Shown: piece after piece, positions 1 through 64,000 of the stretch
Numbering within the stretch: position 1 is the stretch's first letter
How the letters are laid out: the number at the start of each line of letters is the position of its first letter
DNA from: Planctomycetota bacterium
GTDB taxonomy: Bacteria > Planctomycetota > SZUA-567
DNA length: 64,000 bases
Assembly: GCA_020060765.1 (NCBI GenBank)
Contig: JAGUZQ010000032.1
Location: forward strand, 5,750 to 69,749
Direction of reading: 5' to 3'
Made by a program: the position numbers and the translations under genes
The notes under the pieces: model-generated
Told to the model about the DNA's origin: nothing
Databases searched by the model: none
What the model saw: the letters and a program-made list of their open reading frames with translations, nothing else

Positions 1-718
1 GGAAATAATTTTCAACTGCGCGGCTTATACCAATGTGGAAAAAGCGGAGGTAGAAGAGGAACTGGCAACCGCGATCAATGGCGCAGGCGTGCGCAATCTG
101 GCGCGGTTGGCAAAAGACAACGGCGCATACCTGCTGCATATTTCCACCGATTTCGTTTTTGACGGAAACAGCGCCCGGCCTTATCTGCCTGACGATCAGC
201 CCGCGCCGCTGTCTGCTTATGGTCGGAGCAAACTGGCGGGAGAAATCGCTCTGGCCGAAACCGGCGGCACATGGGCGATACTTCGCACCGCATGGCTGTA
301 CGGCATTCACGGCAGAAATTTCGTAGAGACCATGCTGTCGCTGGCGGCGAAAAACGGCAGGCTCGACGTCGTGGACGACCAGACAGGATCGCCGACCATG
401 ACGCTTGATCTGGCCGGGGTGATGCTGTCACTGGCGGAGAAAAAGGCGACCGGAGTGTATCATTGCGTCAATGCCGGGACAACCACCTGGTGCGGGTTCG
501 CACGGGAAATCGTCAAGCAGGCGGGGTTGGACGTGCCGGTTTATCCGCTTACTGCCGCGCAAGCATCTGAGAAATTCAACCTGAAAGCGGTGCGTCCCGC
601 TTATTCCGTGCTAGATTGCGGCGGACTGGAAAATGTTACCCACGGGAAAATGCGCGACTGGCACGAAGCGCTGGTGGATTATCTTTCGCGGCGTGAAACG
701 GCGAAACATGGCAATTGA
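1..718 (+). CDS. rfbD: dTDP-4-dehydrorhamnose reductase (RmlD/RfbD), 5' end outside window
   Basis: The frame is open from the window edge (EIIFNCAAYTNVEKAE..ISTDFVFDG..YGRSKLAGE). These are RmlD-type SDR motifs. The ORF-track start at 35 is internal. Confidence 0.85.
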   Translation, partial: EIIFNCAAYTNVEKAEVEEELATAINGAGVRNLARLAKDNGAYLLHISTDFVFDGNSARPYLPDDQPAPLSAYGRSKLAGEIALAETGGTWAILRTAWLYGIHGRNFVETMLSLAAKNGRLDVVDDQTGSPTMTLDLAGVMLSLAEKKATGVYHCVNAGTTTWCGFAREIVKQAGLDVPVYPLTAAQASEKFNLKAVRPAYSVLDCGGLENVTHGKMRDWHEALVDYLSRRETAKHGN

Positions 719-772
719 GCGATTTTCCCGGCATAGTTTTACAATACGCATACTTGACCGAAAGGCGCACCT

Positions 773-1723
773 TTGAACATACTCGTAACCGGCGGAGCGG
801 GATTTATCGGCTCCCATCTTTGCGAAAAACTGACCGCGCGCGGCGACCGCGTCGTGGCGCTGGACAATTTCGACCCGTTTTACGCCCACTCTCTCAAGGA
901 AAAGAATGTCGCGTCACTGCGCATACTGAAAAATTTCTCCCTGGTAGAAGGCGATATCAGAAGCAACGCTGATCTGGATCTGGCTTTCGGCGCGGGAAAA
1001 ATCGACGCGGTTGTCCACCTCGCGGCGCTGGCGGGAGTGAGACCGAGCATCGAGGAGCCGGCGCGTTACCAGGACGTCAATGTCGGCGGCACCACCCAGA
1101 TACTGGAGGCGATGCGGCGTCACGGGGTAAAAAAAATGGTATTCGGCTCCTCCAGTTCTGTTTACGGCAATAACGAAAAAGTTCCTTTCGCCGAGGACGA
1201 CCCGGTCGATCATCCCATCTCTCCCTACGCCGCCACCAAGAAGGCGTGCGAACTGATGTGCCATGCCTATCACCACCTGTTCGGGCTGGATATTTTCTGC
1301 CTGCGTTTTTTCACTGTCTACGGCCCGCGCCAGCGACCCGATCTGGCGATTCATAAATTCGCCCGCATCCTGCGCGAGGGCGGTTCCATCCCAATGTTCG
1401 GTGACGGCACGACCCGGCGGGACTATACCTATGTCGATGATATCGTGCAAGGCGTACTGGCGGCGCTGGAAAAGGTCGCGGGCTATCGCATCTACAATCT
1501 CGGCGAAAGCCAGACCACGGAATTGCGGGAGTTGATCCGGCTCATTGCCGCGTCGCTGGGAGTGGAAGCGAAAATCGAGCGGCTGCCGCTGCAGGCGGGC
1601 GACGTCGAACAGACCTATGCCGATATTTCGCGCGCGCGGTCGGAACTAGGCTACAGACCAACCACTAAAGTGGCGGAAGGGATTCCGCGTTTCATCAAGT
1701 GGTTTCGGGAGAACGGCGGCTAA
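773..1723 (+). CDS. NAD-dependent sugar-nucleotide epimerase/dehydratase (UDP-glucuronate 4-epimerase-like extended SDR)
   Basis: TTG start. Rossmann motif GGAGFIGSH and catalytic YAATKKACE (YxxxK). Adjacent to rfbD. Confidence 0.85.
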   Translation: MNILVTGGAGFIGSHLCEKLTARGDRVVALDNFDPFYAHSLKEKNVASLRILKNFSLVEGDIRSNADLDLAFGAGKIDAVVHLAALAGVRPSIEEPARYQDVNVGGTTQILEAMRRHGVKKMVFGSSSSVYGNNEKVPFAEDDPVDHPISPYAATKKACELMCHAYHHLFGLDIFCLRFFTVYGPRQRPDLAIHKFARILREGGSIPMFGDGTTRRDYTYVDDIVQGVLAALEKVAGYRIYNLGESQTTELRELIRLIAASLGVEAKIERLPLQAGDVEQTYADISRARSELGYRPTTKVAEGIPRFIKWFRENGG

Positions 1724-2070
1724 TGGGGCATGACTGGGATAATCTCGAAGGCGTCGACGCAACAGAGCGCATTTTTTGCGCTGGAATCGCCGCCTCCGCG
1801 GGAGAAATCCACCTTTCCAGCGACGGAGAAGGCGCCGCCATTTTTTTTATTACCAAGGAAGGACTGCGGTTTTTTACTCACCTGCCCAAAATCTGCAGCG
1901 ACGGTGTGCGTTGCTATTTGAAAACCCTCGCCGCGATCGACTGCTGGAAACAGCCTCCGGTCAGCGGTTTCGGGGTGTTCCGGCGGCACGGCAAGGACTT
2001 TCAGGTCGAGGTGAAAATCCTGCAGGGCACCGTAGAGCAGGACGTGACGATTAAAATTTCGACAATGTAA
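1723..2070 (+). CDS. hypothetical protein
   Basis: The ATG overlaps the upstream stop (TAATG) and the ORF fills an otherwise empty 400-bp gap. No recognisable motif. Confidence 0.3.
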   Translation: MGHDWDNLEGVDATERIFCAGIAASAGEIHLSSDGEGAAIFFITKEGLRFFTHLPKICSDGVRCYLKTLAAIDCWKQPPVSGFGVFRRHGKDFQVEVKILQGTVEQDVTIKISTM

Positions 2071-2120
2071 CTACCAGACAAAAGGGAGTTGGCATGATGC
2101 CACTTTCATAGGAGAAGAAC

Positions 2121-2597
2121 ATGGCTAAAATCCTGGTGGCATATTATTCCCGCACTGGCAATACGGAAAAAATGGCGCAGGCCGTCGCCGAGGGCGCGAA
2201 GGAAGCGGGACATGAGGTCGAGCTGAAAAAAGTGAATGATGTGAAACCCTCCTCTCTCTTGGATTATGACGGCTACGTTTTCGGCAGCCCGGTGTATTAC
2301 GGGCTCCCCGCCGCGCCGCTGGTGGAGCTGTTCGACGAATCTGTGATCCTGCACAAGCGCCTCTCCGGTCGGGTCGGCGGGGCGTTCGCCTCTTCCGGCA
2401 ACACCGGCGGCGGTAACGAAACTACCTGCATGGCGATTCTGCAGATGATGCTGGTACACGGGATGCTGGCGGTCGGTTCCGCCGAGGGTGACCACTACGG
2501 CCCGGTTGCGGTGGGCTCTCCCGACAGCCGCGCGTTGGCGCAATGCAAGGCGCTGGGCAAACGGGTGGCGGATTTCGCCGCCAAGGTCAAAAACTGA
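2121..2597 (+). CDS. flavodoxin-like fold protein (WrbA-type NAD(P)H:quinone oxidoreductase family)
   Basis: AGGAG RBS. N-terminus KILVAYYSRTGNTEKMA is a typical flavodoxin FMN-phosphate loop. 158 aa. Confidence 0.85.
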   Translation: MAKILVAYYSRTGNTEKMAQAVAEGAKEAGHEVELKKVNDVKPSSLLDYDGYVFGSPVYYGLPAAPLVELFDESVILHKRLSGRVGGAFASSGNTGGGNETTCMAILQMMLVHGMLAVGSAEGDHYGPVAVGSPDSRALAQCKALGKRVADFAAKVKN

Positions 2598-2611
2598 TCG
2601 CGGAGAGAAAA

Positions 2612-3355
2612 GTGATTCTGGCGGCAATCGGTTTTTATGAGGCGGCAGCAATTCTTGGTGCTCTGTTCTGCATAGTCCTGTTCGCGGTCTATTGCATTTT
2701 TAACGTGGTAGATGACGGGCTCAAACAGATGGCGCGGCTGGAAACCGACGCCGCCTATCGCGCGGAAACATTGGCCGGACTTGATGAAAAAATCCGCCTC
2801 GCTCCCGGTAAGCACGACCTGTATCTGCAACGCGCCAACGTAAGACGTTTCGCTGGCGATCAGGTCGGCGTAGCCGGGGATCTGGCGAAATACCTGCAAC
2901 ATAATCCACATGACGACAGCGCCTGGTTCGAACTGGCCGAGGCGCTGCTGGCTTTGGGAAAAGCGGAAGAAGCCTTAGGCGCCATTGACCGCGCGCTGGC
3001 GCTGGATGAAAATTACGCCGATTATTATCCGGTGAAAATCCGCGCGGCGCTGGTGGCGGAAAAGCCGGACAAAGCCGACGACGCGATGGAGAAATGGGAG
3101 AAATTGGAGCAACGCCTGGAAGACGCCGACCGCGAACGCAAGCGCCCGCAGATGCTGGCGGGGCGACCGCTGTCGCCGTTTGTCGCGCATCCGGCCTTGC
3201 CGCTGTACCGGGCGATGATTCTGCTGCAACGCGGAGACAAGGATGAGGCGGCCGCGATTGCGCGTGAAGCCTTAAAAGAAAATGACGCGGTGAACGAATT
3301 TCTGCATGAAGACCGCTTTTTTGCACCATTGAAAAACCTGGGAGACAACAACTGA
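2612..3355 (+). CDS. membrane-anchored TPR-like repeat protein
   Basis: A GTG at 2612 avoids overlap with the flavodoxin gene. N-terminal TM (ILAAIGFYEAAAILGALFCIVLFAVYCIF) followed by Ala/Leu-rich TPR-like helices. Confidence 0.6.
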   Translation: MILAAIGFYEAAAILGALFCIVLFAVYCIFNVVDDGLKQMARLETDAAYRAETLAGLDEKIRLAPGKHDLYLQRANVRRFAGDQVGVAGDLAKYLQHNPHDDSAWFELAEALLALGKAEEALGAIDRALALDENYADYYPVKIRAALVAEKPDKADDAMEKWEKLEQRLEDADRERKRPQMLAGRPLSPFVAHPALPLYRAMILLQRGDKDEAAAIAREALKENDAVNEFLHEDRFFAPLKNLGDNN

Positions 3356-4713
3356 TGTCGAGACTGATGATCGGAATTTCGGGCGTGCGCGGGGTGGTAG
3401 GGGAAAACCTTACGCCCGAACTGCTGGTGCGCCTGGGGCAGGCTTTCGGTACCTATACAGATTCGGGGAAAGTAGTTGTCGGTCGCGACACGCGAGTGTC
3501 GGGAGATATGGTCAAACACGCTGTGTTTTCCGGATTGCTTTCCGCCGGTTGCCGGATCGTCGACGTCGGGGTCTGCGCGACGCCCTCGGCGGCGATGATG
3601 GTGCACGAACTCAAGGCTGATGGCGGCATCGTGATCTCTGCCAGCCACAATCCCATCGAATGGAATGCGCTAAAGTTTTTCCGCGAGGACGGCGTCTATC
3701 TTAACGAGGAGCAGGGTCGGCAATTATTGGATATCTATTACGGCGGCGACGCGCGGAAAGTGACTTACGACAAGTTGCACGCAGTAGAACTCGACTCCAC
3801 CGCCAACGAGCGCCATCTGGAAAAGGTGGTCTCTCTGATCGATCTGAAAGCCATGCGGCGGAAAAAATTCCATATCGCTCTCGACTGCTGTAACGGCGCA
3901 GGCGTGGATCTGGCCATGATGTTCCTGCATCGCATCAACGCCCGGGTCGAGCCGTTGCACTGCGTGCCGGACGGGAATTTCGCGCATAATCCCGAGCCGA
4001 CCTTCGAGCATGTGAAGGGGCTGGCGACTCTGGTGAAAAGGAAAAATTGCGACATCGGTTTCGCGCAGGACGCAGACGCCGACCGGATCGCGCTGGTTTC
4101 GGAAACCGGTAAATATATCGGCGAGGAATACAGTCTCTGCCTCGCGGCGAAATACATTCTCGGCCGCACTCCGGGCAAGGTAGTCACCAACCTGTCGACC
4201 ACACGCATGATCGACGACGTGGCTGCCGCGTTCGACTGCGAAGTAATCCGTACGCCGGTGGGCGAGGTCAACGTAGCGGAGTGCATGTTGCGGGAAAAGG
4301 CGGTTGTGGGCGGCGAGGGCAACGGCGGAGTGATTGATCCCCGGGTGCATTACGGGCGCGACTCACTGACCGGCATGGCCTTGACGCTGCAACTGATGCT
4401 GGAGACCGGTCTGAAAATTTCCGACCTCGCCGCCGAGATTCCCACTTATCACATGGTCAAGGAAAAGGTGAGTTGCACCAAGCGCAAACTTAAACCCGTG
4501 CTGGGAGCCATTGCCAACGAAAAGGCTGACCGGGTCGATACGCGCGATGGCGTCAAACTCGATTTCGCCGACGGCTGGGTACATGTGCGAGCCAGCAACA
4601 CCGAACCCATCGTCCGTGTTTACGCCGAGGCCAGGACAAAGAAGCGCGCAGAGGATCTGGTCGCCAAATACCGCGCCGTGGTGGAAAAGGTAGTGAAAAA
4701 TCCTCGGGGATGA
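3355..4713 (+). CDS. alpha-D-phosphohexomutase (phosphoglucosamine mutase / phosphomannomutase-like)
   Basis: TGATG overlap with the upstream gene. Active-site SASHNP, metal loop QDADADR, sugar loop GGEGNGG. Confidence 0.85.
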   Translation: MSRLMIGISGVRGVVGENLTPELLVRLGQAFGTYTDSGKVVVGRDTRVSGDMVKHAVFSGLLSAGCRIVDVGVCATPSAAMMVHELKADGGIVISASHNPIEWNALKFFREDGVYLNEEQGRQLLDIYYGGDARKVTYDKLHAVELDSTANERHLEKVVSLIDLKAMRRKKFHIALDCCNGAGVDLAMMFLHRINARVEPLHCVPDGNFAHNPEPTFEHVKGLATLVKRKNCDIGFAQDADADRIALVSETGKYIGEEYSLCLAAKYILGRTPGKVVTNLSTTRMIDDVAAAFDCEVIRTPVGEVNVAECMLREKAVVGGEGNGGVIDPRVHYGRDSLTGMALTLQLMLETGLKISDLAAEIPTYHMVKEKVSCTKRKLKPVLGAIANEKADRVDTRDGVKLDFADGWVHVRASNTEPIVRVYAEARTKKRAEDLVAKYRAVVEKVVKNPRG

Positions 4714-4732
4714 ATCCGATCAGGGCGCGATC

Positions 4733-5695
4733 ATGAGCAAAAGCGGAAAAGCGATATTCATGTTGGTTTGCCTTTTGGCGGTGACGCTGACTTACCTGGT
4801 CAATGCTGCAGACGCCGGCAATTTCACCACCTTGGCTTTGCGGCAGGCGATAAAGAAGATTCTTCCCCTGCATAAAAAAATGGGCAAGCCGCAGGCTGGC
4901 GATTGGCTGGCGGCGCATGAGGAGGAAGGGCAGACCTTTTCGCAGTATCTGAAATTCGATCCCGTGCACCCGACCAAAAAACGGAACGTCATTTATATCC
5001 TGCCGCTGGGTGACTTTACGACGGAACAGCGTAAAATCATAAATTTGACTGCCGAGTTCATGGGCGCTTATTTCAACCTGACCGCGAAGGTCGGCGAGGA
5101 TATTCCGCTGAGCCTGATACCGGCTGACGCGCGTCGCGTTTCCTGGGATGAAGAACAGTTGCTGACGCCCTATATTTTGGATGAAGTTCTCGTCCCGCGT
5201 GTACCCAAGGACGGAGTCGCCTGTCTGGCGCTGACCGCGTCTGACCTGTGGCCGGGAAAGGGTTGGAATTTCGTTTTCGGACAGGCTTCGCTGCGGGAGC
5301 GCGTAGGCGTGTTCTCGCTTTTCCGTAATGGCAATCCTGCCGGGTCGGAAGAGGATTTCAAGCTGTGCCTGCTCAGAACTCTCAAAACCGCGACGCACGA
5401 AACCGCCCATATGTTTTCCCTGTTGCACTGCATCGAATATGAGTGCAACGAAAATGGCTCCAACAGCCGCGAGGAGTCAGACCGGAAACCTTTGTGGCTA
5501 TGTCCGGAGTGCATGGCGAAAATCTGCTGGATGGCGAAGGCCGATCCGGTTCAACGCTACCACAGGCTGGTCGATTTCTGCCACGAGAACAAGCTGCAAA
5601 CAGAATATGATTTTTACGTGAAATCCCTGCTCGCCCTGGGCGAAAAATACGATCCTAACGCTTCCGCCGAAAAGAAGGACAAAGCCGCGCAGTGA
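4733..5695 (+). CDS. archaemetzincin-like zinc metalloprotease with signal peptide
   Basis: HETAHMFSLLHCIEYEC..17 aa..CPEC fits the archaemetzincin HExxHxxGx3Cx4C...CxxC layout. N-terminal hydrophobic leader AIFMLVCLLAVTLTYLVNA. Confidence 0.7.
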   Translation: MSKSGKAIFMLVCLLAVTLTYLVNAADAGNFTTLALRQAIKKILPLHKKMGKPQAGDWLAAHEEEGQTFSQYLKFDPVHPTKKRNVIYILPLGDFTTEQRKIINLTAEFMGAYFNLTAKVGEDIPLSLIPADARRVSWDEEQLLTPYILDEVLVPRVPKDGVACLALTASDLWPGKGWNFVFGQASLRERVGVFSLFRNGNPAGSEEDFKLCLLRTLKTATHETAHMFSLLHCIEYECNENGSNSREESDRKPLWLCPECMAKICWMAKADPVQRYHRLVDFCHENKLQTEYDFYVKSLLALGEKYDPNASAEKKDKAAQ

Positions 5696-5764
5696 CGATG
5701 TCTCCCTGAACCACCCCAAAAGTTTTAGCTTCCCTTTTCCCCGGATTGGTTTTTAATTACTCAC

Positions 5765-6775
5765 ATGTTTATTCAGCCGCTAACTATCCGCAACCTGACT
5801 TTGGAAAACAATCTCTTCCAGGCACCGCTGGCGGGATATTCCGCTGCGCCGTTCCGGCTGTTGTCGTGGCGACTGGGCAGGCCGGGATTGCTGGCGACGG
5901 AAATGATTTCCGCGCGCGCGCTGGCCTTGAGCGCGCCGAAACAGGAAAAATATCTTCTGCGTTATCCGCAGGAAGGGCCGGTGTGTTTCCAGCTCTGGGG
6001 TGCCGATCCCGAGTCAGTCGGCGTCGCGACGCGGATTGTGACGGAAAAAGGCGCCGACGTGGTCGACCTCAATTGCGGCTGCCCCGTACGCAAGGTGCGG
6101 GCGGCTAACGCTGGCAGCAAGCTGATGGAAGATCCTATTCTGGTCGGGCGGCTGGTCAGGGCGATGCGAGAAAATACCGCTCTGCCGGTGACGGTTAAAA
6201 TCCGTGTCGGCACTGACGCGCGAAATTACAACGGCGTGGAAATCGCGAAAATCGCCGAAAGCGAGGGCACCGACCTGGTGACGGTGCATGGCCGTCACGC
6301 CAAAGAAAGTTATTCGACGCCGTGCCGGTATGGGGAGATCGCCAGGGTTGTGGACGCGCTGTCGATTCCGGTAATCGGCAACGGCGACGTGCGCGACGGC
6401 GAATCCGCACGGGCGATGTTTGAAAAAACCGGTTGCATGGGCGTGATGGTCGGGCGAGCCTGCATGGGCGCGCCGTGGGTGTTTGCGAAAATCAAGGCGG
6501 AAATTACAGGAGAAAAGTTCTCCCATCCTCCGGCGGCTGAAGTGGGGACACTGCTGCTGGAGCATTTTGACCTGTTGGCGAAAATAATCGGCGCGGAAAG
6601 CGCGGTTCGGAACTGCCGCAAACTCGGCAGCTTTTATTCCAAGGCGATGCGCGGCGCCAAGGAATTCCGCAACGGCCTGAATTATTGCCATGATCGCGAA
6701 TCGCTGGAGAAACTGATCACACACCATTTTTTCAACCATAACTGTTTCGCGCCCGTCGGCGACAGACTGGAATAA
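5765..6775 (+). CDS. dus: tRNA-dihydrouridine synthase
   Basis: FQAPLAGYS..PFR, DLNCGCP with catalytic Cys, and VHGR. TIM-barrel Dus family layout. Confidence 0.85.
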   Translation: MFIQPLTIRNLTLENNLFQAPLAGYSAAPFRLLSWRLGRPGLLATEMISARALALSAPKQEKYLLRYPQEGPVCFQLWGADPESVGVATRIVTEKGADVVDLNCGCPVRKVRAANAGSKLMEDPILVGRLVRAMRENTALPVTVKIRVGTDARNYNGVEIAKIAESEGTDLVTVHGRHAKESYSTPCRYGEIARVVDALSIPVIGNGDVRDGESARAMFEKTGCMGVMVGRACMGAPWVFAKIKAEITGEKFSHPPAAEVGTLLLEHFDLLAKIIGAESAVRNCRKLGSFYSKAMRGAKEFRNGLNYCHDRESLEKLITHHFFNHNCFAPVGDRLE

Positions 6776-6784
6776 TCTGCCTGC

Positions 6785-10417
<3,633 letters not shown>

Positions 10418-10448
10418 TTATGTCTGCATACCTGTGAAAGGACGCAAT

Positions 10449-11456
10449 ATGGATATCAGTGAAAAATTGTTTGCCCGTGCGGCGGAACACACGCGCAGCT
10501 TCGTGCTAGGCGGCAATCTCCCTTCCGCCGTGCTGGCAGTAGGCAACCGGCAGGATTTGCAATACTGCCAGGGCTTCGGCAAAGACGGCGCGGAAGACGA
10601 TTCTCTTGATCGGAAAATTTTCCTGCTCGCCTCAATCACCAAGACTTTCGCCGGGGTCGGTGTCGCGCGTCTCGTCGACCGGGGAATGCTCGACTACGAA
10701 GACCGGATCGTCAAATATATTCCCGAGTTCGCCAACCGGGACTGGCACAAAAAAATCACGGTCGGTTCCGTCATGACCCACAGCACCGGCCTGGCCACGC
10801 CCGATTTCGCGACGATGCTGGAAATGGGCTACGGCGTCGCGGATAGTTACAAGTGCGTTTTCGACACCGAAATGGTTTACGAACCCGGCGCGCGCATGGC
10901 GTACAGCACCTACACCTATCAGCTCCTGAATGAGATAGTCTTTCGACTTACCGGCATGCGGATGGGCAAATATCTACGCGAAGAGGTGTTCGAGCCTTGC
11001 GGGATGCCTGACACCGCCTTTTATCCCGTCGACAAAGCACGGGCGATGCCGGTAGTCGATATGTTCGTTAAAACACAGGAAGCCGTAGACAAATTTGCGG
11101 AACTGGAAGCCTCGGGCGCCGGTTGCTGGTCAACGGTCAGGGATTTGTACAACTACGGCAAAACCGTGCTGACGCCGGGGAAGCTGATGCAGCCGGAGAC
11201 TTTTGAAAAGATGATACGCCCGCAACCGCTGCCGCGCTTTAACGAGGAAGGTTTCAGCCGCCGCACCTGGGGCTGGAACCGCGAGCCGCAGGCGGCGTTT
11301 CCCCTGATGCCGAAAAGCGGTTTTTACCACGGCGGCGCCACCGGCGGCGTGTTGTGGCTGGATCCGGCGCGCGACTTTGTTTTCGTCTTTCTCAGCAACC
11401 GCTGGTCGGCCGGTAACGATCAGGCCTTCTCTACGTTGAATATGTTCTACGAATAG
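10449..11456 (+). CDS. serine hydrolase, beta-lactamase/PBP4*-related family
   Basis: SxxK motif ASITKTF. The ATG at 10449 is preceded by AAAGGA. Confidence 0.8.
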   Translation: MDISEKLFARAAEHTRSFVLGGNLPSAVLAVGNRQDLQYCQGFGKDGAEDDSLDRKIFLLASITKTFAGVGVARLVDRGMLDYEDRIVKYIPEFANRDWHKKITVGSVMTHSTGLATPDFATMLEMGYGVADSYKCVFDTEMVYEPGARMAYSTYTYQLLNEIVFRLTGMRMGKYLREEVFEPCGMPDTAFYPVDKARAMPVVDMFVKTQEAVDKFAELEASGAGCWSTVRDLYNYGKTVLTPGKLMQPETFEKMIRPQPLPRFNEEGFSRRTWGWNREPQAAFPLMPKSGFYHGGATGGVLWLDPARDFVFVFLSNRWSAGNDQAFSTLNMFYE

Positions 11457-11476
11457 GAACATAAAACTGCGATAAA

Positions 11477-11507
11477 AAAAGCCTCCCGCATAAACGGGAG
11501 GCTTTTT
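11477..11507. terminator. bidirectional rho-independent terminator
   Basis: AAAAGCCTCCCG-cataaa-CGGGAGGCTTTT, flanked by an A-run and a T-run, between convergent genes. Confidence 0.65.
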
Positions 11508-11532
11508 GCTGTAGTCATATCGGATAAAAAAC

Positions 11533-13164
11533 TTACCTGCCGCGCTGGCGGCGCAGACCGACGGCGGTTTCGTAATCCTGGGAGGCTTTTTCGGTTTCTC
11601 CCATCTTTTCCAACAGCCGCGCGCGCAACAGATAATGCAGCGGTTCGGTCGGCAGCAGGCTGATGGCGGACTGGTAATTATTCAGAGCCTCGGCGAAATT
11701 TTCGTATTTTTCCTCAAGCTCCGCGATGCGCAGGTATGACTCCGGGTCGTCGGGGGTGATGCCGACCGCTTTGCGATAACTTTTCAGAGCTTCGGCTCGT
11801 TTGTCCTGCGACAACTGCAGATCGCCGCGCAGCAGCACGAAGTCGATTTCCTCCGGACGTTTCTTGATTTCGCCTGACAGCAATCGCAGGGCGGCGGCGA
11901 TGTCGCCGCTGGCGGCCACGGCTTTGACCCAGCGAATGGTGATGCCGGTGTCGCCGTCCGATTGCTTGGCGGCTGAAGCGAAGTCGGCGGCGGCTCCGCG
12001 CGGGTCGTTCAGCATCAGCCGCAGTTCCGCCCGAGAAACCAGCGCGTCGGTCAGGGAAGGATCGTGCGACAGGGCGGTGTTGAGATCCCTTTCCGCTTCC
12101 TCCAGCCGGGAGATTTCCAGATACAGGCCGCCGCGCGTGGCATAGACCTCGGCGTTGTCGGGGTCGATTTCCATCGCGCGGGTGCAATCGGCGATAGCGT
12201 CTTCCCGCCGACCGAGCGAAGACAACACCTCCGCCCGTCCCAGCAGAATGCAGGCATCGCATGCGTTCAACTTGATCGCCAGATTATAGGCTTCCAACGC
12301 TTCCTTGACGTTGCCGCACTGCCAGGCAGAATCGGCCTGTCCATGCAGGGCTTCGTGGCTGCCGGGCGTGCGCTTGCCGACCCAGCGGTAATCCTCCAGC
12401 GCCTTGTCCGGCTGGCCGATGCGCAGCAGCAGGTGCGCCCGGGACAAGCGCGGCTCGGGATTGCCTGGCAGCAGCCTGACCGCGCGGTCGTAGTCCTTCA
12501 GCGCCAGTTCCGTTTCCTGGCAATTGGCGTTGGCGTCACCACGATAGAGATATACCCAGCCGTGATTGGGATGCAGGCGCGAAGCCTGGTTAAAGGTTTC
12601 TATCGCTTCCTTGTCGTCGCCGTTCTCCACCTGCGAATCGCCCATCGCCAGCAGCAAGTCGATGTTATCAGGTTCCAGTTCCAGCCCCCGGCGATAGCTT
12701 TCCACCGCCTTGCGGAACTCCTGCAGACGGTAATGGATATCGCCCTTAATCAGATAGATTCTGCTCCAGGCGGGATCGATTACGCAGGCTTTTTCCAGCA
12801 GTTTCAACGCTTCTTGAGTCTCGCCTTTTTCCGTCAGGTTCTGCGCCAACAACACGCAGGTTTCAGGGTTGGCATTGTCCAGATCCATGGCCGCGCGAAG
12901 GTCGTCGATGGCTTGGGGCAGGCTGCCCTTGCGGCGATGGAACTCCGAACGGCTGAGGTAGGGTTCGACTTCGCGCGGAGCTATTTCCACGGCGCGGTTG
13001 AAGGCGTCCAGGGCGTGCCTGTCCAATCCTTCGGCCTGATAATATTCACCGCGCGAAATAAAATAGCCGGCGTCGTGCCTGGATAAATCACCCGCCAAGG
13101 CGTATCCTCCTGCAAATTTCTTGTACCGGGCGGTTGGCGCTTGGTATGCAAGGCAACCCGGCAT
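11533..13164 (-). CDS. TPR repeat protein
   Basis: About 14 tandem 34-aa units with A..Y..Al.ldP.n signatures (for example ALEAYNLAIKLNACDA, AERDLNTALSHDPSL). Confidence 0.8.
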   Translation of the reverse strand: MPGCLAYQAPTARYKKFAGGYALAGDLSRHDAGYFISRGEYYQAEGLDRHALDAFNRAVEIAPREVEPYLSRSEFHRRKGSLPQAIDDLRAAMDLDNANPETCVLLAQNLTEKGETQEALKLLEKACVIDPAWSRIYLIKGDIHYRLQEFRKAVESYRRGLELEPDNIDLLLAMGDSQVENGDDKEAIETFNQASRLHPNHGWVYLYRGDANANCQETELALKDYDRAVRLLPGNPEPRLSRAHLLLRIGQPDKALEDYRWVGKRTPGSHEALHGQADSAWQCGNVKEALEAYNLAIKLNACDACILLGRAEVLSSLGRREDAIADCTRAMEIDPDNAEVYATRGGLYLEISRLEEAERDLNTALSHDPSLTDALVSRAELRLMLNDPRGAAADFASAAKQSDGDTGITIRWVKAVAASGDIAAALRLLSGEIKKRPEEIDFVLLRGDLQLSQDKRAEALKSYRKAVGITPDDPESYLRIAELEEKYENFAEALNNYQSAISLLPTEPLHYLLRARLLEKMGETEKASQDYETAVGLRRQRGR

Positions 13165-13414
13165 AAAATGAATAAGGCGCCACGCGGGCGCTTTATCCTC
13201 CTCCTCTTTACATCAGGCAATTTAGCCTCGAAACCACCACTGGTCAAGAGGAAAAACCCCTAAAATGCAAGCTTCCGGTTGCGGCTGAAACTCGACCGGT
13301 CTCATTTTTCTGTTGACGAAAAAACCTTAACCCTTAACATTGTAAATGGTTACCATATTGCGCAAAGTCTGCCGACCCTTTTCGGCAGCTTCGGTTTGAC
13401 ACGGAGGAACAGCA

Positions 13415-14830
13415 TTGGCCAAGGTCGACATCAGCAAGTTTATCAAGAAAGCCGAAGACGCGCTTAACCGCAGAAACTACGAGTTGGCGATTTACAGCTA
13501 TACCCAGGCGCTGGCTCTGCAACCCGATAACGTCGATGCCAGGGAAAAACTGCGCATGACCCAAACCCGCGCGGCCAGCGAAACCGGCGGCGGCGGTTTT
13601 GTTAAGTTCTTTCTCCCCTTTATCAAAGCCAATCTCCTGTCCACTCTCGGCAAACAGGAACAGGCCATTATCGCCTGCGAGGCCGCGCTTACCGCCAACC
13701 CCTCCCACATTGGCGCAATGAAATTATTGGCAAAGTGTGCGGAAACCGCCGAGATGGTGGAACTGGCCGCTTGGCAGCGGCGTGAAATCGCCGACAAGCA
13801 CGACCAGGAAGACATTGACAATCTGCTGGAACTGGCGGAATTGTACAAGGAACTGGAACGGGGCAAGGACGCGGTGGAATGCTATTCCCGGGCGCAGAAA
13901 ATCGATCCCGATCTGGATATCGAAGGCGATATCCGCGACGCCGAGGCACAGATGACCAGCGCCATTTACAACAAAGGCGCAACCGATGGTGCCCGCTCCA
14001 TTCTCAAGGACACGGAAGAAACCGAAATGCTGGAAATGGATCCCAGCAAACTCCGCAGCGACGAGGACAGGTTAAAATACATTTCCTATCGCCTCTCACA
14101 CGACGCGATAGAGCGCCCCGACGACCATCGCATCTATCTCCAGCTGGGCGATATCTGTTATAACATGGACGATTGGGAAAAGGGCTACTATGACGGCAAA
14201 AAATTCCTGGAAAAAGCGCACGAACTCAGCCCCGCCGACAATTCCGTACTGGATCGCCAAGGCGATTTTGAAATCAAGCGGATGAAGGTGGAAATCCGCG
14301 AGCAACAGGACAAGCTGCAGAAAAGCCCCGATAACGCGCAGCTAAAGGAAAAGGTGCAGAAACTTAGCGCCGACCGGGTCGCCTACGAAATCGCCGAGTA
14401 TCAGCGCCGCGTAGCCGCCCAGCCGCTTAAAAGTAATTTCCACTATCGCCTGGGCGAGCTTTATTTCCAGACCAAGCGCAACGACGAGGCGGTCGGCGAA
14501 TTGCAGTTGGCGGCTAAAGACCCGAAATTCAAGATCAACGCCCTGACCATGCTGGGGCGCGCTTTTCTCGCCACCGGCCAGTTCGACATGGCAATCAGTC
14601 AGTTCACCCGCGCGCGGGAAGGGCAGGAGCTGTTTGTCAAAATCCGCGATGCGCTTTATTACGAGGCGCAGGCTTACGAAAAGAAATACGATGCCAACCC
14701 CGCAGTCGGCGCGGAGCAATTGAAAAAATCCCTGGCTATCTATACCAAGATTTACGAGACCGATATCAGTTTCAAGGACGTCAAGCTCAAGGTGCCGGAA
14801 CTGCAGCAGCGGGTGAAGGAAGCATCCTGA
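13415..14830 (+). CDS. TPR-like repeat protein
   Basis: TTG start after GGAGGA. TPR signatures (YELAIYSYTQALALQPDN, AVECYSRAQKIDPD). Confidence 0.75.
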   Translation: MAKVDISKFIKKAEDALNRRNYELAIYSYTQALALQPDNVDAREKLRMTQTRAASETGGGGFVKFFLPFIKANLLSTLGKQEQAIIACEAALTANPSHIGAMKLLAKCAETAEMVELAAWQRREIADKHDQEDIDNLLELAELYKELERGKDAVECYSRAQKIDPDLDIEGDIRDAEAQMTSAIYNKGATDGARSILKDTEETEMLEMDPSKLRSDEDRLKYISYRLSHDAIERPDDHRIYLQLGDICYNMDDWEKGYYDGKKFLEKAHELSPADNSVLDRQGDFEIKRMKVEIREQQDKLQKSPDNAQLKEKVQKLSADRVAYEIAEYQRRVAAQPLKSNFHYRLGELYFQTKRNDEAVGELQLAAKDPKFKINALTMLGRAFLATGQFDMAISQFTRAREGQELFVKIRDALYYEAQAYEKKYDANPAVGAEQLKKSLAIYTKIYETDISFKDVKLKVPELQQRVKEAS

Positions 14831-14851
14831 AGACTGCGCCATCTATAACAG

Positions 14852-14880
14852 TCCTCCCTCTTCCGGGGAGGATTTTTTTT
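14852..14880 (+). terminator. rho-independent terminator
   Basis: TCCTCCC-loop-GGGAGGA followed by T8, 22 nt after the stop. Confidence 0.7.
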
Positions 14881-14916
14881 CGTGGCTGTTTGTAAATATT
14901 TATCTGGGAGAAATGA

Positions 14917-16542
14917 ATGCCGACCAATGTCATTAAATGTGAAGATATCCTTTCGACTGAGGAGATCGCGGCTATCGATTCTTTCGCCGCCGCCAATGCC
15001 GGCCTCGCTTCCCTGCCGGAATGGGGCGTATTCCTGACCGAGAAGTTCTGTCTGGAACTGGCGGCCGATCCCGATATCGTGCAGGGATTCGTCAACGACA
15101 GCTCCAATCTTCCCGGCGCGGCGGGGGGCGTGCTGCGCCCGGTGAGCGAACGCGAGTGCGCCGCCGCTTTCCGCGCCTGTTTCAAGGCGGGAATTCCTTA
15201 TACCCTCTCCGCCGGACGCAGCAACCTTACCGGCAGCGCCACCCCCGATGGCGGCGTGATAATCTCCCTTAGCAAAATGACGGAACCCGAAGTCACGGTA
15301 GACGTGGAGACAAAAACCGTGCGCGCCAATATCGCCGTGATCGTGGAAGACCTGCGTAACGCTGTGCTGAAACAGAGCGGCAAGAAACTGGTGTTTCCGG
15401 TCGACCCCACCAGTCGCGCCGACGCGGCAGTAGGCGGGGCGCTCGCATGTAATGCCTCAGGCTTCGTTCCCGGCGAAAGCGGCGCAATCCGCGACTGGGT
15501 GCAGGCTATTGATTTTCTCCTGCCTGACGGGAAAAAGTTGACCGCCTCGCGCGGCCAGTATGTTTCGCAAGCGGGAAAATTCATCCTGCAACAGAACGGC
15601 GCGACTGTCGAGTGGCCGGTGCCGACCCACCCGCGCGTGGCGATAAAGAACGCGGGCGGGCCTTATTCTTCCGAGGATGGAGCCGTCGACCTGATCGACC
15701 TGATCGTCGGCAGCGAAGGCCTGTTTGGCGCGGTAACGGCCTGCACTTTGAAACTCGCCGACCGTCCCGACGATTACCTCGACCTGTTTTTCTCCCTGCC
15801 CGGAGAGGCGGAAGCGGTCAAACTGCGTGACGCGGTTTATGCCAAGTTGGACGGCGATCTGGGCAAGCTGTCGGCGCTGGAATATTTCGGAGTCAACTGT
15901 CGCCAGTACATGGATCACGAGGAACGCCTTTTTCTCGGCAACAACCAGGTGGCGATTTACTTGCAAGTGCCGCTTTTCGGCGTCGACGCGGAGGAGGCGG
16001 CGGAGGCGTGGTTCGAATTTTTGCTCGAAGCCGACTGCGGCATCGACGAAGATGCGGTGATGCTGCTGGACAACGACCGTGACCGCGCCGTCTTCATGGA
16101 AGCACGCCACAGCCTTCCCGCTAACGCCCTGGAAGTCGTCCAGCATCGCGGCACTTACACCATCATGACCGATATGGTAGTGCCGGCGGAAAAATTCCCC
16201 GACTTCCTCGACTACACCCACAATCTCATCAACGCCGAAAAAATGGATTATCTCTCTTTCGGTCATTTCGGCGACTGCCATTTGCATTTCACCATCCTGC
16301 CGGAAAAGGCGCAGCTCGACCGGGCGGTGGAGATATACGACCAAATCGTCGCCAAGAGCGCGGAACTGGGCGGCGTCTATTCCGGCGAGCACGGCACCGG
16401 CAAGCGTAAGCGCAAGGATTTCCTCGCCTGCCACGGTCAGGCGGGCGTGGACGCGGTGGCAGCGTGCAAGGCGGCGATCGACCCGCAGTTCCTGCTCAAT
16501 CGCGGCAATGTTCTCGAAGCGCCGCGCCACGTTATGGTTTGA
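14917..16542 (+). CDS. FAD-linked oxidase (GlcD / D-lactate dehydrogenase-like)
   Basis: LIDLIVGSEGLFGAVTACTLKL and C-terminal GEHGTGKRKRKDF are typical of FAD_binding_4 / FAD-oxidase_C proteins. Confidence 0.85.
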   Translation: MPTNVIKCEDILSTEEIAAIDSFAAANAGLASLPEWGVFLTEKFCLELAADPDIVQGFVNDSSNLPGAAGGVLRPVSERECAAAFRACFKAGIPYTLSAGRSNLTGSATPDGGVIISLSKMTEPEVTVDVETKTVRANIAVIVEDLRNAVLKQSGKKLVFPVDPTSRADAAVGGALACNASGFVPGESGAIRDWVQAIDFLLPDGKKLTASRGQYVSQAGKFILQQNGATVEWPVPTHPRVAIKNAGGPYSSEDGAVDLIDLIVGSEGLFGAVTACTLKLADRPDDYLDLFFSLPGEAEAVKLRDAVYAKLDGDLGKLSALEYFGVNCRQYMDHEERLFLGNNQVAIYLQVPLFGVDAEEAAEAWFEFLLEADCGIDEDAVMLLDNDRDRAVFMEARHSLPANALEVVQHRGTYTIMTDMVVPAEKFPDFLDYTHNLINAEKMDYLSFGHFGDCHLHFTILPEKAQLDRAVEIYDQIVAKSAELGGVYSGEHGTGKRKRKDFLACHGQAGVDAVAACKAAIDPQFLLNRGNVLEAPRHVMV

Positions 16543-17746
16543 TTGCTATTTCCCGCAGCGCGTCTGAAAGGCGGGAGATCTGTTTTTTCAGCAGGAATTC
16601 CTCGCGCGCGGCTGCGGCTGCGCTGGCGAATTTTTTCAATAACCCGCGCTCGTTAACCAGTTTTTCCAACGCCCCGGCCAGCAAGTCGGGGCGTTCGTCT
16701 TCCACCGCGATGCCGACATTATACTTGCGCACGAGATTTGCCGCCTCGCCTTCGGGTACGCTGGCCAACACCGGCAGTCCGCAACCGACGTATTCGAAAA
16801 GCTTGTCCGGAGTCGCATAGGCGAATTGTTTCCCCGACCACGACATGAACCCTGCGTCAGCCGCGAGAATTTTCGCGCGCGCTTCGTCCGCGCCGAGAAA
16901 CCCGCCGTACGTAATCGCGGGCGGGCACATGTATTTGCAAAAATGTTTCCCGGTATAACGACTTTCTGGGCCGTAAAAAACCATCCTGATCTGTTCGGCA
17001 ATTTTCGGCGAACGGTTTTGCAGCAGATCGCAGGCTTCGCGGAAAATCTGCGGTCGCTGCATAGCGGTAATCGCGCCAGCACAGATGAAATTCAACACGC
17101 CGCTATAATCCTTCTCCGCCAATTCCGGCAGTTCGCCCAGAAAGCCGTTCAGGATTACTTCGATTTTTTCCGGCGCAATCCCGTGTCGCCGCAGCAGGTT
17201 ATTCTTGACGGTTTCGGTGGTGACGCTGATATATTTAGCTTCTTGCACCAGTTCGCGTTCGATGCGTAGCGTCCGCGCGGCCTGCCATTTGCGCCAGCCT
17301 TGCGTGTCGATTTCGTAATATTCGTCGCGGAAATCCAGCGCCAGGGGACAGCCGGTCGCACGCGCGGCGGCGAGCGCGGCCAGATGGCTGCTGATGGGAA
17401 AATACAGCGACATGATTACCCCAGGCTCCCGGCGCAGGCGCTTGATCAGAACTTTTTCCACCGCCCGTTTCCAGTTCATCTGCGGACACGGCAGCAAGCC
17501 AGCCACGTATAATAATTCCCCCGTCAGCCACCAGGGCGTAACCGGAATCCGCACCACTTCTATGTCGGGATCGTCGATATTGATGGACTCATCGCGGATA
17601 AAATTGTTGAAATAACCGCTTGGGTTGGCGATGGTGAGAATCGTGACTTTCCAGCCCGCATCGGTCAATTCGCGCGCGCGCCAATACACCCGCCGCGACC
17701 GCGCGAGAGGAGGATAATAGAAATTGATGAAATAAATACGATTCAC
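16532..17746 (-). CDS. glycosyltransferase (GT4-like, GT-B fold)
   Basis: C-terminal KLFEYVGCGLPVLAS (E-x7-E region). 404 aa. Its 3' end overlaps the convergent oxidase gene by 11 nt. Confidence 0.8.
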   Translation of the reverse strand: MNRIYFINFYYPPLARSRRVYWRARELTDAGWKVTILTIANPSGYFNNFIRDESINIDDPDIEVVRIPVTPWWLTGELLYVAGLLPCPQMNWKRAVEKVLIKRLRREPGVIMSLYFPISSHLAALAAARATGCPLALDFRDEYYEIDTQGWRKWQAARTLRIERELVQEAKYISVTTETVKNNLLRRHGIAPEKIEVILNGFLGELPELAEKDYSGVLNFICAGAITAMQRPQIFREACDLLQNRSPKIAEQIRMVFYGPESRYTGKHFCKYMCPPAITYGGFLGADEARAKILAADAGFMSWSGKQFAYATPDKLFEYVGCGLPVLASVPEGEAANLVRKYNVGIAVEDERPDLLAGALEKLVNERGLLKKFASAAAAAREEFLLKKQISRLSDALREIAIKP

Positions 17747-17773
17747 GTTGATGCTCTATCTGAATGACGAAAA

Positions 17774-18940
17774 TCAGAACGCCTCTTCCTGGGGGGGCGC
17801 TTCAGCCGGAGCGGGTTTTTTCTCCGCCGGTTTTTGGTTGGCCGGTTTGGCCTCGTCCACCTCAAACACTTTTTTTTCCTCGTTCCACTTCAGCCTGTCC
17901 TTGTTTTCCTCGTACCAGGCAATCATATCCTTGGGCGATTTCACCTGGCCGGTATGGCGAAACAAAGCGCGCATGGTTTCCTGTAATTCATAATTCCGCG
18001 GGCCAAAACCGTTCCCCACCTGCAACGAGATTATCAACACTTTAAGCGCATCGGCGTCGCCATAGGCCAGCGCCTTGCGCGCAACCCGCTGCATCGCCCA
18101 TTCCTGCCCCGCGAACCGAAACCGTTTCCAGAATTTCAGAAAAGCTTCCCGGGGGTCGACGTCAGGCATCATCTCCAGTTTTTCCAGTATCTGCACCGCC
18201 AGATGCCCGTCAACCGCTTCCTCCAGATTTTTCAGTATCAGAGCGTTTATTTCTTTATCGTTCAGCATCGCCGCAATCTGGTAGAGTTCCTCCGGCAACT
18301 CCAACCCGGTCTGCAGATGTTTGATCACGGTCTGCTTTGCGTCCTGATGCCATCTGCGCGAGCAGATGGTTTTGGCCAAAGTGGGAAGGGTTTCGAAATT
18401 TTCCAAAATCAGGGCTTTGTTGTTATCGTTTGCCAATCGCTCAATCGCAGGCAACAGATAATACGATCCGTCCCCATGTCCATGTCCCTGAACTCGCAAC
18501 ACATCGATCAACACATCGATGTTTCGCGACTCAATTCTGGCCAGCATTCCGACCTGCGGGTCATCTGTGGAGAAGCAATTCTGTCTGGCGGAAAGCTCCA
18601 GTATCTTGTTGACGTACTCCTTGACCTCCAGAACGTTTTCCTTATCCGGCAGTTTAAGCGCGCCCAACGCCTTGCGATCGGCACTTTTTCTCGTGAAGTT
18701 GTCGTGCTCCAGGCCAAAAGGCAAAGCCGCCGCCGCTTCGTTATTGTCCTCCGGCTTGGTTTCCGGTTTTTTCGCCAGTTCTTTTTTGATTTCTTTCAAT
18801 TCGCAGCGCAGCTTTTCCACTTCCCGCCTGATCGCGCGCAATTCCTTGAGCATTTCCGCATTCAGATTAACTTCCTCCGCCCGGCAACAGGAAGCCAGAC
18901 ACGCTATTGTCATCCCAACGATAATAACTCGTGCTTTCAT
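17774..18940 (-). CDS. secreted hypothetical protein (coiled-coil N-terminus, helical repeats)
   Basis: Signal peptide MKARVIIVGMTIACLASCC. Long ORF with normal composition and no catalytic motif. Confidence 0.65.
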   Translation of the reverse strand: MKARVIIVGMTIACLASCCRAEEVNLNAEMLKELRAIRREVEKLRCELKEIKKELAKKPETKPEDNNEAAAALPFGLEHDNFTRKSADRKALGALKLPDKENVLEVKEYVNKILELSARQNCFSTDDPQVGMLARIESRNIDVLIDVLRVQGHGHGDGSYYLLPAIERLANDNNKALILENFETLPTLAKTICSRRWHQDAKQTVIKHLQTGLELPEELYQIAAMLNDKEINALILKNLEEAVDGHLAVQILEKLEMMPDVDPREAFLKFWKRFRFAGQEWAMQRVARKALAYGDADALKVLIISLQVGNGFGPRNYELQETMRALFRHTGQVKSPKDMIAWYEENKDRLKWNEEKKVFEVDEAKPANQKPAEKKPAPAEAPPQEEAF

Positions 18941-19234
18941 TTCCTCCCCCTTTATATAAACCCGACCAGCCTCATATTATGCCTTTGCTTGAACTTTTTT
19001 GCCAGTCTGTTTCAGAGTGAATGTTTAAACCGGCAAGCGTTGTCCATAATAAAAAAGGCATAAGCGAAGCCAGTGTTTTTATTCCCTTTGTCCTGTATTT
19101 CCGGCAAATGCTGGCTGGAATCAGTCATAATTCCTTCTTTCGACTTTTAAATTTTACTCTCCCGCTTTTATAAAAATATGATATGCTATTTCTGTTTTAT
19201 CAACAGACCTGATGCTTTTTCAGAAAGGAAAAAC

Positions 19235-20335
19235 ATGGCAGTAATCGAACTCAGACCCGAAACCGAATGCCTCTGGGACGAGGTGTCCCTGGGCGAAGTC
19301 ATGATCCGGCTTGATCCCGGCGACAATCGCATCCACACCTCCCGCCAGTTCGCCGCGTGGGAAGGCGGCGGGGAATACAACGTCGCCCGGGGCTTGCGCC
19401 GCTGCTTCAACCAGCGCACGGCGGTAGTAACCTCTTTCGTCGACAACCCCGTCGGACGCCTGCTAGAAGACCTGATCCTGCAGGGCGGCGTCGATATGCG
19501 TTACGTCAAATGGCTGCCCTTCGACGGCATCGGCCGCAAGGCGCGTAACGGCCTCAACTTCACCGAAAAAGGTTTCGGCCTGCGCGGCGCCGTCGGCTGC
19601 AGCGACCGCGGCCACACCGCCGCCAGTCTCCTCAAGAAAGGCGATATCGACTGGGAGCGCGTCTTCGGAAAAGACGGTGCTCGCTGGTTCCACTGCGGCG
19701 GCATCTTCGCGGCGCTTTCGGCTACTACCGCCGACGTCACTATCGAAGCCATGAAGACGGCGAAAAAATACGGCACCATCGTCAGTTACGATCTCAACTA
19801 CCGCCCTTCGCTCTGGAAGGATATCGGCGGCGCGGACAAAGCGCAGTCGGTCAACCGCGAGATCGCCAAGTATGTCGACGTCATGATCGGCAACGAAGAA
19901 GACTTTACCATGTCGCTGGGCTACGAGGTGGAAGGCGTCGACGACAACCTTTCGACCCTTGACCCCGCCAACTTCAAGCGGATGATCGAGCGCGTGATGA
20001 AGGACTACCCCAACTTCAAAGCTGTCGCCACCACCCTGCGCGGCGTCAAGACCGCCACTCTCAACGACTGGAGCGCGGTGGTGTACGCAGGCGGCGAATT
20101 CCACCAGGCTTCCGACCGGCAGAATACGGAAATCTACGACCGCGTCGGCGGCGGCGACTCTTTCGCATCGGGTCTGATCTACGGTTTCCTGAAGGGCATG
20201 GAGCCGCGGATGTGCGTCGAGTACGGCGCGGCTCACGGCGCGCTGGCGATGACCACTCCCGGCGATACCACCATGGCCACGCTCAAGGAAGTGGAAAAAC
20301 TGGTCGGCGGCGGCAGCGCCCGTGTCGATCGCTAA
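19235..20335 (+). CDS. PfkB-family sugar kinase (2-keto-3-deoxygluconate kinase-like)
   Basis: ATG after AAAGGA. C-terminal DRVGGGDSFASGLIYGFL is the PfkB signature 2. Confidence 0.85.
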   Translation: MAVIELRPETECLWDEVSLGEVMIRLDPGDNRIHTSRQFAAWEGGGEYNVARGLRRCFNQRTAVVTSFVDNPVGRLLEDLILQGGVDMRYVKWLPFDGIGRKARNGLNFTEKGFGLRGAVGCSDRGHTAASLLKKGDIDWERVFGKDGARWFHCGGIFAALSATTADVTIEAMKTAKKYGTIVSYDLNYRPSLWKDIGGADKAQSVNREIAKYVDVMIGNEEDFTMSLGYEVEGVDDNLSTLDPANFKRMIERVMKDYPNFKAVATTLRGVKTATLNDWSAVVYAGGEFHQASDRQNTEIYDRVGGGDSFASGLIYGFLKGMEPRMCVEYGAAHGALAMTTPGDTTMATLKEVEKLVGGGSARVDR

Positions 20336-20358
20336 TCGCTGAAACATGCACGCTTCGG

Positions 20359-20386
20359 GGGCGCGGATTTTCCGCGCCCTTTTTTT
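20359..20386 (+). terminator. rho-independent terminator
   Basis: GGGCGCGGA-ttt-TCCGCGCCC followed by T7. Confidence 0.7.
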
Positions 20387-20461
20387 ATATGCTTGCACGG
20401 ACGCCGGTGAGATAGATACAATACTTTGAAATATGTCGTTTCGATTTAACGGGGAAATCTC

Positions 20462-21136
20462 ATGGCTAACGGTTTTTCTCTTCATTTGGAACAGGACAGC
20501 CTGCCGGTGCCGGAAACCGGCGGCAATCCTGTTGCTATCACCATTCGCGCCGGTTCCGCCCGGATCACGCGCCTGTCGCTGGAAGACGGCGAATTGGTGA
20601 TAACCATCAAGGCGGAACTGGCGGACGCTTCGCTGGAAGCGGGAAATCTTCCCCCCTCTCCGCCTGGAGAAAACCCGGATGAATTCGCGTCGCCACCGGA
20701 AATCACGGCGGAACAGGAGCCAGTCCTTCAACCTGTTTCCGAACCAGAAATCGCGCCAGAGAAAAATCTTTTCCTGCCCGCCGAAGACGAGGAGACAGCT
20801 CCTCCCCGTTACGGCGAGCCGGAACGCGAAATCGAAGCGGCAGCAGTCACGGATTTTTTTAACCTGCCGACTCCCGCCGTCGCAACCGAAGAACAGGCAG
20901 AGAAAAATCCTGAGCCTGACGAGGAGGAACCGCAGGAGAAAGAATCTGTCGAAGAGACTAAACCCGAGCCTTTCCTCCATCTGCAAACCGCACCCGCAAC
21001 CGAGCAGCAGATCACGCATATCCGTTACACCTGCCCCCGCTGCCATCAGCCGGGAGAAAAGGAAATCGGCACCGTCGGTTCGATTGTCACCTGCGGAAAC
21101 TGCGGGCGCGCCATGCGCCTGACTTTCAAGAAATAG
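20462..21136 (+). CDS. acidic Pro/Glu-rich protein with C-terminal zinc ribbon
   Basis: CPRC..17 aa..CGNC at the C-terminus. The middle is low-complexity and E/P-rich. Confidence 0.6.
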   Translation: MANGFSLHLEQDSLPVPETGGNPVAITIRAGSARITRLSLEDGELVITIKAELADASLEAGNLPPSPPGENPDEFASPPEITAEQEPVLQPVSEPEIAPEKNLFLPAEDEETAPPRYGEPEREIEAAAVTDFFNLPTPAVATEEQAEKNPEPDEEEPQEKESVEETKPEPFLHLQTAPATEQQITHIRYTCPRCHQPGEKEIGTVGSIVTCGNCGRAMRLTFKK

Positions 21137-21139
21137 CTT

Positions 21140-22015
21140 ATGGCTGAATCCATTTCTCCCCAGGAACTGGTTCGCCTTTTCCGTTCCGAACTCGACAAGA
21201 AAATCGCCGAGGCCGAAGCGGGAAAACTGAAACTGCGGCTGCCGAAAATCCGCGACCGCATGGCGCTGCGCAAAGGTCTGCACCTGCATTATGAGCCGGA
21301 AGTTTTCCTGCAACTGGGCGGCACTTCTATCATGTCGTTCCCGCAAGAGACCTTAAGGGTCAAGACGGGGGAAGTGCTGCTGGTGCCGCGCGGGATGCCG
21401 CACATCGAGCATTGCGCCGGAGATTTCCGCAATCTTGTTCTTGCCTTTCACCAGGATTCCATTTCCGTTCATCTCTCCCGCGCTACCGCCGACCATCGCC
21501 CGCGCGTGATCGCTGCGGAACGTTTTTCCGTCAACAATCCCCGCCTGATCTGGCGAAATCTGGACGAACTGTGCAACCTGCTGGACGATAAAAAAGGTTG
21601 CTGGCGGATTGTCTCGCGGGGTCTGCTGCTGGTCTCGCTGGGGATGTTGCTGGACGTCACCGCCGGAGAACTCGAACCCCCGACCGGCCTCAGCCCCAAG
21701 ATTGTAAAATGCCGCCATCTGGTGATCGGCGGGCTTTCCGAACCGGAACTCAGCGTAAAAAGCCTCGCGCAGGCGCTGTCCTGTTCCGCTGATTACCTGT
21801 CCCACCTGTTCCATCTGGAGACCGGCGAAACGTTGGTCGGCTATATCAACCGTCAACGGATCGATTATGCCAGGCATCTGCTGGAGCATAGCAGCTTGAA
21901 CATCTCGGAAGTGGCCTACGCCTGCGGTTACGCCGACCCCGGCTATTTCGCCCGGCTGTTCCGCAGAGAAACCGGCCACACCCCCCGCCAGTTCCGCCAG
22001 GAGCAGGCAGGCTGA
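21140..22015 (+). CDS. AraC-family transcriptional regulator (cupin + HTH)
   Basis: C-terminal HTH pair (SVKSLAQALSCSADYLSHLF..ISEVAYACGYADPGYFARLFRRETGHTPRQFR). Confidence 0.85.
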   Translation: MAESISPQELVRLFRSELDKKIAEAEAGKLKLRLPKIRDRMALRKGLHLHYEPEVFLQLGGTSIMSFPQETLRVKTGEVLLVPRGMPHIEHCAGDFRNLVLAFHQDSISVHLSRATADHRPRVIAAERFSVNNPRLIWRNLDELCNLLDDKKGCWRIVSRGLLLVSLGMLLDVTAGELEPPTGLSPKIVKCRHLVIGGLSEPELSVKSLAQALSCSADYLSHLFHLETGETLVGYINRQRIDYARHLLEHSSLNISEVAYACGYADPGYFARLFRRETGHTPRQFRQEQAG

Positions 22016-22090
22016 GGATTTTCTTGACTCCGGTTTCGCCAGGTGTAGTATGATCTGTAACTTGTGCAGGCCTGTATCACTGGAGCGCGC

Positions 22091-22780
22091 ATGCCCTATC
22101 TCAGAATTTTCGACGTGGAAAAAGGCTCCTGCGAGTTCGAACTGAAAGCCGCGCGCGTGGTGATCGGGCGGCACGTTGATGCCGACATTGTGCTGAACAA
22201 TGTGACTGTCTCGCGCATTCACGCGCTCCTGCGCAAAGATACTGAAGGTTATGTCATCGAGGACGCCAACGCCCGCGCCGGAACCTATGTCAACCACGAA
22301 CGCGTGAATAAGCGCCTGCTCAAGCACGGCGACACTATCCAGATTTCGGTTTTTGTCATGGAGTACCGCACCGACGACCTGGAGCGGTTGAAAGAATTGA
22401 CCGGCGAGGACAGCGCCATCAACCGTTCGCTGAAAATGAATTTCAAGAAAGTTCCCGCCGCGTTGAATATCCGTTACCGCCTGCTTTCAGTCAAACCGCG
22501 CGATATCTTTTTCCAGGGCGATACGCTGGAGATTGGCGGCGGGGGAATGCTGGTGCCGGTCTGGGAGCCGTTGGAGGAAGGGGCGTGCCTGGAACTGGAA
22601 CTTGGCTGCCAGGGAGGCAAGCCGCGTTCGTTCATGGGCGAGGTGATCGCCGTCGTTACCGACCACAACAAGCCCGCGATGTGCATCAAACTCCACAAGA
22701 TGAAAACGGAACGTTACGATGAAATGATGCGCTGGGCGCGGCGGGGAAGCTGGGTGGAACTGTCGCGAATCAATGATTAA
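22091..22780 (+). CDS. FHA-domain protein with C-terminal PilZ-like domain
   Basis: FHA core VVIGRHVDADIVLNNVTVSRIHALL..GTYVNHERV. The C-terminal beta-rich domain with TLEIGGGGMLV resembles PilZ, but the RxxxR and DxSxxG motifs are not intact. Confidence 0.7.
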   Translation: MPYLRIFDVEKGSCEFELKAARVVIGRHVDADIVLNNVTVSRIHALLRKDTEGYVIEDANARAGTYVNHERVNKRLLKHGDTIQISVFVMEYRTDDLERLKELTGEDSAINRSLKMNFKKVPAALNIRYRLLSVKPRDIFFQGDTLEIGGGGMLVPVWEPLEEGACLELELGCQGGKPRSFMGEVIAVVTDHNKPAMCIKLHKMKTERYDEMMRWARRGSWVELSRIND

Positions 22781-22819
22781 TGTCATAAAGCGTCGCCTTT
22801 AATATAAAGGTCACTGCAT

Positions 22820-23659
22820 ATGAGAAAGTTTATTGCGATATGCCTGATGATGTTGTCATTGTTTTCTCTTTCGTGCCGACAGCAGACAAATGCTACATTG
22901 CCAAGGTCAGATTCCATAGCGATGGATTTGGTTAAAATCCGTGAGAAGCATCCCTCTTCAATTACGCTATATTTGCATTATTATTTCTTCGAGGGCAGTA
23001 AGGGAATCAAGGGAGATTGGTTTGAAAGATGGATTAAATTAGGCATGATGAATTTTAATACAGACAAACGTGCAGCATATAGCGTTGAGCAGATAATACA
23101 TATGCTGGGTAGTCCAACTTTTCAAGATCCTTTTGATAACCCGGAGCTGAGACCTTGTTTAGGATATACAGTGATGACTACCGAAGGTAAAAAAGTTGCT
23201 ATATTCTATTTCAACAAGGATGACCAATTGCAATCGGTTGCAATTGGCTCTGATCCATTTTCAATCCAGCTATGTAAGAATAAGGCAAACAAACAGGATG
23301 TTAATGATCCTTGGTTGTTTGAGATAGCGGCGATGTTGGAATGCCGTCCCGATACTTTACTAGCGTATATGGATTATCTCTGTTATGAAGCGACCAAGAA
23401 TGAGAAGGGTACACGTTTTTTAACCTGGGCAAAATCCATCGAGTCTGGTCAACATTCAAAGCATGAGTTTTATTGCGCGTCTCGCATAATGGAACTGATT
23501 GGAAATCCTGATAGCTGGGGATATGCCGATAACGAAAAACAAGAGCAGTGGTGGCAATATTTGGCTTATGAGGAGGGGATAAAGAAAGAGGTAATATTTT
23601 ATTTCGACGACTCAAAGTACGCGCTGTTTAAGGCTCTAAAAATCCAATCTACTGAGTGA
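22820..23659 (+). CDS. lipoprotein, no recognisable family (AT-rich gene)
   Basis: Lipobox LFSLSC after a hydrophobic leader. 279 aa, W/Y/K/N-rich. Composition is clearly AT-richer than the neighbours. Confidence 0.65.
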   Translation: MRKFIAICLMMLSLFSLSCRQQTNATLPRSDSIAMDLVKIREKHPSSITLYLHYYFFEGSKGIKGDWFERWIKLGMMNFNTDKRAAYSVEQIIHMLGSPTFQDPFDNPELRPCLGYTVMTTEGKKVAIFYFNKDDQLQSVAIGSDPFSIQLCKNKANKQDVNDPWLFEIAAMLECRPDTLLAYMDYLCYEATKNEKGTRFLTWAKSIESGQHSKHEFYCASRIMELIGNPDSWGYADNEKQEQWWQYLAYEEGIKKEVIFYFDDSKYALFKALKIQSTE

Positions 23660-23689
23660 AGTTGATTGTCCTGGAAAATATTAGGACGC

Positions 23690-24409
23690 TTATCTTATAT
23701 CACTATCACCAATCTGAATTGTTGTCTCCCACGGCCAGTAATCCGGCGTCGGCGCGACAAAGGTCAGCGGCTCCCGTTTAGTCGGATGTTCGACAGTCAG
23801 CGACAGCGCGTGCAGGGCAATGGCGCGTCCTTCAAGCAGCTTTTCCATTTTCGCGTTGTTGCCGCGATGATCGTATTTGAAATCTCCCACTATCGGTAGT
23901 CTCTCGTACGCCAGTTGCGCGCGAATCTGGTGCTTATAGCCGGTCAGCAGTTCAATTTCCAGTAATGACCTTCCATCCCGCGTGGCGAGAGTTCGGTAAA
24001 TCAGTTTTGCCTCTTTTGCACCCTCCCGATTATCGGGAAAAACCGCCGTCTTCAAACGCCGCTTGTCGCCTCGCAGGAAGTTGCACAATAGCTTTTCTTT
24101 TTCCGAAGAGATTCCCTCGACCACCGCGCGATAAATCTTTTTTGTCTTGCGGTCGCGGAACTGTTCCGACAAACGCGCCGCCGCCTTGTCGGTACGCGCC
24201 AACAACAGCACACCCGAAACCGGCCGGTCAAGGCGATGTACCGGCGCGCAGTAAACCGCGCCCGGTTTGTCGTACTTTTCCTTCAAATATTTCATGCAGA
24301 CCTCGACCAGCGGCTGATCGCCGGTGGCGTCACCCTGCACCAGTTCCCCCGCCGGTTTGAGAATGCAAAGCAGATGATTGTCTTCGTACAGCACTTCAGG
24401 CTGGGTCAT
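23690..24409 (-). CDS. RluA-family pseudouridine synthase
   Basis: Catalytic HRLDRPVSGVLLLART, plus GYKHQIR. Confidence 0.85.
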   Translation of the reverse strand: MTQPEVLYEDNHLLCILKPAGELVQGDATGDQPLVEVCMKYLKEKYDKPGAVYCAPVHRLDRPVSGVLLLARTDKAAARLSEQFRDRKTKKIYRAVVEGISSEKEKLLCNFLRGDKRRLKTAVFPDNREGAKEAKLIYRTLATRDGRSLLEIELLTGYKHQIRAQLAYERLPIVGDFKYDHRGNNAKMEKLLEGRAIALHALSLTVEHPTKREPLTFVAPTPDYWPWETTIQIGDSDIR

Positions 24410-24537
24410 GTTGCCTCGCAATCGTCGGTCGCCGCAGGCTAAACGCAATGCGGTTTAATTAAGGAAAAATCTTTCTGTCCACTATAGCACGCCTCTATTC
24501 GCGGCGCAAGAAATCACGAAAGCCTTTTTTCCCGCTA

Positions 24538-24565
24538 TTGACGGCATTTGTTAAATCACTACAAT
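24538..24565 (+). promoter_or_regulatory. sigma70-like promoter upstream of citrate synthase
   Basis: TTGACG (24538-24543), 16-nt spacer, TACAAT (24560-24565), about 100 nt before the ATG. Confidence 0.4.
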
Positions 24566-24666
24566 CTGATAGACTCGCCGGGGTAGGGGGTCGTGTGTGA
24601 TATTTGATTGCGACTTTTTCGGGCTGCCTGCCGTTGATTTTCACGGAGGAGCCATAGGAGCGCCGC

Positions 24667-26103
24667 ATGTACACGCTGCACGAGGAAACCAAGGAAATCA
24701 CCGATATCATTCTCGCCGCCCGCGACAAGGCGCGCGAGGAAGTGGGCAAGTCAGAACCGGAGGCGCAGTTCGCCAAGCCCATGACCTGGCCGGTGCAGTG
24801 CACCGTCGGCCCGGGGCTGGAAGGCGCTATCGCCTGCGAAAGCAAGGTCGGCTACGTCAACGGCTCCAAGGGCATGCTGGTCTATCGAGGATATGACATC
24901 TTCGACCTCTGCGCCTACTCCACTTTTGAGGAGGTCTCGTACCTGCTGGTGCACGGCGAGTTGCCCAACACTTCCCAACTGCGCGAATTTAACTGCAGCC
25001 TCGCCCGTTTCCGCTCCCTGCCCATGACTTTGCGGCGGCTGGGAGGTTTTCCGGTCGAGAACATCAATACCATGGCGGCCTTGCGTATCGGCACGATGAT
25101 GATGCGTCAGCGCCTGTCGTTCCGCGACAGCCAGAGCGCGCGCCCCGACCCCAACACCGCCATCAGCGCCGACGAGGACTCCATCCCGATGGAGACCAAG
25201 CCCATGGGCGAGCCGCACGCCATTTACGAATTCAAAAAGAAACAACTCGAGCGCCCCAAGGACGCGCGCGAAACCCAGGACGAATCCGAAAGCGTGCAGT
25301 CCTGTATGCACCTTATCTCCGGCATGGCCACCATCGCCGCGGGCGTTGCGCGGATGCGCGAGGAAAAAATGCCTATCGAGCCGGATACCGAATTAAGCCA
25401 CGCCGCCAACCTGCTGTACATGATGACCGGTCGTAAGCCCACACCGATCGAGGAAAGGGTAATGGATGTGGCGCTGATCCTCCACGCCGATCACGGCATG
25501 AACGCCAGCACCTTTGCTTCGATGGTGGTGGCCTCGACGCTGTCGGACATTTACTTCTCCGTCGGCGCGGGCATTGCCGCCTTGAACGGCCCGCTGCACG
25601 GCGGCGCCAACGAACAGGTACTGCGCCTCCTGCAGGAAATCGGGCCTGCCGCCAAAGTCAGCTCCTGGTTCGAGCAGGCAACGCGGGAGAAACGCAGGAT
25701 CATGGGCTTCGGGCACCGGGTATACAAGGCTTACGACCCCCGCGCGCGCATTCTCGGGCCGCTGGCGAAATTCCTCATCCAGGAAAAGAAGGAAATGCGC
25801 CCGTTATACAACACCGCGCGCGAACTGGAAAAGAAGGTCGTCACCACCCTTGGCGCGGAGAAGAAGATTTTCCCCAACGTCGATTTCTATTCGGGGATCG
25901 TCTACGCCGCCATGGGCATTGAGCCGGAACTGTTTACCCCGATTTTCGCCGTCAGCCGCGTGTCTGGCTGGTGCGCGCGCATTCTCGAATATCTGGACAA
26001 CAACCGGATTTTCCGCCCGCGCGCGATGTATATCGGCGAGTTCGACAAGGAATACGTCCCCATCGGCAAGCGGGGCGCGAAAAAGAACGCGCGGAAAAAA
26101 TAG
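24667..26103 (+). CDS. gltA: citrate synthase
   Basis: LILHADHGMNAST, GPLHGGAN, GFGHRVYKAYDPR, NVDFYSG. 478 aa, with extra N-terminal and internal segments. Confidence 0.9.
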   Translation: MYTLHEETKEITDIILAARDKAREEVGKSEPEAQFAKPMTWPVQCTVGPGLEGAIACESKVGYVNGSKGMLVYRGYDIFDLCAYSTFEEVSYLLVHGELPNTSQLREFNCSLARFRSLPMTLRRLGGFPVENINTMAALRIGTMMMRQRLSFRDSQSARPDPNTAISADEDSIPMETKPMGEPHAIYEFKKKQLERPKDARETQDESESVQSCMHLISGMATIAAGVARMREEKMPIEPDTELSHAANLLYMMTGRKPTPIEERVMDVALILHADHGMNASTFASMVVASTLSDIYFSVGAGIAALNGPLHGGANEQVLRLLQEIGPAAKVSSWFEQATREKRRIMGFGHRVYKAYDPRARILGPLAKFLIQEKKEMRPLYNTARELEKKVVTTLGAEKKIFPNVDFYSGIVYAAMGIEPELFTPIFAVSRVSGWCARILEYLDNNRIFRPRAMYIGEFDKEYVPIGKRGAKKNARKK

Positions 26104-26112
26104 GAGGGCATA

Positions 26113-26475
26113 GTGGCGAAGATACTGTTAGCCGACGATGACAGACGTATCTCTGATCTGCTGAAAAGAATTTTCCAGACCCAGGAAGTCATTCTGGTGC
26201 GAACATGGACCGAGGAATTGGCTGAACTGGAAAAGGATAAATTCGACTTGGTGGTGACAGATATCGTCATGCCTGGCTACAAGGACGTGCAGCAGAACGG
26301 CGGAGTTAAGGAAGTGCTGGTGAAGTACAATACTCCGGTGATCTTCATCTCCGGCTATGCGGAAAAGGAACTGAAGGATTTGCCAGACACCATGCGTTTT
26401 CTGAAAAAGCCTTTCAGCGTCAACCTCTTCCGCTCGTATGTCCGCAAGCTTCTGCTGACCGACGATATCTGCTGA
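26113..26475 (+). CDS. single-domain response regulator (CheY-like receiver)
   Basis: GTG after AGGAGG. ILLADDD, acceptor LVVTDIVMPG, and KKPF. Confidence 0.8.
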   Translation: MAKILLADDDRRISDLLKRIFQTQEVILVRTWTEELAELEKDKFDLVVTDIVMPGYKDVQQNGGVKEVLVKYNTPVIFISGYAEKELKDLPDTMRFLKKPFSVNLFRSYVRKLLLTDDIC

Positions 26476-26498
26476 AGATGCTTATCTCTATTTACGTT

Positions 26499-26525
26499 AA
26501 AAGCCCCTCTTGCGAGGGGCTTTTT
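26499..26525. terminator. bidirectional rho-independent terminator
   Basis: AAAGCCCCTC-ttgc-GAGGGGCTTT plus a T-run, between the convergent response regulator and ftsK. Confidence 0.7.
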
Positions 26526-26541
26526 GATTTATTCGAAAGAA

Positions 26542-29076
26542 CTATGCCTCATCGTCCCACGGCACATCCTCGCGCTCTTTTTCGTCATCGCGTAAACCTG
26601 CCATACCGCCGTCGTCGTCATCGTCGAACATCAGGCTGGACTGACCGCCGCAGAACTTGGCGCAGAATTCCTCCATCGTCATCATGATCTCGCGCGCCTT
26701 GCCTTCGCGGAAAGGCCCCAGCAGCCCCGCCGCCGCGAGCTGGTCGATAATCCGGCTGGCGCGGCCGTAACCGACGCCGAATTTGCGCTGCAACAGCGAG
26801 ACCGAGCCGCGCCCGCTTTCGATAATCGCCATTCCCGCCTCGCCGAACAGTTCGTCGAAATCCTTGATATCGCCGCCCGCGCCGCCGATAACCGGCCCGT
26901 CCAGTTCCTGATGATATTCCGGCGCCATCTGCGCTTTGACGAAATCCACTACCCGGAATAATTCTTCGTCGGAGACAAACACGCCTTGCGCGCGAGTCAA
27001 CTTGCCCACACCCGGCGGCAGGAACAGCATGTCGCCCGCACCCAGCAAGGTCTCCGCGCCGTTCTGGTCGAGAATGGTGCGCGAGTCTACCCGGCTGGCC
27101 ACCTGAAACGCGATGCGGCAAGGCATGTTCGCTTTAATGAGACCAGTGATAACGTCCACCGACGGACGCTGGGTCGCCAGCACCACGTGAATGCCGACCG
27201 CACGGCTCTTGGCCGCCAGGCGCGTGATATGCTGCTCCACGTCCTTGCCCGCCACCAGCATCAGGTCGGCCAGTTCGTCAATGACGATCACGATGTAGGG
27301 CAGGCTCTTGGGGAACAGCTCCAACTCCTCCTTGCCGTAATTGCCTGCCAGCCGCTTTTCGATTTCCGCCTCGCCCAACGCGTTGAACTTGACGATGTTG
27401 TTGACGCTGACCATGGAAAGCTGTTCGTAACGCTCGTCCATTTTCTGGCACGCCCATTCGAGCACGCCAACCGCTTTTTTCATATCGGTAATGACGGGGC
27501 TTAAGAGATGCGGGATTTCCTTGAACCGCGACAGCTCCACCACCTTCGGGTCGATCATGAGCAGTTTCGCTTCGCTGGGCTTGCAGCACATCATCACCGA
27601 CAGGATCAGTGAATTGATGCAAACCGACTTGCCGCTGCCGGTCGCGCCCGCGATCAGCATGTGCGGCATCTTGGCCAGATCGGCTATGATCGGCGTGCCG
27701 GAAACATCCTTGCCTAAACAAACCGGAATCTGTTGCAGGCGATTATTGCGCTTGACCGCTTCAACAACTTCACGCAGCGACACCACGTTTTTCTCTATAT
27801 TCGGTATCTCGATACCGATAGTGTCTTTACCGGGGATAGGCGCAATAATGCGGACGTTGGCCGCTTTCAAGGCCATGGAAATATTGTCGCCCAGGGAAAT
27901 GACCTTGCTCAGGCGGATTCCCGGTGCCAGCATCATTTCGAACAAAGTTACTCGCGGGCCGCACTCGATCTGCACTACCTTGCCTTCGATCTTGAATTCG
28001 GCCAGCGTCTTTTCCAGAATCTTCGCTCGTTTTTCCAGACTCGCCGCGCCCTCGCCCAGGCCTTCCTGCGCCTCATCCAGCAGATACATCGGCGGCAACT
28101 GATAGTCGCGCTCCGCATCCACGCTGTTGGCCACGACCTTGTCGATCTTCTCGGGACGCTCCGCTCTCCGCACCGGAGGTTTCTTTTCCACCACCGGTAT
28201 CGGTTCGGAAACAGGCTCTGGCGTCGGCTCGCCGTAGGGGACGAATTCCGCGTTTTCGCCTTTTTCGGTTTCAGGCACTTCCGGGACAACCGGCTCCGGT
28301 TTTTCCTCCACCACCGCTGCCTCGACTTCGAACGCTTCAGATATTTCCTCTTCCCGCTCCTCGCGGATTTTTTCCCGCACCGGACGCACGCTCTCCCGTT
28401 CCTTGGGGGGATTAAGCAAAGCCACTGCGCGGCTGGCGCTGCCCGCCACTACCGATACGACTTTCGGTTTTACATGTTCCGCCGCCGCGCTGGTAGCAGA
28501 GACGAAAATTCCGCCCACCGTTTTCAACCCATCGCCAACTATGCGTCCCCATTCAAACAACGCCTCTCCCACCATCAGCACCCCGCCAAACAGCAGCAAC
28601 CCGCCCGCGATAATCGCCAGCCCGAAGTTGCCCAGATACAGCCGCGCCGGAGGACTGACGATGTAAGAAAGCAGTCCGCAGGATTCGACCGCGCTGGCGC
28701 CGAAAACCGAATCCACCAGCAACGGCAACGCGATCAGCGCCACTACTCCACCCAACACCTGCGGCCAGGCGCCGAAAAACCGGTTGTTGCGGATAATAAA
28801 TATTCCCCACGCACACAGCAGCAGCGACAACGCATAGGAAGCGACACCACCCAGCGTCAGCCGCACGCCAAACGCAGCCCACGCGCCCAACAAGCCGGTC
28901 GCGCAGTCGCTCGCCGTTGTCGCCGGATCGAGAGTAGTGTCGGCAGTGAAAAACGAAATCCCCAGGAACATGCCCAGGCCGATAATGAACAGCCCGGTAA
29001 AAAAGGTGAGCATCACGACAAACCCGCTGGGTCTGGCCGGAATCTCGATTTCCACCGGTACTTTTCTACGCGCCAT
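26542..29076 (-). CDS. ftsK: DNA translocase FtsK
   Basis: N-terminal TM segments, a P/E-rich linker, Walker A GATGSGKS, Walker B IVIVIDELADL and a gamma winged-helix (SVSLLQRKFGVGYGRASRIIDQL). Confidence 0.92.
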   Translation of the reverse strand: MARRKVPVEIEIPARPSGFVVMLTFFTGLFIIGLGMFLGISFFTADTTLDPATTASDCATGLLGAWAAFGVRLTLGGVASYALSLLLCAWGIFIIRNNRFFGAWPQVLGGVVALIALPLLVDSVFGASAVESCGLLSYIVSPPARLYLGNFGLAIIAGGLLLFGGVLMVGEALFEWGRIVGDGLKTVGGIFVSATSAAAEHVKPKVVSVVAGSASRAVALLNPPKERESVRPVREKIREEREEEISEAFEVEAAVVEEKPEPVVPEVPETEKGENAEFVPYGEPTPEPVSEPIPVVEKKPPVRRAERPEKIDKVVANSVDAERDYQLPPMYLLDEAQEGLGEGAASLEKRAKILEKTLAEFKIEGKVVQIECGPRVTLFEMMLAPGIRLSKVISLGDNISMALKAANVRIIAPIPGKDTIGIEIPNIEKNVVSLREVVEAVKRNNRLQQIPVCLGKDVSGTPIIADLAKMPHMLIAGATGSGKSVCINSLILSVMMCCKPSEAKLLMIDPKVVELSRFKEIPHLLSPVITDMKKAVGVLEWACQKMDERYEQLSMVSVNNIVKFNALGEAEIEKRLAGNYGKEELELFPKSLPYIVIVIDELADLMLVAGKDVEQHITRLAAKSRAVGIHVVLATQRPSVDVITGLIKANMPCRIAFQVASRVDSRTILDQNGAETLLGAGDMLFLPPGVGKLTRAQGVFVSDEELFRVVDFVKAQMAPEYHQELDGPVIGGAGGDIKDFDELFGEAGMAIIESGRGSVSLLQRKFGVGYGRASRIIDQLAAAGLLGPFREGKAREIMMTMEEFCAKFCGGQSSLMFDDDDDGGMAGLRDDEKEREDVPWDDEA

Positions 29077-29881
29077 TAATACCTCCGCTGAAATAAATCA
29101 ACCCTGCTATTGCCACCAGGGCGCAATAAGCCGCAAACCAAATCATTTTTTTCGTTTTCACCAGATGCAGCAAAGTCCGTAGCGCCACATATCCGCTCGC
29201 GCACGCCACCCCGAACCCCACGCCATATGCGCCAAACGAAAATCCCGCGACCGGCGCACCGGCCTTGATTATGTCAATCCCTTTCAATAACGCCGCGCCG
29301 AGAATCGCCGGCACCATCAGCAGAAAACTGAACTTGACCGCGTCTTCCCGCTCCAGCCCGCACAGAACTCCGCCGGAAATGGTCGAGCCGCTGCGGCTGA
29401 TGCCGGGGACTATGGCGATAGCCTGAAAAAATCCCACCAATAGAGCCCGTTTCCAGCCCATCTCCTCCATTCTGACCGCGCTTTCCTTGGCCTTTTCCAT
29501 AATGAACAGCAGCAGCGCCGTCACCAGCAACGCCGCGCATACCAGTTGTGGATGCTCGCGGAGTAGTTCGATTTTCTTCCGAAACAACACACCCACTATC
29601 CCCACCGGCACCGAACCGAGCAAAAGATAGCAGAGAACCACCTTCTTCCGACACCAGAAGCGCCACAAATCGCCACCAAACGCAACCAGCACCACCCCCG
29701 CCGTCGCCACATGCAGCAGAATATCAAACGCCATGTCTTCCGGCTGGCCGCTCATAAAATGCTCGGCCAAGGCCAGATGTCCGCTGGATGAAACCGGCAT
29801 AAATTCGGTTAAACCCTGCACCAGCCCCAGGATAGCAGCCCAGGCATAGGACAGAGGTTCAACCTGGTTAATTGATCCCAC
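29066..29881 (-). CDS. uppP: undecaprenyl-diphosphate phosphatase
   Basis: GLTEFMPVSSSGHL and GISRSG motifs. 8-TM profile. Confidence 0.9.
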   Translation of the reverse strand: MGSINQVEPLSYAWAAILGLVQGLTEFMPVSSSGHLALAEHFMSGQPEDMAFDILLHVATAGVVLVAFGGDLWRFWCRKKVVLCYLLLGSVPVGIVGVLFRKKIELLREHPQLVCAALLVTALLLFIMEKAKESAVRMEEMGWKRALLVGFFQAIAIVPGISRSGSTISGGVLCGLEREDAVKFSFLLMVPAILGAALLKGIDIIKAGAPVAGFSFGAYGVGFGVACASGYVALRTLLHLVKTKKMIWFAAYCALVAIAGLIYFSGGINGA

Positions 29882-30320
29882 TGGAACCGAAGCCTCCTTC
29901 GCCCCGCGCGGTCTCGTCCAGGTTATCCACTATCTGCACATCCGCGTGAACCACTTGCTGGATAACAAGTTGCGCGATCCGGTCGCCGCGGTTGATGGTA
30001 AACGGGACTTGCGAGACATTTCCCAGAATTATCCCTACCGGCCCACGGTAATCGGCGTCAATCGTGCCGGGGGTGTTGACGACAGTGATGCCATGTTTCA
30101 ACGACAGGCCGGAACGCGGCCGCACCTGTACTTCGTAACCTACTGGCACTGCAACCCGTAAACCAGTTGGCACCAACACGATCTGACCCGGCGTCAGAGT
30201 CAGCGGCGCATCCAGCGCGGCGCGTACATCCATGCCGCTGGCGCCGTCACTTTTGTATTCAGGGAGTTCAATATCTTCCGCGCCGGAATCGCGCGTTATC
30301 AGCATCTTGACATGTTCCAT
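29868..30320 (-). CDS. dut: dUTP diphosphatase
   Basis: VRPRSGL and GTIDADYRG motifs. 150 aa. Confidence 0.92.
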   Translation of the reverse strand: MEHVKMLITRDSGAEDIELPEYKSDGASGMDVRAALDAPLTLTPGQIVLVPTGLRVAVPVGYEVQVRPRSGLSLKHGITVVNTPGTIDADYRGPVGIILGNVSQVPFTINRGDRIAQLVIQQVVHADVQIVDNLDETARGEGGFGSSGIN

Positions 30321-30684
30321 GCCGTCCTTTCAATAAAAGTTGGCGAAAACGGAAATAGCATCCTGTTCCCCCTATCCTGGAACAGAAAAGCCTGTACTAT
30401 TTTATCGACAAAATCAGGGGGAAATCTAAGTCAAACCGGCTGAATTCGGTTTTTCGTTATGTAAACTCCGGCAGGGAAAGAGCTATGCGAATTGTGTTAG
30501 ATATAGGTTAGCTATGAGGCAGGGATTTAAGAAATTTTCATTTAATGTATATTTTTTTATTGTGATTTTCTTCTTTGATCATTATCATACTGCTGTGAAT
30601 ACTTTCATCAATATACAGATTGTGTAATCCCATCTCCGGGACTTTCGTAAGTATTTGTTTTTTAGGCATATTACAGGTTTTGGC

Positions 30685-30993
30685 ATGGTAGACGTATTTG
30701 ACATAGACGGCAATATTATCCGGATGCTGTTGCGCCTTGATATTCGCGATGAGACGCAGATCGACGCTTTCCGGGAAGCGATCAGCGAAGCCGGCAAGGA
30801 AAAAGGCGAGGTCGTGATTGACTTCAGCCACACCCGGGTGATGTCAAGCGTGATCCTGATGCTGACTTATATCGCGGTGGAAAAAGCGCGAGAAATCGGG
30901 GTAGTGATCCGAATCGTAGCATCAATGAAACACCACCGCGCCCTCGTCGCCAGCGGCATGCCCGAATATATCGACCTGCAACTCTGCGGGTGA
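30685..30993 (+). CDS. STAS-domain protein (anti-sigma-factor-antagonist-like)
   Basis: EVVIDFSHTRVMSSVILMLTYIAVEKAREIGVVIRIV..ALVASGM resembles the SpoIIAA/STAS layout. The start is uncertain (ORF opens at 30655). Confidence 0.5.
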   Translation: MVDVFDIDGNIIRMLLRLDIRDETQIDAFREAISEAGKEKGEVVIDFSHTRVMSSVILMLTYIAVEKAREIGVVIRIVASMKHHRALVASGMPEYIDLQLCG

Positions 30994-30997
30994 ATCA

Positions 30998-31558
30998 CTA
31001 CGTTGTTGCCCCGATAATTCTCCGCAACCCTTGAATGAAGATATCAAAGCTTTTCGATCGCTGGTTATCGAGATCAAGATAAGGGGAAATTCGGCGGGAA
31101 CCATCAATCTTCTGATAATCAGGCACCATTTTTCGCAGATAACCGGAAGGGCAAGTAATCGAATCCGGCGCGCGACATGGATTCTTCATTTGCTGTCGCG
31201 CAAGGTTATTCAAGTTCAAGCCTTTTTCCACTGCCGCAAGGTCGGCGAGATACCAACTCTCCAACTCCCTGCAGACAATGCGTACTAAACTGGCGTCTTT
31301 TCCCGCTTCGCCGCATTTCTTTTTCAACGCAGCCTTGATCTTTTTGCAATCCCCCGCATCCTGATCCCGCATCACCACGAACAAGGCATCTGGCGCATTG
31401 TATCCTCGCATGCGCCGCACCATCTGTCTTTCCAAATCCTGCTTCCCTTCAAAAACAAGATACCGGGGTGTAAAATTATCAGGGAGCAAACGTGGCAATA
31501 CTCCTTTGAGCATTTCCGCGGCGGACGGTTCTTCGAGCAGGAAAACTATTTCCCTCAT
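30998..31558 (-). CDS. DUF4276-like protein (TOPRIM-like E...DxD arrangement)
   Basis: ATGA overlap with the upstream ATPase. MREIVFLLEEPS, FEGK, MRDQDAGD, CRELESWYLAD. 186 aa. Family assignment is from memory of the pattern. Confidence 0.7.
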   Translation of the reverse strand: MREIVFLLEEPSAAEMLKGVLPRLLPDNFTPRYLVFEGKQDLERQMVRRMRGYNAPDALFVVMRDQDAGDCKKIKAALKKKCGEAGKDASLVRIVCRELESWYLADLAAVEKGLNLNNLARQQMKNPCRAPDSITCPSGYLRKMVPDYQKIDGSRRISPYLDLDNQRSKSFDIFIQGLRRIIGATT

Positions 31559-32742
31559 CGCGGATCGGCTCCTTCAAAGAATCCCTGTTTCCAGAGATAT
31601 CCCATCTGGTCGCTTTCCGCCATGTAGTTGGCTATTTGCGCATTGTCCTGCGCCCGTTTTATTACGGTATAACCGTCTTGCTTGACCAGCCAATAAACTT
31701 CTTCCAATTGCATCGCATTCAGAAAATCGGGAGAATGGGTCGAGACAAAAACCTGCCCCCCGCGATTTGCATATTCCCTGAACTCCTCCGCCAGTTCCCA
31801 TAGAAGCTTGGGATAAAGCTGGTTTTCCGGCTCTTCCACGCATAACAGCGGATGAGTAGTAGGATCGTATAGCAGCGTCAGATAGGCAAACATCTTGATC
31901 GTTCCGTCGGAAACATGTCTGGCAAGAAAAGAGTCTTTGAAAGCGCCGTCCTGAAACCTAAGCAGTATACGACCTTCGTCCGTCGTATTGGCTTCCACGC
32001 GGGAAATTCCCGGCACCCGCCGAGCCAGTTTTTCAATGATCCTGTTAAATACGTCACGGTGACGCTTGTACAGAAACTCCGTCACTAAAGCCAGATTCTC
32101 TCCTTCGCGGGATAGGTGTTCGGCATATCCCACCTCCTGCTCGGGTCGCGCTTTTTGAATATGGAAATCAGATACATGCCAGTTTTCTATCAACTCCCCC
32201 AACGCCATTACAGCCGGGAATTTCTTGAACTGCGCCAAGCCCTTAATCGCCAGTACGTCAGAGGATTTAAGCGTTTGTTCCTCCCGTTTGAGTTCTGATT
32301 CGTCCTCCACCTTATCCGGCTCGTTGGTGACCGCCGTACCCTTTCCCTTTGCAAAGTCGAGGAAGTGCCAAGGCTGTCCCTTGCTGCCCCGGCGGTATCT
32401 AAGAATTTCACGTTCAACAATAGGATTGCCATTTTCCTCGTTTATAGCCAGAAAATATGTTATAAGCGGTGAAGTGTTTTTTTCACGAAATTTAAGCTCG
32501 ATTTCGATAGAACCTTCGGCATTCCGGCTGCGTACTTCCTGGAAGCCCCGACCGCCGCCGAGTTTGGTCAGGGCAACATGGACATTTTCGGTTAAGGCGT
32601 CTTTGAGAAAACCGAAAACACTGAATAGAGTGGATTTCCCCGTACCATTCGCGCCAACCATGACACACATGCGCGGAATCTCGCGCATTTCGGCATCCTT
32701 GAACGCCTTGAAATTTTTCAGCCTGATATACTCGATATTCAT
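31555..32742 (-). CDS. ABC-type AAA ATPase (AAA_21/AAA_15-like, SMC/RecF-like head)
   Basis: ATG at 32742 after GGGAG. Walker A GANGTGKST, signature-like VSDGTIKMF, Walker B LLCVEEPENQLYP, H-loop VSTHSP. Confidence 0.85.
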   Translation of the reverse strand: MNIEYIRLKNFKAFKDAEMREIPRMCVMVGANGTGKSTLFSVFGFLKDALTENVHVALTKLGGGRGFQEVRSRNAEGSIEIELKFREKNTSPLITYFLAINEENGNPIVEREILRYRRGSKGQPWHFLDFAKGKGTAVTNEPDKVEDESELKREEQTLKSSDVLAIKGLAQFKKFPAVMALGELIENWHVSDFHIQKARPEQEVGYAEHLSREGENLALVTEFLYKRHRDVFNRIIEKLARRVPGISRVEANTTDEGRILLRFQDGAFKDSFLARHVSDGTIKMFAYLTLLYDPTTHPLLCVEEPENQLYPKLLWELAEEFREYANRGGQVFVSTHSPDFLNAMQLEEVYWLVKQDGYTVIKRAQDNAQIANYMAESDQMGYLWKQGFFEGADPR

Positions 32743-32816
32743 TGCAAAACTCCCGGACGTCAACCCTTGTCGTCAAGCGAAACCGTGAAGAGCGTATTTT
32801 TTCTGTTCCGTGAGCT

Positions 32817-32845
32817 ATTGTAGACCTAACCGTTTTCGATTGCAA
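32817..32845 (-). promoter_or_regulatory. sigma70-like promoter of the ATPase/DUF4276 cassette
   Basis: On the minus strand: TTGCAA (32845-32840), 17-nt spacer, TACAAT (32822-32817), about 75 nt upstream of the ATG. Confidence 0.5.
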
Positions 32846-32898
32846 GAATAAGAGGGTTGTAAGAATGTCTATCGCCAAGGCAATCGCATTTCAGCACT

Positions 32899-32935
32899 AA
32901 AAAAAAGCCCTCTCCCCGGTGAAGAGAAGAGGGCT
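32899..32935 (-). terminator. rho-independent terminator of the SGNH hydrolase gene
   Basis: On the minus strand: AGCCCTCT-loop-AGAGGGCT followed by T8. Confidence 0.6.
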
Positions 32936-32954
32936 TGTAATTCCATCGGTTTGA

Positions 32955-33599
32955 TTATTTGCTCAAAGCAGCATAAATGGCTTCGGCGATGGCGAGGTGA
33001 CCGGTGGGATTGGGGTGCACCGGCTCAGGGCAGAAGGTATCGGCATCGTGGTATTTCAACAGATTCTGGAAAAGCTCGTGCGTCTTCACGCGCCGCGCCT
33101 GGTATTTGCGGCTCATCTTTTCCACCGTCTTGATATATTTCGGCAGGACGTGCAGCACCTCATGGCGGAATGAGGTTTTCGCCTGTTCGTTGCTGATGTA
33201 GAACGGGTCGATCAACAGCAGGTTGCACTTGGGCAGGTTCTTTTTCACGCGGCCGAGAATCTCGTCGTAGGTTTCCTCAAACAGTTGCGGCGAGACGCTG
33301 TTTTCGTTGTTGCGCAGAAAGCAATGCAGGTCGTTAATGCCGATCTTGACTGACAGCCAACTGGGCTTGTGGCGCAGGACATCGTCAGTCCAGCGGTTCT
33401 GCAGATCGACCACGCGGTGACCGCCAATGCCCTTGTTGATGATGTTGACCTTTTTCTGCGGTTCGCGGATCGTCAGCATCTGGTGGAAGAAATTCACGTA
33501 GCCGGTGCCCAGCGGCTTGCCGTCGCCCCGCCGCCCGCAGTCGGTAATGCTGTCGCCGATAAACAACAGGGTCTGCCCGTTCGCAAGTTTCGTAGCCAT
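32955..33599 (-). CDS. SGNH/GDSL-family hydrolase
   Basis: Block I FIGDSITD, block III GINDL, and a C-terminal H block (VHPNPTGH). Confidence 0.85.
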   Translation of the reverse strand: MATKLANGQTLLFIGDSITDCGRRGDGKPLGTGYVNFFHQMLTIREPQKKVNIINKGIGGHRVVDLQNRWTDDVLRHKPSWLSVKIGINDLHCFLRNNENSVSPQLFEETYDEILGRVKKNLPKCNLLLIDPFYISNEQAKTSFRHEVLHVLPKYIKTVEKMSRKYQARRVKTHELFQNLLKYHDADTFCPEPVHPNPTGHLAIAEAIYAALSK

Positions 33600-33655
33600 G
33601 ACAAAAAATCCTTTTCTTAAAAAAACAACCGGCCTTTATCAAAAAGCCGTGATTT

Positions 33656-34711
33656 TCATGGAAGAATCAACATTGCATCGCCGTAGGAATAGAAACGGTA
33701 TTTTTCCGTGACCGCTTCTTTATAGGCTTCGACAATCCTCTCCCTTCCCGCCAGCGCCGACACCAGCGCCAGCAGGCTGGAACGCGGCAAGTGGAAATTA
33801 GTCAACAAGCCGTCTATCGCCCTGAAACGATAACCCGGAGTAATAAAGCAATCCGTCCAGCCCCGACCAGAATGAACATAACCTGTCTCGTCAGTCACGC
33901 TTTCCAGTGCACGGGTGGAGGTAGTGCCGACGGTTATCACACGTCGGCCTTCCTGTTTGGCGGCGTTGACTGCGGCGGCGGTTTCTTCCGGCACGATATA
34001 ATATTCTTCGTCCATCCGGTGTTCGCTGAGGCGTTCGGTCTTGATCGGTCGGAACGTGCCTGGCCCCACGTGCAGGGTAAGATAAGCGCAAGCGACGCCG
34101 CGCGCGGCGAGAGCGGCGTCGATCTTCGGAGTAAAATGCAGACCCGCCGTCGGCGCTGCTACCGCTCCGTTTTCGCTGGCGTAAATGGTCTGGTAGCGGT
34201 CGCGGTCGGAAGTATCTGGCTTGTCCTCACCGCGCGAGATATACGGCGGCAGCGGCACCTCGCCCAGGCTTTCCAACTGTTCCATAAATCCGCCCGCGTC
34301 CATTGTACCAAACGAAACCGTGACCTTTCCCTCCCCCAAACGCTCCTCCACCGTGGCGACGAGTCGGCCTTCTCCGAAAAAAATCTGCTTGCCCGGTTTA
34401 AGATGACTGGTCGGTCGCGCCAGGCACAGCCAGCGCTCGTCGCCCTCGAGGCGATGAATCAATAAAAGTTCCGTCTTGCCGCCGCCCGGTCTTTTCCCCC
34501 GCAGGCGCGCGGGAATAACACGTGTATTGTTGCGCACCAGCAGATCACCGGGGCAAAGAATTTCGGGGAGTTCGCGGAAAGAACGATGCGCCGATTTTCC
34601 GTCGCCCGCCAACAGCAGCAGGCGGGACTCGTCTCGCTTCCCGGCGGGACGCTGGGCGATAAGTTCCGGCGGCAAATCATAATCGTAAAGGGAAAGGAGG
34701 TCGTCAGACAT
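33656..34711 (-). CDS. queA: S-adenosylmethionine:tRNA ribosyltransferase-isomerase
   Basis: YDYDLPPELIAQRPA, TAGLHFT, VGTTSTRALES. Confidence 0.92.
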   Translation of the reverse strand: MSDDLLSLYDYDLPPELIAQRPAGKRDESRLLLLAGDGKSAHRSFRELPEILCPGDLLVRNNTRVIPARLRGKRPGGGKTELLLIHRLEGDERWLCLARPTSHLKPGKQIFFGEGRLVATVEERLGEGKVTVSFGTMDAGGFMEQLESLGEVPLPPYISRGEDKPDTSDRDRYQTIYASENGAVAAPTAGLHFTPKIDAALAARGVACAYLTLHVGPGTFRPIKTERLSEHRMDEEYYIVPEETAAAVNAAKQEGRRVITVGTTSTRALESVTDETGYVHSGRGWTDCFITPGYRFRAIDGLLTNFHLPRSSLLALVSALAGRERIVEAYKEAVTEKYRFYSYGDAMLILP

Positions 34712-34776
34712 GAAGGTTTTCCGGAAAATCCCGGCGTAGTTTTTAGCGGAAAATTTTCACTCTTGCGAAAAACAAT

Positions 34777-34813
34777 CCCCCCTCTCCCCTGGGGAGAGGG
34801 TCGGGGTGAGGGG
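34777..34813. repeat. CTCCCC/GGGGAG hairpin repeat unit (translates as PLPWGEGRGEG)
   Basis: CCTCTCCCC-t-GGGGAGAGG followed by TCGGGGTGAGGGG. Related copies lie at 46006-46082. Confidence 0.7.
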
Positions 34814-34820
34814 ATTTCCA

Positions 34821-34912
34821 CCGGTCGTCATTCCCGCGAAGGCGGGAATCCAGGGGAGAAACCGTACGCAACGCCTCCTGGATTCCCGCCTTCGCGGGAA
34901 TGACGGTACCGG
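34821..34912. repeat. perfect 28-bp inverted repeat (large palindromic element)
   Basis: GTCATTCCCGCGAAGGCGGGAATCCAGG (34827-34854) and its exact reverse complement (34877-34904). Each arm holds an inner TTCCCGC/GCGGGAA hairpin. A T6 run follows on the + strand. Confidence 0.85.
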
Positions 34913-34933
34913 TTTTTTCCTTACAAATTTTCC

Positions 34934-35542
34934 TCAGATCCGAGGTTCGTCGGTTTCTTCCTCCGTGACCGGATAGACCGGTCCGGAAAATTCGTCGGAT
35001 TGGCGGGACACACCGGAAGCGGCCAGGGTACCGTCGATCAGGTCGGTGACATTGGCGCGGATTTCGATACCGACTCCGCTGGGAATCAGTTTCAGGAATT
35101 TTTCCCGCGCCAATTTCTTCAACTCGTCGGCGCGCTTCATTACGTCATCCTGCTTTTTCAGATCGAAGGAAAGGGAGCAGACTATCTGCGCGCCGTCCTC
35201 CCGCGAGACCAGGCTGACTTTCGGCGCAGATACATCTCCGGCGCGGTTGAGCACATCCAGCAGTTGCAGTTCCAGCGCGTGAATGCTGATAGCGTTGACG
35301 CCCTGTTCGGTGGTGACTTCCAGCAGGCGCTGTGATTCGCTTTCGGCGTAGTCGCGATAGGCTTCCATGAAATTGCCCACCACCAGTGCCGCGCCCAGCA
35401 GCAGCAGAATCCACCCCATGAACCCGGCCAGCTTTTCAGCCTGAAAAGTGAGCAGAGCCTCGCTCCAGATTTTCAGCGCTACCAGGTAAGAGCCGAACAC
35501 AATGGCGGCGAAAATGTTGGCGGTATCGATAATTTTGCGCAT
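34934..35542 (-). CDS. membrane protein, possibly AmaP-like (alkaline-shock membrane anchor)
   Basis: Two N-terminal TM helices followed by a soluble domain. The functional call is weak. Confidence 0.6.
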   Translation of the reverse strand: MRKIIDTANIFAAIVFGSYLVALKIWSEALLTFQAEKLAGFMGWILLLLGAALVVGNFMEAYRDYAESESQRLLEVTTEQGVNAISIHALELQLLDVLNRAGDVSAPKVSLVSREDGAQIVCSLSFDLKKQDDVMKRADELKKLAREKFLKLIPSGVGIEIRANVTDLIDGTLAASGVSRQSDEFSGPVYPVTEEETDEPRI

Positions 35543-35582
35543 TTGTCTTCCCCCATTGAAAACGCGATCCGGATTTTATATT

Positions 35583-36938
35583 TTACAGGAAATTCTGGTC
35601 TATAAAATTTATATCGTAATTGTTATTCACGAAATTCACGTTACGAAGCAACTTTATGTGGAACGGGATGGTGGTCTTGATCCCGTCCACCACCATCTCC
35701 GACAAGGCGCGGTCGGCGCGGGCAATGGCTTCCGCCCGATCCTTGCCGCGCACGATCACCTTGCCGATCATGGAATCGTAGTTCGGCGGAATGCGGTAGC
35801 CGGAATAGATGAACGAGTCTACCCGCACGTTATCGTGCCGCGGCGCCACGTACAGTTTGACCACTCCCGGAAACGGAGAAAAATTCCTGTCCGGATCCTC
35901 GGCGTTGATGCGGCATTCGATGGCGTGGCCCTCGAAGCGGATGTCTTTCTGGCGGAAGCGGAGCTTTTCGCCGGAAGCCACCCGGATCTGCTCCTCGATC
36001 AGATCCAGCTCCTCATTCTTGCCCACCCGCACCACCTCTTCCGTCACCGGATGTTCGACCTGGATACGGGTGTTCATTTCCATGAAATAGAACTGCCCCT
36101 TCTCGAACAGGAACTCGATGGTGCCGGCGTTGGTATAGCCGCAAGCCTGGCACAGCTTGATCGCCGCTTCGCCCATCGCGCGCCGGGTGTATTTGTCAAG
36201 CACGGGGCTGGGCGATTCCTCCAGCAGTTTCTGGTGGCGGCGCTGGATAGAGCAATCGCGTTCGCCCAGGTGGACAATGTTGCCGTGCTCGTCGCACAGC
36301 ACCTGGATTTCGATGTGGCGCGGATTCTGCAGAAATTTTTCCAGATAGACTGCACCATCACCAAACGCGGCCTCGGCCTCGCTGCGAGCCTGCACCATGC
36401 CGCTGCGAAGCGACGCGTCGTTGTGCGCTATTCTGATACCGCGTCCGCCGCCGCCCGCCGTTGCCTTGATGATGACGGGGTAGCCGATCTCGTGCGCCAG
36501 GCGCTGCGCTTCTTCTTCGTCCGGCACAATGCCGTCACTGCCGGGCAAAACCGGCACTCCGGTGGTTTTTGCCAACGCGCGCGCGCCTGCCTTGTCGGCC
36601 ATTTTCGCCATCGCGTTGCTGGTGGGGCCGATGAAGTCTATGTCAAGCGACCGGCAGACGTCGGCGAAATGCCCGTTCTCCGCGAGGAAACCGTAGCCGG
36701 GATGGATCGCCTCTACGTCCGCGATTTCCGCGGCGGAGATGATGCTGGGGATGTGCAGATAACTGCGCGAGCTTTCCGGCGGGCCGATGCAGATAGCCAC
36801 GTCCGCCATGCGCGCGTGCAGCGACTCGCGGTCGGCTTCGGAAAAGACGGCAACGCTTTCGATGCCCAGCTTCTTGCAGGTGCGGATGATGCGGCAGGCG
36901 ATTTCACCGCGGTTGGCTATCAGGATTCTTGAATACAT
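35583..36938 (-). CDS. accC: acetyl-CoA carboxylase biotin carboxylase subunit
   Basis: [19 protein letters not shown]-grasp motifs, [14 protein letters not shown]. Confidence 0.93.
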
Positions 36939-36995
36939 GCTTTATTTATCCGGTTCCTATGTGTCAAGATTTTCGGTCAGGCAACTACTCAGGGA

Positions 36996-37421
36996 CTAGG
37001 GTTTCACCATAAACAGCGGCTGGCCGTATTCCACCGGTTCGCCGTTTTCGACCAGGATTTCGGTCACCGTGCCGGAAATCTCGGCCTTGATTTCATTCAT
37101 GATTTTCATCGCTTCAATAATGCACACTACCGTGTCCTTGGTTACCTTGTCGCCGACGCTGATAAACGGGGCGGCATCGGGCGAAGGAGCGTGGTAGAAG
37201 GTGCCAACGATCGGGCTTTTCACCGGCACCAGCGACATATCCGCCACCTTCATCACCGGCGCGGGCGCAGCGACAGGAGCGGCGGCTATCGGGGCGGCCA
37301 TCGCCATCGGCGCGACGTTCTTTTTCAGCTTCACCTTGAAGTCGCCTTCGCACAGTTCCAGCTCCGCCAGCTCGTTTTCCTTCATCAGCGCCAGCAAATC
37401 CTTGATTTTTTCCACGCTCAT
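36996..37421 (-). CDS. accB: biotin carboxyl carrier protein
   Basis: Biotinylation motif EAMKIMNEI and an Ala/Pro linker. Confidence 0.9.
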   Translation of the reverse strand: MSVEKIKDLLALMKENELAELELCEGDFKVKLKKNVAPMAMAAPIAAAPVAAPAPVMKVADMSLVPVKSPIVGTFYHAPSPDAAPFISVGDKVTKDTVVCIIEAMKIMNEIKAEISGTVTEILVENGEPVEYGQPLFMVKP

Positions 37422-37456
37422 CGCAGTCCCCTCTAAACGATTTTATACTTTCGCAA

Positions 37457-38548
37457 TCAGATTACCGCCGAAGCCAGGTTTTTGGGCAACTGGCTCAGTA
37501 TTTTCGCGCCTGTTTCCGTCACCAGAGCCATGTCCTCGATGCGGATGCCGCCCTTGCCGGGAAAATACAGTCCCGGTTCGACTGTCACCACCATTCCCGG
37601 CTGAAGCGGTTCGACGCTTTTTTTTGACAACCGGGGCGACTCGTGCACCTCCAGCCCCACGCCGTGACCCAGCGAATGGCCGAACAATTTCTCGCACTTC
37701 TCCGCCGCGAAAACTTCCCGCGCCGCGTCGTCAGCCTCTTTTCCCGGCCGCCCGGACGCAATTTTCGCAATCCCCGCCGCCTGCGCGGCCAGAACCAGCT
37801 CGTACGGGCTTTGCCAGAACTTCGGGATGCTATCAAGAAACAGTACTCTGGTCAAGTCAGAATTATACCGCCCCAGCCGCGCGCCGAAATCCACCAGCAG
37901 CAGCCCGCCTTTTTTCAGCTTGCGTTTGTCGGCATGAGCATGGGGGCGGCTGGCATTGGCGTCTACTGCCACGATCAGTTCAAACGCCACTCCCTCGGCA
38001 CCGCGCTGGCGCATTTCCCACTCCAAAGCCAGCGCCAGTTCCGCTTCGGTCATTCCTGCTTTAATTTTTTTCCTGAAAGCAAGAAAAGATTCCTCCGCGC
38101 AACACAAGGCCGCGAGAATGCGCTTGATTTCCCACTGGCTCTTGACTGCGCGCAGTTTTTCCGTCATGCCATCGGCGACGACCGGTTTGACGCCGCGCGC
38201 GCCTTTGCGCAAACCCGCGAGAGTAGCCACGCTGAGCGCGGTCGAATAGCCCAGGGTTTTCGCCTGGTTTTTTTTTGCCAGCTCGCCTGCGAAAACCGGC
38301 GGCGCGCCTTTGCATAATAAAGTTTCAAACAGCGGCGCGGAATGCTCCGCTTCTTCCCGGTAGCGGAAATCGGTCAGCAGCCATTGCTTTTTCACCGTCA
38401 GCAGCAATGCTGATTCCGAGCCGGTGAAACCGGAAAAATAAAACACGTCCTCGGTTTTATTCAGGTACAACGCCGACATTTTCTGCCGACGCATTTCGGC
38501 GCGCAGCTTTTCCAGCCGCAACCGGATTTCACTTTCGGGAGTTTTCAA
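37457..38548 (-). CDS. pepP: M24-family Xaa-Pro aminopeptidase
   Basis: [25 protein letters not shown] metal-ligand blocks. Confidence 0.85.
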
Positions 38549-40176
38549 GGCCTCGCCTCCAGGAAGAACGTGTCGTAATATTTTGACGGCTGATAGGGTT
38601 TTACGTCAGGTCGCTTACCAGTCAGTTTTTCAATCACGTCGGCGGTCAGGCTGGCCTGTTCGGGACTGTCTATCACCGCCAGCATTTCCTTCAGGACGCC
38701 GACACACGCTTCGTGTTTCTTCGCGATCAGGATATCGCGCATCATTCGCAGGTTGCCGGATTCGTCCATGGGCTTGCCCCGGGTCAGAAGCTCGGCCATC
38801 ATATCCAGCGTTTTCCCGTTGCCGATTTCGCCCAGCGCCCAGATCGCGTTTTCTCTTTCCTTGCCGGTGTAGGTGTAGAACACCTCGCCCATCTGGCTGG
38901 CGGTGGAGGTAAGGGCGTCTTCCAGCGCGGCGACGCCTGCCTCGTATTTCAGCACGCCCAGCGCCTGCGCCGAATGCACCCGCAAAGAACCGTCAGCCGC
39001 GCGCAGGCACCGCACCGCCAGTTCAGCCCCGTCCGCGTAAGTAGTGCGGTTGATGATCCACAGAACCAGCACGGTTTCCCTGACGTCGGTTTTCGCGTCC
39101 TTGACATTTTGCGCCGCGAGTTTCAGAATACCGGGGAAACCAGCCACGCTTTTCATGTCGCCCAGCAGCCACAATCCTTCGAGTCGCGTTTCGGTTTTGT
39201 CTGAAGCGATTGCGGCCAGCGCAAGTTTTTCCGCCTTTTCCCGATCCGTCAACGCCGCCAATGAAACCGAGGCAGCTCGACGCGCCAGCGCGTTTTCCTC
39301 GCCTTGCATTTCGCTCAACGTTTTTACGCTTTCCTCCTGCTCCGGATTTTTCAGCGCCAGCGCGGCAGCGATTCTTACATTGTAGTTTTCATCCTGGCAT
39401 AATTTACGCAAAGCGCCTTCGTGTTCGGCTTTTCTGAAATTAACCAACGCCTGCACCGCCGCCTGCCGCACCAGGGCGGACTTTGCAAACAGCAATCGGG
39501 AAACTGTCTCACCGAATTCTTTCGCGTCATTCTCCGGCATTTTTTCCACGCACGCCAAAGCGTTAGCAATAATCTGCGGATCAGTGGCTCCTAATCCCTC
39601 CCGCACGACGCCCGGCGTCTTTTCCGGCGAAAGACCGGCGAGGCTGGCAAGAACAGTGGCCTGCATCCCGGCGTCTTTTTCTGCTTTATACCGACCAGCC
39701 ACGGTTTTGCCCAAACCTGCGTCACCCGAATTTCCCGCCACCTGCAACGCCGCCAACCGCACGGTTTCCGCTTTATCGTCGAAAGGCAGCTTGTCAAACT
39801 GTTCGCCGATCTCTCCCAGAGCCAGGCAGGCTTCGGTTCTTACCTTTTCATTTTCATCGCGCAGCAGTTTCACTATCTTTTCCGTCGTCGACTTCGCGCG
39901 CGAACGCCCCAAGGCCCGCACCGCTGCCGCGCGCGCGTAAGGGTAATCCGACTCCGCTACTTTCTCCAATTCCTTCAGCACGTCTTCCCGCGCCACCCGC
40001 GCCGACCCCAACGCTTCCGCCGCGCGGATTTTCATCGACAGCGGCTCCTCTCGCAACACTTTCAGCATCAGGCCGACCGTAGCCGGACGCATGTGCAGCG
40101 TGTCGCTTTCGCCCGCGGACGCGAATCCGGTGAGGAAAATGTATAGTAAGATTATCGCTGCTGATTTTTTTTTCAT
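38545..40176 (-). CDS. secreted HEAT-repeat protein
   Basis: The ATG at 40176 gives leader MKKKSAAIILLYIFLTGFASA. Repeated ..R..A..ALG.. HEAT/PBS-lyase-like units. 4-nt overlap with pepP. Confidence 0.75.
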   Translation of the reverse strand: MKKKSAAIILLYIFLTGFASAGESDTLHMRPATVGLMLKVLREEPLSMKIRAAEALGSARVAREDVLKELEKVAESDYPYARAAAVRALGRSRAKSTTEKIVKLLRDENEKVRTEACLALGEIGEQFDKLPFDDKAETVRLAALQVAGNSGDAGLGKTVAGRYKAEKDAGMQATVLASLAGLSPEKTPGVVREGLGATDPQIIANALACVEKMPENDAKEFGETVSRLLFAKSALVRQAAVQALVNFRKAEHEGALRKLCQDENYNVRIAAALALKNPEQEESVKTLSEMQGEENALARRAASVSLAALTDREKAEKLALAAIASDKTETRLEGLWLLGDMKSVAGFPGILKLAAQNVKDAKTDVRETVLVLWIINRTTYADGAELAVRCLRAADGSLRVHSAQALGVLKYEAGVAALEDALTSTASQMGEVFYTYTGKERENAIWALGEIGNGKTLDMMAELLTRGKPMDESGNLRMMRDILIAKKHEACVGVLKEMLAVIDSPEQASLTADVIEKLTGKRPDVKPYQPSKYYDTFFLEARP

Positions 40177-40184
40177 GACGCCTT

Positions 40185-41966
40185 TTATTCCTGCGGTTTC
40201 ATCATCAGCCAGACCTTGCCCATCGCCGCTCCGGCCAGGAAAATCGCTCCCGCTGCCGTAATCCAAATATGCTGTATCCACAACCCTGGCGGCTGGTCGG
40301 GGAAGGCAATGTTAGACACCGCCTTGGCCGCCGCCGCAAACGGGTTCAGCGACAGAAAAAACGTCACCAGCCAGCCCGGCAGATTGTCGGAAATGAAATA
40401 CGGCACCAGCGTCCCCACCGCGAAAAACATCAGCACGCCGTAAGCGATTGCCGTCGCGGTCGAGGAATTGCGGCAGAATGCGCTTGCGCAGGTTCCCAGC
40501 GACGTCGCAAACAGCATCGCCATCACCACCACCCCGAACGCCGCGCCCATCCCCCAGAAGAAATCAGGCTTAACCTGCGACAAGGCCGCCCAGCCCTCGC
40601 CGAACTGGAAATTGAAGGGGCGAACCAGATTCAGACCCTTGCTGATATATTCCATATCCTGCGGCGAACTGGAGACGTAGGCCAGTACGAAAAAAGTAGG
40701 CAGGGTGCTGATAATCAGCAGGGCGGTGAAGAACCATGCCACCTGCATCTTGCCCATGATCAGTTTCCACGGGCTGACCAGTGTCGCGCGCAGCATGTCG
40801 AAGATGCCGCTTTCGCGCTCCCCCGTCACCGCCGTCGCCGTCAGCACCGGCGACAGCAGAATAATGATCGCCAGCGGTATCGAGACGCAGGTGAAAACGA
40901 TAGTATCGATACCGATAAAACTCATCTGCGTCAGCGGCAGGAACGCCATGACCAGCGACAGGCCAAAGCTGATGAAGAAACTCCGCAGCAGCCATTCCGC
41001 CCGCCCGAACGCCTTGCACCGCATTTCCTTCACCGCGATTACGTTGAACAGCGGGCTGATCATCCGTTTCCGCTTGCGCGGGTCGATCAGGTAGAAGGGG
41101 AATTTCAGTTTGCGGGTTTTCAATTGTTTCTGGTCTTCGATCAAAACCGTGTCTTTGCGTTTTTTCGGTTGCGGCGGATGGGCGACTACGCTCAACGTCT
41201 GCGCCAGCAACACCACTCCCCCGCTTCCCGCCAGAATCAGGAAAACCCACATCCCGTCGGCGAACTGCCCGAAGGTTCCCGGCTGCACCGGATGCTCGCC
41301 CGCAAACATCGCCGGGTAAACCACCGACGTCATCGCCGCGAAGGGACTGAGACCCCGGATTAAATGGATGAAATGCACCGACTCCGCCCATTGCCCCAGA
41401 ATCACCGACGGCACCCAGGTTGCGCCGCCGATGGCAATAATTAAGATGTAACAGGTGATGAGAGAACGGTAACTGTTGCGCATCCGCGCCGAACAGTAAA
41501 GCCCCATCAGCCCGAAAAAAACCGCCGCCGCCGTCACCAACAGATAGACTTTCAGTATCTCCCCGAACGTCACCCCGCCCAGTACGTAACACGCGCCCAT
41601 CATCGGGGCGCTCGCGAAAATCAGCAGCATCACGAACCCCACCCCCGACACCAGCTTGCCCAGCACGATTTCGTCGGGGCGCAGCATAGTGTCGTACAGC
41701 AGGTCGTAGGTCTCGCGTTCCTTTTCCACGGTAATCGAAACCGCGGTGAAGCTGGGCGCGCACAGCGACACCAGCGCGAGGAACCCCATGCTCAGGATGA
41801 TGAAAAGCTTGTGGCTGTTCTGCGCGGCGAGGGAAAACACCCCTTCGGCAGGCCACATCAACATCACCAGTCCCGCCAGCACACCCAGAAAGACCAGCGC
41901 CAGCGCCACCGCGCGCTTGGTGCGGAGGCTCGTGATGAATTCCCTTTTCAATACCGGGTTATTCAC
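40185..41966 (-). CDS. ABC-2-type transporter permease (about 12 TM, 593 aa)
   Basis: Highly hydrophobic multi-TM profile. 8-nt overlap with the upstream ATPase gene. Confidence 0.75.
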   Translation of the reverse strand: MNNPVLKREFITSLRTKRAVALALVFLGVLAGLVMLMWPAEGVFSLAAQNSHKLFIILSMGFLALVSLCAPSFTAVSITVEKERETYDLLYDTMLRPDEIVLGKLVSGVGFVMLLIFASAPMMGACYVLGGVTFGEILKVYLLVTAAAVFFGLMGLYCSARMRNSYRSLITCYILIIAIGGATWVPSVILGQWAESVHFIHLIRGLSPFAAMTSVVYPAMFAGEHPVQPGTFGQFADGMWVFLILAGSGGVVLLAQTLSVVAHPPQPKKRKDTVLIEDQKQLKTRKLKFPFYLIDPRKRKRMISPLFNVIAVKEMRCKAFGRAEWLLRSFFISFGLSLVMAFLPLTQMSFIGIDTIVFTCVSIPLAIIILLSPVLTATAVTGERESGIFDMLRATLVSPWKLIMGKMQVAWFFTALLIISTLPTFFVLAYVSSSPQDMEYISKGLNLVRPFNFQFGEGWAALSQVKPDFFWGMGAAFGVVVMAMLFATSLGTCASAFCRNSSTATAIAYGVLMFFAVGTLVPYFISDNLPGWLVTFFLSLNPFAAAAKAVSNIAFPDQPPGLWIQHIWITAAGAIFLAGAAMGKVWLMMKPQE

Positions 41967-42960
41967 TGTTTTTCCTCGTCACCCGTTTCTTTTTCGCAGG
42001 AGCCACGGTCAGAGCGCGCGCGCCCGCCGCCGCGCCGTCGGTGACTTTCATGAATGCCTCTTCCAGATCGCTTTCGACTTCGCGGAACCACACCACTTTA
42101 ACATTTTTGGAAATGAAAAAGCGCAATATCTTGGACACTTCCGTGTCGGCACCGCCTAGTTCGAAATGCAGAATATCGTCAAACACTTCCGGCTTCTGCA
42201 CGTGCCCGGCTCTGGCCAGGCTTTGCGCCAGCGCCAGCACCGGCGGCGCGGCGCCGAGAAAGTGCATCTCCACCATCCGGTTGGGTCTGACCTTGCGCAT
42301 GATCTCCGCCACCGTGCCGAACGCCAGCATCTCCCCGCGTTCGATAATTCCCACCTTGTCGCAGATGGAGGCCAGTTCCGGCAGGATGTGGCTGCTGACC
42401 AGCACAGTCTTGCCCAGGGCGGCCAGGTCGCGGATGAGATTGCGCATATCGATGCGGGCGCGCGGATCGAGGCCGTTAGCGGGTTCGTCCAGAAAGATAA
42501 CTTTGGGATCGTGCATCAGGGTCTTGGCAATGCCGATGCGCTGGCGCATGCCGCGCGAAAGCGTGTCGACGAAATAGTCGCGCATGGTTTCACTGCGGGT
42601 AATTTCCAGCACCGAGTCGATCCGCTTTTTGCGTTCCGGCCGCGGGATTTTGAAACACGCGCCGAAGAAGTCGAGGTATTCCCACACCCGCATTTCGTCG
42701 TACACACCGAAAGCGTCGGGCATGAAGCCGGTCAGCTTGCGAATGGCCTTGGGGTTTTTCGAAACGTCGTGGCCGCCGACCATGGCGCTCCCGCTGGTCG
42801 GTATGAGCAACCCGCAGAGAATGCGGATAGTGGTGGTTTTGCCCGCGCCGTTAGGGCCAATGTAGCCGAATACCTCGCCTTCTCCGATCGAAATCGAAAG
42901 GTTGTTGAGCGCGATAAAATCGCCGGCGTAACGCTTGGTCAGATTTTTGGTCTCGATCAT
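41959..42960 (-). CDS. ABC transporter ATP-binding protein
   Basis: GPNGAGKTT, LSRGMRQR, FLDEPANGLD, SSHIL, plus a ~90-aa C-terminal extension. Confidence 0.92.
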   Translation of the reverse strand: MIETKNLTKRYAGDFIALNNLSISIGEGEVFGYIGPNGAGKTTTIRILCGLLIPTSGSAMVGGHDVSKNPKAIRKLTGFMPDAFGVYDEMRVWEYLDFFGACFKIPRPERKKRIDSVLEITRSETMRDYFVDTLSRGMRQRIGIAKTLMHDPKVIFLDEPANGLDPRARIDMRNLIRDLAALGKTVLVSSHILPELASICDKVGIIERGEMLAFGTVAEIMRKVRPNRMVEMHFLGAAPPVLALAQSLARAGHVQKPEVFDDILHFELGGADTEVSKILRFFISKNVKVVWFREVESDLEEAFMKVTDGAAAGARALTVAPAKKKRVTRKNSE

Positions 42961-45740
42961 CGGCCGCTTCCTTCCACTTCCACGTCGAAAATATTTATGC
43001 GGTATTTCACGTCGCCGGACTGGAGCGAACCGGGCGGCAGCATGAAGCGTAATTCAAATTCCGGCAGTTCCCCGTTCTGGCCCAGATATTTTTTCAGGTT
43101 GTTCCCGGACAGGGATAAGCGGCATTTCCCGTCCTCGATTTTTGCGCCCGGCAGAATCTCAAATTGCGTCATGTCTTCCGGATCGCCCGAGGGTTTGCGG
43201 ATTCTCAGCGACGCCTCCAGCCCGATCAGCTCCACCTCCAGCAACGCGGTGACTGTCTCAATTTTCAGTTCGCGCAGTTCCGGCGGCAAATCGAAACCGA
43301 CCCGCACCGGCATATGCGAAATTCCCGGTTTCCAGCCGGTCGGAGAGTGCCGCTCCTCTTTTTTCCGTTCTGGCGACGCTTTGCCGTTTTCGGATTCATT
43401 TTTGCTTACGGCGGGTTTTTTGTTTACAGGTTTCCCGGCATTGCCCAGCGGCAGATCGATGTTATCGAAAGACTGCGGACTGTTCGCGTCTCCGTACGCC
43501 ATGCGGTTGCCGCCTCTCAGCATCCGCAATCCGCACACCCCTGCCGGAATTTTCATCTTGCCGGTCTGGAGGGAAATTTCTCCCGCCGAAACCGCCAGCA
43601 GTTGCAAGGCGCGTTTGCGCGTCTCCCGTCCGGCGACTTCCACCGGCGCTTTCGGCGTTTCCGCCCAGCCGTAAAAGGCAACCGGCCAGGAAAAATTCCG
43701 CCGCGCCATCATGGCTCCGCGCGGGGGCAGCCGCAAAGCCTCGGCCAGAATTTTCCGGCGCAGCAGATCTTCGTCCGATCGGGCGAAGTCGCTGTTGCCC
43801 AACTTCCAGGAAAGCTCGCAATTTTCCAGTTTCACCTTTTTCCCCGGCGTCAAATCTCCCAGCCGTACCGTCCGCCGGTTCAAACGCAGAATGCAATCGC
43901 GCAGCTCCACGCCAGTGTTGTTACGCACTTCTCCGCATACTCCCGCCAAGTTGTAGCCAACCACCAGCTCCACGCCGTCGCCAAATTTTACTGGATGACT
44001 CGCACGGCAAAGATGCAGTTCCTTGCGGTTAAGCCTCATGCCGTCGAATGAAAACAGGTCGTCTTCCCGCACCGGCAAAATTCCGCCGATGGATTTTCCT
44101 TCTCCGCTCCAGCGGGGTAGAGCCGTTGCCAGAGCCTCTCGGTCGGTCCATTTGATATCCTGCTCCAACGATTCGTGCGAGAACAGGCCGACGAAATTTT
44201 TTCCCTCGCCGGAGCCTTCGCCGCTGTTCAACGAGGCCACGCCCAATTCTCCCTGTACGAACCCTATCTGTTTGCCCGCCGCGGATTCGATAATGAAAAT
44301 TATTCCCACCGCCGCCGCCGCCAGCACCAGCATCACCGGCCACGCCAATTCCGTCCGCCGCTTCCAGCGGAACAACGCCAGCATCGCCGCCGCCAGGAAA
44401 AAATATCCTCCCAGCGTAAGGGCGATCAGCGTCCGGTTCGGCGCCGGGATGCCGACGATATTCCCCAGGAAAGCAGCCGCATCCGGCGCGATGAAATTTT
44501 CCACTCCCGGCAAGGCGGAACTCGGCTGGTCAAAAATTTTCGCCCACAGCTTGGGCGCGCCGCTCCATTTTTCCAGCGCGCCGCCTGTCACAGCCAGAAA
44601 CCAGACCGTGCCGCTGCCGACCGCGCGCCGAGCCAGCACCACGTTTTCACCCGCTGCCAGCACCGCCTCACCCTGACCCGGCAAGGCATAAGCCATTTGC
44701 GGCTGCCGGGCGGGATCGCAGGGAATATCCCCGCCAAACATTTTTCCCAATGCCTTGAATGCGGGTTCCGCCTCGCCTTGGCCGTAGACCCGCACCGGCA
44801 GCAGTTTCTGCCAGAAAGGATCAGCGTAGCTTTCCGGATCGCTCGACGGCAACACCACCAGCGTCCGGCCGCCGCGCACATAACTTGCCAGCGCTTCCTG
44901 CTGTTGTGACGACATTCCGCCCCGGTCGAGCGCCGAGCGCAGACTGCCGATAACCAGGGCGTCAAAAACTTTCAGCGCAAACGGATTGTCGGGTAATTCC
45001 CGACCGAGGATGCCGGTTTTTTCAAACAAACCGTTTTCCTCCGCTTCGCACGGGAGGTTTTCATTGACGAAGGCAAAGCTGCCTTCGGGATCCTTGCCGT
45101 TAATCAGATCATGATCGCAACTGCGTTCGCCCAGCACGAACGGCAACCCGGCGCGGGAATAAACCGTGTCCGTCTTCTCCATAAGTTTGAGGTCGTCGAC
45201 GACTCCCACCTGGAACGCGCCCGGATGCAGCGGCATTCCGAAAAAATTATTGGCATTTTTTGAAGTCTGGCCGGTTTCAACAAAAGTCAGGTTGGTCTGG
45301 AGAAAGAATTTCTTTGGCTTGGGCGCGATCCTTTTCATTTCGGTGCCATCGGCGAAAACAGCTTTTTTTTCCTCTTCGTCAAACGCCGACAGCAGCACCC
45401 GCGCCGGAAAATCCATTCGGATCAACTGGCATACTTCCCGCTCGCTTTTCGGCGGAAGATATACCTGTTTTACAAAACTCACTTTTTCCCTGCCCAGAGG
45501 CGCGGTGTCAAAGGAAATCACGACAGCCACCCGTCGAGCCTGGTCTCCGGGATTTTCTATCTGACTGACGAGAGGACACCATTGGCCGTTGGCGATGCGC
45601 TGGCCGAAGACAAGGCGGGAGGAAATTATTTTCGGTTCGCGGTCTTCGGCTCCAACCGCGCCTGTCAGGCAAACCAGCAACGCCGCCGACAACAGCCGGA
45701 GCAACGACCTGTTATTTCCGCCTGACTGGAAGTGGGTCAT
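42957..45740 (-). CDS. large signal-anchored accessory protein of ABC module 1 (927 aa)
   Basis: Signal peptide, a mid-protein TM pair (LIALTLGGYFFLAAAMLALF / AWPVMLVLAAAAVGIIFII), and a 4-nt overlap with the ATPase gene. No catalytic motif. Confidence 0.7.
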   Translation of the reverse strand: MTHFQSGGNNRSLLRLLSAALLVCLTGAVGAEDREPKIISSRLVFGQRIANGQWCPLVSQIENPGDQARRVAVVISFDTAPLGREKVSFVKQVYLPPKSEREVCQLIRMDFPARVLLSAFDEEEKKAVFADGTEMKRIAPKPKKFFLQTNLTFVETGQTSKNANNFFGMPLHPGAFQVGVVDDLKLMEKTDTVYSRAGLPFVLGERSCDHDLINGKDPEGSFAFVNENLPCEAEENGLFEKTGILGRELPDNPFALKVFDALVIGSLRSALDRGGMSSQQQEALASYVRGGRTLVVLPSSDPESYADPFWQKLLPVRVYGQGEAEPAFKALGKMFGGDIPCDPARQPQMAYALPGQGEAVLAAGENVVLARRAVGSGTVWFLAVTGGALEKWSGAPKLWAKIFDQPSSALPGVENFIAPDAAAFLGNIVGIPAPNRTLIALTLGGYFFLAAAMLALFRWKRRTELAWPVMLVLAAAAVGIIFIIESAAGKQIGFVQGELGVASLNSGEGSGEGKNFVGLFSHESLEQDIKWTDREALATALPRWSGEGKSIGGILPVREDDLFSFDGMRLNRKELHLCRASHPVKFGDGVELVVGYNLAGVCGEVRNNTGVELRDCILRLNRRTVRLGDLTPGKKVKLENCELSWKLGNSDFARSDEDLLRRKILAEALRLPPRGAMMARRNFSWPVAFYGWAETPKAPVEVAGRETRKRALQLLAVSAGEISLQTGKMKIPAGVCGLRMLRGGNRMAYGDANSPQSFDNIDLPLGNAGKPVNKKPAVSKNESENGKASPERKKEERHSPTGWKPGISHMPVRVGFDLPPELRELKIETVTALLEVELIGLEASLRIRKPSGDPEDMTQFEILPGAKIEDGKCRLSLSGNNLKKYLGQNGELPEFELRFMLPPGSLQSGDVKYRINIFDVEVEGSGR

Positions 45741-45950
45741 TTAGCCACCAGAACACGTGTTTGCGCGAAAACAAACCGGCAAACCTTTGCCGAATAATGT
45801 TCTCTGTCAAAATAAGACCGAAAAGCACTAAAATATTTTACAGGTTATCCTCTTTTAAGCAAGAGACGAATGCGTCTGCCTGCCAGGTTTCCATATATAG
45901 TTGAAAAAACTTGACACCTCCGGCGTGACGTGATAGCTGTTTTGTATAAA

Positions 45951-46224
45951 GGGACTAAGGAACGCGTCCCGTAAAAAAGTAAACAATCGTGAAGCAGCAA
46001 TATTCTCCCCCTCCCAGGGGGAGTTAGAGGGGGTGAAAGGGAAATGGCTCTCACCCCTCCTAACCTCCCCTGGAAGGGGAGTAACTTTTTGTTCACTCAT
46101 TTTGCGGAAAAAAAAATTCTTTGCCGATGCGGGAGTAATATTTTCTGAATGCAAAAAACTTATGGTGCGCAAGGAAATCTTCAACCAGAACCTTAGTCCC
46201 CTAGTCCCTTAGAGCCTTAGTCCC
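45951..46224. repeat. composite MITE-like intergenic element with GGGACTAAGG / CCTTAGTCCC termini
   Basis: GGGACTAAGG at 45951-45960. The 34-nt block CCTTAGTCCCCTAGTCCCTTAGAGCCTTAGTCCC at 46191-46224 is identical to 63638-63671. The inner imperfect palindrome at 46006-46082 is built from CTCCCC/GGGGAG hairpins. Confidence 0.6.
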
Positions 46225-46250
46225 CAAATCTTAAACAGAAAGGACTCCCT

Positions 46251-47228
46251 ATGAATTTCCCCGGTTTTGTCGATCTGCAGGTCAACGGTTATCTTAACGC
46301 GGATTTTTCGAACGAAAAATGTACAGAAAAAAGCGTGATCGACGCCAGCCGTAAATTGCTGGCGCACGGCACCGCCGCATTCTTGCCTACAGTCATCACC
46401 AGTTCAGAGGAAAATTACCGCCGCAACTTGCCGATTGTCGCCAAAGTAATGCAGCGCGACGAATTCAAGGGCAGGATTCTCGGCATCCATGTCGAAGGCC
46501 CGTTTATTTCGCCTAAGCCCGGCGCAGTCGGCGCGCACAACCCCGCCTGGGTCAAAGCTCCCGATATTGCTTTTTTTGATCAGATGCAGGAGTGGGCGCA
46601 AGGCAACATCAAGCTCATGACCATTGCCGCCGAAAACGAAGGCGCAGCCGAACTGGCGGAACATGCTCTTGCCCGGGGCGTAACCGTATCGCTGGGTCAT
46701 CAGTGGGCGGAGGAAAAAGATTTACAGCTTCTTGCCTCGGCGGGAGCCAAAGCCCTGACCCATTTCGGTAACGGCATCCCCAACATGATCCCGCGCCATC
46801 CAAATCCGCTGTGGGCAGGGTTGGCGGAGGAACGGCTGACCGCTATGATGATCGGCGATGGTCACCATCTCCCGCCGCAAGTGCTAAAGGCGACTATCTT
46901 GGCCAAGGGTCTGGACAATGTCGTTATTGTCAGCGACGCCAGCCCCCTGGCGGGAATGCCTCCCGGACGTTACGAGACTCTGGGCAATCTTGCAGTATTG
47001 GAGGAAAACGGTTATCTGCACAATCCGGAAAAGCAATGTCTGGTCGGTTCGTCGGCGACGATTCTGGAATGCGTGAATTATTTGGACTCGCTTGGTTTCT
47101 GGAGCGTGGAAGCTCTGCGCAAACTGGCGTTTTACAATCCGCTGAAACTGATCGGCATTTCACCCGACAAAGTTTCGCAGGAACCAATGTTGAGTTACGA
47201 AAAAGGCAAAGGATTTAAGATATTGTAA
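46251..47228 (+). CDS. N-acetylglucosamine-6-phosphate deacetylase-like amidohydrolase (short form)
   Basis: Begins at the metal-binding strand (PGFVDLQVNGY). Also IHVEGPF, SLGH, THFGNG, DGHH. Lacks the ~50-aa N-terminal beta-sandwich of E. coli NagA. Confidence 0.8.
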   Translation: MNFPGFVDLQVNGYLNADFSNEKCTEKSVIDASRKLLAHGTAAFLPTVITSSEENYRRNLPIVAKVMQRDEFKGRILGIHVEGPFISPKPGAVGAHNPAWVKAPDIAFFDQMQEWAQGNIKLMTIAAENEGAAELAEHALARGVTVSLGHQWAEEKDLQLLASAGAKALTHFGNGIPNMIPRHPNPLWAGLAEERLTAMMIGDGHHLPPQVLKATILAKGLDNVVIVSDASPLAGMPPGRYETLGNLAVLEENGYLHNPEKQCLVGSSATILECVNYLDSLGFWSVEALRKLAFYNPLKLIGISPDKVSQEPMLSYEKGKGFKIL

Positions 47229-47237
47229 TCCTCGCAA

Positions 47238-48671
47238 TCATTTAAAAATCACGGCAGGGCCGACCGGCGCAAGCCCTGTCGTGATGTAACTGTTGTGCAT
47301 CACATCTTTTTCCCGATACGCAAATTTCCAGATGCGAGTCACGAGTTGTTCCCGGATTTCGTTGTATTCGGGAAGACGCGCCAGGTTTTTCATTTCGTGC
47401 GGATCGTTTTCCAAATCGTACAGTTCGTCCCAGTCAAACCCGTTGTAAGTGTATTTCCATTTTTTCGTCGTAATCGACCGCTGCATGGCATACAATTCCA
47501 CGCCGTTACACTGGGTGAAAATCTCTTCGCGCCAGTCTTGGGGTTTCCCTTCGCGGAAAAATGGCGCAAAGCTTTTTCCCGTCAATTCCTCTTTCGGTGT
47601 GACGCCTGCCAAATCCGCGAAAGTCGGCCCAAAATCAGCCAGCGATATAAACGCGTTTTCCCGGCGGCCGGGATTAGCAATCCCCTGCGGCCAGCGCATT
47701 ACCGCTGGTACGTGGTAAGCTCCCCTGAAACACGGAATCCCCTTGGCAAACAAGCCGTGGTCACCGCAATAATCGCCGTGGTCTGCGGTGTAAATAACCA
47801 GCGTGTTGTCGGCCTGCCCGGTTTCCTCCAGCCCTTGCAATATCTGTCCGAACTGGTAATCAAGATAAGTGCAATAGGCGCGAAAGTGACGAATGGATTC
47901 GCGCACCTCCCTTTCGCTCAACTGGTCGAAAATCTGCCGCCGCATCCGTTGATAGAGATGGGGCTTGTCTTCCAGATCGTCGGCGTAATTTTCCGGCAGT
48001 TCTATGTCGTCGATATCGTACATGTCGAGAAATTGTTGCGGGACGAAATACGGGTCATGCGGGCCGATCAAACCGACATAAAGACACCACGGCTTGTCCG
48101 CGTTTTTCAATTGCCGGAGCGCTTCCAGTCCGCCCTTGACCGTTCGCACGTCGTGATGTTCCGGAGAAGGCTCCATTACACCGTAAGCGGTGTAATCTCC
48201 GTACCCCGGTCGCAGAATCATGCCTTCTCCGCGTTCGGTAACCACTGGACGTTTGGCCAATTCCTGATAGTTGTCCCAACGTCGGGGGTAATATTCACAG
48301 GCAGAGACAAAATTTTCAATACATCCCCTGTCCTTTGGAGTTTCGGTCATCGACACATGCCATTTCCCCGACCAATGTTGTTCATAACCGCCTTCGCGCA
48401 ACCAGTCGTGCCAGGTTTCTATGCCTTCGTTCAAGCCGATGCTCAATGCCTGTTCGTTGCTTATGTTGTTCCAGACCCCGTGACGGGAAGGATACAACCC
48501 GGTCATGAAAGTGGCGCGCGAGGGGCAGCAGTGCGGAGTAGGGCAGAAAGCTTCGGTAAAGGTGATTCCTTCTTTCGCCAATTTGTCGATATTGGGCGTA
48601 AGGGTGTTTTCTCCGACAGTGTCGCCGCGCTGGTGATCGGTCATGAAAATCAGAATATTCGGGCGTGTCAT
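47238..48671 (-). CDS. sulfatase (formylglycine-dependent), no signal peptide
   Basis: NILIFMTDHQRGD and CCPSRATFMTG (C-x-P-x-R). Confidence 0.9.
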   Translation of the reverse strand: MTRPNILIFMTDHQRGDTVGENTLTPNIDKLAKEGITFTEAFCPTPHCCPSRATFMTGLYPSRHGVWNNISNEQALSIGLNEGIETWHDWLREGGYEQHWSGKWHVSMTETPKDRGCIENFVSACEYYPRRWDNYQELAKRPVVTERGEGMILRPGYGDYTAYGVMEPSPEHHDVRTVKGGLEALRQLKNADKPWCLYVGLIGPHDPYFVPQQFLDMYDIDDIELPENYADDLEDKPHLYQRMRRQIFDQLSEREVRESIRHFRAYCTYLDYQFGQILQGLEETGQADNTLVIYTADHGDYCGDHGLFAKGIPCFRGAYHVPAVMRWPQGIANPGRRENAFISLADFGPTFADLAGVTPKEELTGKSFAPFFREGKPQDWREEIFTQCNGVELYAMQRSITTKKWKYTYNGFDWDELYDLENDPHEMKNLARLPEYNEIREQLVTRIWKFAYREKDVMHNSYITTGLAPVGPAVIFK

Positions 48672-48775
48672 TTGTCAGCTCCTTAATCCGGCTTGTATAT
48701 TTCGTTATCTTGCTTATACTTTATCCTATAAAATGCTTATATCAATTCGATATATTGCGGAAAGGTTTAGATATC

Positions 48776-49660
48776 TTGCTGTTTGGAAGCCGAAAACTCC
48801 CCCTCGCCTTTTCTCCGCCTCTGACTGATGGGTCGCATGAAGCCATTAGCGATATCCTGCCGCTTCAGTCTGGTCATCAGCTTGAATACGGCTGGCGACG
48901 AAAGATAGACTGGGATAATTCAGGGCGGACGCGCCGCGGTTACAAAAATTATGTCCTGTTCCAGTATACCTTAAAAGGCGGGGTGAACTTCCGGTTTGAA
49001 GGGCGTGAGACCATGGTACATGCGGGACAGGCTTTATTTTTGCCGCTGCCGCACGAGAGCCGCTACTGGCTGCCGGAAGACGGGGAGTGGGAATGGCTTT
49101 GGGTTGCGTTTACTGGCGATACCGCGTTAAAAATTTCTCGGGAGATAGTCAGTCACGCGGGACCTGTTCTCGACATTGGCAGATCTGAATTACCGATCCG
49201 TCTTTTGCAGCAGATTTTTGCCGAAGCCTGCGACGGAGAATCCCCTTCGCCATTTCACACTTCCGCGCTGCTTTACCGTTTCCTGATGGAACTTTCGCGG
49301 ATGTTTCTTGACCGGCAACCTGCTTATCCCCCGGCGGTTTCCCGCGCGCTGGCGGAGTTTCGCCAACGTCCGGAAGACCCTGATTGGAATCTTGACACTC
49401 TCGCCCAGGCGGCGGGATTATCCAAGTATCATTTCGCCCGGCTTTTCCGGCAGACAGTCGGACTGACACCGGGAAATTATCTGACCGAAAGCCGCATGAA
49501 GCGCGCGATGGAACTGCTTTCCTTTACGCAATTGCCGATCAAACAGATAGCAGCGCTGTCGGGATTCAGAGGCCACACCTATTTCTGCGCCGCTTTCAAA
49601 AAACATTACGGGTATTCTCCCGGTGCCTGCCGATACACAACAAATATCAGTTCGAAATAA
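48776..49660 (+). CDS. AraC-family transcriptional regulator
   Basis: C-terminal HTH pair (LDTLAQAAGLSKYHFARLF..IKQIAALSGFRGHTYFCAAFKKHYGYSPG). The start is uncertain: the ORF opens at 48665, which would overlap the divergent sulfatase gene, and the first plausible in-frame start is a TTG at 48776. Confidence 0.75.
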   Translation: MLFGSRKLPLAFSPPLTDGSHEAISDILPLQSGHQLEYGWRRKIDWDNSGRTRRGYKNYVLFQYTLKGGVNFRFEGRETMVHAGQALFLPLPHESRYWLPEDGEWEWLWVAFTGDTALKISREIVSHAGPVLDIGRSELPIRLLQQIFAEACDGESPSPFHTSALLYRFLMELSRMFLDRQPAYPPAVSRALAEFRQRPEDPDWNLDTLAQAAGLSKYHFARLFRQTVGLTPGNYLTESRMKRAMELLSFTQLPIKQIAALSGFRGHTYFCAAFKKHYGYSPGACRYTTNISSK

Positions 49661-49764
49661 TTCATGCCCGCGGTTTTTCATCTTGGTATAACCCTTTGCG
49701 CCTTGACACACCGACTGTCCAGGCGATATGATTCTTACCTGAACGGCATCGTCGGGAGACAATT

Positions 49765-50691
49765 TTGATCCGGGTGGAATCGGTTTGGAAGCGTTATGAT
49801 ACCGTGGTGGCGGTGCGCGATTTCTCGTTTTCCGTCGCACGCGGCATGACCATGGGTTTGATCGGGCCTAACGGTTCGGGCAAGACCACGCTGCTGCGCA
49901 TGATCTCCACCCTCGCCAAACCCGATTCCGGCAGTATCAGAATCGGCGGCGTCTGTTGCCTGGAAAACCCGCGCGCGATCCGCCGCCAGCTTGCTTTCAT
50001 GCCTGCCGAATACGGCTATCCGCCCAACATGACTATCCGCGAATACCTCGACTATTTCGCCTGCGCCGCCGGAGTGCCCCGCCACCAGCGCGATGCCTCC
50101 ATCGACGAAATCCTGGAACTCACCGAACTGCGCGCCAATCACGACGTGCTGATCCGCGGCCTTTCCACCGGCAACCGCCAGCGGCTGCTGCTGGCCAAGA
50201 CTTTGCTGGGCGACCAGGAACTGCTGCTGCTGGACGAACCGGCCAGCGGGCTTGACCCCCGCGCGCGCGCCGAGGTGCGGGCGCTTTTGAAGGAACTGGC
50301 GAAGATGGGCAAGACCATCGTTATCAGTTCCCACATTCTCGCCGACCTGGAGGATATCTGCGATTCGGTCTGCATCATCGAGCAGGGGCGCATGATCGCT
50401 TCCGACAATATCGAGGAGCTGCGCGGAAAACACCGCGCCCCCAACCGCCTGGTGCATCTGCGAGTGGCGGAAGGAAAAGTCCCGCAGGCCGCCGCGCTGA
50501 TCGGAAACCTGGATGACGTGCTGAAGTGTGAGATTTTTCAGGGACGGCTGGAAGTCGCCAGCGTCAATGCCAATTGCAATTTCATTCTGCGCTGCCTCCT
50601 CGACAATGATATAGAAGTGTTGGAACTGGTCGAGGACCGGCCTAATCTCGAAGACATTTTCATCGCCAGCACGAAAGGCGTAGTAAGTTGA
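49765..50691 (+). CDS. ABC transporter ATP-binding protein (paralogue of 41959-42960)
   Basis: GPNGSGKTT, LSTGNRQR, LLDEPASGLD, SSHIL. Same C-terminal extension layout. Confidence 0.92.
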   Translation: MIRVESVWKRYDTVVAVRDFSFSVARGMTMGLIGPNGSGKTTLLRMISTLAKPDSGSIRIGGVCCLENPRAIRRQLAFMPAEYGYPPNMTIREYLDYFACAAGVPRHQRDASIDEILELTELRANHDVLIRGLSTGNRQRLLLAKTLLGDQELLLLDEPASGLDPRARAEVRALLKELAKMGKTIVISSHILADLEDICDSVCIIEQGRMIASDNIEELRGKHRAPNRLVHLRVAEGKVPQAAALIGNLDDVLKCEIFQGRLEVASVNANCNFILRCLLDNDIEVLELVEDRPNLEDIFIASTKGVVS

Positions 50692-52475
50692 AACGATTGC
50701 TGCAAAAGCTGCTGTACGCGACCGACAGCCCTACTCTCACGCGGGACATGCAGAGCATCCTCAGCGCCTGGCGGGTAGGCGTGTGGTTTCTTTTGCTCAA
50801 TCTCACGCTGGGAATAACGCTGGCTATTTTCATCTTCCTGTCGATTTACGCCAATGACAACGATTTTATTTCCGTCGTGGAAGGTCTCGGCCTGGGGCAG
50901 TTTCTGACGCTGGCCGTGATGGGCGGCATCGGCGCGCTTTGCACCATTTTCATCCCCCTGCGCGCCAGTGGCCTGTTCGAAGGCGCGCGCTGGGCCAGGA
51001 TTTTCGACCAGATCATCAGTTCCGGCATCAGCCCTTTACGGTATTTTTTCGGCAAGATCGCGGCGCAGAATGTCTTCTTCGGCCTGATTATACTCGCCGC
51101 CTTTCCTTACATTATTTTCTGCCTCAGTTTCGATTACGGCAAACTCGGCTTTTTCATTACGTCGCTCCTGCTACTTTGGGTTTACGCCAATGTGCTTACG
51201 CTCGTCACGCTGGCGTCTTCCATTTTCAAGCATGAAATTATGGCCGTCCTCGGCGTAATCACAGCGTACGGACTTTGCTATCTGATCGCGTGCTGGCCCC
51301 TGCCGCCGGTGCTGGCGCTGGTCAGTCCCGCCACCCATTTTCTCAGCCCGGTTTGGAATATCATGGTCGAACGCAACGGTTCACCGCCGTGGGGAAACTG
51401 TAGCAGTTTGGATTTTGCGGTTTCCGGCTGGCAAATCAGCCTCGGCAGCGCGGAACTGTTTCTGCTGGGTTCGCTGGCAACGGCGGTGGTCTGTCTGGGA
51501 GTAATGCTGGTAGGACCGGTGCAGTGCCTGAACAAGCACAACAGCACTTTCGGCGAGGTGGTGATGCCGGGCGATTGCAAACGCAAAAGCATGTTCCGCC
51601 GTCGCTTCGCCCTCTGCCGCCAGGCTGAGATGTCGTTCTTTTATGAAAACCGTTCCGATTGGATCAAACGCTGGGAAGGGGTAATCCGCCACGTAGGTTT
51701 GTTCGGCGGCCTCACAACGCTGGCAATATTTGCTTTTGCGGGGCTGCACCTGTTCCGGTTCAGCCTGCGCGCCCACGAGTTTTTCGTCGTCAACCTGGTG
51801 ATATTGTGCTGCGGCCTTATCGTCGGCATTTATTCTTTCTGTTCCGACCGGGGTACGGAACTGACTCCGCTGGGATTCGGCAAGTGGAAATTCCCGGCCG
51901 GCCGCGCCGATACCATCGCTTTTCTGCTGTTCGTGGTGGTGCTGCTGGCGCTGGCGAAACTGGTGCCATGGCTGCGCAATATGCCTTACGCCCAGGTCTG
52001 GGGCTGGGATCAGAAACGGGCTACTATGTACGACGTGCTCCGGGTGGTTAAGTCGTTTTACCTGATTCCCTTGTTTACTTTTCTGGCGCTGCAATTCTAC
52101 GCGTTGACGCGGTGGTTCAGCCTGCAGGCGTGGGATCGCCGCAAGGCTTTTATTGCCGCGTTTGTCATGGCACAGCTGCTCTGGTTCATGCCGTTTATCG
52201 CCGGTTTGATGATTTTCAAGGTTTATCGCGACGAAGTTATTCCCCTTCTCGGACTGGTCAGCAAAATCTGTCTTAACATTTCCGTCGTCGGTATGTTTTA
52301 CCGCACGGTCGAATTGGAAACCCAGTCGCGGGACGATCTGTACATCATGGAAAACGCCTCGCTGTTCTGGGGTTATTTTTTTCACGGACTGGTACTGGCG
52401 GTGATGATGGTTCTGATCCATTACTCGCGGAAAAAACTCGCAAAAATCCAACTCGGAGTCGAGGATAAATCATGA
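50688..52475 (+). CDS. multi-TM membrane protein (permease partner, 595 aa)
   Basis: 4-nt overlaps on both sides and about 12 hydrophobic segments. Same size as the module-1 permease. Confidence 0.7.
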   Translation: MKRLLQKLLYATDSPTLTRDMQSILSAWRVGVWFLLLNLTLGITLAIFIFLSIYANDNDFISVVEGLGLGQFLTLAVMGGIGALCTIFIPLRASGLFEGARWARIFDQIISSGISPLRYFFGKIAAQNVFFGLIILAAFPYIIFCLSFDYGKLGFFITSLLLLWVYANVLTLVTLASSIFKHEIMAVLGVITAYGLCYLIACWPLPPVLALVSPATHFLSPVWNIMVERNGSPPWGNCSSLDFAVSGWQISLGSAELFLLGSLATAVVCLGVMLVGPVQCLNKHNSTFGEVVMPGDCKRKSMFRRRFALCRQAEMSFFYENRSDWIKRWEGVIRHVGLFGGLTTLAIFAFAGLHLFRFSLRAHEFFVVNLVILCCGLIVGIYSFCSDRGTELTPLGFGKWKFPAGRADTIAFLLFVVVLLALAKLVPWLRNMPYAQVWGWDQKRATMYDVLRVVKSFYLIPLFTFLALQFYALTRWFSLQAWDRRKAFIAAFVMAQLLWFMPFIAGLMIFKVYRDEVIPLLGLVSKICLNISVVGMFYRTVELETQSRDDLYIMENASLFWGYFFHGLVLAVMMVLIHYSRKKLAKIQLGVEDKS

Positions 52476-54604
52476 ATCTGAAACTCCGTATATTACTGGT
52501 CTTGTTCTTGCTCTGCTGCTGCGCGCCGCTGGCGGCGGGAGATTCAATCCCGTTTGAAGGCGAAAAGATTGATGACAGCGCGGACAAGATTCCGCCGGAG
52601 GAAGCGCCGGTTTTCACGCCGGGACTGGACATCGATCTGACTATCGGCGTAGGAAAAATCTATAATATTGAGCTGCCGGTGCCATTTGTGATTACGGTGA
52701 AAAACTCGGGCGGAAAACTGCTGGCAGGCGATTTCGAACTGGACAAAATCATTTACAATCAGCATCACGATAAGAATTCCTACCGCCGCCTGCATACCGT
52801 GCCGATCACTCTCCCCTCGCCCGGCGCCAAGCGCTTGCATTTCTGCCTGCCGTTGAATGAAGATACGGATTCCCTGGTGTTGCGTCTGCGTTCTGACAGA
52901 AAAATATTGTGGCAGCGGCGGATTGACCTGAATAACTCCGTTAATCTGGAAGCGGAGGATTACAAGAAAATCCGCCTGCTCGTGTTGGGCGAAAAAGACG
53001 CGCCGCGGATTTTGCGGACAGCGGAAAAAGAAACCGTCGTTACCAACGAGGAAATCTTCCCGCTGTATCGCCGACGCGAAGTACAGGTCAAAGCTGGGGA
53101 AATCTGGGAAACGCCGAAACTGGCTGCGCCGCTGTTTTCCTATCACGGCATTGTCATTACTCCCGGCGTGAAAATCAGCGACCTGTTCCCGGGGCAGGCG
53201 CGGGCGCTGGCGGAATATCTGCAATGGGGCGGGACGCTGGTTTTTTCGCGCAACTCCAAGCCGGTGCTGGACGCAGTGATCGACCAGTTGCCGCCGCAGA
53301 TTAAAAACAGGCTGGGTAATCTTTCCTTCCCGCTGGAAGAGATGTATTCCACCCGCGTGTTGTGCGGCAAGCTGGTGTTGCTGCCGACCGGCTTTATCCA
53401 CAAGAATGGCGGTGGCAACAGCCTGAGGGAAAAGGTTATCAGCCTGCTGGAAGACAGCCCAGAACCATCGTTCCCCCGCTACCTGAAAGTAAACCCTCAT
53501 TATTCTGGCCCCGGCGAAAGCGGTTACCGCACCCTGATGTATCTGCTTTCATTTTTCGGGCTGTATTTGTTTCTGACCGGGCCGGTGGTGCTGTTCTTTT
53601 TCCGCAAGCGCGGCAAGCAGGCTTTGCGGAGTTTTGTCGTGGCCACGGTCGCGGTGTTCTGCCTGCTGTCGCTGGCTATCGCGCCTGCGCTGGAATTGCG
53701 CAAAGGCGATGTTGACTGGCTGACCGTAACGGAATTGACTTCCGACGGCGGGGTGCAATGGGGGCTGGTTACAGCCATCTCCGCCGGAGGGGCGCATCAC
53801 AATCTGCATTTCGAAAACAGCTCCTGCTGGCTGCTGCCGTCGGAAACGTTGGAACGAAACTACCGCTATTACCGTGGCTCTTCATATTCGGACAATATCC
53901 TGCAACCCAACCGTATCAAATTCGCCTCTGATGACCGCGAGGATGTTTCCCGCCTGGACAACATGCCAATCACTCCCTGGGGGAGACGGCTGGTGCTGGC
54001 CAATAGCTATTGGCCGGAAGGGAAACCGTTTACGGTGAAGCTGGAATATAAAAATGGTCTGCTGTCAGGAAAAATCACCAACCATCTGCCGGTTACGGTT
54101 CACACTCCCACCCTCTTTGTCAGCGGCTGGGGACTGGGAGTTCCGCAATATAATTATTATAACAGAACTAATCAGAAAAACGGCTTGCAGGAACTGGAAA
54201 TGTCTTTTTCCGTCAATCTCAATCTTTTGCTGAAACCATCGGGTAAGCGAACCTTCCAGCAAAAAGTGCAATTTTCCGCCAAGGAAAACCAATCTTATTC
54301 GTTTTTTAATATCAATCACTTTGAGGATGCAGATGAAATAAATATGGGCAATGCGGAAATCATCATGCCCCAGTCTAATTCGCGCGGGAAGCTGGACGTT
54401 TACGTAATCGGGCAGGTGAAGGAATCCCCGGCGTTGAAATTTTCCGGCGGATCGTTCAATCCTGGCAAGGGCAGGCATTATGTCATATATCAGATTGACG
54501 ACGCGGAGCTGCCGTTTGCCGCTGAACTGCTGAAGAGTATTAACACCTTGCCGAAAGCCACCCCAGCGCCAGCCGTATCTGATGTTTCAGTCGATGATTT
54601 ATAA
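52472..54604 (+). CDS. signal-anchored accessory protein of ABC module 2 (710 aa)
   Basis: Signal peptide (ILLVLFLLCCCAPLAAG) and a mid-protein TM pair (LMYLLSFFGLYLFLTGPVVLFFF / FVVATVAVFCLLSLAIAP). The block ALAEYLQWGGTLVF parallels ALASYVRGGRTLVV in the 927-aa protein. Confidence 0.7.
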   Translation: MNLKLRILLVLFLLCCCAPLAAGDSIPFEGEKIDDSADKIPPEEAPVFTPGLDIDLTIGVGKIYNIELPVPFVITVKNSGGKLLAGDFELDKIIYNQHHDKNSYRRLHTVPITLPSPGAKRLHFCLPLNEDTDSLVLRLRSDRKILWQRRIDLNNSVNLEAEDYKKIRLLVLGEKDAPRILRTAEKETVVTNEEIFPLYRRREVQVKAGEIWETPKLAAPLFSYHGIVITPGVKISDLFPGQARALAEYLQWGGTLVFSRNSKPVLDAVIDQLPPQIKNRLGNLSFPLEEMYSTRVLCGKLVLLPTGFIHKNGGGNSLREKVISLLEDSPEPSFPRYLKVNPHYSGPGESGYRTLMYLLSFFGLYLFLTGPVVLFFFRKRGKQALRSFVVATVAVFCLLSLAIAPALELRKGDVDWLTVTELTSDGGVQWGLVTAISAGGAHHNLHFENSSCWLLPSETLERNYRYYRGSSYSDNILQPNRIKFASDDREDVSRLDNMPITPWGRRLVLANSYWPEGKPFTVKLEYKNGLLSGKITNHLPVTVHTPTLFVSGWGLGVPQYNYYNRTNQKNGLQELEMSFSVNLNLLLKPSGKRTFQQKVQFSAKENQSYSFFNINHFEDADEINMGNAEIIMPQSNSRGKLDVYVIGQVKESPALKFSGGSFNPGKGRHYVIYQIDDAELPFAAELLKSINTLPKATPAPAVSDVSVDDL

Positions 54605-54679
54605 AAAATCAGCGGCGGGAACGCGTAGGTTTTATGCGCTCAAAAATGTTTGCAAAATATGCCTGTGCTGCACGCACCA

Positions 54680-56005
54680 CTATCCCAGCAGTACCTGTTC
54701 CACCTTGCCGCGCATTTCGTCGCGGAGGGCGGCGGTGCGCGCTTCCAGGTTCAGGCGCAGTACCGGTTCGGTATTGCTTGGGCGCACGTTGCACCACCAG
54801 TCTTTATGAATGACTGACAGCCCGTCCAGTTCCAGCACTTCCCCGCCTTCGCCGAAAGTTTCGGCAATGGCTTTCATCTTCGCGTCCTTGTCCTCAACCT
54901 CGAAATTGATTTCGCCGGTTGGAAAATAGGTACGGAACGGCGCGGCCAGCTCGCTCAGTTTTTTGCCGGTCTTGCTGATCAGCGTCAGCACCGACAGCAT
55001 CGCCATCTCGGCGTTGTCGGTATAATGGATATCGCGGAAATAAAAGTGTCCCGAAAGCTCGCCGGCGAAAATCGCGTTGGTCTCGCGCATGGTCGCCTTG
55101 ATGAAGGAATGCCCCACGCGGCTCATGAGCGGCTTGCCGCCCAAACGCTCAATTTCTTCTTTCACCGCCCAGGAGCTGCGCAAGTCGTAGACGATGGTCG
55201 CGCCGGGTTCGCGTTCCAGCATTTCGGAAGCCAGCATCGCGGTAACGACGTCGGCAGGCACGGTCAGGCCGGTTTCGTCGACAAACATCGCCCGGTCGCC
55301 GTCGCCGTCATAGGCAATGCCAAGATCCGCGCCGGTTTCCTTGACCTGTTCCTGCAGGTCGATCATGTTCTCTTCCTTGAGGGGATTAGCCTCGTGGTTG
55401 GGGAAAGACCCGTCCGGCTCGAAATAAAGCTGGATCAGTTCGCAGGGCAGCTTGGAGAAAAGCTGCGGCAGGAACGCGCCCATCACGCCGTTGCCCGCAT
55501 CGACCACGACTGTCTGGGGCTTGATCTGGCTGGCGAATTTCAGCAGGTGCGCGCGGTAGTCGCTGGAAATATCGCGCGTTTCCACCTTGCCGGTCTTGGC
55601 GGCGGGAGTGAGCGAACCGCTGTCGATCAGCTTTTCCATCTCGCTCATACCGGTGGAATAAGCGACGGGAATCGCGTCCTCGCGGCAGAATTTGCAGCCG
55701 TTATATTCCGCCGGATTATGGCTGGCGGTAATCTGTATCCCGGCTCCGGCCTTGTAAAACGCAGTGGCGAAATTAAGCATGGGGGTGGAGGCCATGCCGA
55801 TGTCGATTACATTGGCTCCGGCCTGGGTCAGGCCTTTGATCAGAGCCTCTCCCAGCGAAACGCCGCTTTCGCGCATGTCGCGACCTACGACCACGGTTCC
55901 GGCTTTCAGCACCTTGACCGCCGCCAGCCCGATTTTCGCGAAAAGATCCTCATTGACCTGGTCGGGATAGGTGCCGCGCACATCGTAAGCCTTGAATATC
56001 GCCAT
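54680..56005 (-). CDS. phosphomannomutase/phosphoglucomutase
   Basis: ATG at 56005 after GGAGGA. TASHNPAEYNG, AYDGDGDR, GELSGH. Confidence 0.9.
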   Translation of the reverse strand: MAIFKAYDVRGTYPDQVNEDLFAKIGLAAVKVLKAGTVVVGRDMRESGVSLGEALIKGLTQAGANVIDIGMASTPMLNFATAFYKAGAGIQITASHNPAEYNGCKFCREDAIPVAYSTGMSEMEKLIDSGSLTPAAKTGKVETRDISSDYRAHLLKFASQIKPQTVVVDAGNGVMGAFLPQLFSKLPCELIQLYFEPDGSFPNHEANPLKEENMIDLQEQVKETGADLGIAYDGDGDRAMFVDETGLTVPADVVTAMLASEMLEREPGATIVYDLRSSWAVKEEIERLGGKPLMSRVGHSFIKATMRETNAIFAGELSGHFYFRDIHYTDNAEMAMLSVLTLISKTGKKLSELAAPFRTYFPTGEINFEVEDKDAKMKAIAETFGEGGEVLELDGLSVIHKDWWCNVRPSNTEPVLRLNLEARTAALRDEMRGKVEQVLLG

Positions 56006-56284
56006 GCGTTTTCCTCCGGAAGATAATGACATGCCTTTTCGCGCCTCAGACTCGGCGGGAGGATATTGTAACTTTTGACCGTTTTGTCGCAAGCAAAAAG
56101 CATCTGGCGAAGGACAGGCGTTTTCCGATGACAGAAAAAAACAGGCGTCGAGCGGTGCTAGAGGGCGTAAGTATTATGTAACGCGGGGTGCGTGAAAACG
56201 CTTGCGCCCAGACAGAGATTATGGATAACTGAACCATCTTCAAGGAATTTGGGGTTCATCTCTATTTTTCACCCGGAGGAACTT

Positions 56285-59200
56285 ATGAACAGGAATTGGC
56301 GTTTGGCGATGTTGGCGGTTTTCGGCTTCTGGCTGGCGGCTTTGTCTGTCCGCGCACAGGAGACTCCTGCTGATAATTCAGGCAGTCTCCTTGACCGTAA
56401 GGAAGCGCTGGCGGCGGCGGCGGAAGTAACCCGGGAAAAATATCCCAACGCCGACGACGTCCTGGTTGACGATTACACCCGCACCGTCTTCCAAACCGAC
56501 GGCACCTATGAGTCGTGGAACGATTGCTATCAGAAAATCCTGACCGAGAAAGGCCGACGCGACGCCCAGACCCTGTCGTTTTATTTCACCCTGCCCTATA
56601 CGACGGAAAAAGACATCGGCGTCACCCTGCTGGAAATCGTCAAACCAAACGGCGATCTGGTCAAACTGGGCGCGGAAGATATGAAGCGTCTGTGCAAGGT
56701 CATGATCGATCCCAACAGCATGAAAAGCAATATCTATAATCCCAACAGCAAGATTCTGAAAGTCGGCGTGCCTGCCGTCGCGGTCGGCGACGTGGTGCAT
56801 TACATCTATTTCCGCCGCGTGGTGCAGCCGCGCGTGAAAAATTCCTTCAGCGATCTGCAACTGCTGGAATACACCAGTCCCATCCGGCGCATGGTCTACG
56901 AAATCCTGGGGCCGAATGAATTGCCGCTCAAAGGGATTGCGCTTAAAGACGAAATCAAGGGCACTGTTGTCAGCGCCAGCGGGGAAAAGGACGGTTTGCG
57001 CCATTACCGTTGGGAAGCTCGGGATGTGCCGCGCATGTTCGAGGAACCTGACATGCCGAATCTGGTAAACGTTGTCCAACGTCTTCTGGTCAGTACGGAA
57101 GGCGATTGGAAAGACGTTTCTCGCTGGTATTGGAAACTCTCGGAACCGCACTTCCTGCTTACTCCCGAAATAGAAACCAAAACCGCGGAACTGGTGAACG
57201 GCCTGCAGAAAGACAGCGAAAAAATGACCGCTATCTTCCAATGGGTTTCCCAGCAGATCCGCTACGCCGGTATCACGGTGGAAAAGGATTCCCCCGGTTA
57301 CGAGCCGCATGACGTGGGGATGACTTTCAGCAAGCGTTACGGCGTCTGCCGCGACAAGGCGGCGCTGCTGGTGGCGATGCTGCGCGCGGCGGGTTTCAAG
57401 GCCTTTCCCGTACTGATTCATAACGGCCCGAAAAAAGACGTCGAGGTGGCGATGCCTTATTTCAATCACGCCATCACCGCCGTTGAGCTGCCCGGCGGGG
57501 AATACCGGTTGATGGACTCCACTGACGAAAACACGCGCAATCTCCTGCCGGAATACCTGAACGACAAAAGCTATCTCGTTGCCCGCCCGGAAGGCGAAAC
57601 CCTGCGCACCACGCCTATCATTCCCGCCACGGAAAACCTGATGCGGATCGAAACCGAAGGCAAGGTCGATGCGCAGGGAAAGCTTTCCGGCAAAACCGTG
57701 CTGTCTTTCGACGGCCAGAATGACAATTCCTATCGCGGCTTTTTCGCCCAGTCCCGCCCGGACAAGCGCCGCCGTTATTTTGAAGGAATTGTGAAATTCG
57801 CGGTGCCGGGGGCAAAACTGACCGGTTGTGAAATCCTGCCCGAAGATATGCAGAATGTAAAAGCACCGTTGGAAGTGCGTCTGTTTTTTCAAGCCGACTC
57901 CGTACTGGTCTGCGGGGAAGACGGCACGAAAATGTTGTCGTTGCCTTCGTTTGGATCGCGTATCGGCGCGGTAAATTGGATGCTGCGCAAACTCGGTCTG
58001 GCCGAACGCCGCTATCCGCTGGAAACAGATACCGCTTGCGGGGTACGGGAAAAAATCTCGCTCCGGCTTGATCCTGCCCTGGGCGCAGTCGTAGCGATGC
58101 CGGATTATCCCAAACTGGAATCAGATAATCTGCTCTGGCAACGCAAAACCAGGCAGGAAGGCGAATATCTCATCAGTGAAGCGGAATTCCTGCTGAAGGC
58201 GGTCAAGTTTGCGCCGAAGGATTATCTCGCGCTCAAGGATGCGGTCAAGGAAATCGAATACCAGTCTCGGCGGATGCCAGTCTTGCGCGCTGATGCGGGT
58301 GAGATGGCAGCGAGCGATGCCGATGTGCTGCTGCTGTCGGAAAAAGTCAGCTATGCGCTTAAGGATGTTCACAACTGGAGTGAAACCCGTGCGATCAAAA
58401 AGAAAATCCTGACCTATAAAGGCAAAAAAGACCACAGCCGCATCAGCCTGGAATATAATTCCGCCTGGGAAAAAATCTATATCGAAAAAGCCCAGGTTAC
58501 CGATGCAAAAGGCAACGTCAAGACTATCAGCAACGAGGAAGTAAATGTCATGGACGCGCCCTGGGTGGGAAGCGCGCCGCGCTATCCGGCTTCGCGCACG
58601 CTGGTGGCTCTGCTGCCAGGGGTGGAAATCGGCAGCGTGGTGGAATACGTCATCCGCCGCGAATGCAGTAACCGCCCGTTTTTCGCGGCGATGCACTCTT
58701 TCCGTTTTACTTACCCCGCGCTGGAAACAGAAGTTGTCGTCTCCGCGCCGGAGAATCTGGATTATATCGAATATCTTCGCGACGAAGGAAAAACCGTCTC
58801 CGTGGAATCAAAGAAGGAAAACGGTCTTAGTATACGCACCTGGAAAGCTTTGAACCAACCCGGCATCAACGACGAAGGCGCTTCTCCTCCCTGGTGGAGT
58901 TGCAACCCCACGCTGTTTCTGTCCTGCGGCGATTGGCGTGGCTACTCCCGCGAACTGCTGGGCTATCTGGTGAAAGCCGCTTCCCACCAGGAACTCGCCA
59001 CCAATCTGGGGCGCAAGCTGGCGTCTGAAAACCGCGATCTGGAAAAACGATTGATTGCGATCCGCGATTACGTCGCCCGCGAAATCCGTCTGGCCGGGCC
59101 TCTGCTGAACCGCGCTCCGCTCGATGTGATTTCCCCCGCCGATGTGACTTTGCATGACGGTTATGGCAACAACGTCGATCAGGCGGTGCTGCTTTATGCC

Positions 59201-60127
59201 CTGCTGCGGGCGGCGGGATTCCGGGCGGAGTTTGTGGCCGAAGGTTTGTGGGAACGTGCACCGGAACTGGCGAAACCCTTTGTCGTCTGCCCTGATTCCC
59301 TTTGGTTATCGGGGTTGCTGGTGAGGGTCGAACTTTCGCGCGGTCGTGAGGTTTACCTTAACAATACCAGCATTTACGCCGCGCTGGGAGCTACTCCCGC
59401 CGAGGGCAGACCCGGCGTGGTTCTGGATACCGGTAAGGTCGAACGCATCCTCTCCAGCGCCGGGCCGGTCTCGCGTAGACAAGCAGAGTATCTGATTGAC
59501 CTCGATTCTTCCGGCGACGCTCATATCACTCGTAAGCGTTCTTTCTACGGACAAGACTATGAAAAGAATAATCGCCTTTTTGCGGAAATGACGCCTGAGG
59601 AACAGAAGCGTTACCACCAGGAAGCGGTCGCCGCCATCTCCCAATCAGCCGAACCCGACGGCGACATCAAGGTGGATTTCTCCCATTATCCCGGCACCGA
59701 GGAGCTGTCGGTCAAAGTCAAACGCTTTGCCATCAGCGACGGAAATTATCTTCATTTCCAACTGCCGGAATCGCTGGAAAACCTGTTCCGCCTCTGGGCC
59801 GACAGCCGCCAGACGCCCTACCTTATCGCCGAAACCGAAGACGTGCGGATAGATGTGACTGTCAACCTGCCGGAAGGATATCGTTGCCTGGCCATGCCCA
59901 CGGAACTGCATCTGAAACTGCCGCAGGGAATTGGTGAAGTGGGAATCGTTACCAAGATGACCGGCGAAACCGGCCAAGGCAAAACTGTCAAAACCGCCTA
60001 CGCCGCTTTGGTTCCGCCGCAGGTGGTGGAGACACGAGACTATGCCAAGTTGCTGGATCTTTGTCAGTCGTTGACACACCCGGAAACGCGGACGTTTCTG
60101 TTGGAGAAAATCGTGGAACCTCGTTGA
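56285..60127 (+). CDS. secreted DUF3857 / transglutaminase-like / DUF3858 protein, internally duplicated
   Basis: ATG after GGAGGA and leader LAMLAVFGFWLAALSVRA. The first transglutaminase core is RYGVCRDKAALLVAMLRAAGFKAFPVL. The second copy, GYGNNVDQAVLLYALLRAAGFRAEFV, lacks the Cys. Confidence 0.8.
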   Translation: MNRNWRLAMLAVFGFWLAALSVRAQETPADNSGSLLDRKEALAAAAEVTREKYPNADDVLVDDYTRTVFQTDGTYESWNDCYQKILTEKGRRDAQTLSFYFTLPYTTEKDIGVTLLEIVKPNGDLVKLGAEDMKRLCKVMIDPNSMKSNIYNPNSKILKVGVPAVAVGDVVHYIYFRRVVQPRVKNSFSDLQLLEYTSPIRRMVYEILGPNELPLKGIALKDEIKGTVVSASGEKDGLRHYRWEARDVPRMFEEPDMPNLVNVVQRLLVSTEGDWKDVSRWYWKLSEPHFLLTPEIETKTAELVNGLQKDSEKMTAIFQWVSQQIRYAGITVEKDSPGYEPHDVGMTFSKRYGVCRDKAALLVAMLRAAGFKAFPVLIHNGPKKDVEVAMPYFNHAITAVELPGGEYRLMDSTDENTRNLLPEYLNDKSYLVARPEGETLRTTPIIPATENLMRIETEGKVDAQGKLSGKTVLSFDGQNDNSYRGFFAQSRPDKRRRYFEGIVKFAVPGAKLTGCEILPEDMQNVKAPLEVRLFFQADSVLVCGEDGTKMLSLPSFGSRIGAVNWMLRKLGLAERRYPLETDTACGVREKISLRLDPALGAVVAMPDYPKLESDNLLWQRKTRQEGEYLISEAEFLLKAVKFAPKDYLALKDAVKEIEYQSRRMPVLRADAGEMAASDADVLLLSEKVSYALKDVHNWSETRAIKKKILTYKGKKDHSRISLEYNSAWEKIYIEKAQVTDAKGNVKTISNEEVNVMDAPWVGSAPRYPASRTLVALLPGVEIGSVVEYVIRRECSNRPFFAAMHSFRFTYPALETEVVVSAPENLDYIEYLRDEGKTVSVESKKENGLSIRTWKALNQPGINDEGASPPWWSCNPTLFLSCGDWRGYSRELLGYLVKAASHQELATNLGRKLASENRDLEKRLIAIRDYVAREIRLAGPLLNRAPLDVISPADVTLHDGYGNNVDQAVLLYALLRAAGFRAEFVAEGLWERAPELAKPFVVCPDSLWLSGLLVRVELSRGREVYLNNTSIYAALGATPAEGRPGVVLDTGKVERILSSAGPVSRRQAEYLIDLDSSGDAHITRKRSFYGQDYEKNNRLFAEMTPEEQKRYHQEAVAAISQSAEPDGDIKVDFSHYPGTEELSVKVKRFAISDGNYLHFQLPESLENLFRLWADSRQTPYLIAETEDVRIDVTVNLPEGYRCLAMPTELHLKLPQGIGEVGIVTKMTGETGQGKTVKTAYAALVPPQVVETRDYAKLLDLCQSLTHPETRTFLLEKIVEPR

Positions 60128-61243
60128 TCAGAAATGCAATTCGCCCAGGCGGTTGATAGCGGCGGGGGAAAAGCCATAGGCTTCGAAAATTTCCAGATTA
60201 ACGTCTTGCAGCAGGCGGTTGCGCTGACCGCGCGCGATAGGACTGGCGGGATTGGCGCCCAGCCTGCCCAGTTCCCGTGCCGCCGCCGACAGTCTGTCCT
60301 GCAAACTCTTGGACGGCAGTATCACCGGCACCGCTTCCAGATCGACGCGCCGCAGATATGCGCCCGCGGCGGCGGAAGTGATGGGGCGGATACGGTTGAA
60401 ATAGAAATCCATCAAACGGCTGTTAAGCAGGCAGGCGAGATAACCGCATTGCAAGCCGCGCGCGGGTATGATCGAATACAAATCTGATGAAATCGGCGAA
60501 CGTGTGGTATCAACCGCAGCGATTATCGGCGGCGCGGTGCGATGCAACACCACTTTTTCCGGCTGGTCATATTCCTCCAGCGACGGCACGCGGAACATGC
60601 CCCGCTTGTCGAAGAAAAGATATTGCTGTGATTCGGTCACGCGGAAAGCCTGCACGTTTTCCCCGTGCAACGTCGCCAGCCATTCCAACCCCGGCGAAGC
60701 AGCGCGGCGGTAATGCGAGCCACGCACTGAGACTCCGCTGAAAATCTCCGCCATGTCGCCCAGCTTGCCACCCTTTTCCCTGATTTCACTATACGCCTCT
60801 TTCAATTCTTCCGGCACCCCGCCAAGATTGTCGCCAGATTCTGAAGATTCGCGATTTACCAGGTTGGCGATTTTCGATAGTAGCATCTCCACCCGGAAAG
60901 GCTTGGCCAGATAAGCGTCTGCCCCGGCGCTGAAAATTCTTTCCGCCACGGCAAGATTGCCGGAAGTTGACAGCACGAGGATTGGGATGTGCAAAGTGCT
61001 GTCGGCGGAACGGAACCGGCGGCAGAATTCTTCCGATTCCACTTCACCGTTCAAATCCAGCACTACTGCGTCGGGCTGGCGATAGCGCGCGGCGCGCAAG
61101 CCGTCCTCACTGTTTTCAGCTTCAAAGACGGTGTAGCCGCTCCGACCGAAACTCTGTCGCAGGGCTTTGCGCAATTTTTCGTGTGAATCAACCAGCAACA
61201 CGCTTGCCACCATTCGTCTCTCCCGAACCATAAGATTGTCCAC
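60128..61243 (-). CDS. response-regulator receiver fused to a TaqI_C-like DNA target-recognition domain
   Basis: REC: VLLVDS, acceptor AVVLDLNG, LVLST, AKPF. C-terminal half: LGDMAEIFSGVSVRG..YSIIP..GYLACLLNSRLMDFYFN..LEAVPVILP..IFEAYGFSP, which is the pattern of type IIG/BREX methylase specificity domains. Confidence 0.8.
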   Translation of the reverse strand: MDNLMVRERRMVASVLLVDSHEKLRKALRQSFGRSGYTVFEAENSEDGLRAARYRQPDAVVLDLNGEVESEEFCRRFRSADSTLHIPILVLSTSGNLAVAERIFSAGADAYLAKPFRVEMLLSKIANLVNRESSESGDNLGGVPEELKEAYSEIREKGGKLGDMAEIFSGVSVRGSHYRRAASPGLEWLATLHGENVQAFRVTESQQYLFFDKRGMFRVPSLEEYDQPEKVVLHRTAPPIIAAVDTTRSPISSDLYSIIPARGLQCGYLACLLNSRLMDFYFNRIRPITSAAAGAYLRRVDLEAVPVILPSKSLQDRLSAAARELGRLGANPASPIARGQRNRLLQDVNLEIFEAYGFSPAAINRLGELHF

Positions 61244-61306
61244 TTATATTATCGGTCACACTTAACAGATTCTTCAGGTTTTGTCCGATAAGACAGTTTC
61301 TTTCTC

Positions 61307-61342
61307 TTGACAAAGGTCTAATAGATTGTACACTTAAAGTGT
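61307..61342 (+). promoter_or_regulatory. promoter plus palindromic operator of the vapBC-like operon
   Basis: TTGACA (61307-61312), 16-nt spacer, TACACT (61329-61334). The perfect palindrome ACACTT-A-AAGTGT (61330-61342) overlaps the -10. Confidence 0.45.
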
Positions 61343-61358
61343 TCACTTGGAGAAAACA

Positions 61359-61595
61359 ATGAAAGCATCAATCTTGGATTTGCGCCGGAAAATGGGAGAT
61401 GTGCTTCGCTCCCTGGAGCGGGGGGAGCGAGTAACTATTCTTCATAGAGGCAAGGAAAAAGGAATTCTGATTCCTGCCACAGAAAAGAAATCTGTTTCTG
61501 TGCGGTCTCATGCGGCTTTTGGGATGTGGGCTGAACGAGATGATCTTTCCGATGTGGCTGCATATGTGCGATCATTGCGCCAAAGGCGTTTCTAA
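61359..61595 (+). CDS. type II antitoxin (Phd/YefM-like)
   Basis: GGAG RBS. MKASILDLRRKMGDVLRSLERGERVTILHRGKEKGILIP is typical of a Phd/YefM N-terminus. TAATG overlap with the toxin gene. Confidence 0.75.
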   Translation: MKASILDLRRKMGDVLRSLERGERVTILHRGKEKGILIPATEKKSVSVRSHAAFGMWAERDDLSDVAAYVRSLRQRRF

Positions 61596-61972
61596 TGCTG
61601 TTCGATACTGACATTCTTATCTGGTGCCTGCGCGGCAACGAAAATGCGGCGAAAGTTATCAATGATTTTGATACTCGCGCGCTTTCTATTGTAACTTATA
61701 TGGAACTTCTGCAAGGTGCGCGAGATAAGAGGGAAATGAAAACTCTCCGTGGTTTTCTTTCCGAATTGGGTTTTACTGTCTTTCCCTTGACAGAGAATAT
61801 CAGTCACCGCGCCTCCATTTATCTGGAAGAATATTGTCTTAAAATTGATTTGGGTATTGCCGACGCGCTGATCGCTGCCACGGCTGTTGAAAACGGGCTG
61901 ATCCTTTTTACCGGCAACGAAAAGCATTATAAACTGATAAATGACCTGGAAGTTAAAATCTTCAAACCGTGA
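61595..61972 (+). CDS. vapC: PIN-domain toxin VapC
   Basis: MLFDTDILIW (first acidic residue), later E and D (ADALIAATA) and a C-terminal N/D. 125 aa. Confidence 0.85.
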   Translation: MLFDTDILIWCLRGNENAAKVINDFDTRALSIVTYMELLQGARDKREMKTLRGFLSELGFTVFPLTENISHRASIYLEEYCLKIDLGIADALIAATAVENGLILFTGNEKHYKLINDLEVKIFKP

Positions 61973-61974
61973 AT

Positions 61975-63021
61975 TTATGACAGGTGCTCGCGGATATAGC
62001 GCGCGCGCACCAAGTCGCGTTCTTCCGGCGGGAGTTCCTTGCCTTCCAGTTTCTGTAGGTGGGCTGGTTGGATATAAAGAAAAATCGTATTCAGAGTTTT
62101 CAGTTCCAGTTCCGGCAGCATTCCCAATTGCGCCCCCAGCCGCACGGAAGAAAGGTGGCGCATGGTCTCGTCGGAACTGATCAGGCGTGCGTTTTTCAAG
62201 GTCGAGTAGGCGCGCCAGACCTTGTCTTCCAATTTCATCGGTTCCCGCCCCAGCAGGCGTTCGCGCGCTTTTTTCTCGTAATTGACAATACCTTCTATCA
62301 CCGCCTTCAAATCGGCGAGAATGTCTTCCTCGCTGCGGCCGATGGTGATCTGGTTGGAAATCTGGTAAAATTCCCCGTGCGCCTCGGTGCCTTCCCCATA
62401 CAACCCGCGCACCGCCAGCCGCAAGTCGTGCACCGCGTTAAACGCTTTTTCAATATGCCCTGACATCACCAGCGCGGGCAGATGCACCATCACCGACACC
62501 CTCATGCCAGTGCCGACGTTGGTGGGGCAGGCGGTGAGATAACCAAATTCTTCGTCAAAGGCGTAATCCAGTTTTTTCGCCAGTTCGTCATCGATGGAAC
62601 TGAGCTGCTCGTAGGCGTCTTCCAGTTGCAAGCCGCTGCGCAGCGATTGCAACCGCAGGTGGTCTTCCTCGTTGACCATGATGGAAAGGGTTTCCGGTTC
62701 GTTAACCACTACTCCGCGTGCGCCGGCCGATTCTTCCTGTTCGCGGCTGATCAGGTGCCGCTCCAACAGCAGATGCCGCTCCAGTTCGGTCAGGCTTTCC
62801 AGATCGAACCAACACAATTCCCGAGCGTAGGAAGTCGAGAGAACCGCTTCCTTGACAAGGTCAGCGACGTTTTCCTTTTCTTCGGAAGAAATGTGGCTTT
62901 CGAAGCGGAATGAAAACAGGTTCCGCGCCAGCCGCACCCGCGAGGATATTACTATTCCGCATTCCGGGCCGTCGGCCCTGAGCCATTCGCCTGAGCTTTT
63001 TACCAATTCCTCAAATTTCAT
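61975..63021 (-). CDS. mcsB: protein arginine kinase (ATP:guanido phosphotransferase)
   Basis: LTACPTNVGTGMRVSVMVHLPAL and EGTEAHGEFYQISNQ. Confidence 0.9.
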   Translation of the reverse strand: MKFEELVKSSGEWLRADGPECGIVISSRVRLARNLFSFRFESHISSEEKENVADLVKEAVLSTSYARELCWFDLESLTELERHLLLERHLISREQEESAGARGVVVNEPETLSIMVNEEDHLRLQSLRSGLQLEDAYEQLSSIDDELAKKLDYAFDEEFGYLTACPTNVGTGMRVSVMVHLPALVMSGHIEKAFNAVHDLRLAVRGLYGEGTEAHGEFYQISNQITIGRSEEDILADLKAVIEGIVNYEKKARERLLGREPMKLEDKVWRAYSTLKNARLISSDETMRHLSSVRLGAQLGMLPELELKTLNTIFLYIQPAHLQKLEGKELPPEERDLVRARYIREHLS

Positions 63022-63031
63022 GAAGTTTGCC

Positions 63032-63556
63032 TTATTTTTCAGCTTTGATTTTTTCGCTTAGTTCACTCAAACGGTCGCGCAGTTCCGCCGCCAGTTCATA
63101 GGCTTCGTTATCGATGGCGTTGCGCAGCTCCCGGCGACAGACAATTATTTCATTTCTCAGCTTGGGATCGATGCCCTTGCCGGGCGGAGTCTTCCCGGCG
63201 TGATGCGCCGCGCCAGCGTGAATGTCAGCCAGCAGTCCTCTCAACCTTGGCCGGAAAGAATCGTAATCGCCGGGACAGCCAAAACGCCCTCCTTTGCGGA
63301 ATTCGCGCCAGGAAATGCCGCAGGAATTGCAGACTATGTCTTCTTCGCGCGGTTTCTTTTCCTTTTTCGGTTCGTTTTTCACCACGCTGGAAAAAATCTG
63401 CGGCAGATTCACTGACAGCGCCTGGTTGGTGGAAAATCCTTTGGTCTGCGCGCACTGGTCGCACATATGCACTTCTTTTTTGACATTGTTGTGTATGTCG
63501 GTCAAGTGAATCGTAGCCTGACGCTTTTTGCAGAATTCACAGATGTACATGGTCAA
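63032..63556 (-). CDS. mcsA: McsA-like protein (zinc-finger N-terminus, UVR motif)
   Basis: CEFC..CDQC and CNSC..C pairs. C-terminal UVR helix ELRNAIDNEAYELAAELRDRL. Directly upstream of mcsB. Confidence 0.8.
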   Translation of the reverse strand: MTMYICEFCKKRQATIHLTDIHNNVKKEVHMCDQCAQTKGFSTNQALSVNLPQIFSSVVKNEPKKEKKPREEDIVCNSCGISWREFRKGGRFGCPGDYDSFRPRLRGLLADIHAGAAHHAGKTPPGKGIDPKLRNEIIVCRRELRNAIDNEAYELAAELRDRLSELSEKIKAEK

Positions 63557-63567
63557 TCTTTCTGTTC

Positions 63568-63672
63568 AGGGACTAGGGGACTAAGGATCTAGGGGATTAA
63601 GAAAAGGCTTTGTGGCACTGAAAATCATTGCTCAGTGCCTTAGTCCCCTAGTCCCTTAGAGCCTTAGTCCCT
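63568..63672. repeat. inverted array of GGGACTAA-type 8-mers forming a long hairpin (MITE-like)
   Basis: GGGACTAGGGGACTAAGG (63569-63586) is the exact reverse complement of CCTTAGTCCCCTAGTCCC (63638-63655). Each arm carries about four degenerate 8-mer units. Confidence 0.75.
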
Positions 63673-63676
63673 CCAA

Positions 63677-64000
63677 TCAATGATAACTTTCCTCATCGCC
63701 CGGAAACAGGCCTGTTCTGACATCGCTGGCGTACTTTTCCGCCGCCTGCCGGATTACCTGTGACAAGTCCGCGTATTTGCGGACAAATTTTGGCATCTTT
63801 CTATCATACAACCCCAGCAAATCGTTTGCCACTAATACCTGCCCATCGCAATACATTCCCGCGCCGATACCGATGGTTTTACAGGTGGTTTCGTCGGTTA
63901 TACGCCGCGCCAATGACAAAGGGACGCATTCCAGTACTATCGCCGGAATGCCAAGCCTGTCCAAATTCTTCGCTTCCTCCAGTACCCTTTCGGCATCTTC
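63677..64000 (-). CDS. panB: 3-methyl-2-oxobutanoate hydroxymethyltransferase, N-terminal part outside window
   Basis: The frame is open to the window edge. ..LGIPAIVLECVP..IGIGAG..CDGQVLV..DLLG.. matches the PanB C-terminal half. Confidence 0.85.
   Translation of the reverse strand, partial: EDAERVLEEAKNLDRLGIPAIVLECVPLSLARRITDETTCKTIGIGAGMYCDGQVLVANDLLGLYDRKMPKFVRKYADLSQVIRQAAEKYASDVRTGLFPGDEESYH

Follow-up and report, generated by a model that had tools for sequence, protein, structure and literature searches.

HEC-01, or Hma-embedded candidate 01, is a candidate anti-phage system catalogued in PADLOC-DB v2 (Payne et al. 2024 preprint, 10.1101/2024.01.29.577857). The literature gives no mechanism for HEC-01, and the published tests of its activity disagree. 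In E. coli, the representative studied by Payne et al. gave no protection from any phage of their panel, whereas in E. coli B a HEC-01 from a cold seep was protective against one or more of T4, T5 and T7, in a report that gives little detail and is without mutant controls (PMC12881386). The domain DUF4276, carried by the smaller HEC-01 protein, has been placed in the TOPRIM superfamily (PMC12065111), and the MADS protein Mad4 is a DUF4276 homologue according to the same paper. The work on PARIS, where detection of a trigger by an ATPase scaffold sets a nuclease free, includes DUF4276 among the domains annotated on its ATPase tree and counts MADS3-4 among the ABC-ATPase plus TOPRIM systems (PMC11464382).

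Here, we describe a two-gene cassette from a Planctomycetota bacterium, in a 64,000-nucleotide stretch of contig JAGUZQ010000032.1 that we call the window. The cassette is an ordinary member of HEC-01. Its discovery value is low in that the system type, the domain assignments and the standing as a defence candidate have all appeared in print and can be searched; the sole new observation is a 99%-identical strain that lacks exactly this cassette. The features of the locus are as follows.

30994..32900, no strand: strain-variable segment, the whole cassette (1907 nt: promoter-bearing leader, ATPase gene, DUF4276 gene)
30998..31558, minus strand: DUF4276 (TOPRIM-like) gene, 186 aa plus stop
31358-31366, minus strand: DxD motif (D65, D67) of the DUF4276 gene
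31529-31534, minus strand: catalytic-type Glu pair E9/E10 of the DUF4276 gene
31555..31558, minus strand: ATGA overlap of ATPase stop codon and DUF4276 start codon, read from the sequence
31555..32742, minus strand: HEC-01 ABC-type ATPase gene, 395 aa from ATG plus stop
31729-31746, minus strand: H-loop of the ATPase gene
31825-31848, minus strand: Walker B with catalytic Glu (E303/E304) of the ATPase gene
31888-31914, minus strand: signature-like SDGT motif of the ATPase gene
32629-32655, minus strand: Walker A of the ATPase gene, containing K36
32750..32754, minus strand: Shine-Dalgarno-like GGGAG, 7 nt 5′ of ATG 32742, read from the sequence
32817..32845, minus strand: promoter-like TTGCAA-17-TACAAT, a consensus match only (9/12), inside the strain-variable segment
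32905..32936, minus strand: intrinsic-terminator-like hairpin of the upstream GDSL-lipase gene, from a terminator scan (13-bp stem, then T-run)

The ATPase carries GANGTGKST at residues 30-38, VSDGTIKMF at 277-285, LLCVEEPENQLYP at 299-311 and VSTHSP at 333-338. In the DUF4276 protein we found MREIVFLLEEPS, FEGK at 36-39, RDQDAGD at 64-70 and CRELESWYLAD at 96-106. A preliminary description of this DNA had reported two minus-strand ORFs overlapping by ATGA, with GGGAG ahead of ATG 32742; both details hold (ATGA at 31558-31555, GGGAG at 32754-32750), and every motif that it quoted from the two proteins was recovered. Its numbering of the Walker A lysine as K43 needs correction to K36, counted from the ATG. 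The longest ATPase ORF in the ORF listing runs 5′ to a TTG at 32763, the start for which K43 holds; we take ATG 32742 as the true start because the homologues are 395 aa long and begin at the equivalent Met. The ATGA overlap probably couples translation of the two genes, judging from their sequence, and the pair is probably co-transcribed from the cassette's own leader.

Profile searches assign both proteins to known families. The ATPase matches Pfam AAA_21 (4.2e-31) and AAA_15 (1.3e-20), and the 186-aa protein matches DUF4276 (1.2e-15), all three exceeding the Pfam cut-offs. With PADLOC, HEC-01 model PDLC04144 matches the ATPase at E 5.7e-208 over positions 1-395 of 395, with a second HEC-01 ATPase profile, PDLC04182, at 7.5e-130; HEC-01 model PDLC04143 matches the DUF4276 protein at 1e-78 over positions 1-185 of 190, and PDLC04202 does so at 1.8e-34. 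The two genes also have the HEC-01 arrangement, being adjacent, on the same strand and overlapping by ATGA. Since HEC-01 models span the entire length of each protein, the pair belongs to a catalogued system. The earlier proposal of a different, uncharacterised effector domain therefore has to be withdrawn, as HEC-01 is catalogued and the placement of DUF4276 in the TOPRIM superfamily is published (PMC12065111).

To place the two proteins structurally, we compared AlphaFold models (pLDDT 82.5 for the ATPase and 95.6 for the DUF4276 protein) with solved structures by Foldseek. For the ATPase model, matches at E values of 1e-9 to 1e-11 include the heads of Rad50 and SMC and the ATPases of OLD, GajA, PtuA and retron-Eco8, which, with the Pfam result, bears out the initial assignment to the ABC type. 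The DUF4276 model alternates strands and helices (E2-8, H11-23, E29-35, H39-51, E59-65, H71-84, E91-95) and is predicted to have the TOPRIM features of a three-layer alpha/beta fold with a Glu following strand 1 and DxD following strand 3. Its top PDB match is 6nk8, the TOPRIM region of the B. pseudomallei OLD protein (E 8.6e-4, TM 0.54-0.58), and this is the only PDB match below 1e-3; together with Pfam, it upholds the description of the protein as TOPRIM-like. The modelled fold appears closer to the DNA-cutting TOPRIM of OLD than to other solved structures. The best viral structural match of the model is an RloB-like protein. A PDB sequence search with the DUF4276 profile gave no match, even at E = 10, so that the TOPRIM relationship is reachable by fold comparison only.

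The residues expected at the active sites are strongly conserved among relatives. Across 63 ATPase–DUF4276 pairs, K36, E303, E304 and H336 of the ATPase are invariant, as are all the other ATPase motif residues checked except S37, which is S or T. In the DUF4276 protein E9, D65, D67, E98 and D106 are invariant in 63/63 pairs, and the Glu pair E9/E10 and D65xD67 are as a whole invariant or nearly so.

The two genes are also kept together. A DUF4276 gene lies directly 3′ of the ATPase gene in at least 72 of the 74 related loci with room downstream, with the same 4-nt or a 1-nt overlap in the majority of related loci. The identity matrices of the two proteins correlate at r = 0.85 over the 63 pairs, a value reached by 0 of 2000 Mantel permutations, and the ATPase and DUF4276 protein have co-evolved as a unit. 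Among the top 150 of 2012 DUF4276 clusters, all are small stand-alone proteins. In three loci (L008, L014 and L048), the DUF4276 partner is decayed and the adjoining ATPase gene can be aligned along its entire length. Apparent variant C-termini in L086 and L087 were rejected as assembly chimeras; Illumina adapter sequence opens L086. The distribution across phyla is patchy, with neighbourhoods that vary between loci, and in phage genomes we found only distant relatives of the ATPase (at most 32% identity).

Mean ATPase identity across phyla (at least ten) is about 75%, four-fold synonymous sites are saturated over the same comparisons, and GC3 of the ATPase relatives is adapted to each host. 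Such conservation is unusually high for an immune sensor and counts against a role in defence. Taken with gain and loss between 99%-identical strains, these values also form the basis of a further idea, which we offer as speculative and think unlikely to be right. This HEC-01 subfamily may differ from arms-race sensors like AriA in responding to an unchanging signal, for example a nucleic-acid structure or the failure of a host process, rather than to a fast-evolving phage protein, and its 186-aa TOPRIM may have a substrate or activation mode unseen in OLD, Gabija and PARIS.

The near-identical strain, represented by a metagenome contig (L083), defines the cassette's borders. In it, 26 nt replace window positions 30994-32900: by blastn, L083 1-2913 corresponds to window 35813-32901 at 99.1% identity and L083 2940-3071 to window 30993-30862 at 100%. 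The source metagenomes are JGI 3300015370 and ENA ERZ27247117. The preliminary description had called the pair autonomous, and this is borne out by its conservation over loci and by a near-identical strain lacking exactly the promoter and both genes. The presence/absence pair sets the minimal mobile unit as a 158-nt leader and two genes. The left junction of the cassette falls inside the T-run of the terminator (32899-32906), and the empty-site allele keeps the GDSL-lipase hairpin, with 6 T vs 8. For QueA, the homologue in the sister strain is 98% identical and the next best is at most 65% identical, on which basis the host belongs to a deep-branching, probably Planctomycetota-like lineage.

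The terminator scan placed a hairpin at 32936-32905, so the neighbour's terminator does lie ahead of the promoter-like site, as had been described. The promoter claim stands in part: TTGCAA-17-TACAAT is present at 32845-32817, but "near-consensus" overstates a site that matches at only 9/12 positions and is of a kind that shows no clear enrichment in the region (7 vs 3.4 ± 2.0 in shuffles). Leader and promoter are not conserved among the related loci. The AT-richness is genuine, with a GC of 0.489 over 30994-32900 vs 0.557 for the window, and GC3 of the cassette is 0.54 vs 0.63-0.81 for neighbouring host genes, a foreign composition. We found no direct or inverted repeats, target-site duplication, tRNA genes or Rfam families flanking the cassette, and no recombinase gene with it. 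The convergent 112-aa ORF on the other side, whose only match is sub-threshold, to STAS, was rejected as a third component; 0 of 80 related loci have a homologue and the empty-site strain keeps it.

Evidence from gene neighbourhoods for a link to defence points both ways. Of 80 related loci, seven lie inside Hma systems, with HmaB on one side and HmaC or HmaA on the other, and the copy on plasmid pSYSM of Synechocystis is surrounded by toxin-antitoxin, HNH and Dnd-associated methyltransferase genes. The expectation that such pairs lie beside known defence genes holds for the Hma loci but not for most relatives, whose neighbours are non-defence genes, which counts against defence; among 124 flanking proteins from 31 loci there were 5 HmaB and 3 HmaA matches. 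PADLOC found no other defence genes within the 64-kb window, which likewise counts against defence. Its matches elsewhere in the window to SspH, mad8, mad3 and AriA are FtsK and two ABC-transporter ATPases.

The cassette encodes an ABC-type ATPase of 395 aa, similar to Rad50, SMC and OLD, and a TOPRIM protein of 186 aa with a single domain (DUF4276). We favour the explanation, which we consider reasonably probable as a whole, that the cassette is a stand-alone HEC-01 two-gene system, accessory and strain-variable, in which the ATPase gates a TOPRIM nuclease in candidate defence, and that it was acquired horizontally as an insertion between the GDSL-lipase terminator and the stop codon of the convergent small ORF. 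For HEC-01, the gating mechanism is drawn by analogy only. As in PARIS AriA/AriB, OLD and Gabija, an ATPase oligomer would hold or gate the TOPRIM nuclease and, once it senses a cue of infection, would release or activate it through ATP binding or hydrolysis; the nuclease would then cut nucleic acid by metal-dependent catalysis through E9/E10, D65xD67 and E98/E100. Cleavage would halt phage replication or the infected cell. The target may be tRNA, as in PARIS.

Three other explanations were weighed. The pair could be an accessory module of methylation-based systems that needs a partner methylase and helicase, as Mad3-Mad4 and the Hma copies might, in which case the stand-alone copy here would be inactive or orphaned. 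The seven relatives inside Hma operons, the standing of MADS3-4 as an ABC-ATPase plus TOPRIM pair (PMC11464382) with a DUF4276 homologue in Mad4 (PMC12065111) and the inactivity of the isolated HEC-01 of Payne et al. all point this way. We nevertheless think it improbable: relatives with long flanks mostly lie beside unrelated, often housekeeping genes, with few HmaA or HmaB matches, and catalytic residues are invariant though most relatives stand alone. Scores fall far short of the NCBIfam cut-offs for MAD3 and MAD4, no methylase or helicase is near the cassette in the window, and HEC-01 was protective on its own in PMC12881386. Alternatively, the pair could be a selfish, toxin-antitoxin-like addiction module, in which the ATPase restrains a nuclease toxin and persistence comes from post-segregational killing, not phage defence. 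Pfam describes AAA_21 as a "putative AbiEii toxin, Type IV TA system", the pSYSM copy adjoins RelE/HigA and further toxin-antitoxin genes, near-identical strains differ by gain or loss of a cassette that has no recombinase gene, and one phage test was negative (Payne et al.). Yet there is no small DNA-binding antitoxin, close strains are evidently viable without the cassette, and the partner decayed beside an apparently full-length ATPase gene in L008, L014 and L048, an order of loss opposite to that expected if the ATPase were the antidote. Hma embedding and one positive phage assay favour immunity, and we regard addiction as very improbable.

Of these explanations, we give the lowest probability to a role as an accessory of cellular DNA repair or recombination, in which the pair would work like RecF/RecR or Rad50 and act on host DNA damage rather than phage. 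The ATPase's best Foldseek matches are indeed Rad50 and SMC heads, there are weak NCBIfam matches to Rad50 and RecF, purifying selection is very strong across phyla, and the neighbours here are housekeeping genes; RecR, too, has a TOPRIM domain. Against this, the cassette is dispensable and strain-variable, foreign in codon composition, patchy in phyletic distribution, set in neighbourhoods that differ by locus and found inside Hma defence operons, while the ATPase model is without the long coiled coil of Rad50 or SMC and the ATPases of OLD, GajA, PtuA and retron Eco8 match it nearly as well as Rad50 does. The practical value of the stand-alone HEC-01 system lies in a mechanism that is unpublished and activity tests that conflict; a highly conserved subfamily with a pSYSM copy (SGL_RS00110/115) in the model cyanobacterium Synechocystis PCC 6803 is convenient material for a functional test.

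Compared with other systems of ATPase and TOPRIM protein, the pair shares the general plan and differs in its partners. MADS Mad3-Mad4 likewise combines an AAA_15/21 ATPase with a DUF4276 protein (PMC11464382, PMC12065111), and the ATPase scores 3.4e-24 with the mad3 model of PADLOC, but the scores fall short of the NCBIfam equivalog cut-offs (MAD3 111 vs 420 bits; MAD4 14.4 vs 160 bits) and the window has no other MADS genes. AbiL (AbiLi and AbiLii) and the Menshen NsnC variants with DUF4276/RloB also join an ABC ATPase to a small TOPRIM-superfamily effector, with PADLOC matches to the ATPase at 4.7e-25 (AbiLi) and 1.4e-23 (NsnB); the AbiLi match is, however, partial (profile positions 50-265 of 326), the DUF4276 protein has no match among AbiLii models, and Menshen is a three-gene system whose other genes are absent here. 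The OLD family (class 1 P2 Old, the B. pseudomallei and T. scotoductus OLD proteins, GajA and the retron Eco8 effector) has the same ATPase class and a TOPRIM with a Glu plus DxD metal site, and the ATPase model matches 6p74, GajA and retron Eco8 by Foldseek. In OLD and GajA, a single fused polypeptide contains both ATPase and TOPRIM, whereas here they are two separate ORFs; the GajA PADLOC match to the ATPase is partial (1.6e-15), and, unlike Gabija and retrons, the window pair has no GajB helicase, retron reverse transcriptase or non-coding RNA.

PARIS, too, consists of two genes, an AAA_15/21 ABC ATPase (AriA) and a separate TOPRIM effector (AriB), and by analogy its logic could be the best model for the working of the HEC-01 pair. 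The partner here is DUF4276, not a DUF4435-type AriB, with no AriB or DUF4435 match in PADLOC or Pfam, and its 186 aa make it about half of the 35 kDa quoted for AriB in PMC11464382. AriA and AriB structures are missing among the top Foldseek matches of either model, and AriB's tRNA target is not to be transferred by assumption to the DUF4276 protein. From the HEC-01 type, the window copy differs in that it is not embedded in any system and stands alone among housekeeping genes. It otherwise agrees with HEC-01 throughout: the gene of an ABC ATPase precedes that of a small TOPRIM (DUF4276) protein, each of the two proteins matches a HEC-01 model at full length, the published TOPRIM likeness to B. 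pseudomallei OLD is reproduced by the DUF4276 model, and close relatives of the pair are embedded in Hma, in a family that also occurs outside it.

The cassette consists of two minus-strand genes sharing an ATGA, as the preliminary description had it and as ORF calling and reading of the sequence confirmed. Its features and those of its border are as follows.

31555..32742, minus strand, ATPase ORF, 395 residues from its ATG
30998..31558, minus strand, DUF4276 ORF, 186 residues
31558-31555, minus strand, ATGA overlap of both ORFs, read from the sequence
7 nt upstream of the ATPase ATG, minus strand, GGGAG, read from the sequence
32845-32817, minus strand, promoter-like TTGCAA-17-TACAAT, found by scan
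32936-32905, minus strand, terminator of the neighbouring gene, found by scan
30655-30993, plus strand, convergent 112-residue ORF, ending with its stop codon exactly on the cassette's right junction
30321-30654, AT-rich non-coding stretch (GC ~0.40) between the dUTPase gene and the 112-residue ORF
30433-30452, plus strand, terminator-like hairpin inside that stretch

Mechanically, the first start of the ATPase gene is a TTG at 32763; homologues are 395 residues long and begin at the equivalent methionine, which fixes the ATG as the start codon. All motifs quoted earlier were found in the two proteins, but numbering from the ATG makes the Walker A lysine K36, not K43. The proposed promoter and neighbouring terminator were both recovered, although the promoter-like site matches at just nine of twelve positions and is not statistically remarkable.

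The family assignments proposed earlier held in Pfam, with AAA_21 (4.2e-31) and AAA_15 (1.3e-20) on the larger protein and DUF4276 (1.2e-15) on the smaller. In PADLOC-DB, models of HEC-01 (Hma-embedded candidate 01) matched both: PDLC04144 the ATPase at 5.7e-208 over 395/395 positions, and PDLC04143 the DUF4276 protein end to end at 1e-78. AriA, AbiLi, mad3, NsnB and GajA models gave far weaker or partial matches than HEC-01, no AriB, AbiLii or GajB-type partner was present by PADLOC-DB, and scores fell well short of the NCBIfam equivalog cut-offs for both MAD3 and MAD4. The labels of the two HEC-01 models are swapped, the ATPase matching 'HEC-01B' and the DUF4276 protein 'HEC-01A', whereas in the remaining HEC-01 models and the paper A is the ATPase and B the TOPRIM protein; this could misdirect automated annotation.

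Modelled by AlphaFold (pLDDT 95.6), the DUF4276 protein had a single PDB match below 1e-3, the TOPRIM region at the C-terminus of B. pseudomallei OLD (6nk8, TM 0.54-0.58), in keeping with the TOPRIM-like reading proposed earlier; its top viral match was a RloB-like protein. A sequence-profile search of the PDB with this protein gave no match. The ATPase model (pLDDT 82.5) matched, at 1e-9 to 1e-11, Rad50/SMC heads and the OLD, GajA, PtuA and retron-Eco8 ATPases, which makes this an ABC-type rather than an AAA+ ATPase. The DUF4276 profile recovered 2012 clusters at 50% identity, the best 150 of which are all small stand-alone proteins. A 317-residue 'DUF4276' protein (P0002) was rejected as an artefact of two short metagenome contigs that are assembly chimeras, L086 (JGI 3300007354) and L087 (JGI 3300007351), in which 100%-identical cassette pieces are joined to unrelated sequence; L086 starts with Illumina adapter sequence.

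Citrate synthase, FtsK, UppP/BacA and dUTPase genes lie on one flank of the cassette, and GDSL lipase, QueA, biotin carboxylase and BCCP genes on the other. PADLOC over the whole 64 kb called, besides the cassette, FtsK and two ABC-transporter ATPases only. The window is not a defence island, and the neighbours of the cassette are housekeeping genes. The QueA gene (33656-34711) is 98% identical in a sister strain and 65% in the next closest of 5.8 billion proteins, which places the host in a poorly sampled, deep-branching lineage; named QueA matches, at 55-60% identity, are from Planctomycetota.

That QueA match led to two 3-kb metagenome contigs, L083 and L084, carrying an empty site. They are 99.1% identical to window 35813-32901 and then 100% to 30993-30862, with 26 nt (gaattcagtagaattatttgaggaaa; L083 2914-2939), bearing no similarity to the cassette ends, in place of 30994-32900. 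On the left the junction falls within the T-run of the GDSL terminator, on the right exactly at the convergent ORF's stop codon. Since the 1907-nt difference is precisely the leader and both genes, this 99%-identical strain confirms the cassette as an autonomous, dispensable and horizontally moving unit, as its self-contained appearance had suggested. Among the new results, this presence and absence between near-identical strains is the most telling. A search of the flanks turned up neither repeats nor a target duplication, and no recombinase, tRNA or RNA family. The 112-residue ORF occurs in the empty-site strain and is therefore a host gene outside the system; its STAS-domain match is sub-threshold (17.6 bits; the cut-off is 22.6), and none of the 80 related loci holds a homologue. 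The AT-richness noted earlier was borne out, GC being 0.489 in the cassette and 0.557 window-wide, and GC3 0.535 and 0.543 in its two genes against 0.63-0.81 in adjoining ones. Two further ORFs, 48665-49660 (plus) and 61592-61927 (minus), share this level (GC3 0.54), most window genes standing at 0.6-0.8, and are possibly foreign too.

Scanning GTDB species genomes gave more than 575 relatives, the best 80 (L001-L080) at 71-83% identity and spanning Planctomycetota, cyanobacteria, Desulfobacterota, Chlorobi, Proteobacteria, Elusimicrobia and others. Conservation as a pair was evident: where there was room downstream (74/80 loci), a DUF4276 gene directly followed in at least 72, a few decayed ones (L008, L014, L048) included, mostly overlapping by 4 nt, as in the window, or 1 nt. 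Across 63 intact pairs (62 of these loci and the window), the identity matrices of the two proteins correlated at r = 0.85, with 0 of 2000 Mantel permutations as high. Invariant throughout were the Walker A Lys, Walker B Glu and H-loop His, and E9, D65, D67, E98 and D106. Mean identity was 74.6% for the ATPase and 55.5% for its partner. The four-fold synonymous sites of the ATPase have reached saturation (identity 0.29), and the GC3 of the gene follows host GC (r = 0.83). The high protein identity is therefore the product of purifying selection over a long time and not of a recent sweep, and such selection is unusually strong for a presumed immune sensor.

The catalytic residues are conserved, the genes tightly coupled and co-evolving, and the cassette accessory; the modelled folds are those of an ABC-type ATPase and a TOPRIM protein. 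We think it probable that the cassette is an anti-phage module of ATPase-sensor/TOPRIM-nuclease logic. As in PARIS or OLD, the ATPase assembly would sense an infection cue and control the TOPRIM nuclease, which would then cut DNA or RNA; DNA is favoured because the fold is OLD-like. Only one feature sits badly with an arms-race sensor, namely how unusually conserved the ATPase is.

Related loci have heterogeneous neighbourhoods. Seven of the 80 are embedded, with HmaB on one side and HmaC or HmaA on the other, and a pair 56% identical (L081; Synechocystis sp. PCC 6803 plasmid pSYSM 25994-27735, SGL_RS00110/SGL_RS00115) lies among RelE/HigA toxin-antitoxin, HNH endonuclease and Dnd-associated methyltransferase genes; this plasmid copy in a genetically tractable model cyanobacterium is convenient for function tests. 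Dependence of the pair on a methylation system is unlikely in our estimate, and a toxin-antitoxin-like addiction module slightly more so. The DUF4276 gene has decayed to C-terminal remnants in L008, L014 and L048 and is absent beside the ATPase gene in L066, yet in all four the ATPase gene aligns full length, which argues against the ATPase as an essential nuclease antidote. We give least credence to a role in DNA repair. Phage genomes hold distant ATPase relatives only.

Payne et al. (bioRxiv 10.1101/2024.01.29.577857) defined HEC-01, 'ABC ATPase plus TOPRIM', from Hma-embedded cassettes, noted its OLD-like metal site and saw no protection of E. coli against their phage panel; in a 2026 study of cold-seep genomes (PMC12881386), E. 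coli B carrying one HEC-01 was reportedly protected from at least one of the phages T4, T5 and T7. DUF4276 has been formally placed in the TOPRIM superfamily (PMC12065111), and the PARIS paper (PMC11464382) annotated it among domains on a tree of ATPase-containing defence proteins and counted MADS3-4 as a further system of the ABC-ATPase plus TOPRIM type. The candidate defence module of the preliminary description is real and was correctly interpreted, and its question of whether the pair is catalogued is answered by publication and by PADLOC-DB: the cassette is an ordinary member of the already known HEC-01 family.

Follow-up and report, generated by a model that had tools for sequence, protein, structure and literature searches.

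The gene on the minus strand at positions 60128–61213 of the window (the whole 64-kb stretch of Planctomycetota DNA analysed here) encodes a receiver domain (REC) joined to a methyltransferase-type target recognition domain (TRD), and we consider it somewhat probable that its product is an atypical orphan response regulator, which reads DNA through an exapted TRD as output domain and is expressed with the sigma-28 (motility-type) regulon. The output domain would be a complete gamma-class methyltransferase-type TRD whose enzyme has been lost, the receiver having in effect taken the place of the N-terminal catalytic domain of a CamA-, BseCI- or TaqI-like methyltransferase. If the TRD acts as a putative sequence-specific DNA-binding head, the protein would thus be a transcription or DNA-site factor and not a modification enzyme. 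In a sister clade, this head would be switched by phosphorylation. In the window's own Planctomycetota clade, phosphoryl chemistry would be largely lost, with the receiver serving as a dimerisation or interaction module, and control would have moved to expression via a sigma factor of the sigma-28/FliA class; the protein would thus be made along with the late flagellar/motility programme. The REC-TRD family is previously undescribed, and no account of the receiver plus TRD architecture was found in the literature on TaqI_C (PF12950), on response-regulator outputs, on HsdS or on Planctomycetes and FliA.

The maximal open reading frame (ORF), 60128–61243 on the minus strand, encodes 371 aa from a GTG at 61243, and the ORF and all the sequence blocks quoted in an earlier sequence-only reading of this DNA are found in its translation. 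The likely start is the ATG at 61213–61211 (residue 11 of the 371-aa ORF), which has a Shine-Dalgarno sequence, GGGAGAG, 5′ of it at 61218–61224 on the same strand and gives a protein of 361 aa ending at the stop codon 60130–60128. A public database copy, P0001, has 361 aa and is 100% identical to the window protein, and the N-termini of all homologues line up with ATG 61213. The in-frame extension from the GTG (61214–61243, minus strand) is missing in every one of them and is thus most likely 5′ UTR. On the minus strand, the coding sequence then divides into the receiver (residues 5–115 of the 361 aa; 60869–61201), a variable inter-domain linker of low model confidence (residues 116–133; 60815–60868), the complete TRD module (residues 135–358; 60140–60811) and a near-invariant C-terminal end, L-H-F-COOH (60131–60139; alignments A1, A2, A3 and A6). 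The linker has no conserved columns, and its residues 122–131 have a pLDDT below 50 in the full-length model.

Sequence and structure both identify the N-terminal half as a bona fide receiver, and a degenerate methyltransferase Rossmann fold is ruled out. Pfam assigns Response_reg (PF00072) to residues 15–125 of the 371-aa ORF (E 4.7e-17, 62.6 bits, cut-off 30.2; 62.7 bits in the 361-aa numbering). The receiver fold of the full-length model is matched by Foldseek to the receivers of KdpE, RR468 and PhoP (TMt ~0.92, rmsd 1–2 Å), and the nearest receivers by sequence are those of KdpE, PhoB and RpaA. Aligned with CheY, the window receiver keeps D9 (the counterpart of CheY D12), the acceptor D53 (CheY D57), S82/T83 (CheY T87) and K104 (CheY K109), but Ser10 replaces the second metal-binding Asp (CheY D13), and the β3–α3 loop is one residue shorter and misses its usual Pro. 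All five catalytic residues are retained in only 2 of 41 family members, and the acceptor column holds D in 25, N in 9, A in 6 and K in 1 (n = 41), a tally that rests on an alignment of divergent sequences; in P0083, an orphan, the acceptor is replaced by Glu. The receiver of the window protein and its family is, judged from these residues, degenerate, and degenerate receivers appear to correlate with orphan status. Phosphorylation control of the window protein is thus doubtful, given the Ser at the position of D13, the altered β3–α3 loop, the two complete sets among 41 proteins and the lack of an adjacent kinase at any family locus inspected. Residual phosphorylation would be possible, since D53, S82/T83 and K104 are kept. 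The absence of a cognate histidine kinase from the window, already remarked on in the sequence-only reading, stands: phmmer searches with 8 kinase queries and Pfam scans of most of the larger ORFs (30 in all) were negative across the 64 kb. In the sister clade, the genes of P0086 (on three contigs) and P0084 directly follow genes for PAS-HisKA-HATPase_c kinases, their start codons overlapping the kinase stop codons; they are translationally coupled to these histidine kinases, and their receivers are fully canonical, with intact DD/D/T/K. Because the sister clade combines canonical receivers with two members coupled to PAS kinases, REC-TRD is a genuine two-component architecture. The earlier proposal that a two-component regulator had taken on a TRD as its output is thus supported for the architecture by P0086 and P0084, but phosphorylation control is doubtful for the window protein itself.

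The C-terminal half is matched by TaqI_C at residues 181–296 of the 361-aa protein (60326–60673, minus strand; E 1.4e-12, 48.3 bits, cut-off 26.5), equivalent to residues 191–306 of the 371-aa ORF (E 1.5e-12). The full-length AF2 model, built from a 7-sequence alignment, has a pLDDT of 70.6 and a patchy TRD, and its Foldseek matches are mostly receivers; a model of the C-domain only (pLDDT 94.8, pTM 0.91) was therefore used instead. It comprises an N-terminal helix, a beta-rich recognition core, a 'PVILPSKSLQ' junction and three C-terminal helices, and superposes on the TRDs of CamA (E 5e-11, TMq 0.74), M.BseCI (TMq 0.70) and M.TaqI (E ~1e-7, 20–22% identity, TMq 0.47–0.49), with further matches to HsdS (TMq 0.52) and to the orphan protein Esub1 (TMq 0.55, TMt 0.65). 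Weak profile similarity to HsdS is centred on the TRD-to-helix junction motif (E 0.0075); Pfam finds no Methylase_S match in the window protein, which has a single TRD, not two. With both domains above their Pfam cut-offs, the fusion of a receiver to a TaqI_C-type specificity domain is borne out, as is the claim that no methyltransferase or nuclease accompanies it within the protein: Pfam shows no methyltransferase domain, the [DNS]PP[YFW] motif is absent, no nuclease is found in the protein or elsewhere in the 64-kb window, and in PADLOC only the C-terminal part of methyltransferase models is matched. The nearest relatives of the C-domain outside the family are fusions to Eco57I (27 of 46), N6_Mtase (23/46) and MmeI (17/46), and the C-domain thus derives from methyltransferase TRDs. 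In place of the GxxTG loop of the methyltransferase-fused TRDs, the family conserves one of its own, G-x-x-(P)R-x4-RR-x-A-x-P-x3-W, which in the window protein includes R164, R169, R170 and W178. The C-terminal end L[H/Y/C]F is common to the alignments of the family and of a third, more distant clade; F361 never varies in alignment A1 and is kept by at least 80% of the sequences in the family alignment A3.

By analogy with these enzymes, the TRD of the REC-TRD protein is a putative DNA-binding domain. A different possibility is that the fold has been turned to a ligand other than DNA (a protein, an RNA or a small molecule) and that the protein works as a CheY-like adaptor for motility or chemosensing. 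Motility-type neighbours are present in some loci: P0196 adjoins CheX and a single REC, an MCP gene lies near P0007, P0083 adjoins an MCP and a Cache protein, and secretin/PilM genes follow P0086. These chemotaxis-type neighbours and the sigma-28-type promoter described below would suit such an adaptor; the invariant C-terminal L-H-F resembles a docking peptide, and the Arg-rich loop that replaces GxxTG is the family's own. However, every characterised member of the TRD fold (CamA, BseCI, TaqI, HsdS) binds DNA, and the sister clade is laid out like classical histidine kinase-response regulator operons of the transcription-factor type. The net charge of the TRD, +4.2, is close to the +5.5 of methyltransferase-fused TRDs, a similarity that fits DNA binding but does not discriminate between the two readings. 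We thus regard a non-DNA ligand as unlikely.

The case for a DNA-reading regulator made with the motility programme draws further on the DNA upstream of the gene, which carries a conserved element, TGAAGAATCTGTTAAGTGTGACCGATAA, at 61249–61276 on the minus strand, with a −35 TGAA(GA) at 61276–61271 and a −10 ACCGATAA at 61256–61249; the predicted transcription start is at ~61240–61243, sigma-28 transcripts being expected to begin 7–8 nt past the −10 box. The pattern T[G/C]AAGA-N15/16-G[G/A]CCGATAA occurs just upstream of the gene in all 10 family loci for which upstream sequence is available, and its core lies on the gene strand, 14–149 nt from the start, in 10/10 (P ~7e-19). The 9-mer CCGATAATA occurs once in the 64-kb window and likewise once in each of 7 family loci, and across 165 kb of family loci the element is specific to the REC-TRD gene. 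The published sigma-28 consensus pairs a −35 TAAA with a −10 GCCGATAA (PMC12784957, PMC8325347), and one published criterion accepts up to 2 mismatches in total within 200 bp of the start codon (PMC8325347). The window element, TGAA-N16-ACCGATAA, has one mismatch in each box, its −10 box ends 36 nt from the ATG, and it falls within that criterion, as do all 10 family loci. The same criterion gives ~25 background matches per 128 kb and is thus unspecific, so that it is the conserved position that carries the weight of the sigma-28 assignment. Exact GCCGATAA serves as the −10 box in 5 of the 10 loci; the spacer is 16 nt in 7 loci and 17 nt in 3, where 15 is canonical; the −35 box has one mismatch in every locus, its second base always differing from TAAA. 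From this resemblance and positional conservation, we infer that the element is a sigma-28-type promoter. A generic sigma-70/terminator scan stayed at background level, an Rfam scan of 59900–62100 returned nothing, and no fliA or flagellar gene was found in the 64-kb window by Pfam scans of 30 of the larger ORFs.

The same element could instead be an operator at which the protein, by way of its TRD, regulates its own gene, and which overlaps a sigma-70-type promoter (−35 T[G/C]AAGA, 17-bp spacer, −10 GATAAT), so that sigma-28 would not be involved, or not alone. Response-regulator genes are often autoregulated, the element's confinement to this gene within the 165 kb is what an operator would give, and the 17-bp distance to GATAAT suits sigma-70 geometry. 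Traces of symmetry point the same way: a 6-1-6 palindrome, CCGATA-A-TATCGG, occurs in one locus (L009), and in the window a degenerate inverted copy, GTCCGATAAGAC, lies 36 nt away at 61283–61294 on the plus strand. This copy faces the neighbouring vapB-like gene, forms with TAAC-N17 a weaker sigma-28-like box on that strand (61263–61291), is not conserved at other loci and is of uncertain significance. Second half-sites are not conserved among loci, and a promoter predicts two blocks that stay a constant distance apart, as they do here. The G[G/A]CC before GATAA, moreover, is the exact sigma-28 extended −10 (GCCGATAA), with no role in sigma-70 promoters. An autoregulatory operator is thus, in our assessment, quite unlikely.

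The conservation of the family and its surroundings bear on whether the protein still serves a modification enzyme. The family is rare, with ~40 clusters at 50% identity, and all its named members are Planctomycetota; its distribution is lineage-restricted, not patchy. Word-indexed homology searches found only 7–12 relatives, and it was exhaustive phmmer that revealed the size of the family: at E<1e-10 there are 40 representative clusters, whose proteins are all ~350–380 aa long and share one domain layout. Pfam detects TaqI_C in 44/44 family proteins and Response_reg in 30/44. A scan of metagenome contigs with alignment A1 gave one true relative only, a duplicate of L005, and otherwise receiver-only matches. 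Pairwise identity averages 41% in the TRD core versus 23% in REC, and in 809 of 820 pairs the TRD is better conserved than the receiver; on these identities, the family TRD is evidently under purifying rather than diversifying selection.

As for surroundings, no DNA methyltransferase or nuclease gene is present in the flanks recovered (up to 10 kb; ~14 loci from three clades, several on short contigs), phmmer with 21 methyltransferase-TRD queries and Pfam on 30 of the larger ORFs found no methyltransferase in the 64-kb window, and no hsdM or hsdR neighbours were found at the family loci or in the window. An all-versus-all ORF BLAST of 9 loci returned as shared neighbours only the generic sulfatase, ABC and kinase families; with no shared neighbour beyond these, operon-partner hypotheses were rejected for the window's clade. 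Next to the window gene, the ORF at 61595–61972 on the plus strand encodes a PIN-domain protein, so that one half of the vapBC module from which the gene was said to diverge is confirmed; the 82-aa ORF before it (61347–61595) has no Pfam match, and its role as the 'vapB' half is plausible.

These data weigh on another idea, which takes up the suggestion of the sequence-only reading that the protein partners a methylase or restriction enzyme whose gene lies elsewhere: it would be a trans-acting specificity subunit that docks via its C-terminal helices and L-H-F onto an N6-adenine methyltransferase or restriction enzyme lacking a TRD, supplies the sequence specificity and so places methylation under signal or cell-type control. 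In CamA, BseCI, TaqI and HsdS, TRDs and C-terminal helices of this kind pack against the methyltransferase domain, and the conservation of the helices and of the terminal L-H-F fits a protein-docking surface. However, specificity and modification genes of restriction-modification (R-M) systems normally share an operon, and neither the flanks of the ~14 loci nor the window hold a methyltransferase or nuclease gene; the TRD core is conserved, unlike the diversifying TRDs of R-M systems, and the family is confined to a lineage. The idea thus finds no support in these results, and we hold it to be very unlikely. That the gene is a functionless, decaying R-M/type IIG remnant fused by chance to a receiver, as the absent enzyme domain and degenerate receiver might suggest, is effectively refuted and next to negligible in view of the intact ORFs of constant length in ~40 divergent clusters, the strong conservation of the TRD and of the cis promoter element, and the compact, high-confidence predicted fold.

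With these alternatives weighed, the preferred reading of an orphan response regulator with a DNA-reading TRD can be placed in a wider context. TRDs are known from methyltransferases and restriction enzymes, where they read the target sequence, and we know of no TRD that acts as a stand-alone regulator; Esub1 is the only comparable orphan TRD protein found in this analysis. A receiver–TRD fusion found in operons with kinases would give two-component systems a new kind of output domain, and would show that cells can domesticate R-M specificity modules as DNA-binding factors of their own. Because the rules of TRD–DNA recognition are comparatively well studied structurally, REC-TRD proteins could suit the development of programmable DNA readers. 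To our knowledge, hardly any cell-cycle or cell-type regulators of Planctomycetota have been described, and the conserved sigma-28-type promoter offers a testable link from the family to the flagellated stage of these bacteria, as well as a candidate sigma-28 promoter consensus for the phylum. More speculatively, REC-TRD may be an unrecognised class of DNA-binding regulators that arose from an R-M specificity domain, with a canonical branch switched by kinases and Planctomycetota orphans that are independent of phosphorylation, belong to the sigma-28 regulon and act as swarmer-cell-specific factors; we put this forward tentatively, as a possible but doubtful extension.

Comparison with known systems brings out both what is shared and what is distinct. 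First of all, the TRDs of CamA, M.BseCI and M.TaqI have the same fold over the whole 225-residue module, flanking helices included, and the gamma-class TRDs share the motifs EKV(V/I)L-R, AA-D and LLNS+L-FY. REC-TRD differs from the enzymes in having a receiver at the N-terminal position and no methyltransferase domain, and from their TRDs in its Arg-rich loop in place of GxxTG and in a sequence that is conserved and does not vary with specificity. Second, as in the OmpR/PhoB and NarL-type response regulators, atypical and pseudo-receiver ones included, an N-terminal REC precedes a C-terminal output, and the sister-clade genes are kinase-coupled. The output, on the other hand, is not a winged helix, an HTH or any described output domain, and the window's clade is mostly without the catalytic residues and without a partner kinase gene. 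Third, HsdS and half-size HsdS proteins share the TRD fold, and their 'lP(l/i)PP..EQ' junction aligns weakly with LEAVPVILPSKSLQ; unlike type I HsdS, the window protein has one TRD instead of two set apart by a pair of conserved helical regions, no adjacent hsdM/hsdR and no Methylase_S match. Esub1 of Streptococcus pyogenes (PDB 8VSQ/8VSR) is likewise an orphan, HsdS-like single-TRD protein made of a TRD and helices and encoded away from R-M systems; it is not shown to bind HsdM, is presumed to bind DNA and is of unknown function. It lacks a receiver, falls in the HsdS/Methylase_S branch and forms dimers via a single long helix, whereas the window protein belongs to the TaqI_C branch and has an intramolecular helical bundle. 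Finally, although its spacer is 16–17 nt instead of 15 and the second base of its −35 box is never that of TAAA, the upstream element shares with sigma-28 (FliA/WhiG) promoters a −10 [G/A]CCGATAA and a −35 T[G/C]AA(G), at a fixed distance from each other and less than 150 nt from the start codon.

The REC-TRD gene (60128..61243, minus strand) encodes 371 residues when counted from a GTG codon. We adopt a 361-residue numbering here, because P0001, the identical protein in the database, is 361 aa long and all homologues share its N-terminal Met at 61213, which is preceded by GGGAGAG at 61218–61224. Pfam places Response_reg at residues 15–125 (E 4.7e-17, 62.6 bits, cut-off 30.2) and TaqI_C at 191–306 (E 1.5e-12, 48.3 bits, cut-off 26.5), both in the 371-residue numbering, and the sequence-only reading of a receiver fused to a TaqI_C-like specificity domain is thus upheld. 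In NCBIfam and PDB sequence searches the receiver was the sole part matched (nearest KdpE, PhoB and RpaA), while PADLOC matched methyltransferase models of types II and IIG weakly and in their C-terminal parts only.

The full-length model, built on a 7-sequence alignment, is mediocre (pLDDT 70.6), and its fold matches are receivers throughout. A model of the C-domain from an alignment of that domain only, in 39 family members, reaches pLDDT 94.8 and pTM 0.91 and shows a helix, a beta-rich core and three C-terminal helices. Foldseek against the PDB ranks TRDs top: CamA (E 5e-11, TMq 0.74, about 270 columns), M.BseCI (TMq 0.70), M.TaqI (E about 1e-7, identity 20–22%), the orphan single-TRD protein Esub1 (TMq 0.55, TMt 0.65) and HsdS (3OKG; TMq 0.52). 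As modelled, the C-terminal half is a complete TaqI_C/CamA-type TRD module, superposing on the TRDs of CamA, M.BseCI and M.TaqI and not an unrelated fold. Among PDB sequences the C-domain profile also matches HsdS weakly (E 0.0075); the alignment centres on the junction between TRD and helix, with LEAVPVILPSKSLQ opposite lPlPPleEQ.

Word-indexed searches of 5.8 billion clusters found only 7–12 relatives. An exhaustive search with the C-terminal half gave 182 matches. Forty have E<1e-10, and each of these is about 350–380 aa long with the TRD running from about residue 135 to the end; below them, scores drop sharply to about 1e-8. TaqI_C is present in all 44 family members and a recognisable Response_reg in 30, and the named genomes are all Planctomycetota MAGs. 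The 46 more distant matches carry methyltransferase domains (Eco57I in 27, N6_Mtase in 23, MmeI_Mtase in 17), so the C-domain descends from methyltransferase TRDs. A third clade (P0088, P0095 and P0128; about 365 aa) has TaqI_C and the C-terminal (E/K)L(Y/H)F of the family; its N-terminal domain lacks a Pfam match and is possibly a very degenerate receiver. The context of P0088, a 2.6-kb contig, is uninformative.

The two domains are under unequal constraint. Aligned with CheY, the receiver in the window has D9 for D12, S10 for D13, D53 for D57, S82/T83 for T87 and K104 for K109, and its beta3-alpha3 loop is shortened, the usual Pro being missing. In the 41 members that have an N-domain, the acceptor position is D in 25, N in 9, A in 6 and K in 1; just 9 have Asp at the D13 position, and P0004 and P0053 alone keep all five residues. 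The TRD is the constrained and presumably functional core of the family: its mean pairwise identity is 41% against 23% for the receiver, and it is the better conserved in 809 of 820 pairs. We infer that it binds DNA; a non-DNA ligand or an adaptor role is a rather unlikely alternative.

Four distant matches (P0083, P0084, P0086 and P0127) form a sister clade with very strong receivers (81–105 bits) and TaqI_C. The DD/D/T/K residues are intact in P0084, P0086 and P0127. On three contigs, the P0086 gene immediately follows that of a PAS-HisKA-HATPase_c kinase, which it overlaps by 4 bp; an HDOD-HD protein is encoded ahead of the kinase, and secretin and PilM genes come after the regulator. A PAS-HisKA-HATPase_c gene also overlaps P0084. 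P0083, on the other hand, has Glu at the acceptor position, lacks a D13 equivalent and is an orphan adjoining an MCP and a Cache protein; intact phospho-sites thus track adjacent kinases and degenerate sites orphan genes. The fusion is therefore a genuine two-component architecture in the sister clade, and the proposal of a TRD as two-component output stands there, whereas in the window's clade the receiver is degenerate and the window holds no kinase.

Upstream sequences of family loci otherwise share just 26–29% identity, but all ten loci with upstream sequence carry CCGATAA on the gene strand, 14–149 nt ahead of the likely start codon. This 7-mer turns up in 1.5% of 160-nt stretches drawn at random from these loci (P about 7e-19 for 10/10). 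The 9-mer CCGATAATA occurs once in the 64-kb window (61247–61255, minus strand; expected 0.3), and seven distinct loci each contain it once, at the same position. Anchoring on the core exposes a second block, giving T[G/C]AAGA-N15/16-cG[G/A]CCGATAAT. The sigma-28 (FliA/WhiG) consensus is TAAA at −35 and GCCGATAA at −10, as in the P. aeruginosa fliC promoter, TCTAAAG(−36..−30)...GCCGATAA(−15..−8), where GC is the extended −10 (PMC8325347, PMC12784957). All ten loci satisfy the published limit of two mismatches, with 0–1 in the −10 box, exactly one in the −35 (always base 2) and a spacer of 16–17 nt. Used alone, this limit yields many background matches, and the element could instead be an autoregulatory operator; we consider that distinctly unlikely and favour a sigma-28-type promoter because position, orientation and spacing are conserved. 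Sigma-28 recognition also accounts for the conserved G[G/A]CC, which a sigma-70 promoter does not.

In L001 and L007 the ATG starts 14 nt downstream of the first CCGATAA base and 7 nt downstream of the last, suggesting leaderless mRNAs; the window's REC-TRD gene, by prediction, has about 30 nt of 5′ UTR that includes a Shine-Dalgarno sequence. P0196 (374 aa) has its annotated start within the conserved element (L013 10001–10040), and the true start is probably an ATG about 39 nt downstream (MNEIVLLV...), preceded by GGAGAG. Upstream of P0083 is a weaker site, TAAA-N16-GTCGATAG (L029 9893–9920, plus strand; perfect −35, two −10 mismatches), about 80 nt from the gene (10001–11062), a hint that promoters of this kind may also occur outside the Planctomycetota family. 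A second, weaker sigma-28-like box in the window, TAAC-N17-TCCGATAA (61263–61291, plus strand), faces the divergent genes, its −35 overlapping the −35 region of the REC-TRD promoter on the opposite strand. A generic scan gave a sigma-70-like TTGACA-16-TACACT at 61307–61334, and Rfam found no RNA family in 59900–62100.

As the sequence-only reading held, neither a methyltransferase domain nor a (D/N/S)PP(Y/F/W) motif was found in the protein, and phmmer with 8 histidine kinases and 21 methyltransferase-TRD fusions against all window ORFs found no kinase or methyltransferase, matching just the REC-TRD ORF (through REC or TRD), one receiver and two AraC-type ORFs. Thirty of the larger ORFs, scanned with Pfam, are ordinary chromosomal genes (PGM/PMM, a DUF3857-transglutaminase protein, a PIN-domain protein, McsB, McsA, citrate synthase, FtsK, TPR proteins, ABC transporters, a sulfatase and others). 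The sister-clade loci of P0083, P0084 and P0086 have no DNA methyltransferase either, and the protein is improbable as a specificity subunit acting in trans on a methyltransferase encoded at an unlinked site.

The loci examined for context (the window, L001, L003, L004, L005, L007–L010, L013 and L030) share no neighbours beyond generic families; the gene is a stand-alone unit. Several REC-TRD loci, sister-clade ones included, have chemosensory or appendage neighbours (CheX with a single REC; MCPs; secretin/PilM), which agree loosely with a motility-programme reading. For three independent relatives, P0003, P0006 and P0004 (the last in two separate assemblies), the contig stops 3–87 bp past the stop codon (gene end at 11083 of 11086 in L001, 3538 of 3579 in L002, 3910 of 3920 in L004/L006 and 4012 of 4099 in L005/L015), one such contig being 36 kb, which suggests a repeat or strain-variable region immediately downstream in those genomes. 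The gene in the window, unlike these, abuts a convergent gene, a DUF3857/transglutaminase-like gene (1311 aa, 56192–60127, plus strand); zero bases separate it from the REC-TRD gene (60128–61213, minus strand) at 60127/60128, so a terminator has no room there. Of the divergent vapBC module proposed at 61347–61972 (plus strand), Pfam confirms the PIN-domain gene, but the 82-aa putative antitoxin ORF has no Pfam match. Just beyond lie McsB-like protein arginine kinase (ATP-gua_Ptrans, E 7.6e-71) and McsA-like UVR-motif genes (61975–63556, minus strand), a module best known from Firmicutes stress control.

Elsewhere in the window, a single-domain receiver (120 aa, about 26104/26113–26475, plus strand; Response_reg E 4.5e-10) directly follows citrate synthase (24667–26103) beside FtsK (26542–29076, minus strand) and is another orphan, since the window has no kinase. 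The gene of a 402-aa AAA_21/AAA_15 ATPase is followed by an overlapping 186-aa ORF (30998–32763, minus strand), and the two look like a small defence or mobile module, G+C being 0.49–0.51 at 30–34 kb against about 0.57 elsewhere. A second dip (0.48, 22001–24000) holds an FHA-domain protein (22064–22780) and an unannotated 279-aa ORF (22820–23659) with a signal-peptide-like N-terminus.

The best-supported reading is a five-part mechanism. First, the catalytic domain of a CamA/BseCI/TaqI-like methyltransferase would have been replaced by a receiver. Second, the retained TRD would serve as a sequence-specific DNA-binding output. Third, in the canonical clade a histidine kinase would control this output. 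Fourth, in the window's clade the receiver would have drifted to a largely phosphorylation-independent module. Finally, a factor probably of the sigma-28 class would control transcription of the gene in this clade, which would thus be co-expressed with a motility-type programme.

Methyltransferase, type IIG enzyme, PglX and HsdS were tested and rejected as identities, because the defining catalytic or partner features were looked for and not found. The nearest precedent for an orphan TRD is Esub1 (PMC11754733), and the literature searched contained no description of a receiver-TRD fusion, which may represent a new response-regulator output class. In R-M systems TRDs diversify, whereas in this family the TRD is conserved, the opposite pattern. 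Functionally the protein would resemble a response regulator whose output domain binds DNA, and that domain belongs to the TaqI_C TRD superfamily.
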